Origin: Megasphaera elsdenii DSM 20460
GTDB taxonomy: Bacteria; Bacillota; Negativicutes; Veillonellales; Megasphaeraceae
Assembly (NCBI RefSeq): GCF_003010495.1
Contig: NZ_CP027570.1
Coordinates: 690,001-722,000 of the forward strand
Length of the DNA: 32,000 bases
Direction of reading: 5' to 3'
A program made the translations under genes and the position numbers. The notes below the pieces were generated by a model. That model was given only the letters and a program-made list of their open reading frames with translations. It ran no database searches and was not told the origin of the DNA. The number at the start of each line of letters is the position of its first letter. The stretch's first letter is position 1. Below are positions 1 to 32,000 of the stretch, one piece after another.

Positions 1-537
1 TTCATCGAGTGCCATGCGGGTAACATAGCCTTCGGTCATTTCCAGATACCGCGTGCCTTTCGCTTTCGTACCGAACATGGTACCGGTCTGGCTGCGCAGG
101 CCTTTGCCGAGGTCGTCCAGGCTGGCGCCGATGGGGAGGCCGCCTTCGGAGAAGGCTGTCTGGGTACGGCCGTATACAATCTGGAGGAAGAGCTGGCGCA
201 TAGCCACGTTGATAGCATCGCAGACCAAGTCTGTATTGAGGGCTTCAAGAAGCGTTTTGCCCGGAAGGATTTCCGAAGCCATAGCAGCAGAATGAGTCAT
301 GCCGGAACAGCCGATGGTTTCAACGAGGGCTTCTTCAATGATGCCGTCTTTGACATTGAGTGTCAATTTGCAGGCACCCTGCTGCGGAGCACACCAGCCT
401 ACGCCATGGGTCAAGCCGCTGACATCTTTGATTTCCTTTACCTGTACCCATTCGCCTTCTTCCGGAATCGGGGCCGGTCCGTGATATGCGCCTTTCGTGA
501 CGGGACACATATTCTTAACTTCTGTTGAATATAACAT
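1..537 (-). CDS. NifU/IscU-like Fe-S scaffold-domain protein, N-terminal part (3' end runs off the left edge)
   Basis: Absent from the ORF track because it has no stop in the window. ATG at 537 (minus) follows an AAAGGGTGAAGAG RBS and the frame stays open to base 1 (179 codons). My translation MLYSTEVKNMCPVTKGAYHGP...GWCAPQQGACKLTLNVKDGIIEEALVETIGCSGMTHSAAMASEILPGKTLLEAL resembles the IscU/NifU N-domain core. Confidence 0.6.
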   Translation of the reverse strand, partial: MLYSTEVKNMCPVTKGAYHGPAPIPEEGEWVQVKEIKDVSGLTHGVGWCAPQQGACKLTLNVKDGIIEEALVETIGCSGMTHSAAMASEILPGKTLLEALNTDLVCDAINVAMRQLFLQIVYGRTQTAFSEGGLPIGASLDDLGKGLRSQTGTMFGTKAKGTRYLEMTEGYVTRMALDE

Positions 538-591
538 GTTCTCTTCACCCTTTCAAAATGTATGAGAAATAAAAAGCAGCACGTATAAGAC

Positions 592-1461
592 TCAGTCCTT
601 CAACTGGTCGTATATCTGTGTGAATAAAGCGCGATACATGCTGCCTTTGCGCCACAAGAATGAAAATGCGTGCATGACGGAGAAATCCTTGACGACGATG
701 CGTCGCAGCGTCCCGTCTGCCAGTTCTTTCTGAACTGATGTTTCATATAAAAATGCAATACCGCAGTCACGGCAGGCCAGTCCTTTGACGGCCGACAGGC
801 TGCCCACTTCATAGCGGGCCGGGAAATGGTCCAGTGTGTAGCCCTGTTCTGCCAGCTTATGTTCCAAGATCCGGCGGGCGCCGGCATGGCGTTCGCGGAC
901 GATGATCCGATAGCGCATGAGTTCTGACAGCGTCATTTCTTCCGGAGCTTCATAGCCCGTACCGCAGACAGCGACAATCGGTTCATTAGAAAATAAGAGC
1001 GATTCATAGCGTCCCTGGTCAAAAGAACTTTCGACAATGGCAAAATCAATGGCGCCATCGTCCAGGGACTGGAGCAGCTTTTCCGCATCCGCAATTTCCA
1101 TGCGAAGATTCATATCGTCATTATGCTTGAGCAAGTCAGCCAATTTATCGAGAATCCCCACGCCAGCTGTCGGCGTCGCCCCAAAGGTCAGGGAGCGATT
1201 GTGCTGCAGGTCGCGAAGATGCTCTTTTAAGATGGCATCGTCATGACTGATGGCAGTCACGGCATTCCAAAGGATGTGCCCAGCCTGGGTCAATTGCAGA
1301 TGTTTTCCCTTATAACTGAAAAGCTTGGTCCCGTATTCGCGTTCCAAGTAGCGAATATGCTGAGAAACGGCAGGCTGTGTGATGTGAAGTTCCGCAGCAG
1401 CCCGGGTATAATTCATGTGACGGCAAACGCACAAAAATGTATGGATACGAAAATCTAACAT
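592..1461 (-). CDS. LysR-family transcriptional regulator
   Basis: ORF 592..1491. The N-terminal HTH is FLCVCRHMNYTRAAAELHITQPAVSQHIRYLEREYGTKLF and the C-terminus is LysR substrate-binding type. I place the start at ATG 1461 (MLDFRI), which has an AAGGGAAGGGTG RBS; the track ATG at 1491 has none. Confidence 0.9.
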   Translation of the reverse strand: MLDFRIHTFLCVCRHMNYTRAAAELHITQPAVSQHIRYLEREYGTKLFSYKGKHLQLTQAGHILWNAVTAISHDDAILKEHLRDLQHNRSLTFGATPTAGVGILDKLADLLKHNDDMNLRMEIADAEKLLQSLDDGAIDFAIVESSFDQGRYESLLFSNEPIVAVCGTGYEAPEEMTLSELMRYRIIVRERHAGARRILEHKLAEQGYTLDHFPARYEVGSLSAVKGLACRDCGIAFLYETSVQKELADGTLRRIVVKDFSVMHAFSFLWRKGSMYRALFTQIYDQLKD

Positions 1462-1597
1462 AGCACCCTTCCCTTTCTTTGCGTTTTCCATAAGATAATT
1501 TTATGATATTTCAAAATTTTTATCAAGAAAAAAGTGGGCATTTTTCGTATACGTATGGGACGTCTTTGCTCCCAGTATAGTTTTACCCCTGCCTTCA

Positions 1598-1606
1598 TGA
1601 TATAAT
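1598..1606 (+). promoter_or_regulatory. Extended -10 promoter element (TGATATAAT) for the 1653 gene
   Basis: TG at 1598-1599 and TATAAT at 1601-1606, about 45 nt upstream of ATG 1653. No good -35 was found. Confidence 0.4.
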
Positions 1607-1652
1607 AGGACAAACGATTAACCTATTTTACGATAAGGAAGGATGGATTCTC

Positions 1653-2129
1653 ATGAAAAAAATGACGACGCTCTGTGCGTCCCTGCTCCTGGCCCTGGGC
1701 TGCCTGACAGCCAACGCCATGGATTCCCAGACCCTGGTCAGCAACCCCGGCCGTTACCGCGTCATCAGCACCAGTCCGGACGGCATCGCCTATGCCGATA
1801 TGGATTCCCTCCGGGCCATGCAGACCATGGACTATCCCAACAGCATCGAAAACATGAGCTTTACGTTGTATGTCGAAAAATATGCCGGCATCCGCGATGA
1901 CCTAATCTTCCAGCTTGGCCAGGAAATCCACCAAATCAACGAATACAAAGCGGCCCTGCACGCCAACAAGCGCGAGGGGACATATGACTTGAACGCTGAC
2001 CTGACAAATGTCTATCATACCGACGGAACGGCGTACTCTGTCAAAATCGACACGGTCCAGTTCCAGAACATCCGCGACATGTACACGGCCCTGCACCACT
2101 TCGCCGCCCTCATGCCGCAGAAGAATTAG
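1653..2129 (+). CDS. Small exported protein of unknown function (signal peptide)
   Basis: GGAAGGA RBS. The N-terminus MKKMTTLCASLLLALGCLTANA-MDS has a basic n-region, a hydrophobic core and an ANA cleavage site. I recognise no family. Confidence 0.7.
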   Translation: MKKMTTLCASLLLALGCLTANAMDSQTLVSNPGRYRVISTSPDGIAYADMDSLRAMQTMDYPNSIENMSFTLYVEKYAGIRDDLIFQLGQEIHQINEYKAALHANKREGTYDLNADLTNVYHTDGTAYSVKIDTVQFQNIRDMYTALHHFAALMPQKN

Positions 2130-2160
2130 TGGTTCGTGGCTAGTGGCTCGTAGTGGCTCT
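2127..2160 (+). repeat. G/T-rich heptamer array R1 (GTGGTTC GTGGCTA GTGGCTC GTA GTGGCTC)
   Basis: Tandem GTGGYTM units start at the stop codon of the 1653 gene. It shares the 13-mer GTGGTTCGTGGCT and the 9-mer TGGCTCGTA with the array at 5690-5730. Confidence 0.6.
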
Positions 2161-2237
2161 CCTTATAGGAGAGCTGTCAGCGAAGCTGACTGAGAGGTTG
2201 CTCTATCAACGTAGTTTGTAGAAAAGGCTAACCACTT

Positions 2238-2270
2238 AAAAGGACTTGTTGCACGCGACAAGTCCTTTTT
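2238..2270 (+). terminator. Rho-independent terminator (usable in both directions)
   Basis: AAAGGACTTGT-tgcacgcg-ACAAGTCCTTTTT: a perfect 11-bp stem flanked by an A-run and a T-run. Confidence 0.65.
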
Positions 2271-2296
2271 GAGTTTCCTCCGGCCCGCAGCTATTG

Positions 2297-2302
2297 TATA
2301 AT
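2297..2302 (+). promoter_or_regulatory. Candidate -10 box (TATAAT) for the three-gene cassette
   Basis: TATAAT lies 45 nt upstream of ATG 2347. The -35 is weak (TTTCCT at 17-nt spacing). Confidence 0.3.
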
Positions 2303-2346
2303 AGAGGCAAGTGAATCTTTATTATATAAAACGAAAGGGACCTGAC

Positions 2347-3144
2347 ATGACGAACGAAAAATATATGAATATGATCCGCAACAATCCCTATGTAATCGAC
2401 CGCATCGAAAACCCGACGGAAGAAATGCAGCTCCTGGCTGTCCAGATGAACGGCCTGGCCCTGCAATACATCAAACATCCGTCAGAAGCGGTCCAGAAAG
2501 CCGCCGTCGCCAATACGGCCCGGGCCATCCAATTCATCGACCATCCGTCGGAAGACATGCTCCTGCAAGCGGTCCGCGCTGGCTGGAACAACCTGAGTTA
2601 TATCGAAAATCCGTCACCGGAACTCATCGACGCCGCCCTGGACCAGTCGGGCTGGGCCATCAAATACGTCAAAGACCCGGACGAAGCCCTGCAGCTGCGG
2701 GCTGTAGAAAAGAATTACGACGCCATCAAATACATCAAGCATCCGACACCGGCCGTCCAGCTGGCCGCCATCCGCGGCAACTACGAAGCCCTGCGCTACA
2801 TCGAAAAGCCGACGGAAGAAGCAAAAGAACTGGCCATCAGCGAAAACGAACAGGCCATCCGCCTCATCCCGAATATCAGCAAAGAGGAATTTCTCCACTA
2901 TCTCAGCCGCAACGTCCTGGTCAGCAAATACATGCCCAAGGGCATTTCCCTGACCCCTGACGATTGGCGCAATACCTTCAAGGCCGTCTTGTCCCGGGAC
3001 GATGTACCGGAAGACTATGTCCGCAACTTCATCACCTGCAACGCCGTCGATCTGACACCGGCCGATAAAGTCCTCCTCGTCGACGATTGCGGCAGCAAGA
3101 AGGCCCGCCGTATTACAGTAGATGAAAAATTGACGTTGAAATAG
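2347..3144 (+). CDS. Tandem-repeat (DUF4116-like) alpha-solenoid protein
   Basis: ORF 2311..3144. I start it at ATG 2347 (GAAAGGGA RBS). It holds eight phased 22-aa repeats of the form A(I/L)xYIxxP(S/T)xExxxxAVxxN, for example NGLALQYIKHPSEAVQKAAVAN, followed by a unique ~85-aa tail. Confidence 0.8.
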   Translation: MTNEKYMNMIRNNPYVIDRIENPTEEMQLLAVQMNGLALQYIKHPSEAVQKAAVANTARAIQFIDHPSEDMLLQAVRAGWNNLSYIENPSPELIDAALDQSGWAIKYVKDPDEALQLRAVEKNYDAIKYIKHPTPAVQLAAIRGNYEALRYIEKPTEEAKELAISENEQAIRLIPNISKEEFLHYLSRNVLVSKYMPKGISLTPDDWRNTFKAVLSRDDVPEDYVRNFITCNAVDLTPADKVLLVDDCGSKKARRITVDEKLTLK

Positions 3145-3154
3145 GAGAGAAACC

Positions 3155-4231
3155 ATGAACTTTACAGATACTTTCAAAAGCGTAGAATTAGTCCTCAAAG
3201 CCGGTGAAGTCCCACTTCTCGTCGGCGAAACGGGCATCGGCAAGACCTCCCTGGCCCGGGAACTGGCTGCCAAGAATGACTGGAGCCTGGTCGGCATCGA
3301 CGGCAACCTCCTCAAAGAAGGGGAAATCGGCGGCCTGCCTACGGTCGAAGCGGGCACGACGATTTATGCCGTCCACCACAAGCTCCGCAAAATCGACGAA
3401 GAAATCGCCAAGGGCCGGACAGTCCTCTTGTTCATCGACGAAATCAACCGCTGCGACCACGCCGTCCAGCAGGAACTGATGAACCTCATCCTCAACCGTG
3501 AAATCAACGGCTACGTCTTGTCGCCGTCGGTCCATATCATCGCCGCCATGAACCCGGCCGATTCCTATGACTACGAAGTCGTTGAAATGGATGCAGCCCA
3601 GCAGAACCGCTTCGTCTGGCTGTACATGGAAGCCGATTACCTGCAGTGGCTCGATTGGGCCTCGACGGCAGGCATTGAAGAAAAGGTCATGGAATTTATT
3701 TCCACCTTCCCGGAATACCTGGACAAGACCAACGAAGACGACATCAATGCCACGCCGCGCAGTTACGAACGCATTTCCAAACTGTACCACATCTATAAAC
3801 AGGACCCGTCGGCCATCCCGCAGGGCGTCTTCTACAACGTCATCCGCGGCAACGTCGGCAAGCTCATCGCTCAGGAATTCGTCCATTTCGTCACGTCCGA
3901 CGCCCAGCCCCTCATCGCTTATGACGATGTCTTCGGCAGTCCATCCCTGGATCCGACCCTGTCCAGCCGGGTCAACAGTGAAAGCCACACCCGGCTCTAC
4001 CTGGCTGCCAAGAACATCCTCAAGCAGCTGGAACATGCCATCCGCCTCGATGACAGCGAAGCTCAGCCGCTCCTTTCCCGCCTGGTCGCCTTCCTGGCGC
4101 TCTATCCCGTCGATCTGCGCCTCGGCGTCATGAAGGACATGAAAGCCGCCAACCCCAAAGTCTATGCCTGCGCTCTGGATAACGACGACTTCATCGACAG
4201 CTACTTCGCAGCTTTCCGGTCCCTTCGGTAA
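3155..4231 (+). CDS. MoxR-type (AAA_5) AAA+ ATPase
   Basis: AGGAGAG RBS. Motifs are Walker A GETGIGKT, Walker B LLFIDEINR, sensor-1 IIAAMNP and QQNRF. It is a single AAA module plus a helical C-terminal domain. Confidence 0.9.
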   Translation: MNFTDTFKSVELVLKAGEVPLLVGETGIGKTSLARELAAKNDWSLVGIDGNLLKEGEIGGLPTVEAGTTIYAVHHKLRKIDEEIAKGRTVLLFIDEINRCDHAVQQELMNLILNREINGYVLSPSVHIIAAMNPADSYDYEVVEMDAAQQNRFVWLYMEADYLQWLDWASTAGIEEKVMEFISTFPEYLDKTNEDDINATPRSYERISKLYHIYKQDPSAIPQGVFYNVIRGNVGKLIAQEFVHFVTSDAQPLIAYDDVFGSPSLDPTLSSRVNSESHTRLYLAAKNILKQLEHAIRLDDSEAQPLLSRLVAFLALYPVDLRLGVMKDMKAANPKVYACALDNDDFIDSYFAAFRSLR

Positions 4232-4237
4232 ACGCCT

Positions 4238-5644
4238 ATGGAACAATCACTGCCCATTGCGGCTAACCTCCTCTATCAGCAGGCATCTATCGTCGCCGAC
4301 GCCGTCCTCGCCGAGCAGCGCCGGACTGGCAGCGTCCCGGATGTGCCGGCCGATTTCCAAAAGAAATTCTACACCTTCCTGGACCGCATCAACGGCCACC
4401 TCATGGAAGACAAAGACAATTTCTTCGGCTATTTTCTCTTCCAAATGGTCAAGGAAATCCGCTTTGACATGGCCTCGCCGACAGGGACCAACTTCAAGGG
4501 GACGCGGTACCACCTCTATTTCAATCCCATGCTGTTCCTGCCCCTGTCGCCGGAACAGATGGAGAGCACGATTAAGCATGAAATCCTCCACGTCGTCTCC
4601 CTCCACCTCATCCGGTCCAAAGAACTCCGGCAGCAATACAGCAAAATGGCCGTCAACCTGGCCATGGACGTCGTCGTCAACACCTATCTCGACCACCTGC
4701 CGCCCTTCTCGACGACCCTGGAATGGGTGAACATGAACTATTCCCTGCTCCTGAATCCCTTTGAAAGCCTGGAATATTACGTCGATAAGATTCAAGGCGC
4801 CCTGGACTTGCGGACCGACAAAAAAGACCTGCCCGAATCGGACAGCGACTCCGACGAATCCATTGCCGTATCCTACGACCCGGCTAAGACCCACGACTTA
4901 TGGGACGAAGGCGATGATATCGACGAAGAGACGCTGCGCAAATTCACGGAAAAATACATCGACGCTTCGTGCAAGGGCGAGCTGTCGAATTATCTGGAAA
5001 GCATGATCAAAGCCTTGAAAGACAGTCAGGAAGACCTGCCCTGGCATTGGTACTTGAAAAAGCTCGTCGGCTCCGTCACCAGCACCTGGAAGCGGACGAC
5101 CATGCGCCGCAACCGCCGCCAGCCGGAACGGCTGGACCTGCCGGGCTGCCTGCGCTCCCATACGGCCAAAATCCTCATCGGCCTGGACATCAGCGGCAGT
5201 ATCACCGATGCCGAATTTCGTCAGGCCATCGGCGAAGTCCTGCACCTGGTCCGCTGCTATAACCATGAAATCATCGTCGCCGAATGTGACGACGAAATAC
5301 GCCGCACCTACCGCATCCGCACCATGGACGACGTCCGCGGCCGCCTGGACATCCGCGGCGGCACGGCCTATTCCCCGGTCTTCACCTACGCCAATACCCA
5401 GCGCGTCGACCTCGTCGTTTACTTCACCGACGGCAAAGGCGAAGAAAAACTCCAGACACCGCCCAAAGGCTACAAAGTCCTCTGGGTTCTCTCGGGTAAG
5501 GGAGACAAACTCTCTCTGAAGAAGCCCTTCGGCCTGGTCAAACGACTGACCAAGCTCCCGGAATACGACCCGTCCCTCGACTTCGACGACGTAGAAAAAG
5601 GCGGCTTCTCCATGAATCACCAGGAAGACATCAGTATGCCGTGA
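4238..5644 (+). CDS. Putative metallopeptidase (HExxH, DUF2201_N-like) fused to a vWA domain
   Basis: HEILH at aa 114-118, an acidic linker ESDSDSDES, and a vWA MIDAS DISGS at aa 317-321 followed by GGTAY and FTDG. It starts 6 nt after the ATPase stop, which suggests translational coupling, and has a weak RBS. Confidence 0.9.
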   Translation: MEQSLPIAANLLYQQASIVADAVLAEQRRTGSVPDVPADFQKKFYTFLDRINGHLMEDKDNFFGYFLFQMVKEIRFDMASPTGTNFKGTRYHLYFNPMLFLPLSPEQMESTIKHEILHVVSLHLIRSKELRQQYSKMAVNLAMDVVVNTYLDHLPPFSTTLEWVNMNYSLLLNPFESLEYYVDKIQGALDLRTDKKDLPESDSDSDESIAVSYDPAKTHDLWDEGDDIDEETLRKFTEKYIDASCKGELSNYLESMIKALKDSQEDLPWHWYLKKLVGSVTSTWKRTTMRRNRRQPERLDLPGCLRSHTAKILIGLDISGSITDAEFRQAIGEVLHLVRCYNHEIIVAECDDEIRRTYRIRTMDDVRGRLDIRGGTAYSPVFTYANTQRVDLVVYFTDGKGEEKLQTPPKGYKVLWVLSGKGDKLSLKKPFGLVKRLTKLPEYDPSLDFDDVEKGGFSMNHQEDISMP

Positions 5645-5654
5645 ATAAAAGATA

Positions 5655-5689
5655 AAAAGGCGCTGTCACAGGAAGACAGCGTCTTTTTT
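5655..5689 (+). terminator. Rho-independent terminator of the cassette
   Basis: GGCGCTGTC-acaggaa-GACAGCGTC followed by TTTTTT, beginning about 15 nt after the stop at 5644. Confidence 0.8.
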
Positions 5690-5730
5690 GAGTGGTTAGT
5701 GGTTAGTAGCTCGTGGTTCGTGGCTCGTAA
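5690..5730 (+). repeat. G/T-rich heptamer array R2 (GTGGTTA GTGGTTA GTAGCTC GTGGTTC GTGGCTC GTA)
   Basis: It starts directly after the terminator T-tract (TTTTTTGA-GTGG...). It is in direct orientation with R1 and shares GTGGTTCGTGGCT (5713-5725 versus 2129-2141). Confidence 0.6.
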
Positions 5731-6237
5731 AGGCCTGCCATTATACCCGAATGGGCCGTGGTAAAATCTCACAGCGGGCCGCCTTCCAGGACGGCCCCTA
5801 CGTATACGGCCGCTGGCCGTGTATTTTTTGCGACCGGCGACCGGCCGCCTGCGTTTATTTTTTCATCGCCTGTATGCGATTCCGTAGGGGACGCCTGTTA
5901 AGGCGTCCAGCCTCTGCTGTCCGTTTTGGCAACCGTCTTGCGCCTTCCGCTGGTCGGCACCTGCCGGGCCAAAAAGGCCGCGTGAATCCTGTGAATGAAC
6001 GGAATTTATGACAGATGTCACATGGTCGTAATACAATCAATGAGTCTGTTGCGGCGAAACGCCGCATCCGTAGGGGCCGCCCAGATTTTTTCTGGTCTGT
6101 CCAGTACAGGATAGTCCCCGGACGGACAGTTGCAGCGGGCGGCCCGCTACGCGCTGAGGGGTTCCCGAAGTGTCGTTGTCACTTTGAGTCTGTCGCGGTG
6201 CAGCCGCATCTGAGTCCGAAAAAAAAAGCCGTAAACT

Positions 6238-7650
6238 TTAGAAATGGAAGTCCATCTGGGTGCGGACGAGGGTCCGTTTATTATCTGAATTGGAAATCTG
6301 TTCCTGTTTCGAGTAGAGCGTTTCCCATTCGATGTTCTTCCAAGGCACGTATTTATACCCCAAAATCCAGCCTTTACTGCCGGCACTGCCATTGTAAAAC
6401 AAGGAACTCCATTCGTCGTCACCGGCGATGGTGCCATTGGTTCCGTAACGATACCAGCGGGCATAGGCCTGCCATGTTCCCGGTTTCTGGAGATCCGTAT
6501 TGCCATAGTTCAGGCGCAAGAACGTACTGTTGTCCTGGTAGTCAGCGTTGGTCTGGACATAGTCAGCCAGGAAGCGTACTTTCTTGGAAAGGTCGAACCA
6601 GCCACTGAGAACGTAAGCTTTATCGTAATCGACCGTTTCTTCACCCCATGATTCCAGATGACTCGTATTCTTTTCGTAAACATCGCCTTTATGCTTGGAA
6701 TTCAAGGCATAGGCTACGTTGATGCCGGCCCGCGGTCCGATATTCCCCCACGTACCAAGGCCATACCAGCTTTCATGGTTGCCGGCCCCTGTCGAAGCAA
6801 ACCAGAAGCCGCTGGCAGTCAGACTGGTCCCTTTGATGGGGACGCCGAGCTGGAAGCCATCGGATTCCGTGCCGAAGAGGACGTTCTGCTGACCTAAGCC
6901 GCGCCAGGCACGGCCGATGTTGATCCAGGCGCCGGTCTTCGGATCCGTCCCTTCGACCCAGATACGCTGGATATCGCCATCATGACCAGACCAGCGTTTG
7001 GCCCGGCCCTTATCTTTGCCGTCAGTCGCCCATGACCCCGACTCGTTTTCATGGTCATGACCGCCGTTGTAAAAGGAGTTCTTTTCTAACTGGAATTTGG
7101 CCTTCCAATTATCGTTGACTTTATAGGAACCGTTCAAGCTCATATAGAAGCGGTCATTGTCCTTATATAAATCACTGTTGTTCTGTACATTGTTGCTATA
7201 TTTATCGTGGTCATACTGGACGCGGATAAAGCCGCTCAATTCCATCTTGCCAGCGATACCGTTTTTCAGCGAATCGATATCCTTGGTATTCTGCTCGATC
7301 TGCTTGGTGTTCTTGGCGACTTGCTGCTGCAGGACGTTGATTTCGTCGGCGTATTCTGCGTGCAGTTTTTCCAGGACCGTCTTATCGCCGAAGTTGCCGC
7401 CGCCTTTTTGCATGGCTTTGGCGACGATACTGGCGACTTCGTAACGGGTCATGGTACGGCCACCTTCAAAGGTGCTGTTGCCCATGCCTTCGATGACACC
7501 TTCTTTAGCCAGGTAGTCCAAGGCTTCATAAGACCAGTGGTCTTTGGGGACATCGGAGAAACTGTCGGCCGATGCCGCCAGAGCCGCGCCCGACATGCCC
7601 AGGCTCAGGGCCAGCAGGACGGCAAAGCCTTTCTTGTTGAATTCCATCAT
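6238..7650 (-). CDS. OmpM-type outer-membrane porin with N-terminal SLH domain
   Basis: Signal peptide MMEFNKKGFAVLLALSLGMSGAALA. The SLH motif is FSDVPKDHWSYEALDYLAKEGVIEG, followed by a coiled-coil segment (LHAEYADEINVLQQQVAKNTKQIEQNTKDI). The C-terminus is rich in aromatic/Gly beta-strands and ends in F. Confidence 0.9.
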   Translation of the reverse strand: MMEFNKKGFAVLLALSLGMSGAALAASADSFSDVPKDHWSYEALDYLAKEGVIEGMGNSTFEGGRTMTRYEVASIVAKAMQKGGGNFGDKTVLEKLHAEYADEINVLQQQVAKNTKQIEQNTKDIDSLKNGIAGKMELSGFIRVQYDHDKYSNNVQNNSDLYKDNDRFYMSLNGSYKVNDNWKAKFQLEKNSFYNGGHDHENESGSWATDGKDKGRAKRWSGHDGDIQRIWVEGTDPKTGAWINIGRAWRGLGQQNVLFGTESDGFQLGVPIKGTSLTASGFWFASTGAGNHESWYGLGTWGNIGPRAGINVAYALNSKHKGDVYEKNTSHLESWGEETVDYDKAYVLSGWFDLSKKVRFLADYVQTNADYQDNSTFLRLNYGNTDLQKPGTWQAYARWYRYGTNGTIAGDDEWSSLFYNGSAGSKGWILGYKYVPWKNIEWETLYSKQEQISNSDNKRTLVRTQMDFHF

Positions 7651-7663
7651 AAGGACCTCTTTT

Positions 7664-8443
7664 CTATAAATTATCTTCCAGCATGGCCCCTACGCTGTCA
7701 TAGACTTTGCGTGCCTGTTCCTGGATGGCCGGACGGGCCGTGGCGACGGTGTAGCCGTTATAGCCCAGAATCATGGGCAGGTCGTTGATTTCGTCGCCAA
7801 TGGCCAGGATGTCCGCACCGTCCCAGCCAAAGAGGGAGAGCGTGTGGGCAATGGCCTGTTGTTTACTGATATCGGAGGGAATGATGTCGACGGCGCAGCG
7901 GTTGGGATAAGCGTGGACAACGTCGCCGAAATGGGCATTGACCTGTTCGCTGGCCGCCAGGGCATCGTCAGGATTAGTGAAGCCCAGGGAATACTGGTGG
8001 ATTGTCTGAGGCAGGTGTTCAATGTCGTCTTCCGTCACCGGTACGATGGGATAATCCCATTCTTTCGCTTCCCGCCAGACCCAGGTACCCGGCAGATCAT
8101 GGCAGAGGTAGGTCCGGTCCTGCGAGGAAAAGGAAAAATGGAAGGACTTACGGACCCGTTCCAGTTTGCTGACGGCCTTGAGGACAGCCGGCTCGATGCG
8201 GGCTTCCCAGAGGACGCGTTCCTGGTCATCGCTGATGAGACCGCCATTATTGCAGGCCAGGTAGTCGTATTCGACGCCATAATGCTTGAGCTGGGGCATG
8301 AGCATGCCGTGGTCCCGGCCGGATACGACGCCGAATTTATGGCCTGCAGCCCGCCATTTGCGGATGGCTTCGGCATCACGGGCCGTAATGATATCGTCGC
8401 GGAACAAGGTCCCGTCATAATCGCTGGCAGCAACTTTTAACAT
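7664..8443 (-). CDS. HAD-superfamily (Cof-type, IIB) sugar phosphatase
   Basis: Motif I is SDYDGTL and motif IV is GDEINDLPM. I start it at ATG 8443 (MLKVAASDYDGT) behind a GAGGAGGAG RBS; the track start at 8458 overlaps the upstream stop. Confidence 0.85.
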   Translation of the reverse strand: MLKVAASDYDGTLFRDDIITARDAEAIRKWRAAGHKFGVVSGRDHGMLMPQLKHYGVEYDYLACNNGGLISDDQERVLWEARIEPAVLKAVSKLERVRKSFHFSFSSQDRTYLCHDLPGTWVWREAKEWDYPIVPVTEDDIEHLPQTIHQYSLGFTNPDDALAASEQVNAHFGDVVHAYPNRCAVDIIPSDISKQQAIAHTLSLFGWDGADILAIGDEINDLPMILGYNGYTVATARPAIQEQARKVYDSVGAMLEDNL

Positions 8444-8454
8444 AGTACTCCTCC

Positions 8455-10122
8455 TCATAACCGATAGACGACGGCTTCCGCCGGGCGCAGTCTGCCGGCT
8501 TCCGGGGCGCCATAGCTGCCCAGAAGGACCGTTGCGCCGTCCGTAAGGGACGCGTCATACTCGATGGTTTCGTTGGTAAAATTGACCAGCGTCAATGTCG
8601 CCTGGTCGTCTAAAATGCGCTTAAAAGCGTAAATGCGTTCGTCATCAGCCAGCAATTCTTCGTAGCGCCCTTGCTGCAATATGGCCGCCGCTTCCCCGTT
8701 GAAGCGTTCTGCCTGTATGCGGCGATAGTACTGGAGAACCGAATCGGCATCGGCTTCTTCCCCTTCGGCACAGCACTGCGGGTAATCGTCATGGACCGGG
8801 AGCCACGGTGTCCCCGTCGTAAAACCGGCCTGGGGAGCCGTCGTCCACTGCATAGGCGTCCGGGCATTGTCGCGGCTGTGGGCCTGGACGAGACGCAGGG
8901 CCTCTGCCGGCGCAAAGCCTTCGTCCAAAGCCAGCTGATACTGGCCGTGCGTCGAAATATCATTGTAGTCTTCGATGCGGGCAAAGGCCGTATTGGCCAT
9001 GCCCAGTTCCTGCCCTTCATAGATGAAAGGCGTACCGCGCAGGGTAAACAAGATGGTCGCCATGGCCTTGGCCGCCTTCTGCTTATCCGTCCCTTCGGGG
9101 AAATAGCGGTTGACACAACGTATCTGGTCGTGGTTCTCGAAGAAAATGGGATACCAGCCGTTGGCTGCCGTCGCCTGCTGGCTGTCGGACAGGGCCTTCT
9201 TGAGCTTGGTCAGGGGCCACGTTTCGGCCCGGTACCAGACTTCATCATCGGGAAATTCCAGATTCGTATGGCTGAACTCGAAGAGCATACTGAAGGCCCC
9301 GTCCTTGCCGACCCAGCGGGGCAGGTCGGCCGGCGTGACGCCATTGGCTTCGGCGACGGTGAAGATATCGTGGCCGTCGAAGACGTTGCGGCGAAATTCG
9401 TGGAGAAAATCGAGGATGCCCGGCGTATTGGCAATCATCTTGTGGATAGACGACAGGCCATCGGCGCCGTCGACCGGGCCGTCGGCCAAGACGGCCGGTT
9501 TCTTGATGTAGACGATGGCATCGATGCGGAAGCCGCCGACGCCTTTATCGATCCAGAAATTGGCCGCATCATAGAGGGCCTGGCGGACGGCCGGATTCTC
9601 CCAATTCAAATCGGGCTGTTCGACGGCGAAGGTGTGCAGGTAATACTGCTGCCGTTCTTCGCACCACGTCCAGGCCGGGCCGCCGAAGATAGAGCGCCAG
9701 TTCGTCGGCGCCGAACCGTCCTCTTTGGCATCGCGCCAGATGTACCAGTCGGCCTTGTCGTTAGTGCGGCTGCGTTTCGATTCCTGGAACCAGGCGTGCC
9801 GGTCCGACGTATGGTTATAGACCAGGTCCATGACGATGCGGATATCCCGCTTCTTCCCTTCGGCAATGAGGGTATCCATATCAGCCATCGTGCCATAGCG
9901 CGGGTCGATGGCCGTATAGTCGCTGATGTCATAGCCGTTGTCGACCATAGGCGACGGGTAGACCGGCGTCAGCCAGATGGCGCCGACGCCGAGTTTCCGG
10001 AGATAATCCAGGTGACGCGTCACGCCGGGAATATCGCCTTCGCCGCTGCCCGTCGTGTCCTGGAAGCTGCGGGGGTAAATCTGATAGACAGCCGTCTGCT
10101 GCCACCATTTCAAGGTATCCAT
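8455..10122 (-). CDS. GH13 alpha-glucosidase (oligo-1,6-glucosidase / trehalose-6-phosphate hydrolase family)
   Basis: Motifs QIYPRSFQD, DNGYDISDY, VMDLVYNHTS, GFRIDAI (nucleophile Asp), TVAEANG and FFENHDQIR. AGGAGG RBS. Exact substrate cannot be called from sequence. Confidence 0.9.
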   Translation of the reverse strand: MDTLKWWQQTAVYQIYPRSFQDTTGSGEGDIPGVTRHLDYLRKLGVGAIWLTPVYPSPMVDNGYDISDYTAIDPRYGTMADMDTLIAEGKKRDIRIVMDLVYNHTSDRHAWFQESKRSRTNDKADWYIWRDAKEDGSAPTNWRSIFGGPAWTWCEERQQYYLHTFAVEQPDLNWENPAVRQALYDAANFWIDKGVGGFRIDAIVYIKKPAVLADGPVDGADGLSSIHKMIANTPGILDFLHEFRRNVFDGHDIFTVAEANGVTPADLPRWVGKDGAFSMLFEFSHTNLEFPDDEVWYRAETWPLTKLKKALSDSQQATAANGWYPIFFENHDQIRCVNRYFPEGTDKQKAAKAMATILFTLRGTPFIYEGQELGMANTAFARIEDYNDISTHGQYQLALDEGFAPAEALRLVQAHSRDNARTPMQWTTAPQAGFTTGTPWLPVHDDYPQCCAEGEEADADSVLQYYRRIQAERFNGEAAAILQQGRYEELLADDERIYAFKRILDDQATLTLVNFTNETIEYDASLTDGATVLLGSYGAPEAGRLRPAEAVVYRL

Positions 10123-10131
10123 AAAAACCTC

Positions 10132-12294
10132 CTAGAAAATGACAATCGGTGTTTCGCCGGCGACGACAGGCTGGTCCGCTTCTTTCTTCATCTGCGGATA
10201 TTCTGTCGAGTTGGTGACGGCCATGATGACGATATCGTCATAACCGGCTTTGGCAATGGCATCGCGGTCGAAGCGGATCAAGGGGTCGCCAGCTTTGACC
10301 TGGGCGTCCTGCTGAGTCAGCAGGGTGAAACCTTCACCATTCATGTTGACCGTATCCAGGCCGATATGGATGAGGACTTCGGCGCCGTTGCTCAGTTCCA
10401 GACCAATAGCGTGGAGCGAGCTTTCCATGATCATAGAAACGGTCGCATCAGCCGGTGCAACGACGGTGTCGCTCGACGGTTTGATAGCCACGCCGTCACC
10501 CATCATCTTCTGGGAGAAGGCATCGTCCGGCACTTCGCTGATATCGACGAGGTCGCCGGAAACGAAGGCTTTCAGCTTCATGGAACGGTCGTCTTCATCG
10601 ACGGAAACGACGGCTTCAGCAGCCGGAGCGGCCGTTTTTTCTGCCGGGGCTTCTTTCGTTTCCGGAACTGTACTTTCTGCGACTGCCGGCATTTCCCCTT
10701 TCATGAGGGCATCGAAGTGGCCGCGGACATTGGGGACGGACAAGCCGACGATGACCTGGATGGCATGACCGTTCTTGACCAGACCGAAGGCACCGGCATT
10801 GGTGAACTTGCTGGTCGCAGCGACTTTATCCGGGTCGTTGACCGTGACGCGCAGGCGGGTCGCACAGTTAGTGACTTCGCGGATGTTGTCCGGGCCGCCG
10901 AGGCAGTCGAGGAAGACCTGCGCTTTCAGGGCATCGGCGCCGCCGGCAATGCCTTTCTTTTCCATTTCTTTCTTGGCTTTATATTCCGCTTTGGTGAACA
11001 ATTTATCTTCGCCGCCATCGTCGGTACGGCCCGGCGTAGGCAAATCGAAGTGAAGGATGAGGAAGCGGAAGACGACGAAGTAAATAGCCGTGAATCCGAG
11101 GCCGATGGCAATCTGTAAAATGTACGTCCAGGCATGATAGCGGAACAAGGGAATCCAGTTCTGGACGAAGCAGTCGATGAGGCCGCCGCCGAAGTTGCCC
11201 GACAGGCCGATGAAATAGAGCGTCGCCGACAAGGTAGCCGCTAAGACGGCATGGACGACATAGAGGATCGGGGCGACGAACAAGAAGGTAAATTCAATCG
11301 GTTCGGTAATGCCGCAGAGGACGGCTGTAATCGTAGCCGGAATGAGCAGGGTAGCGACTTTCTTGCGCTTTTCCGGTTTGGCACAATAGTACATGGCCAG
11401 GGCTGCGCCAGGCAGGCCGAAGACTTTGGCACTGCCGTGAAGGGCAAAGCCGCCTTGGGGGAACAGGTCCCGCAGGGAATGAGCACTGGTGGCGAAGTCA
11501 TTGAGGTGCTGCAGCCAGTACGCCTGGATGCCACCGTCGCAGACAGCCGGGCCGTAGATGAAGGGCAGATAGATGAAGTGGTGCAGACCGGCCGGCAAGA
11601 GGATGCGTTCCGAGAAGGTGTACGCCCAGACGCCGAAGATGCCGCTGGTCTTGAGGAAGAACTGGAACTGTTCGATGCCGTGCTGGATGGGCGGCCAGAT
11701 GTAGCAGAAGAGGAGCGCCATGGGCAGCATGACCAGGAAACCGACAGCGACGACGAAGGCCGGGCCCTTGAAGATGCCGAGCCAGTCCGGGATTTCTGTA
11801 TCATAAAAACGGTTATGCAAGTACGCCGAGATGCAGGCGATGAAGATAGCGCCGAGCATGCCCATGTCCAGGGTCTTGATGTTGGCAATCATGGCCAGTC
11901 CCGTACCGGCACCGGCGTCCTGACTGTAATCGACGCCGAAGTAACTGCCGTGCAGGGTCAGGATACCGGCGATGAAATAGTTGAAGACCATGTAGATGAC
12001 GAAGCCTTCCATGGCGCAGCGGGCCTGTTCCTTCTTGGCAAAGCCAATGGGAACGGCGATGGCAAAGAGGATCGGCATCTGATTGAAGACCGTCCAGGCC
12101 CCCTGCTGGACGACGTACCAGAAATCGTACCAGAGAGTCCCTTTTTCTGCCAGGCTGCCGAAGAGACCCGTGTTGCTGAAGATGATCGACAAGGCGACGG
12201 TCAGCCCGAAGAAGGCGAATAAGATGACCGGTGTGTACATAGCGCCGCCAAAACGCTGCAATTCCTGCATCACACGGTCTTTGTTGAATGACAT
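10132..12294 (-). CDS. PTS glucose-family alpha-glucoside-type transporter, fused EIIC-EIIB-EIIA
   Basis: The N-terminus MSFNKDRVMQELQRFGGAMYTPVILFAFFG resembles GlvC/MalP-type EIIC proteins. EIIB is LGGPDNIREVTNCATRLRV and EIIA-Glc is HAIGLEL...LIHIGLDTV. I start it at ATG 12294 (GGGAGGAA RBS), not the track start at 12375. Confidence 0.9.
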   Translation of the reverse strand: MSFNKDRVMQELQRFGGAMYTPVILFAFFGLTVALSIIFSNTGLFGSLAEKGTLWYDFWYVVQQGAWTVFNQMPILFAIAVPIGFAKKEQARCAMEGFVIYMVFNYFIAGILTLHGSYFGVDYSQDAGAGTGLAMIANIKTLDMGMLGAIFIACISAYLHNRFYDTEIPDWLGIFKGPAFVVAVGFLVMLPMALLFCYIWPPIQHGIEQFQFFLKTSGIFGVWAYTFSERILLPAGLHHFIYLPFIYGPAVCDGGIQAYWLQHLNDFATSAHSLRDLFPQGGFALHGSAKVFGLPGAALAMYYCAKPEKRKKVATLLIPATITAVLCGITEPIEFTFLFVAPILYVVHAVLAATLSATLYFIGLSGNFGGGLIDCFVQNWIPLFRYHAWTYILQIAIGLGFTAIYFVVFRFLILHFDLPTPGRTDDGGEDKLFTKAEYKAKKEMEKKGIAGGADALKAQVFLDCLGGPDNIREVTNCATRLRVTVNDPDKVAATSKFTNAGAFGLVKNGHAIQVIVGLSVPNVRGHFDALMKGEMPAVAESTVPETKEAPAEKTAAPAAEAVVSVDEDDRSMKLKAFVSGDLVDISEVPDDAFSQKMMGDGVAIKPSSDTVVAPADATVSMIMESSLHAIGLELSNGAEVLIHIGLDTVNMNGEGFTLLTQQDAQVKAGDPLIRFDRDAIAKAGYDDIVIMAVTNSTEYPQMKKEADQPVVAGETPIVIF

Positions 12295-12354
12295 ATGCAA
12301 TTCCTCCCGTTTGTGAAACAAAGTACATAAGATTATCGTTAGTAACAGGATATA

Positions 12355-12390
12355 CAAAAAACGCCGCGAATACAATAGATTCGCGGCGTT
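12355..12390 (-). terminator. Rho-independent terminator after the rpiR-family gene
   Basis: On the minus strand: AACGCCGCGAAT-ctattgt-ATTCGCGGCGTT then TTTTT, with a 12-bp perfect stem. Confidence 0.75.
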
Positions 12391-12445
12391 CTGGCACGTG
12401 GCCCCCGGCCTGTAACCTGGTACATTTCCTGTACTTTAGTACAGC

Positions 12446-13234
12446 CTATCGGGAAGCCTCTTTTCCTTGTTTTAAGTGGTGCAGATACATACAATATTTC
12501 ACATACCAGATTTCAGCCAGGATGAAGTAGGGCATCATGGACTGGAAAGCGACGTGGTCATCCTCCTTATCATAGAGCTGGAACCGGGCCGGTGAAACGT
12601 AAAAATTGACCGTCGACAACGACGCCAGGGTATTGTCATGCAAGCGGGTAATGGAAATAAAGGGAATATCCCGTAATTTCAAAGCCTGGGCCAATTCCTT
12701 GACAGCCGGCGATTCGCCGGAAAAGGAAACGATGATGAATAAGTCGTCTTTGGTCATGGTCCGGATGAGATTGCGAAATTCTTCCCGCGCCGGCACGTCG
12801 TAGAGCATGACATTGTCGTAGAAAAACAGGCGTTTCAATTCCTGGACGACATTATTCTGGACGTAGCCTGACGCATAGGTAAAAATCCGGTTGGCCTCAT
12901 GGACGAGGGCACTGGCATTATCGAAGTTGCGGCTGCAGAGCTTGTCCACGGTCTGCTCATAGAAGCGATGGAGTTCATCCATGACATTCGCATCATAGCA
13001 GGACCCTTCCGGTTCTTCCCGCTTGAGGAGCATCTTAAATTCGCCAAAGCCGTCGAGGTCCAGTTTCTGGGCAAAGCGGACGATCGTCGTCGTCGAAACG
13101 TGACAGGCCTTGGCCAGCTCATGAATCGAGCTGTGGCGGACGGCAGCGCGGTGCTGCAAAATGTACTTCCAGATTCCCATATCCGTATTGTTGAGTTTCT
13201 GGCGATGGGCGTTGATGAGTTCGGCAAGTTGCAT
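12446..13234 (-). CDS. RpiR/MurR-family transcriptional regulator (HTH_6 + SIS)
   Basis: The N-terminal HTH is SIHELAKACHVSTTTIVRFAQKLDLDGFGEFK. The C-terminal SIS fold includes LFIIVSFSGESP. I start it at ATG 13234 (AAGGGGGA RBS); the track start at 13252 is a GTG with no RBS. Confidence 0.9.
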   Translation of the reverse strand: MQLAELINAHRQKLNNTDMGIWKYILQHRAAVRHSSIHELAKACHVSTTTIVRFAQKLDLDGFGEFKMLLKREEPEGSCYDANVMDELHRFYEQTVDKLCSRNFDNASALVHEANRIFTYASGYVQNNVVQELKRLFFYDNVMLYDVPAREEFRNLIRTMTKDDLFIIVSFSGESPAVKELAQALKLRDIPFISITRLHDNTLASLSTVNFYVSPARFQLYDKEDDHVAFQSMMPYFILAEIWYVKYCMYLHHLKQGKEASR

Positions 13235-13299
13235 GGCTGGTTCCCCCTTCACGAAACAGGCCCCGGCGGAAAACTCCGCAGGGGCCGGGCTATAGTTTC

Positions 13300-13328
13300 A
13301 TTATAAGGAATCCCGGGAGGAACGTCAA
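13300..13328 (-). promoter_or_regulatory. Sigma-70-type promoter for the rpiR-family gene
   Basis: On the minus strand: TTGACG (13328-13323), a 17-nt spacer, then TATAAT (13305-13300). Confidence 0.55.
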
Positions 13329-13350
13329 GCCGGTAGGGGGCTGTGTACAG

Positions 13351-13381
13351 AAAAAGGCGGCCCATCATGCAGGGCCTTTTT
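13351..13381 (-). terminator. Terminator after the hexokinase gene
   Basis: On the minus strand: AAAAGGCCC-tgcatgat-GGGCCGCCTTTTT, immediately after the stop at 13381-13383. Confidence 0.6.
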
Positions 13382-14625
13382 CAAAGTTTGTAGCACGAAA
13401 GCGCCGCAGCGATGGCGGCTCCTACGGACGCACCGTTGCTGTTGGGGGCTACATGGATGCGGGTATTTTCAGTCGGTGCCATGCAGAAGATGCAGATAGC
13501 ATCTTCGATGAGGGACGGCACCCCTTTGATCTTTTCGACCAGGCTGCCTTCGATGGCGATGGACTGTTCCGTAACCCCCTTCCCCTGAGCCAGGTGGCTG
13601 AGGATCCCGAAGCTGGCCGCCCCGATGAGCCGGGCTGCCCGGGCAAAGACAGCCCGAACCAGGGCACAGAGCCATTCTTGTTCTTCCTCACTGACGGCAA
13701 ATCCCAGGATAGCTTCGGCCGTCTTCTGACCGGAAATGAGTTCGTTCATATCGCGCGTCGTGAACTCAGGAATCGCCTTTTTAAGGTATTCACCAAAGAC
13801 GGCACGGCAGACTTCGCTCAAATACCGGCCGCCAATCATCTTTTCAAAGGGATGGTCTCCAGGCTGCTGGGACGCTTCATCGACGAGGCGGTCCCAGACT
13901 GTCGCCGGGGCGCCATCGAAGCCGGCCGCTTCCAGGTTGACGATCATCTGCAGGGCCGGTTCATAATAACACATGTTGAAACCCGTGCCGCAGACGATGC
14001 CGATATGCGACGGGTTATGCTGATAAACAGAAGATAACAGGGTCGCCGTCGTATCGTTGAGCAGGGCCACCGGTTCGATGCGGTCCAGGCCGGCCCGGAC
14101 CAGGGCTTCTTTCAGCAGGCCGTTGATGGGCTTGCCAGCGACGCCGGGAACGGCGATTTCCTTAGACCAGGCGATGAGACGGGCATCCTTAGCTGACGTC
14201 TGGTCAACAGCAAAAGAAAAGGTAAAGCCCAATTTATAGTCCTGATTGCCATCAGCCGCTTCTTTGACGATGGCGGCGATGAAATCGAAGAGTTCTTCTG
14301 CCGTCGTCGATGAACAGGTATAGTCATAGTCGGCACATTTCAAGGGTTTGGCCACCTTACGTTCTACGACAAAGCCCTGTTCTCCCATAAGGCGGATGCG
14401 CGAAGCCCGGACATTGGTACCGCCGAAATCCAGGGCTAAGAACGTCCCCATTTCCCGTCCCGTCGGCAAGCCCAGATAGGTGCGCAGGGCAGAAAGGGAA
14501 CTCGACTTCCCGGCCAAGGCGTCTTCAGCGTCCTTCCGGAAGTGCTGTGCTAGTTCCCGCAGTTCCGCGCCGGATAGCTGCAAAGCCTGTCTCATTGATT
14601 CCCAATTTTTTATCGTGTCTGCCAT
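13381..14625 (-). CDS. Hexokinase-family (eukaryote-type) sugar kinase
   Basis: Hexokinase signatures are LALDFGGTNVR, LGFTFSF, WSKEI, LLNDTTATLL and GIVCGTGFN. I start it at ATG 14625 (MADTIKN) with an AGGAGG RBS. Confidence 0.85.
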   Translation of the reverse strand: MADTIKNWESMRQALQLSGAELRELAQHFRKDAEDALAGKSSSLSALRTYLGLPTGREMGTFLALDFGGTNVRASRIRLMGEQGFVVERKVAKPLKCADYDYTCSSTTAEELFDFIAAIVKEAADGNQDYKLGFTFSFAVDQTSAKDARLIAWSKEIAVPGVAGKPINGLLKEALVRAGLDRIEPVALLNDTTATLLSSVYQHNPSHIGIVCGTGFNMCYYEPALQMIVNLEAAGFDGAPATVWDRLVDEASQQPGDHPFEKMIGGRYLSEVCRAVFGEYLKKAIPEFTTRDMNELISGQKTAEAILGFAVSEEEQEWLCALVRAVFARAARLIGAASFGILSHLAQGKGVTEQSIAIEGSLVEKIKGVPSLIEDAICIFCMAPTENTRIHVAPNSNGASVGAAIAAALSCYKL

Positions 14626-14777
14626 AATTATCGGCCTCCTGTCTGTACGCAAAAACATCTATACTCCCATGATAATGAAAAAAGCCCGTAAAGACAATGC
14701 CTTTACAGACTTTCGGTTCCGCGACACGACAATGGATGGTAGTACAAAATATGGATATTGGTACAGGCGCTGCGCGC

Positions 14778-14839
14778 AAAAAGAGGATATCGCATTAAGC
14801 AAAAACCGAAAAACCGCATAATGCGACATCCTCTTTTTT
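14778..14839. terminator. Long bidirectional hairpin with T-tracts, downstream of the tRNA operon
   Basis: AAGAGGATATCGCATTA-(21-nt loop)-TAATGCGACATCCTCTT followed by TTTTT on the plus strand and by TTTT on the minus strand. Confidence 0.5.
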
Positions 14840-14927
14840 GAGTTTGAAGTTGAAAGTTTGATGTTTGATGTGGATGGTTTTAAATTTAAAGCTATCGCAT
14901 CAAACCTCATACATCAAACCTCAAACT
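14840..14927 (+). repeat. Heptamer-built imperfect palindrome, copy A
   Basis: The left arm is GTTTGAA GTTGAAA GTTTGAT GTTTGAT GTGGATG, the loop is TTTTAAATTTAAAG and the right arm is CATCAAACCTCATACATCAAACCTCAAACT. It shares an 18-nt identical core, AAGTTTGATGTTTGATGT, with copy B. Confidence 0.65.
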
Positions 14928-14994
14928 AATATAAATAAAAAGGAACCGTGCACGATGGTAAAAACCTTCATGCTCCAGTTCCTTGAATAGAGTT

Positions 14995-15070
14995 TGGTGG
15001 GCGATAACAGGATCGAACTGCTGACATCCTGCTTGTAAGGCAGGCGCTCTCCCAGCTGAGCTAATCGCCC
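14995..15070 (-). tRNA. tRNA-Val (UAC)
   Basis: Reverse complement: GGGCGATTAGCTCAGCTGGGAGAGCGCCTGCCTTACAAGCAGGATGTCAGCAGTTCGATCCTGTTATCGCCCACCA. Anticodon loop CTTACAA; CCA is encoded. Confidence 0.92.
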
Positions 15071-15073
15071 AAG

Positions 15074-15149
15074 TGGTGACCCCTACGGGATTTGAACCCA
15101 TGTTCTCGCCGTGAAAGGGCGATGTCTTAGACCGCTTGACCAAGGGGCC
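15074..15149 (-). tRNA. tRNA-Glu (UUC)
   Basis: Reverse complement: GGCCCCTTGGTCAAGCGGTCTAAGACATCGCCCTTTCACGGCGAGAACATGGGTTCAAATCCCGTAGGGGTCACCA. Anticodon loop CTTTCAC. Confidence 0.92.
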
Positions 15150-15164
15150 ACGTAATGTGGAATG

Positions 15165-15240
15165 TGGTGATCCACCCGAGATTCGAACTCGGGACACCCT
15201 GATTAAAAGTCAGGTGCTCTGCCAACTGAGCTAGTGGATC
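15165..15240 (-). tRNA. tRNA-Lys (UUU)
   Basis: Reverse complement: GATCCACTAGCTCAGTTGGCAGAGCACCTGACTTTTAATCAGGGTGTCCCGAGTTCGAATCTCGGGTGGATCACCA. Anticodon loop CTTTTAA. Confidence 0.92.
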
Positions 15241-15244
15241 ATAA

Positions 15245-15319
15245 TGGCAGGGGTAGTAGGATTCGAACCTACGGATGACGGAGTCAGAGTCCGTTGCCTT
15301 ACCGCTTGGCGACACCCCT
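15245..15319 (-). tRNA. tRNA-Gln (CUG)
   Basis: Reverse complement: AGGGGTGTCGCCAAGCGGTAAGGCAACGGACTCTGACTCCGTCATCCGTAGGTTCGAATCCTACTACCCCTGCCA. Anticodon loop CTCTGAC. Confidence 0.9.
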
Positions 15320-15322
15320 GTA

Positions 15323-15398
15323 TGGCTCCTCAAGTAGGACTCGAACCTACGACAAATCGGTTAACAGCCGATTGCTCTACCAACTGAGCTATTGAGGA
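15323..15398 (-). tRNA. tRNA-Asn (GUU)
   Basis: Reverse complement: TCCTCAATAGCTCAGTTGGTAGAGCAATCGGCTGTTAACCGATTTGTCGTAGGTTCGAGTCCTACTTGAGGAGCCA. Anticodon loop CTGTTAA. Confidence 0.92.
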
Positions 15399-15403
15399 AT
15401 AAA

Positions 15404-15478
15404 TGGAGCGGAAAACGAGACTCGAACTCGCGACCCCCACCTTGGCAAGGTGATGCTCTACCACTGAGCTACTTCCGC
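15404..15478 (-). tRNA. tRNA-Gly (GCC)
   Basis: Reverse complement: GCGGAAGTAGCTCAGTGGTAGAGCATCACCTTGCCAAGGTGGGGGTCGCGAGTTCGAGTCTCGTTTTCCGCTCCA. Anticodon loop TTGCCAA. Confidence 0.92.
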
Positions 15479-15509
15479 ATGTATGCTGTCTGTTTCAGAA
15501 GACTTGATT

Positions 15510-15538
15510 ATAATACCAAATCCACAGTATTTTGTCAA
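15510..15538 (-). promoter_or_regulatory. Near-consensus sigma-70 promoter of the six-tRNA operon
   Basis: On the minus strand: TTGACA (15538-15533), a 17-nt spacer, then TATTAT (15515-10), with an A/T-rich UP-like tract upstream. It lies about 30 nt before tRNA-Gly. Confidence 0.7.
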
Positions 15539-15558
15539 GAGATTTTTTACATTTTTTT

Positions 15559-15645
15559 AAGTTTGATGTGAGAAGTTTGATGTTTGATGTAGATGGGTTT
15601 AAATATATGCCTACCACATCAAACTTCAAACTTAAAACATCAATC
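15559..15645 (+). repeat. Heptamer-built imperfect palindrome, copy B
   Basis: The left arm is GTTTGAT GTGAGAA GTTTGAT GTTTGAT GTAGATG, the loop is TTTAAATATATG and the right arm is CACATCAAACTTCAAACTTAAAACATCAATC. About 30 of 37 arm positions are complementary, and it has the same orientation as copy A. Confidence 0.65.
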
Positions 15646-15913
15646 ATTCTATGATTTTTGCCTTGAAAACCAGGGCTACGTCGGCATCGGAGCAGCAGAA
15701 TTCGGCTTCGCCTTCGGGCTGGCCCGGAAGCTGGCCGCCATAGCGCAAGATATCGACATAAGGAAAGGCACAGTGCAGAGCCATGGGGCAGATTTTTCCC
15801 CGGTCCGTATCATAATCAAACGTCTCCCCGATGTGATGGCCGCGATGGCAGCCCATAGTCCCCAGTTTTCCAATAATCGTGAGCTGGATAGCTGGTCGTT
15901 TCCCTCGTGACAT
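15644..15913 (-). CDS. Small Cys/His-rich protein (TIGR04076-like family)
   Basis: I start it at ATG 15913 (AAAGGAGAA RBS), giving 89 aa: MSRGKRPAIQLTIIGKLGTMGCHRGHHIGETFDYDTDRGKICPMALHCAFPYVDILRYGG. The family assignment is from memory of this motif pattern. Confidence 0.7.
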   Translation of the reverse strand: MSRGKRPAIQLTIIGKLGTMGCHRGHHIGETFDYDTDRGKICPMALHCAFPYVDILRYGGQLPGQPEGEAEFCCSDADVALVFKAKIIE

Positions 15914-16054
15914 GGTGTTCTCCTTTATGGACAAGTAAGCGGAAGTTGTCGCATTAAGCCATTGACCTTCGTGCGGCAACTCTATTTCACATGGTAGGGC
16001 TTACCACGTGTAAGCCCCTACAAACGTAGCTTCGATTCCTACGAGTATGGCAGG

Positions 16055-16822
16055 TTATGGAATCCCAAAGAGCCGCTTGGCATTTTCCGTGGTTACACGC
16101 GCTACTTCGGCGGCGTCGAGGCCCCGCAGGGCGGCGATTTCTTCGGCGACGTAATGAACGTAGGCCGGTTCGTTTCGCTGGCCGCGATGGGCCTGGGGCG
16201 TCAAGTACGGACAGTCCGTTTCGATGAGCATGCGCTCCAAGGGCAGGTGGGCGGCGACGCGCTTGGCCCGCTTGGAGTTCGGATAGGTCAAGGGCCCGTC
16301 GAAGCCGAAATAGAAGCCCATGCGCAGCAGTTCGTCCGTCATTTCCAAGCTGCCCGAATAGCAGTGGAAGACGCCGCGAAGGCCCTTGCCGTACTGGCGC
16401 AGGATATCCAGCGTATCGCCATGGGCTTCGCGGTCATGGATGATGATGGGCACGTCGAGTTCGACAGCCAGCTTGACCATGTCGATGAAGACGGCCTGCT
16501 GGATATCCCGGGCCGGTTCGGGCCAGTGATAATCCAGACCGACTTCGCCGACGGCAACGACTTTTTCTTCCGCCCGTATCCATTGACGCAGCTTTTCGAC
16601 ATCGCCGTCCTGGGCCTTGGCCGCTTCTTCGGGATGGATACCGACGGCCGCATAGAGGCCATCGTGTTCCCTGGCCATGGCGATGCACTGAGCTGAAGTT
16701 TCCATATCCGTCGCCGGGCAGAGCATGAGGCCCACGCCGGCAGCGGCCGCCCGGTCGAATACGGCCGGACGGTCTTCTGCGTAGGCACCGTCATTGACGT
16801 GGCAATGGGTATCGAAGAGCAT
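16055..16822 (-). CDS. tatD: TatD-family metal-dependent hydrolase/DNase
   Basis: MLFDTHCHV and the downstream His/Asp ligand motifs (IIHDREAH, GVFHCYSG, ETDCPYL). The start overlaps the metG stop (TGATG). Confidence 0.9.
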   Translation of the reverse strand: MLFDTHCHVNDGAYAEDRPAVFDRAAAAGVGLMLCPATDMETSAQCIAMAREHDGLYAAVGIHPEEAAKAQDGDVEKLRQWIRAEEKVVAVGEVGLDYHWPEPARDIQQAVFIDMVKLAVELDVPIIIHDREAHGDTLDILRQYGKGLRGVFHCYSGSLEMTDELLRMGFYFGFDGPLTYPNSKRAKRVAAHLPLERMLIETDCPYLTPQAHRGQRNEPAYVHYVAEEIAALRGLDAAEVARVTTENAKRLFGIP

Positions 16823-18759
16823 CAGCGGACCCGGCTTCCCGGTGCCATGCCGTCGACGAAAGCGACCTGGAGGTTATCATTGCCGTCAGAAGCGGCCAGG
16901 AGCATGCCTTTCGATTCGACGCCGCAGAGTTTGACCGGTTTCAAGTTGGTGACGACGATGACGCAGTGGCCGATGAGGTCTTCCGGCTTGTAGTACAGGG
17001 AAATGCCGCTGACGATCTGGCGCGTTTCCGTACCGAGGTCGATCTGCAGTTTCAGGAGTTTCTTCGCCTTCTTTACTTTTTCACAGGCTACGATTTTGCC
17101 GACGCGGAGGTCACTCTTGGCGAAATCGTCAATCGTGATTTCCGGCTTCGTCGGTTCTTTGGCAGCCGGGCAGGCCTGAGCGGCTTTCTTTTCTTCTTCC
17201 GCTTCAGCCACTTCTTCCTTCAAGTCATAGCGCGGGAAGAGAGCGCGGCCTTTGCAGACTTTCGTATCTGCCGGATAGCGGCCCCATTCCTGAGCAGACG
17301 CCAAATCAGCGTCCTTGAAGTCGCCGAGGCCGAGCTGCTGCCACATTTCTTCGGCGCTGGCCGGGATGAAGGGGCTGACTAAAGTGGCGATGATGCGCTG
17401 TGCTTCCAGGAGATTGTACAGGACCGTCTGCAGGCGCTGGGCTTTGGCTTCGTCTTTGGCCAGGACCCACGGCGTCGTTTCGTCGATGTATTTGTTGCTG
17501 CGGCGGATGAGGGCCCAGACGTCGTTGATGGCGTCGTTGATCTTCATGTCGTCCATGTACGTTTCAAAGCGTTTGGCCGTTTCCACAGCACACGCTGCCA
17601 AGTCGTCATCGACGGGTTCTTTCACGGTCGGACCGGCAGCGACGCCGCCTTCGTATTTTTCGACCATGGCCAGGGTGCGCTGCAAGAGGTTGCCCAAGTC
17701 GTTGGCCAGGTCAGAATTGATGCGATTGATGAACGACGGCAACGAGAAGTTGCCATCCTGGCCGAGACGGATTTCCTTCAGCAGGTAGTAACGGAGGGCA
17801 TCGGCACCATAGCGGTCGATGAGGGGAATCGGGTCGACGACGTTGCCCAGGGACTTACTCATCTTGGTACCGTCGACGATGAGCCAGCCGTGACCGAAGA
17901 CTTTCTTCGGCAAAGGCAGGCCGCAGCTCATGAGCATGATCGGCCAGATGATGCTGTGGAAGCGGACGATTTCCTTGCCGACCAGGTGCAGGTCAGCCGG
18001 CCAGAATTTCTTGAATTTTTCCGGGTCATCGAGATAGCCGGCGGCCGTGACGTAGTTGACCAGGGCGTCGAACCAGACGTAGACGACGTGTTTCGGGTCC
18101 CAGGGAACCTTGATGCCCCAATCGAAGGACGTACGGGATACACAGAGGTCTTCCAGGCCGCTCTTGACGAAGGAAATCATTTCATTGCGCCGCGATTCCG
18201 GCTGGATGAAGTCCGGGTTTTCGTCGATGAATTTCAGCCAGCGGTCGGCGTATTTATTCATTTTCAGGAAATAGGCTTCTTCGGAAACGAGTTCCAGAGG
18301 ACGGCCGCAGTCCGGGCAGACGTGTTTGCCTTCAGGCAGCTTGTTCTCCGGCCAGAACGTTTCGCACGGCGTACAGTACCAGCCCTTGTATTCGCCTTTG
18401 TAGATATCGCCGTTGTCGTAGGATTTCTGCATCAAAGCCTGGACGACTTTTTCATGGCGTTTTTCCGTCGTGCGGATGAAGTCATCATTGGAGATATTAA
18501 GTTTTTTCCAGAGCTGCTGGAAGAGGGCGACGATTTCGTCGACGTATTCAATCGGTTTTACGCCTTTTGCTTCGGCTGCACGCTGGATTTTCTGGCCGTG
18601 TTCATCAGAGCCGGTCAGGAAAAAGACGTCGTCGCCGCGCAGGCGGTGGAACCGTGCCAGCGAGTCGGCAATGGTCGTGCAGTACGTGTGCCCGATGTGA
18701 AGTTTGGCACTTGGATAGTAAATAGGTGTTGTAATGTAATACTTTCTTTTTTCAGACAT
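16822..18759 (-). CDS. metG: Methionine--tRNA ligase with C-terminal tRNA-binding (EMAP-like) domain
   Basis: Class I motifs PSAKLHIGH and KMSKSLGN, a Zn knuckle CPDCGRP, and a C-terminal LRVGKIVACEKV...LKLQIDLG OB fold. AGGAGGAA RBS. Confidence 0.95.
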   Translation of the reverse strand: MSEKRKYYITTPIYYPSAKLHIGHTYCTTIADSLARFHRLRGDDVFFLTGSDEHGQKIQRAAEAKGVKPIEYVDEIVALFQQLWKKLNISNDDFIRTTEKRHEKVVQALMQKSYDNGDIYKGEYKGWYCTPCETFWPENKLPEGKHVCPDCGRPLELVSEEAYFLKMNKYADRWLKFIDENPDFIQPESRRNEMISFVKSGLEDLCVSRTSFDWGIKVPWDPKHVVYVWFDALVNYVTAAGYLDDPEKFKKFWPADLHLVGKEIVRFHSIIWPIMLMSCGLPLPKKVFGHGWLIVDGTKMSKSLGNVVDPIPLIDRYGADALRYYLLKEIRLGQDGNFSLPSFINRINSDLANDLGNLLQRTLAMVEKYEGGVAAGPTVKEPVDDDLAACAVETAKRFETYMDDMKINDAINDVWALIRRSNKYIDETTPWVLAKDEAKAQRLQTVLYNLLEAQRIIATLVSPFIPASAEEMWQQLGLGDFKDADLASAQEWGRYPADTKVCKGRALFPRYDLKEEVAEAEEEKKAAQACPAAKEPTKPEITIDDFAKSDLRVGKIVACEKVKKAKKLLKLQIDLGTETRQIVSGISLYYKPEDLIGHCVIVVTNLKPVKLCGVESKGMLLAASDGNDNLQVAFVDGMAPGSRVR

Positions 18760-18795
18760 GGGATTTTCCTCCTATACCGGCAAATGAGCCGGGTG

Positions 18796-19638
18796 TTATA
18801 AACTAAGCGCAGCCTGGTATACACTACGTTTGGGCACGCCGCACCGTCTGGCGACAGTCCGGATAGCCTCTTTTTTATCGACGCCCTGTTCCATCAGTTC
18901 CCGGACCAGGGACGCGTAATCGACGTCGCCGGAAGCAGCCCTTTCCACAGCCGCTGCCCCTTCGACGAGGATGACAAATTCACCGCGGGTCCCTTGTGCG
19001 GCCAGGTCGGCCCGCAGCTGGCTGAGACTGCCGCGCAGGTACTGCTCGTACCGCTTGGTCAGTTCCCGGCAGAGGACGGCCCGGCGGTCGCCCAGGACTT
19101 CGATCATTTCGCCGAGGACCTGCTGGATGCGGTGAGGCGCTTCATAAAAGATGAGCGTACCCTCGTACGATTTCACCGATTCCAGGACGGGCAGGCGGTG
19201 TTTCTGGGTCTTCGGCAGGAAGCCGACGAAGGTAAAGCGCGTCGTATCCATACCGGACGCAATGAGGCCGGTCAGACCGGCATTGGCTCCGGGAAGGGGT
19301 ACGATAGGCAGATCGGCTTCCAGAGCCAGGCGGACCATATCGCTGCCAGGGTCACAGATAGCCGGCATACCGGCATCGCTGACCAGCGCGATCATCAAGC
19401 CGTCTTTCAATTTTTCAATGAGTTGCGGCCCTTTTTCTGCCTTATTATGTTCATGATAGCTGGTCAAGGGCGTGTCGATATCATACGCCATGAGCAGCTG
19501 CTTCGTGTGACGCGTATCTTCTGCCGCAATGAGGTCGGCTTCACGGAGACAGCGGACCGTGCGGTACGTAATGTCCTCGAGATTGCCAATCGGCGTCGGG
19601 CAAAGATAGAGCGTCCCTTTTTGAAAAATTTCTGGCAT
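18796..19638 (-). CDS. rsmI: 16S rRNA (cytidine1402-2'-O)-methyltransferase
   Basis: GTLYLCPTPIGNLEDITYRTVRCLREADLIAAEDTRHT. I start it at ATG 19638 (GGAGGAG RBS); the track start at 19692 adds 18 aa with no RBS. Confidence 0.9.
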   Translation of the reverse strand: MPEIFQKGTLYLCPTPIGNLEDITYRTVRCLREADLIAAEDTRHTKQLLMAYDIDTPLTSYHEHNKAEKGPQLIEKLKDGLMIALVSDAGMPAICDPGSDMVRLALEADLPIVPLPGANAGLTGLIASGMDTTRFTFVGFLPKTQKHRLPVLESVKSYEGTLIFYEAPHRIQQVLGEMIEVLGDRRAVLCRELTKRYEQYLRGSLSQLRADLAAQGTRGEFVILVEGAAAVERAASGDVDYASLVRELMEQGVDKKEAIRTVARRCGVPKRSVYQAALSL

Positions 19639-19700
19639 TGTTTCTCCTCCAAAATCATGAACATGGGATTCCCACAAGCGGGCGCCCCACATGGGCGCCC

Positions 19701-20435
19701 CTACAGCTTCCCGTACAGCTTATTCACGGCGTCGCTGTAGCTTCCGTCCGGGTTGTGGACGATGAGCGGCGGCAGGACATCCAGCCCCTTACTGCCGCCG
19801 CGGATGCCCTCGATGAGGAAGAGCTTTGCCTTCTTATCAGGCCGGCCATGGACCATCTGCAGGACTTTCGGTTCGATATCGTGGGCGCGCATGGCTTCCA
19901 GGATATCGGCCAGGCGTTCCGTGATATGGACCATACGGAAACGGCCGTGATATTTCAGGGCATACTTCACGGCATCGAGGACGTCGCCGAGGGTCGCCGT
20001 CTCTTCATGGCAGGCCCGGCGGATGCCGTCGACGTCGCTATAGGCGCCGCGGCTCTTTTCGCGGTACGGCGGATTAGCGTAAACAGCGGCAAAAGCACCG
20101 CTTTCCGCCCATTCGCGAATACGGCGGTAATCGCCTTCAACGATGGCAATACGGTCGTCCCGGCCATTGAGGGCCACATTGCGGCGGGCAATATCGGCCA
20201 TGACAGGATTAAATTCCACTGCCGTCAGCTTCTTTGCGCCGCGAGCCGTCAAGATGAGGGGGATAGCCGCCGTCCCCGTTCCCAAGTCCAGAGCCGGACC
20301 GTGGGGTACGGTACCGAAATGGGCCAAGAGGACCGTATCCAGGGAAAAGCAGAATTGGTCATCGCGCTGGATGACCTTCATGCCGTCCAGGACCAGGTCG
20401 TCCAACCGTTCGTGCGGGCCTAACTCAATGTTCAT
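19701..20435 (-). CDS. SAM-dependent methyltransferase, YabB/YfiC-type tRNA (adenine-N6) methyltransferase
   Basis: SAM motif DLGTGTAAIPL and NPPY motif VYANPPY. Its position matches B. subtilis yabB. The start is uncertain: ATG 20435 (MNIELGPHERL) overlaps the upstream stop, and 20468 is the alternative. Confidence 0.8.
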   Translation of the reverse strand: MNIELGPHERLDDLVLDGMKVIQRDDQFCFSLDTVLLAHFGTVPHGPALDLGTGTAAIPLILTARGAKKLTAVEFNPVMADIARRNVALNGRDDRIAIVEGDYRRIREWAESGAFAAVYANPPYREKSRGAYSDVDGIRRACHEETATLGDVLDAVKYALKYHGRFRMVHITERLADILEAMRAHDIEPKVLQMVHGRPDKKAKLFLIEGIRGGSKGLDVLPPLIVHNPDGSYSDAVNKLYGKL

Positions 20436-21270
20436 GTTCTGTTTCCCCGACGTCCGACCAGGGGACATTGATATTGTGCCCCGATTCGAGCTGGACCTTG
20501 ACTGTATGGTCTTTCATGTGGACCCGCAGGACCGTACCGACGCCTTCATCGGTCATGACCCGTTTGCCCACAGCCGGCGGCTTCTGCTGTTCGCTGCACT
20601 TCTGCTGGCAGTTGCAGCACTTCAGTTCCCCTGACGTATAGAGCTGGTTTTCATAGCGCAGGCAGCACATGAGGCGGCCGCAGATCCCGGAAATCTTGGT
20701 CGGATTGAGGGACATGCCCTGGCCCTTGGCCATGCGGATGGAAACGGGCTTGAAGTCGCCCAGGAAGGTGGCACAGCACAGGGGCCGGCCGCAGCAGCCG
20801 ATGCCGCCGATCATCTTGGCTTCATCGCGCAGGCCGATCTGGCGCAGTTCGATGCGCGTGCGGAAGACCGAGGCCAAGTCGCGGACGAGTTCGCGGAAGT
20901 CGATGCGGCCGTCAGCCGTGAAGAAAAAGATGATCTTGCCCATATCGAAGGTATAGTCGACATCGATGAGCTTCATGGGCAGCTTATGCTTGGCAATCTT
21001 CGCCAGGCAGATGCCGAAGGCCTTCTTTTCCCGTTCCTTATTCTTTTCTACCTGGCGGAAATCCTTAGCCGTCGCCTTGCGGATAATCGGCTTCAGCGGC
21101 TGGACCACCTCCGACGAATCGACACTGCGCGGCGCAATGACGACATGGCCAAATTCCATGCCCCGTGCCGTTTCGACGATGACGCCGTCATCCAGTTTGA
21201 GTTCGATAGTGGCGGGGTCGAAATAGTATATCTTTCCGGCAGGTTTAAAACGTACACCTACAACGATCAT
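20425..21270 (-). CDS. ricT: PSP1-domain regulatory protein RicT (YaaT)
   Basis: MIVVGVRFKPAGKIYYFD, with Cys clusters CCGRPLCC and GICGRLMCCLRYE. The ATG at 21270 overlaps the holB stop and has a GAGGAGGA RBS. Confidence 0.85.
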   Translation of the reverse strand: MIVVGVRFKPAGKIYYFDPATIELKLDDGVIVETARGMEFGHVVIAPRSVDSSEVVQPLKPIIRKATAKDFRQVEKNKEREKKAFGICLAKIAKHKLPMKLIDVDYTFDMGKIIFFFTADGRIDFRELVRDLASVFRTRIELRQIGLRDEAKMIGGIGCCGRPLCCATFLGDFKPVSIRMAKGQGMSLNPTKISGICGRLMCCLRYENQLYTSGELKCCNCQQKCSEQQKPPAVGKRVMTDEGVGTVLRVHMKDHTVKVQLESGHNINVPWSDVGETEHEH

Positions 21271-22256
21271 TAAAATCCTCCTCTGAGCCGTATCGCCCGG
21301 ATGCATACATAATCCCAGACGAGGCGGACGTTGACGTGGCGCGACACCGCTTCCAGGCCTTCATCGAGGACCTGGGACAGGCCAAAGACGGCGTCATCCG
21401 TCCAATACGGCAGTAATTCTGTCATTTCATGGATATATCCTTTTAAACGTATATAGTCCCGGCCGGCTCCGCTGCGCAGGACTGCCATATCGCGGAGAAA
21501 AAGGCTGATCCAGCCGAGGATCTCCGTCGTTTCCGTATCCGTCAGCACCGCCGATACGGCCAGCCATTTGGCATAGGGGCAGGCGTGTTTCGCCGTAATC
21601 GTCAAGAAGTCCAGGGCAAAATGGGCCTTATCCGTCCCCTGTCCCTCAAGATAGGACAAGACGGTCCGGACGATGCCGCCACCCCAGAGGATGGCTTCTT
21701 CCCAATTCCCGCCGTCGCCTTTCAGGCGCCGCAGGCCCTGGCGCATCTCCTCGTCGCTGACCGGATCGAAAGTGAAGCGGGCACAGCGGGAAATGATCGT
21801 CGGCAGCAGTAAATCGGGCTGGTCTGTAATCAAGATAAAGCAGACTCCCGACGGCGGCTCTTCCAAGATTTTCAGCATGCGGTTGGCAAATTCCGTATTC
21901 ATCGTTTCCACATGGTCGATGATACAGACCCGGCGATGGCCGGCTTCGCCCTGCAAGGCCAGTTCACCCTGGAGCTGGCGGAACTGGTCTACTTTCAGCA
22001 TGGCCCCCAGGGGAGCCAGATAGAAGGCATCGTCCTTATCACCGGCAACGGCTTCGCCTTCACGGCTGGCCAGGTCGGGAAAGACCCGGCGGCCGACCAG
22101 GGCCGACGCAACGGCTATGGCCATCATCGTCTTGCCGACACCGGCGGGACCGGCGAAAATCATGGCGTGCGGGACGCGGTCTTCGTCGATGAGGCGGGCG
22201 AACTGTTCTTTCAAACGGCCGTGGCCGATAATCGGATCAAACAGCGTCCTGTCCAT
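21270..22256 (-). CDS. holB: DNA polymerase III subunit delta'
   Basis: HAMIFAGPAGVGKT, CIIDHVETM, LKILEEPP and SRC motifs. AAGGGGGA RBS. Confidence 0.9.
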   Translation of the reverse strand: MDRTLFDPIIGHGRLKEQFARLIDEDRVPHAMIFAGPAGVGKTMMAIAVASALVGRRVFPDLASREGEAVAGDKDDAFYLAPLGAMLKVDQFRQLQGELALQGEAGHRRVCIIDHVETMNTEFANRMLKILEEPPSGVCFILITDQPDLLLPTIISRCARFTFDPVSDEEMRQGLRRLKGDGGNWEEAILWGGGIVRTVLSYLEGQGTDKAHFALDFLTITAKHACPYAKWLAVSAVLTDTETTEILGWISLFLRDMAVLRSGAGRDYIRLKGYIHEMTELLPYWTDDAVFGLSQVLDEGLEAVSRHVNVRLVWDYVCIRAIRLRGGF

Positions 22257-22313
22257 GAGTCGTCCCCCTTACGCCAATAAAATACCTTAACAATTAATTA
22301 TAAAAAAAATCCC

Positions 22314-22982
22314 TTATAAAGTAAATAGGAATCGGTATAAGTCTTGATGGATGGCCTCGGGCGTGCGCATGGCCCCGTCTTTTGTGCAGGCGATGCGCTG
22401 CCAGTGATAGCGTTCAGCCAGTTCGTCATAGGCGGCATGGCATTTGGCCAGGAAGCCCTCGTTCTTTTCGTGGATATCGCCGGTCTGTCCGCCGGTCTTG
22501 CCTGTCCGGTCCGCCATGAGCCGTTCCGTGACGGCCAGGGGAACGTCGAGCAGGAAGACCTTATCCGGGGCAGGCAGGCCCATTTTATGGAACTCAAAGT
22601 CTTCCAGCCAGGACAGATAGGCCCGGCGCTGGTCCGGGTCGTCGATCTTAATCATCTGATAGAGCATGTTACTCGTCGTATAGCGGTCGGCAATGACGAT
22701 ACCGCCTTGTTCATAAAAAGCCTTCCATTTCATCTGATACGATGCGAAGCGGTCGACGGCAAAAAAGGCCGACGCCGCATAGGGATTGACGGCGTCGGCA
22801 TCGCTGCCGAAATCGCCGCGCAGGTACATCTTGACCAGGGCGCTGGAATCGCTGTCATAGTCGGGATAGCTGACGGATTTCACGTCATAGCCGTCGCACT
22901 GCAAGTGTTCCGTCAGCAGCCGGGTCTGCGTCGCCTTGCCGCTGCCGTCGCCGCCTTCGATGATGAATAATTTACCTTTCAT
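22314..22982 (-). CDS. tmk: dTMP (thymidylate) kinase
   Basis: P-loop FIIEGGDGSGKATQ and DRY motif ADRYTTSN. GGAGGAG RBS. It overlaps the upstream gene by 11 nt. Confidence 0.95.
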   Translation of the reverse strand: MKGKLFIIEGGDGSGKATQTRLLTEHLQCDGYDVKSVSYPDYDSDSSALVKMYLRGDFGSDADAVNPYAASAFFAVDRFASYQMKWKAFYEQGGIVIADRYTTSNMLYQMIKIDDPDQRRAYLSWLEDFEFHKMGLPAPDKVFLLDVPLAVTERLMADRTGKTGGQTGDIHEKNEGFLAKCHAAYDELAERYHWQRIACTKDGAMRTPEAIHQDLYRFLFTL

Positions 22983-24441
22983 GGAACTCCTCCTTCAAGA
23001 CGCGGATCGTCGCCAAGGTTCCATCGGCCGGGCCGTTCGGCTTATAGCCATGGGCCATCTTTTGGCGGATATAGTCCTGGCAGGCTGCCGTAATTTCTTC
23101 GCCTAAAGTCAGGACCGGGATGCCTGGCGGATAAAAGGTCACATTTTCCACGGCGATGCGGCCGCGTGCCTCAGTGAAAGGCACGGCTTCTACGGGGCAG
23201 TTCCAGGCCTGGCGCGGCGCCATGACGACCTGCGGCGCCGGCAGGGCCTGTTCCCGGACCGTTCCGGCCGGGCAGAGACGGCGGCCTTGGGCAATCGTCC
23301 GGCAGGCCTCGACCAGGGCCTGGGCCGTTTCTTCCGTATCGCCCAGAGTAATCAGGGCCAGGACGTGATTGCCAGCGATGAGTTCCACTTCGAGGCCCTG
23401 CTGACGCAAGGCCCGTTCAGCCGTCACGCCGTCGAGGCCGATGCCGGAAAAGTCGATGGTAATCTTCGTTTCATCGAAGCCGCTGACGACTTTTCCGTCG
23501 ATGATTTCCCGTCCAAAAACGGTCAGTCCGGGAATCGCACGGATGGCATCCCGCACCGACCGGGCCAGTTCGAGGGCCCGGCCAATGAGACTGGGGCCTT
23601 CCAGAGCCAGCTGCTGGCGGGCGCTGTCCAGGGAAGCCAGGAACCAGTAATGGGGGCTCGTCGACTGGACGACAGCCATCGACGCGGCGACGCGGTCCGT
23701 CAGGGGAAAGTCCTTGCGGCAGTGCAGCATCGACGTCTGGGTCAGGGAACCGGCCATCTTATGGGTGCTCTGGGCGACGCAGTCGGCACCGCAGGCCAGG
23801 GCTTCTGCCGGCAAATCCCCGTGGAAGCCCAGATGGGCGCCATGAGCTTCGTCGACGAGGACATACAGGCCTTGTTCATGAGCATAGGCTGCCAGTGCCT
23901 TCAGGTTGCCGGCGATGCCATCGTAGGTCGGATAGGTGAAGACGGCGGCTTTCGCCCGGGGATGGGCTGCAACGGCTTTCTTCAAGCTGTCCAGGTCCGG
24001 TCCCAGCGACACTTGCCGGACCGCATCGAAGCGGCTTTCCAGGTAGACCGGGACGGCGCCGCTCAAGACCAGGCCATTGATGACGCTCTTATGGGCCTCG
24101 CGGGGAATGAGGATTTCATCGCCATCGCCGCAGACAGCCAGGATCATGGCTTCGATACAGGCCGTCGTGCCGTTGATGGAAAAGAAAGTCCGCCCGGCAC
24201 CATAGAGGTCAGCTGCCAGGTCCATGGCTTCCTTCAGGGCTCCTCCCGGCTGGAATAAGTCATCCAGGGCATACATGACGCCCAAATCCCGCCGCAGGGC
24301 ATCGCCAAAGAGGCTGGCCTGATAGGCGGAAATGCCCTGTCCCAATTTGTGTCCCGGCGTATGATAGGCCTTCAGGTGCTGCTGGCAGTACCCTTCCAGG
24401 GCTTCGACAAAAGGCGCCCGTTCCTGTTTCTTCCTGTCCAT
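22972..24441 (-). CDS. PLP-dependent Orn/Lys/Arg decarboxylase-family protein (YaaO-like)
   Basis: The PLP-Lys context is STHKMAGSLTQ. Major and C-terminal decarboxylase domains are present. Its position upstream of tmk matches Bacillus. I start it at ATG 24441 (GAGGTG RBS). Confidence 0.85.
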   Translation of the reverse strand: MDRKKQERAPFVEALEGYCQQHLKAYHTPGHKLGQGISAYQASLFGDALRRDLGVMYALDDLFQPGGALKEAMDLAADLYGAGRTFFSINGTTACIEAMILAVCGDGDEILIPREAHKSVINGLVLSGAVPVYLESRFDAVRQVSLGPDLDSLKKAVAAHPRAKAAVFTYPTYDGIAGNLKALAAYAHEQGLYVLVDEAHGAHLGFHGDLPAEALACGADCVAQSTHKMAGSLTQTSMLHCRKDFPLTDRVAASMAVVQSTSPHYWFLASLDSARQQLALEGPSLIGRALELARSVRDAIRAIPGLTVFGREIIDGKVVSGFDETKITIDFSGIGLDGVTAERALRQQGLEVELIAGNHVLALITLGDTEETAQALVEACRTIAQGRRLCPAGTVREQALPAPQVVMAPRQAWNCPVEAVPFTEARGRIAVENVTFYPPGIPVLTLGEEITAACQDYIRQKMAHGYKPNGPADGTLATIRVLKEEFHER

Positions 24442-24449
24442 AGGGCACC

Positions 24450-24905
24450 TCATATAGCCGAAAGGAAACCGCGCAGCAAGGCGTGGCTCTTTTCATACGA
24501 GAACTGTTTCATCTGTTTCAGCGAGCGCTGCAGCGACCCGTGCAGGCGGTACGACGGCAGTTCTTCCGGCGTGACCCAGCGATAGGCCAGGTGTTCTTCG
24601 GACAGGGACACTTTATCCGTATCGGCCATAGCCGTGAAGATGACGCCGTTCAGGAACTGGCCGTCTTTCTTCTGATAGCTCCAGATACCGGCCGGAGCCT
24701 CCAAGGTGATAGAAAGGCCCGTTTCCTCCCGTACTTCCCGGCGAAGGCCGGCTTCAAAGTCTTCCGTGAAACGCAGGCCGCCGCCGGGAAATTCCCAATG
24801 ATGCAGCCCTTCGGCATCGTTCTTCTGCAACAACAGCAGCTTCCCTTCGTGGAAAATCATCGCTTTGACACTCAACCCCATCAATACATTCGCTTCTTGC
24901 GCCAT
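24450..24905 (-). CDS. NUDIX hydrolase
   Basis: Nudix box GGGLRFTEDFEAGLRREVREETGL. Confidence 0.85.
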   Translation of the reverse strand: MAQEANVLMGLSVKAMIFHEGKLLLLQKNDAEGLHHWEFPGGGLRFTEDFEAGLRREVREETGLSITLEAPAGIWSYQKKDGQFLNGVIFTAMADTDKVSLSEEHLAYRWVTPEELPSYRLHGSLQRSLKQMKQFSYEKSHALLRGFLSAI

Positions 24906-24957
24906 AACCCCAGTCTCCTATCTCAACAAATTCATTGCAACAAATAATATAAATTTA

Positions 24958-24966
24958 ATTATACCA
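24958..24966 (-). promoter_or_regulatory. Extended -10 (TGGTATAAT) candidate for the NUDIX/decarboxylase transcript
   Basis: On the minus strand, TGGTATAAT lies about 50 nt upstream of ATG 24905. Confidence 0.4.
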
Positions 24967-25023
24967 TATTTACGGCCCCGGGAGAATCGAACTGGCAGGA
25001 CAGAATCGCTGCAATCTGTCTTA

Positions 25024-25052
25024 TTTACATGGCCCATGTTATCGGGTAAAAT
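25024..25052 (+). promoter_or_regulatory. Candidate promoter for the pyridoxal kinase gene
   Basis: TTTACA (25024-29), a 17-nt spacer, then TAAAAT (25047-52), 33 nt before ATG 25086. Confidence 0.5.
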
Positions 25053-25085
25053 GATGGTACAGTTTATTTTTAGGAGGTTTTCTCT

Positions 25086-25913
25086 ATGGCTACAAAACGC
25101 GTCCTTGCAATTCACGATATGTGTTCCTTCGGCCGCTGCTCCCTGACAGCTGCCATCCCGGTCATTTCGGCCATGGGCTTCCAGGTCTGCCCGTTCCCGA
25201 CAGCTATTTTCAGCAATAACCTGACCTATGGCGACTACACCTTCTCTGATTTCACGCCGCACATGACGGAATTTATGGATAAATGGCAGAAACTGGGCTA
25301 TTCCTATGATGCTATTTACAGCGGTTTCCTCGCCGACGCCGGCCAGATAGCCATCGTTCTCGATGCCATTTCCCGTTTCGCCAAAGACGATACGCTCGTC
25401 ATTGTCGACCCGGCCATGGCCGATGACGGCAAACTTTACCCAGTCTTCAAGCCGGATATTGTCACGGAAATGCGCAAACTCATTGCCAAAGCGACTATCA
25501 TTACGCCGAATTACACCGAAGCGACCTTGTTGACGGGCCGTCCTTATGACCAAGATATCCCATCCATGAAAACCATGCTCGAACTCTGCCAGCAGCTGGC
25601 CGCCATGGGGCCGCATCAAATCATCATCACCAGCGTCCCGTCCGGCAGCGAAACAATCACCGTCGTCAGCTATGATGCCCAGACATCCTCTTTTGACGAA
25701 TGTACGGTCGACCGCATCCCCTTTAGCACCTGCGGCACGGGCGACCTGTTCACCAGCGTTCTCACAGGCTCCCTGCTCCAAGGCCAGTCCCTGCACGACA
25801 GTGTCAAAAAGGCCACGCAGTTCCTGAACTACGCCATCAGCTATACCTATCAGTCCGGCAGCGATCCCCGCGAAGGCGTCCAGGTCGAACCTTGCTTAAA
25901 GAAGTTGTTCTAG
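25086..25913 (+). CDS. pdxK: Pyridoxal/pyridoxamine kinase (ribokinase superfamily)
   Basis: VLAIHDMCSFGRCSLTAAIPVISAMG, the VDPAMADDGKLY substrate region and the GTGDLFTS anion hole. AGGAGG RBS. Confidence 0.85.
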   Translation: MATKRVLAIHDMCSFGRCSLTAAIPVISAMGFQVCPFPTAIFSNNLTYGDYTFSDFTPHMTEFMDKWQKLGYSYDAIYSGFLADAGQIAIVLDAISRFAKDDTLVIVDPAMADDGKLYPVFKPDIVTEMRKLIAKATIITPNYTEATLLTGRPYDQDIPSMKTMLELCQQLAAMGPHQIIITSVPSGSETITVVSYDAQTSSFDECTVDRIPFSTCGTGDLFTSVLTGSLLQGQSLHDSVKKATQFLNYAISYTYQSGSDPREGVQVEPCLKKLF

Positions 25914-25947
25914 TCCCTATTGTTAACCAATATAACTATACATAAAG

Positions 25948-25977
25948 TTGACCTCACAAGCGCTTTTTTGCTATAAT
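25948..25977 (+). promoter_or_regulatory. Promoter for bioY
   Basis: TTGACC (25948-53), an 18-nt spacer, then TATAAT (25972-77). Confidence 0.55.
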
Positions 25978-26013
25978 ACGTAGGAAATCCGTAAGCAAAG
26001 GAGCGCTTTTATC

Positions 26014-26565
26014 ATGTCCGATTCCAGAGAAAAGACGATGCGCTTGACGCGTATCGCCTTACTGATTGCTATGAACTGTATCTCCGCGTATTTAATCATC
26101 CCCCTGCCTTTTTCCCAGTCGCCGATAGCCTTGCAGACGCTCGTCGTCAACCTGGTCGCCTTCCTGCTGCCGCCGAAAGACGCAGCCATCACCATGCTAG
26201 CCTATATCGGCATCGGCCTCATCGGCGTCCCCGTCTTCACAGGCGGTACGGCCGGACCTGGCAAGATGTTCGGCCCGACAGGTGGCTACATCTGGGCCTA
26301 CGTCGCTGCGGTCTTCCTCATGTCCTGGTTCAAAGGGAAGGACTATAGTTTCCGGCGCTACGCCCTGGTAGCCGTCGTCATCGGCATCCCGGTCATCTAT
26401 CTAGGCGGTGTCCTGCAGCTCAAAGGCGTTACAGGCATGCCGTGGGAAGCCGCCATCATGAGCGGCGTCGTCCCGTTTATTCCCTTGGATATCGTCAAGA
26501 GCCTCTGTGCTGCCGCTTTGGCACGACCGCTGCTGGCCTTGGGCCTCAAAGGCACTCAGGGATGA
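26014..26565 (+). CDS. bioY: Biotin transporter S-component BioY
   Basis: Six predicted TM segments and the BioY signature GPTGGYIWAY. AAAGGAG RBS. Confidence 0.9.
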   Translation: MSDSREKTMRLTRIALLIAMNCISAYLIIPLPFSQSPIALQTLVVNLVAFLLPPKDAAITMLAYIGIGLIGVPVFTGGTAGPGKMFGPTGGYIWAYVAAVFLMSWFKGKDYSFRRYALVAVVIGIPVIYLGGVLQLKGVTGMPWEAAIMSGVVPFIPLDIVKSLCAAALARPLLALGLKGTQG

Positions 26566-29500
26566 CGCCGGCCGTAAATCCGTTCTTTATCGGCATACAT
26601 TTTCTTGTCTACCTGAGATAATACGTCGTCAATGTTGGCGATAGGCGTCTGGCACACGATATAGCCTAAAGCCATGCTGATACCACTGGAACGGTAGCGG
26701 GCACGCAGGTCGTTGACGAGCCGCTGGGCCTGCGCTTCATCGGCATCCTTAGCGACGATAATGAATTCGTCGCCACCCATGCGAAATACGGCGATGTCAC
26801 CAGTCAGGTTCTTCATGATTTGAGCAGCTTGGCGGATGAGCTGGTCGCCGACTTCATGGCCTTGAGTATCATTGATCTGCTTGAGGCCATTGAGATCGCC
26901 GAAGATGAAGGCCAGGGAAATCCCGTCAGGTAACGTCTGGCGATATTCCGCAAAGCCCCGGCGATTACCGACGCCGGTCAGCTGGTCTGTCGTGCTGATG
27001 CTCTCGAGGGAACGGAAAATATCGCGGTTGCGCAACATGATGGCCAAGAACAAGGTCAGCGTCGACAACAGGAGACCTGCTGATTTGAAGGCCAGCGCCG
27101 ACGGATTAATGACTTCCGTAAATCCCAAGGACTTGCCCGACTGGGTCAGATGGCCCGATACGAGACGGCGGCAGTCGGGGATATAGGGATGGAAACCAGG
27201 ATGCGTCCGTATGAATTCCGGTGCATCTTCAATAATAGCCATCTGTTTCGTATCGAACGTATCATAGAGGGGCCGCAGGGAATTAATGGGAATGTGCTGA
27301 ACCGTACGAGCGACGGGCTGCAAGTTTTCCTGATGCCATTCATAGGTTGCACTGACCTGGCTTCCCTGTTCTTCAAAAATCAAAACCCGTTCGGCCTGCA
27401 AGCTGTGACCTATTTTTTCCAACATCTTCTGCAAACCTACATCCGGATTGGCTTCGCGCATGCCGATAGCAATGACCTCATTGGCCATGACTTCGCGGAA
27501 AATGACATTATTTTCAGCCAAATCATGGCTGATATACGGATCGATATTTACGGCCATAGAAAAGCGGTAATTCTTCCCTTGCCAGGGAATGAGCGTCGCC
27601 CGCATGAGCAAGTTCTGCCTGGTCTTGCGATTACGGCGCGTCGTCGTATAAAAACAGTCGCGGCGCAGCTGGCCATTGATGCAGTCCTGACAAGGCGCAT
27701 CGAGGCCGGCCAGGATCTTATAGCACTTTTCACCGACCCAGCTATAGGTATTGGAAAGGCCATAGCTCTTCTGCATGTATTCATTAACATAGACCAGTTC
27801 ATACGTATCCGGAGCGATAATGGATACTTCTTCATCGAGCTTATCAAATTTTTCCTTATCGAAGACCAGGCGGTCGCCGATATAGATAGCTTGTCCATAC
27901 TGCTGTTCATTCACTTCATTCAAGCGTTTCCGCAAAAGCATCATGACCTCATCGAAATCCTGGCCCTCCGACCCTTGAGCCACGGCGTATTGTAAATAAA
28001 GAGTACAGCTGTAGTCGCCAATATTCGTAATGCCATGGATGGCATCGACGAGACTCAGCATTTTATTCCGGAAATCGTCATCTATGGTCTTCGGGATAAT
28101 GCAACAAAAACGGCTACCGCTCAAATGGGCCAACGTTTCATTTAAAGTATGGAAGGCCATCAGCTGCTGTGTAATGGCCTGCAGCAACTTCTGTCCCACT
28201 TCATCGCCATACTCCTGAAAAAGCGCTTCATATGCAGGCACTTCGAGGAGTACACACGTATAATCCCGACCATAGCGCCGATATTTCTCGCCGTACTCAT
28301 CTGCCGCCTGCAAGAGTCCCCGGAAATTGAGCAGTCCCGTCACGTCGTCGACAAAACTTCTCTGCCGGAGCCGCGCCTGACGGGCATCGGCATACTCTAA
28401 ATCTTCAAAATACCCCAGCAATCCGATAATACGTCTCCCGCGATAGATAGGAAATTTGGTAGCGGCAATTCGATGCGGTCGGCCTTGGACGAGACATTCT
28501 CCGACAACACAGTGCGTGACCTCGCCTTTTTCAAGGACAGCCCATTCGGCCTCTTCATACTTTTTCCCCTGGATATGCCAGCCAATATCCTCATCGGTTT
28601 TCCCGATGAGGCTTTTTTCATCTTTTAAGCCGTAATAATCGAGGAAAGCCTGACTAACGCCAGCAAAACGCCGTTTTCGGTCTTTCCAGAAGAATTTGAT
28701 ATCCGAATAACGAATCATGGCCTGACACAGTTCCCGCAGGATACGGAAATAAGGCTGCCGGACCGGTTCCAGTTCATGGAGGCCCAAAGAGGTAGCCAGT
28801 ATCGGCAGTAAGCTCTTGCGGTCCCGTGCCGTTTCCCATATATCATCGCGGCAGCACAGTAGAACCCCTTGCCGGCCGCCGTTGCGCAGGAGCATAGCTA
28901 AATAGACTGTCCAGCGATAGCTGCCGTCAGCTTGCTTGATGCGGAAGACACTGCCCGTGCTATTCGTCTGCGACTTGCCGGCCTGGCGGCGTACATTGTC
29001 GAAATCGAGGAATGCTAAAAAACGTTTCCTGTCGTCATCATGGACGAAGCGGGTCGCATAATCGGTCAGCAGACGGAGGATACCCTTCTGGGCCTGCCCT
29101 TGGGCCCAGTTGGGCATCACCGTCTTGATAACTTCAAAGGTATCGTCCTGGGGATTCAGATAATACAAGCCCTTATAGAGTTGGAGGATGTTGCGCAGTA
29201 AATAATCAATGCGATGGGCTTCCTTATCTTCTCTGGCATCAGCAATGTTATAAATCCAGGCGCGGCACAGATAACGGCCCTGGGTCCCGCCGATTAGCCC
29301 CAGATGAAGCTGCAAATAGTGATCTTCCTCGATATAGGTCACGACCTGTTCCTGACTGGATACAATGAGTTCCTCCAAGCAAGGCTGCAACCGCTGGCGG
29401 AAAGAAAGGTTCTCAATCCGCAAGGGCAGGTCTTTCCCATTATAGGCTGGCAAAGCTTGGCGAATAATCTGGCGGAAAGCCTGATTGGCTGACAGCACGA

Positions 29501-31244
29501 CGACCTGTTTCCCATCATAGTGAAAGATAGCCACAGGGACATCGGTCACGACATTGATGAGGCCAGCCTTATCATAGACCGATTCTTCCCGCCGCGTTTC
29601 CTGGCCGTACTCATAGTTCTCACAAAAGATCTGTATGTCTTCATAAGACATGGGCTGTCCCCAATAATAGCCCTGTATCTTTTCACAACCAATGGCCTTC
29701 AAAAAGTCGACTTGGGCCTTCGTTTCTGCTCCTTCAGCCAGGGTATGGACACCCAGTTCCTTGGCCATGAGGACGATAGCCTTGAGGATGCGGCGGCTCT
29801 TTTCATTGAAATTGCGCAAAAAGGCCATGTCGATCTTGAGTTCATCGAAATGATAGTTATGCAGGACGTTGAGCGACGAATAGGCACTGCCGAAGTCATC
29901 GAGCCAGACCTGATAGCCAGACCGCTGAAACTGCCGCAAGGTCTGAATCAAGTTATGCTTCTCTTTGACCAGCGCCGTTTCCGTCACTTCGATGCGGATA
30001 TAGTCCCGCTGCAGGTCATAGCGGGATATGACATTTTCAACCATCCTAAAAGGGTCCATAAGGTTGAAATCATGGCGCGATAAATTGATTGACACCGGCA
30101 GGACAGGCTGTTTATTGGCCAGCCGGTAATGAAGCTGTTTGGCTACCTGATTGAGAACATAGCAATCCAATTTATGAATGAGCCGAGCCTGTTCCAGGAC
30201 GGGAATGAAGACATTCGGCGTGAGCCGGCCGTAGACAGGATCTTCCCAACGGGCTAGGGCTTCAACACCGCAGATTTTCCCAGTCATGGTCCGGACGACG
30301 GGCTGATAATAGACCTTGATATGCCCCTTTTCCAAAGCGGCATTGAAATTTTCCAGGACGAAAGCCCGCTTTTCCAAGGCTTCGCCCATATCCCGCGTAT
30401 AGACGGCCCAACAGCGCGTAGCATCGGTTTTGATTGTATCACAGGCGATTTTAGCCATATCAAAAGTATGGCGCACGATATAAATGTCGTCTTTTTCCAA
30501 CAGGCAGACGCCAGCCTTCAAGACGATGTTGGAATTATTGATATAGGCATTGACGCGGCTGCAAACGACTTCTATAGTCTGGAATAAATCTTTCTTCATC
30601 GCCAATACCGCGAACCCGTCGGCAGAGAGATGCGAAATCAAGGCATCCGGAAAAGACTGCTGCAGCACAGAGGCGATGTATTTGAGGCAATGGTCGCCAG
30701 CAGCCAAGCCATGGAGTGAATTATAAAGGCGGAAGTTCGTAAGGTTGAAATAAGTCGGGCAATATAATGACAGACGGCCTTTAGGACTTTCCTGCCGAGC
30801 CACCATCAAGGCTTTCCTAAAGAACAGGCGCATACCGAGCAGCCCCGTCAGTGGATCGTTCTGGGCGCTGCTGCCTTTTAGTTCACTGCTGATGATCTGC
30901 AGCAGCCAGGCCTTCGTCCCATCCTCGAAGGAAATAACACTGGCCGAACCTTCGGCCCGGCGAAAGTGGTCATCCCGCGTGCGGAAGCGGAAAGTCACAA
31001 AACCAGTCTGGTCCGAGCCGGCCATATGGGCGATAGGATAATAGTCCTCGGCATCGACCATGCCCTGCAGCCGCTTCCCGGTAAAGCGGTAAAAATCCGC
31101 TTCATCAGTACAATGGTAAATCTTCAGCATCCCTTTATTGACAAATAAAATAGGCTCTCCCGGTTCCATCCCGATCAGGCAGATACCTGACGTCAACCGG
31201 TCGTAATAGCGATGTAGCTCTGCTCGCATCTCCCCTATTCCCAT
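26556..31244 (-). CDS. Multidomain c-di-GMP signalling protein (PAS, degenerate GGDEF, EAL, PAS, degenerate GGDEF, PAS, GAF, GGDEF)
   Basis: 1562 aa. The EAL domain appears intact: VEALARW (nt 30255-30263), DDFG, KID, EGAET and QGY. Degenerate GGDEF-like domains carry SADGF (aa 207-211) and SGSRF (aa 1042-1046). The C-terminal domain has canonical GGDEF (aa 1490-1494, nt 26763-26777). PAS-like and GAF-like segments lie in between. Confidence 0.9.
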   Translation of the reverse strand: MGIGEMRAELHRYYDRLTSGICLIGMEPGEPILFVNKGMLKIYHCTDEADFYRFTGKRLQGMVDAEDYYPIAHMAGSDQTGFVTFRFRTRDDHFRRAEGSASVISFEDGTKAWLLQIISSELKGSSAQNDPLTGLLGMRLFFRKALMVARQESPKGRLSLYCPTYFNLTNFRLYNSLHGLAAGDHCLKYIASVLQQSFPDALISHLSADGFAVLAMKKDLFQTIEVVCSRVNAYINNSNIVLKAGVCLLEKDDIYIVRHTFDMAKIACDTIKTDATRCWAVYTRDMGEALEKRAFVLENFNAALEKGHIKVYYQPVVRTMTGKICGVEALARWEDPVYGRLTPNVFIPVLEQARLIHKLDCYVLNQVAKQLHYRLANKQPVLPVSINLSRHDFNLMDPFRMVENVISRYDLQRDYIRIEVTETALVKEKHNLIQTLRQFQRSGYQVWLDDFGSAYSSLNVLHNYHFDELKIDMAFLRNFNEKSRRILKAIVLMAKELGVHTLAEGAETKAQVDFLKAIGCEKIQGYYWGQPMSYEDIQIFCENYEYGQETRREESVYDKAGLINVVTDVPVAIFHYDGKQVVVLSANQAFRQIIRQALPAYNGKDLPLRIENLSFRQRLQPCLEELIVSSQEQVVTYIEEDHYLQLHLGLIGGTQGRYLCRAWIYNIADAREDKEAHRIDYLLRNILQLYKGLYYLNPQDDTFEVIKTVMPNWAQGQAQKGILRLLTDYATRFVHDDDRKRFLAFLDFDNVRRQAGKSQTNSTGSVFRIKQADGSYRWTVYLAMLLRNGGRQGVLLCCRDDIWETARDRKSLLPILATSLGLHELEPVRQPYFRILRELCQAMIRYSDIKFFWKDRKRRFAGVSQAFLDYYGLKDEKSLIGKTDEDIGWHIQGKKYEEAEWAVLEKGEVTHCVVGECLVQGRPHRIAATKFPIYRGRRIIGLLGYFEDLEYADARQARLRQRSFVDDVTGLLNFRGLLQAADEYGEKYRRYGRDYTCVLLEVPAYEALFQEYGDEVGQKLLQAITQQLMAFHTLNETLAHLSGSRFCCIIPKTIDDDFRNKMLSLVDAIHGITNIGDYSCTLYLQYAVAQGSEGQDFDEVMMLLRKRLNEVNEQQYGQAIYIGDRLVFDKEKFDKLDEEVSIIAPDTYELVYVNEYMQKSYGLSNTYSWVGEKCYKILAGLDAPCQDCINGQLRRDCFYTTTRRNRKTRQNLLMRATLIPWQGKNYRFSMAVNIDPYISHDLAENNVIFREVMANEVIAIGMREANPDVGLQKMLEKIGHSLQAERVLIFEEQGSQVSATYEWHQENLQPVARTVQHIPINSLRPLYDTFDTKQMAIIEDAPEFIRTHPGFHPYIPDCRRLVSGHLTQSGKSLGFTEVINPSALAFKSAGLLLSTLTLFLAIMLRNRDIFRSLESISTTDQLTGVGNRRGFAEYRQTLPDGISLAFIFGDLNGLKQINDTQGHEVGDQLIRQAAQIMKNLTGDIAVFRMGGDEFIIVAKDADEAQAQRLVNDLRARYRSSGISMALGYIVCQTPIANIDDVLSQVDKKMYADKERIYGRRHP

Positions 31245-31371
31245 AACAAATCACGTCCTCTATCGTCATTACAAATACTATAATTATCGTTTACAAATTA
31301 TAAATTAATTATAGCATAAGCCCATTTAAGTTTTTAGTACTTAGGTGAATTGTTTAGTCCGTTTTTGACAT

Positions 31372-31407
31372 AAAAAAAAGACCTGTGTACGGAATCGTAC
31401 ACAGGTC
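31372..31407 (-). terminator. Rho-independent terminator downstream of the 31547 gene
   Basis: On the minus strand: GACCTGTGTAC-gattcc-GTACACAGGTC followed by TTTTTTTT. Confidence 0.65.
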
Positions 31408-31546
31408 TGCTAATTTCACAAAGGAAATTATTTGAGTTCTACTCCCTCGGCTTTTCCCCAAAATGAGAATGGCTTCACTAAGCCATTTTTAAAGCATCAT
31501 TTTTTCAAAATCAGCCTCATTTTCGCAGTTTTAAAAAAAAATAGTA

Positions 31547-32000
31547 TCATTTGAGTATCACTGACCAGTATCCTTTACGGTGCGTTCCCATGCGTTTTAG
31601 ATAGCCTTTTTCCTGCAGCTTCTTCGTATGATATTTTATAGTACCAAGGGACAGCGACGTGGCCATCGCAATTTCCGATTGCGTGCTGTCTGGTTTCTTT
31701 TGGATATATGCTAAAATAGCTTCTTCCTTATCATTTAATGTTACAGGCAGATTCGTTCCAGTTTGGTCAGTGTTTTTAGTTTGGTTAGCGGTTTGGTCAG
31801 TAGTTTGGTCAGTTTTTGGTGTTTGGTCAGTTTTTCGATACAAGTTTACCCGCAAATCGCCATCAAAATCAAGAATTTCCGGTTCCCTCAGCCCATAATC
31901 ACGGCAATCCCGCAAAATACGCGGAAAGCCACTGCCCCACTTTTCAATCAGATTCATGTAAGCAAAAGCATTGGCCAAGGCCCGGTTGCGAATCTTTGAA
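31547..32000 (-). CDS. C-terminal part of an AlbA_2/Schlafen-type ATP-binding transcriptional regulator with winged HTH (5' end beyond the right edge)
   Basis: The frame stays open upstream of the track start (SKIRNRALANAFAYMNLIEKWGSGFPRILRDCRDYGLREPE), which is typical of the HATPase_c_4 C-terminal region. A TDQT low-complexity linker and the wHTH STQSEIAMATSLSLGTIKYHTKKLQEKGYLKR follow. Confidence 0.75.
   Translation of the reverse strand, partial: SKIRNRALANAFAYMNLIEKWGSGFPRILRDCRDYGLREPEILDFDGDLRVNLYRKTDQTPKTDQTTDQTANQTKNTDQTGTNLPVTLNDKEEAILAYIQKKPDSTQSEIAMATSLSLGTIKYHTKKLQEKGYLKRMGTHRKGYWSVILK
31761..31830. repeat. Intragenic tandem GTTTGGTCAG repeats (encode the TDQT linker)
   Basis: GTTTGGTCAG occurs at 31761, 31791, 31803 and 31821, with the variant GTTTGGTTAG at 31779. 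Spacings are 18, 12, 12 and 18 nt, all in frame. Confidence 0.8.

Follow-up and report, generated by a model that had tools for sequence, protein, structure and literature searches.

A conserved gene trio encoding a DUF4116 solenoid, a MoxR-like ATPase and a peptidase-vWA protein in Megasphaera elsdenii and other anaerobic Firmicutes

Background

MoxR-vWA couples probably act through capture of an acidic residue at the MIDAS site, followed by ATP-driven remodelling. To our knowledge, the pairs characterised so far (NorQD, CbbQO, CoxDE and RavA-ViaA) are chaperones or maturases and not proteases. NorQ/NorD, CbbQ/CbbO, CoxD/CoxE, RavA/ViaA, BchI/BchD, CobS/CobT and the eukaryotic Midasin/Rea1 share with the locus described here an AAA_5/MoxR-like motor and a vWA domain with a MIDAS site.

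The MoxR-vWA-centric ternary conflict systems (VMAP, iSTAND, FtsH and beta-propeller types) described by Kaur, Burroughs, Iyer and Aravind in 2020 (PMC7159879) combine a MoxR-type ATPase with a vWA/MIDAS protein, some versions of which bear an N-terminal peptidase, and with a mostly alpha-helical third protein. Related ATPase/vWA pairs are also encoded by phages: N4 gp24 and gp25 appear among the core genes without a known function (PMC4193335), and a role in virion assembly or protein processing has been proposed for the jumbo-phage pair (Iyer et al. 2021, PMC7824862). The DUF4116 family (PF13475), for which a contact-based structural model exists (PMC8078820), is represented in bacteria, protists, giant viruses and jumbo phages.

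The window analysed in this work is a 32,000-nt stretch of the Megasphaera elsdenii DSM 20460 sequence NZ_CP027570.1 (positions 690,001 to 722,000), and it carries a three-gene cassette that resembles these systems in part.

Results and discussion

Three co-oriented genes, g1, g2 and g3, were found exactly where the preliminary description had placed them (Table 1), with intergenic gaps of 10 nt (g1/g2) and 6 nt (g2/g3). The Shine-Dalgarno sequence of g2, AGGAGAG, overlaps the stop codon of g1, and there is no credible terminator inside the cassette. Each of the flanking hairpins has its stem between an A-tract and a T-tract, as in terminators of the bidirectional type. Their folding energies of -21.1 kcal/mol (z = -6.6) upstream and -19.8 kcal/mol (z = -6.0) downstream were not equalled by any of 200 shuffles in either case, in agreement with the strong flanking terminators reported before. 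The upstream hairpin marks the end of the preceding gene of 158 aa and insulates the cassette; the downstream one was listed by a simple terminator scanner in the minus-strand reading only. The TATAAT box attributed to the cassette is present at 2297-2302, but since its -35 element is poor and a consensus promoter scan did not call it, a promoter at this site is plausible on sequence grounds and no firmer than that. The three genes are read as a single autonomous operon.

Table 1. Coordinates of the cassette features in the window
Feature	Position	Strand	Basis
Upstream hairpin terminator (A-tract, stem, T-tract)	2238..2270	+	Folding; inverted repeat I11
Candidate -10 element TGTATAAT; weak -35	2295..2302	+	Read from sequence; inferred only
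g1, 265-aa DUF4116 alpha-solenoid	2347..3144	+	Pfam PF13475 3.6e-9; AF2
g2, 358-aa AAA_5/MoxR-like ATPase, conserved C-terminal helical region	3155..4231	+	Pfam AAA_5 5.8e-12
Walker A GETGIGKT	3224..3247	+	G24, G29, K30 invariant; G27, I28, T31 nearly invariant
Loop GNLLKEGEIGGLP after beta-2, nearly invariant	3302..3340	+	136 homologues and alignment A7
Walker B LLFIDE	3425..3442	+	L92, F93, D95, E96 invariant
Sensor-1 region AAMNP (N133)	3542..3556	+	A130, A131, N133 invariant, phage homologues included
QQNRF, candidate arginine finger R152	3599..3613	+	R152, F153 invariant
TPRSYER, candidate sensor-2 arginine R202, lid domain	3752..3772	+	P201, R202, E205 invariant
g3, 468-aa DUF2201_N zincin peptidase and DUF2201 vWA domain	4238..5644	+	Pfam PF13203, PF09967
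Zinc-binding/catalytic motif HEILHVVSLH (H114, E115, H118, H123)	4577..4606	+	Conservation
AMDVVVN, D144 and N148	4661..4681	+	D144 invariant in alignment A2, nearly in A5; N148 invariant in A5
Variable acidic loop ESDSDSDES	4835..4861	+	pLDDT <50 at residues 195-206
HDLW, H219 and W222, after acidic loop	4892..4903	+	H219 invariant in A5, nearly in A2; W222 invariant in A5
Arginine-rich family hallmark RRNRRQPERLDL, directly before first vWA strand	5105..5140	+	Conservation
MIDAS motif DISGS (D317, S319, S321)	5186..5200	+	Invariant
MIDAS threonine T376	5363..5365	+	Invariant
FTDG, MIDAS aspartate D398	5423..5434	+	T397, D398, G399 invariant
Downstream hairpin terminator, bidirectional type	5655..5689	+	Folding; minus-strand reading in scanner list

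The g1 product passes the Pfam threshold for DUF4116. In its AF2 model (pLDDT 94.2) there are nine helix hairpins of 22 residues each (residues 3-195), rather than the eight repeats counted earlier, and five further helices (204-263) form a C-terminal cap; this alpha-solenoid agrees with the contact-based DUF4116 model and had no significant match in the PDB. The protein is set apart from other DUF4116 proteins by its 22-residue register, by the clade-specific conserved cap and by its fixed place in one operon with the ATPase/vWA pair. In 139 homologues the cap ends with the conserved motif G249-S-x-x-A-x-x-x-x-V-D259-x-x-L262. The invariant Asp259, close to the C-terminus, is one candidate ligand of the MIDAS site, by analogy with Rea1-MIDAS/Rsa4 and CbbO/Rubisco. 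This idea is weakened by the distant clades, whose DUF4116 partners do not have the g1 cap: the repeats recur there and the tail does not.

The Walker A, Walker B and sensor-1 motifs read earlier in g2 were recovered in the translation and are conserved in alignment A7, in which phage homologues were included. As to the label of MoxR-type AAA+ ATPase given earlier, g2 was above the AAA_5 threshold, but the score for AAA_3, the Pfam model of MoxR proper, was below the cut-off (23.1 vs 27 bits). The best PDB match of the g2 family profile, and so the closest solved structures, were the AAA domains of Midasin (6.5e-10), and no NorQ, CbbQ, CoxD or chelatase equivalog scored above the cut-off in the NCBIfam search. 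The loop GNLLKEGEIGGLP is similar to the MoxR 'DLLPSDITG' motif and may be the helix-2 insert or a pore loop, and QQNRF is similar to the MoxR 'AQxDRF' box.

As described before, g3 joins an HEILH peptidase to a vWA domain with an intact MIDAS site, and motifs, Pfam matches (DUF2201_N 1.5e-8, DUF2201 approximately 3e-16) and predicted folds (AF2, pLDDT 79.5) are in accord on this. The peptidase motif lies on helix 105-120, after a three-stranded sheet, which is the zincin topology, and the C-terminal domain matched integrin I and VWF A domains in Foldseek (E 6e-4). Among cellular and phage homologues the histidines H114, H118 and H123 never vary, and at least 90 % of sequences keep E115; D144 and N148 are candidates for additional metal or active-site residues. 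The acidic stretch had been taken for a linker, but it is a low-confidence loop whose length differs among homologues, and the invariant H219 and W222 that come next, still N-terminal to the vWA domain, show that it does not simply link the two domains. No further domain is added by the extra length of longer g3 homologues. The arginines R290, R293, R294 and R298 of RRNRRQPERLDL are invariant, phages included, in a region of low AF2 confidence (approximately 55-60), and this element may be an ATPase contact or an autoprocessing site. Overall, 80-140 homologues show little or no variation in the ATPase motifs, in the zincin motif and at the five MIDAS positions.

Where there was room for it, the trio was strictly collinear at all 77 genome and all 54 metagenome loci, across Negativicutes, Peptostreptococcaceae, Desulfitobacteriaceae and Clostridium sensu stricto (the name of this more divergent clade being taken from the source annotations) and down to 32-38 % g3 identity. 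In 80 genome loci only the trio genes themselves were conserved (80/78/78 loci), the next commonest flanking cluster being present at 16 of the 80 and always within Megasphaera synteny. No co-conserved metalloenzyme or other client gene was found within approximately 7 kb in these genomes, and as nothing besides the trio is co-conserved, there is no client gene in cis. In M. elsdenii the locus is fixed and syntenic (8/8 places) in a housekeeping region. Purifying selection on each of the three genes is strong, with dN/dS of 0.03-0.16 (0.03-0.12 for g1), there is no fast-evolving component, and the evolutionary rates of the genes co-vary; identity across classes is 70-85 % and the groupings track taxonomy. 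At the species level the distribution is patchy: the C. difficile cluster P0112 has two member sequences only, and the trio appears to be rare in that species.

At least two other divergent clades of cellular organisms also have a DUF4116 gene beside the ATPase/peptidase-vWA pair. At locus L248 it overlaps the ATPase start (Pfam 2.6e-57), and at locus L244 it adjoins the pair (4.4e-18). Other DUF4116 proteins (454 aa) are encoded without the pair on mobile-element-like contigs, in the neighbourhood of ART-PolyVal, DNA methylases and a T4SS coupling protein.

The phage pairs, namely N4 gp24/gp25 (Schitoviridae core; PHROG 1297 and 1314) and those of PBS1/AR9 and group 2.2 jumbo phages, have the gene order of g2/g3 and, like g3, the HExxHxxxxH, RRxRRQP and MIDAS motifs; Internexus proteins also match. 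Homology to the PBS1-type pair and to both PHROG profiles extends over the full length (g2 to PHROG 1297, 1.7e-54; g3 to PHROG 1314, 7e-54), g2 being 29 % identical to the PBS1-type ATPase and the full-length BFVD matches of g3 being phage proteins (PBS1, 2e-32). For the N4-like pair it is limited to residues 1-205 of g2 (32 % identity to a gp24-like protein) and 66-417 of g3. The phage pairs differ from g2/g3 in their identity of 22-35 %, their location among replication and transcription genes and the absence of DUF4116, since no such gene stood beside the pair at any of 71 viral loci. The core activity therefore does not depend on g1.

A full-text search of the literature on DUF2201, DUF4116, their Pfam accessions and COG3864 gave nothing functional and no experimentally determined function. 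The preliminary description had held that the peptidase-vWA branch has no experimentally defined function and that no metalloenzyme client gene lies nearby. The literature searched, which lists N4 gp24/gp25 as of unknown function, brought up no characterised pathway for the trio; in the survey of 80 loci and 142 non-redundant neighbours no metalloenzyme regularly adjoined the homologues, and g1 was co-conserved with the pair.

With a probability of approximately 0.4, we read the trio as an adaptor-guided, ATP-driven protein-remodelling and processing machine whose client is encoded elsewhere in the genome. In such a machine g2 would be a MoxR-like AAA+ ring motor and g3 its vWA cofactor, the MIDAS site of which would grip an acidic residue of a partner protein, while the N-terminal zincin domain would cut that partner or a neighbouring chain. 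The g1 solenoid would be a specificity adaptor, through which the motor-peptidase pair reaches its target in the cell, or a regulated primary substrate; this idea of the preliminary description is still the best reading of g1. The physical complex, the peptidase activity, the assignment of g1 and the identity of the client are what we infer from these features. The reading is favoured by the operon structure, the conserved motifs and predicted folds, the collinearity of the trio, the DUF4116 partners in further clades, the lack of any other co-conserved gene, the purifying selection and joint rates of evolution, and the fixed locus in M. elsdenii. It is weakened by the fact that the characterised MoxR-vWA pairs are chaperones or maturases, by the phage pairs, which do without g1, and by the patchy distribution among species. 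Defence and metal-centre maturation are both less supported.

It is unlikely that the trio is an anti-phage or conflict system like those of Kaur et al. (2020), with g1 sensing an invader protein, the MoxR-vWA couple setting a threshold and the zincin effector cutting host or phage proteins. The shared architecture (MoxR-like ATPase, peptidase N-terminal to vWA, all-alpha third component; PMC7159879), the pair common to phages and the apparent rarity in C. difficile would fit, as would the mobile-element-like surroundings of other DUF4116 proteins and the position of L248, which is flanked by GmrSD and Abi_2 and has a weak HEPN match nearby. However, the 142 neighbours are ordinary genes, for MFS transporters, MarR regulators, HAD hydrolases and the like, with no enrichment in defence, integrase or transposase genes; PADLOC had no match for g1 or g3, and for g2 nothing beyond weak P-loop matches; no close relative was seen on viral contigs (best match at most 35 % identical); and the high cross-class identity, taxonomy-tracking groups, low dN/dS and fixed, syntenic locus are unlike those of arms-race genes. 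The conflict role raised earlier as a possibility thus found no support in the trio's clade, which shows no defence-island setting. The trio also differs from the Kaur systems in its DUF4116 third component, the lack of variable effector domains and its hosts, which are anaerobic Firmicutes and not multicellular actinobacteria, cyanobacteria or deltaproteobacteria.

Also doubtful is a classical MoxR-vWA maturation chaperone, whose task would be to insert a metal cofactor or repair one, or else to assemble or activate a particular enzyme complex encoded elsewhere, with the zincin domain regulatory or trimming a pro-peptide. As far as is known, every experimentally studied couple works in this way (the couples are listed in PMC7159879), the MIDAS and motor motifs are intact, and the purifying selection and housekeeping-like setting agree with it, but unlike the characterised couples the trio has a conserved zincin peptidase, no adjoining client enzyme and no NCBIfam equivalog above the cut-off, g2 falls below the AAA_3 cut-off, the catalytic residues of the peptidase are conserved to the same degree as the MIDAS site, an argument for proteolysis being central, and a pair found in phages of very different hosts is hard to fit to one particular host metalloenzyme. 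Least probable is a domesticated or remnant phage module, i.e., a captured N4 gp24/gp25-type pair with a native role in phage development (virion assembly, as proposed in PMC7824862, or protein processing) that now serves a prophage-like element or nothing essential, since, for all the homology of g2 and g3 to phage proteins, none of the 80 genomes has phage structural, integrase or replication genes beside the trio, the viral homologues are distant and lack g1, and purifying selection goes with a family-level vertical signal across several Firmicutes classes.

Conclusions

Read as an adaptor-guided remodelling and processing machine, the tight trio of anaerobic Firmicutes would add a solenoid-type third partner to the MoxR-vWA ternary theme.

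Organization of the trio operon and its surroundings

The genes g1, g2 and g3, encoding a DUF4116 alpha-solenoid, an AAA_5/MoxR-like ATPase and a zincin-vWA fusion protein, respectively, form a compact operon, referred to here as the trio. The homologue alignment supports the ATG at 2347 as the start of g1, not the GTG at 2311. The AGGAGAG Shine-Dalgarno sequence of g2 overlaps the stop codon of g1, which suggests translational coupling. The two hairpins proposed in the preliminary description as terminators flanking the trio both fold strongly, and the presence of an A-tract 5' of the stem and a T-tract 3' of it in each makes termination possible in either direction. The TATAAT box assigned to the trio is present, but its −35 motif is poor and a consensus scan gave no call. 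All motif coordinates of that description were correct. No riboswitch or leader RNA was found for the trio, as Rfam matches over the window comprised only tRNAs located elsewhere.

Coordinates of the trio, its signals and other features of the window
Feature	Position	Strand	Remarks
Heptamer repeats, upstream	2126-2157		Just outside the upstream terminator
Upstream hairpin	2238-2270		−21.1 kcal/mol, z = −6.6; 0/200 shuffles equally stable
TATAAT box	2297-2302		
g1 ORF, 265 aa	2347-3144	+	Co-oriented with g2 and g3
g2 ORF, 358 aa	3155-4231	+	10-nt gap after g1
g3 ORF, 468 aa	4238-5644	+	6-nt gap after g2
g3 tail motif	5600-5623		Residues 455-462
Downstream hairpin	5655-5689		−19.8 kcal/mol, z = −6.0; 0/200 shuffles equally stable
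Heptamer repeats, downstream	5689-5734		Just outside the downstream terminator
Inverted repeats I1, I2	5750-6238		GC-rich, between g3 and the SLH gene
Hexokinase ORF	13381-14658	−	Adjoins the RpiR regulator and PTS EIICBA genes
Six-tRNA cluster	14998-15478	−	
Orn/Lys/Arg decarboxylase gene	22972-24453	−	~17 kb from the trio
EAL + GGDEF protein, 1562 aa	26556-31244	−	

The trio was present at all eight M. elsdenii places retrieved, and the 158-aa neighbour protein is identical and encoded at the same locus in the M. elsdenii chromosomes HE576794.1 and CP027569.1. The cassette is bracketed by direct repeats built on the heptamer GTGGYTMGT..., with five of the six matches of the 32-kb window lying there versus 0.54 expected by chance. 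In the closest Megasphaera loci (L006-L008) the number of repeat copies differs. The recent insertion of the cassette that these repeats suggested was rejected, since no empty site was found among the M. elsdenii places and the repeats are confined to the closest relatives, being absent from more distant Megasphaera. Beyond the downstream repeats, the spacer between g3 and the SLH gene differs in length among M. elsdenii strains, some (L239, L240) having approximately 370 bp less than others.

The remaining genes of the window are of the housekeeping type and encode a PTS system, an RpiR regulator, a hexokinase with a strong match to the eukaryote-type domains Hexokinase_1 and Hexokinase_2, six tRNAs, TatD, MetRS, RsmI, HolB, a decarboxylase, BioY and the very large EAL/GGDEF protein. 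The E. coli RavA-ViaA couple interacts with a lysine decarboxylase. The proximity of the decarboxylase gene to the trio was treated as a coincidence, since no such gene lies within ~7 kb of the trio in other genomes.

Properties of the encoded proteins

The Pfam assignments of all three proteins exceed the curated cut-offs, and NCBIfam provided no equivalog for any of them. DUF4116 (PF13475, 36.5 bits vs cut-off 24.9) was the sole Pfam match of g1, the DNA of which shows a 66-nt periodicity (repeat families D1-D3). The AF2 model of g1 (pLDDT 94) comprises nine 22-residue helix hairpins followed by a five-helix cap, so the solenoid with a tail deduced previously was borne out, but with nine hairpins in place of eight repeats. 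Its shape agrees with a published contact-based model of DUF4116 (PMC8078820). No PDB structure matched the fold significantly, importin-alpha scoring best (E 0.09). Among 80-140 homologues W80, G102-W-A, D125, P133, Y224, K241, G249, D259 and L262 are invariant.

The g2 product belongs to AAA_5 (46.2 bits vs cut-off 22, E 5.8e-12) and falls just short of the MoxR-proper family AAA_3 (23.1 bits vs cut-off 27); hence its description as a MoxR-type AAA+ ATPase holds in the broad sense of MoxR-like but not for MoxR proper. Walker A GETGIGKT, Walker B LLFIDE and sensor-1 AAMNP are intact, with key residues invariant in 28-136 homologues. The invariant or nearly invariant positions include Walker A, Walker B, sensor-1 N133, R152, R202 and a distinctive loop, GNLLKEGEIGGLP. 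This loop and the motifs AQQNRF and TPRSYER, all conserved across homologues, resemble the MoxR boxes DLLPSDITG, AQxDRF and SPRA and are candidates for the helix-2 insert, arginine finger and sensor-2 typical of the MoxR clade. The solved structures closest to the g2 family profile are the AAA domains of Midasin/Rea1.

In g3 an N-terminal putative metallopeptidase domain DUF2201_N (PF13203, 35 bits vs cut-off 23.2) precedes the C-terminal VWA-like domain DUF2201 (60 bits vs cut-off 26.4). The AF2 model (pLDDT 79.5) has a helical N-terminal domain with the zincin topology, in which a three-stranded sheet (strands 71-95) precedes the HExxH helix (105-120). H114, H118 and H123 are invariant, E115 and D144 nearly invariant, and the HExxH peptidase noticed in the initial reading thus stands as a predicted one. 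A third metal ligand is present in the zincin site, its assignment to a particular residue being putative. The vWA domain matched the integrin alpha-M and alpha-L I domains and the VWF A2 domain in Foldseek (E 6e-4 to 1e-2, target-normalised TM-score ~0.5), and its MIDAS is indeed intact, as D317, S319, S321, T376 and D398 are all invariant. Other invariant or nearly invariant elements in 80-140 homologues are H219, W222 and the motif RRNRRQPxRxDL. The acidic ESDSDSDES stretch corresponds to a variable loop modelled with low AF2 confidence. Neither sequence nor profile searches with g3 found a solved or characterised relative. Fusions of the Rosetta-stone type were sought and rejected: ten long g3 homologues consist of DUF2201_N and DUF2201 only, the extra length adding no Pfam domain. 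A short conserved motif, G(F/Y)SMNxQE, lies in the disordered C-terminal tail of g3 and is a possible docking peptide. The main clade has it, but neither the Clostridium sensu stricto clade nor the phages do.

Conservation of the trio in bacteria

With one genome scanned per GTDB species, 80 loci were recovered in which the identity of g3 was 52-98 %. They belong to Megasphaera, Pelosinus, Sporomusa, Anaerospora, Dendrosporobacter, Desulfosporosinus, Desulfitobacterium, Clostridioides, Romboutsia, Paraclostridium, Gracilibacter and others. The g1-g2-g3 order was collinear in each of the 77 loci whose upstream sequence reached far enough. A metagenome scan seeded with a divergent clade, which is Clostridium sensu stricto by source names (C. 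tetani, C. tertium, C. lundense and others), yielded 80 more loci, and the trio was found in 54/54 of those with room for it, even where g3 shares no more than 32-38 % identity with that of the window. The three-gene cassette proposed in the preliminary description is therefore upheld by the co-conservation of g1 with the ATPase and peptidase-vWA genes (the pair). The evolutionary rates of g1, g2 and g3, judged from identity matrices, rise and fall together, and pairwise dN/dS values are 0.03-0.16 for all three alike. Taxonomic families cluster, cross-class identities reach 70-85 % and Megasphaera forms a long branch.

Clustering of the ORFs flanking the 80 genome loci found the trio alone to be conserved (80/78/78 loci), the next commonest cluster, with 16 loci, reflecting Megasphaera synteny. 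The previous remark that no metalloenzyme client lies nearby is borne out, as no metalloenzyme that might act as client is encoded near the trio; a client enzyme encoded in cis was ruled out by this clustering. The 142 non-redundant immediate neighbours encode mostly MFS transporters, MarR regulators, HAD hydrolases and metallophosphatases.

More distant g3 homologues were sampled as five clades, one locus each. In L248 the start of the ATPase gene is directly adjoined by the gene for a 339-aa protein containing six DUF4116 repeats (2.6e-57), and in L244 a 446-aa DUF4116 protein (4.4e-18) is encoded two genes upstream; in the remaining three clades the upstream genes are unrelated. Two other DUF4116 proteins that were looked up (P0351 and P0373, 454 aa, loci L250-L253) reside on mobile-element-like contigs, of the phage or conjugative-element kind, without the pair. 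Their neighbours there include ART-PolyVal polyvalent-protein domains, DNA methylases and a T4SS coupling protein. The solenoid was apparently acquired by the two-gene module more than once, in anaerobic Firmicutes, and the outcome of this gain is a self-contained operon under strong constraint.

Defence, maturation and the phage relatives

The architecture of the trio fits the grammar of the MoxR-vWA ternary conflict systems of Kaur et al. (2020), and L248 offers one distant case of a defence-like context, the only one seen: there (1-9340) the DUF4116, AAA and DUF2201 genes are flanked by a gene for GmrSD type IV restriction on one side and one for Abi_2 on the other, and a weak HEPN match lies nearby. 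A function of the trio in conflict or defence is nevertheless unlikely in view of its slow, vertical-looking evolution in this clade and of the lack of defence context and PADLOC matches. Searches of PADLOC-DB 2.0 gave no match for g3, one chance-level match for g1 (Type II MTase, E 0.017) and only weak P-loop matches for g2, the best being TRIP13 (5e-6 over 80 residues), which ruled out a known defence system. Pfam and PADLOC revealed no enrichment of defence genes, integrases or transposases among the 142 neighbours. Single defence matches were scattered (one reverse transcriptase, one type I restriction enzyme, mad1-3), so that the trio does not sit in defence islands in this clade. The systems of Kaur et al. 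contain a VMAP, iSTAND, double-FtsH or beta-propeller third component, whereas here a plain DUF4116 solenoid occupies this place (Pfam, AF2); they also display variable effectors, rapid diversification and linkage to conflict genes, which the trio lacks, L248 being the sole exception.

The precedent of other MoxR-vWA couples speaks for a classical role in the maturation of a metal centre. For couples such as NorQD, CbbQO, CoxDE and the chelatases a conserved linkage to the client enzyme genes would be expected. The 80 loci and the neighbour census gave no such linkage for the trio, and no NCBIfam equivalog of these types scored above cut-off. Such a role is improbable, since it leaves unexplained the missing cis client, the conserved peptidase and the spread among phages.

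The g2 and g3 proteins match PHROG 1297 (1.7e-54) and PHROG 1314 (7e-54), respectively, over essentially the full profile length. In BLASTP g2 aligned with the PBS1-type ATPase over its full length and with the N4 gp24-like protein of LUZ7 over residues 1-205, and tblastn detected g3 relatives in 134 phage records; a BFVD structure search concurred with the phage homology of g3. The relatives are annotated as 'N4 gp25-like' in N4-like phages and as 'zincin-like protease fused to vWA domain' in the PBS1/AR9/Internexus jumbo phages, and in both groups the g2-homologous ATPase is encoded directly upstream. The pair of the N4 gp24/gp25 type is thus homologous to g2/g3 in both proteins, adjacent and in the same order. 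PHROG 1314 and several phage records label g3 homologues 'HNH endonuclease', apparently by mistake, the family being a zincin-vWA fusion. The 14 core genes of N4-like phages include N4 gp24 and gp25, neither of which has a known function (PMC4193335), and a role in virion assembly was proposed by Iyer et al. (2021) for the MoxR and metallopeptidase-vWA pair of jumbo phages (PMC7824862).

The ATPase was found in the flank of 63/71 viral loci and a g1 homologue in 0/71. The ATPase and peptidase-vWA two-gene module is old and common to cells and phages. No relative above 35 % identity was detected on IMG/VR contigs, so that a close relative of the cellular trio is lacking on viral contigs, and a prophage or viral location of the trio was ruled out on this basis. 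Given its flanks and its selection pattern, the trio is very unlikely to be a phage remnant.

Proposed mode of action

The reading that we favour, at a probability of roughly 40 %, is that the trio encodes an adaptor-guided machine for remodelling and processing, the client of which would be encoded elsewhere. This preference stems from the MIDAS/AAA analogy, the conserved zincin site and the type of scaffold represented by the solenoid. In Midasin/Rea1, CbbQO and related couples the MIDAS grips an acidic residue of the partner while the AAA ring exerts force, and solenoids are typical scaffolds for the binding of peptides or proteins. By analogy, the MIDAS of g3 would grip an acidic residue of a partner with the g2 ring exerting force during the grip, and g1 would serve as the adaptor or as the substrate. 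A candidate MIDAS ligand is D259 near the C-terminus of g1, although the cap bearing it is not common to the DUF4116 partners of distant clades. The full conservation of the zincin site implies that cleavage belongs to the cycle. It is conceivable, if somewhat doubtful, that the trio constitutes a split, adaptor-guided ATP-dependent protease of an unrecognised kind, in which the DUF4116 solenoid would steer a MoxR-like ring and a MIDAS-zincin subunit to a conserved cellular target in anaerobic Firmicutes; were this true, the DUF4116 repeat would acquire its first function.

Implications

MoxR-vWA couples are widespread, with the mechanism understood in a handful of cases. Thousands of members of their peptidase-bearing DUF2201 branch occur in bacteria and phages (8401 representative clusters, E up to 1e-3), core genes of N4-like phages among them. 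In line with the preliminary description, no assigned function came to light for this branch, the literature searched giving nothing functional for DUF2201, DUF4116, PF09967/PF13203 or COG3864. The components and the two-gene pair are already known bioinformatically and the DUF4116 trio, as far as sequence can tell, is a variant on the MoxR-vWA ternary theme; the three-gene unit and its distribution are absent from the searchable literature.

A compact operon under strong selection, standing alone in the genome, ties the pair to a DUF4116 solenoid across a broad range of anaerobic Firmicutes. With its three proteins, the trio is a system amenable to biochemistry and genetics; M. elsdenii and several Clostridium species are culturable. 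It also gives a first functional handle on the DUF4116 repeat. Since N4 gp24/gp25 and the PBS1/AR9-type pair represent the module that forms the two-gene core of the trio, a solution obtained in bacteria would also reveal the roles of these phage genes.
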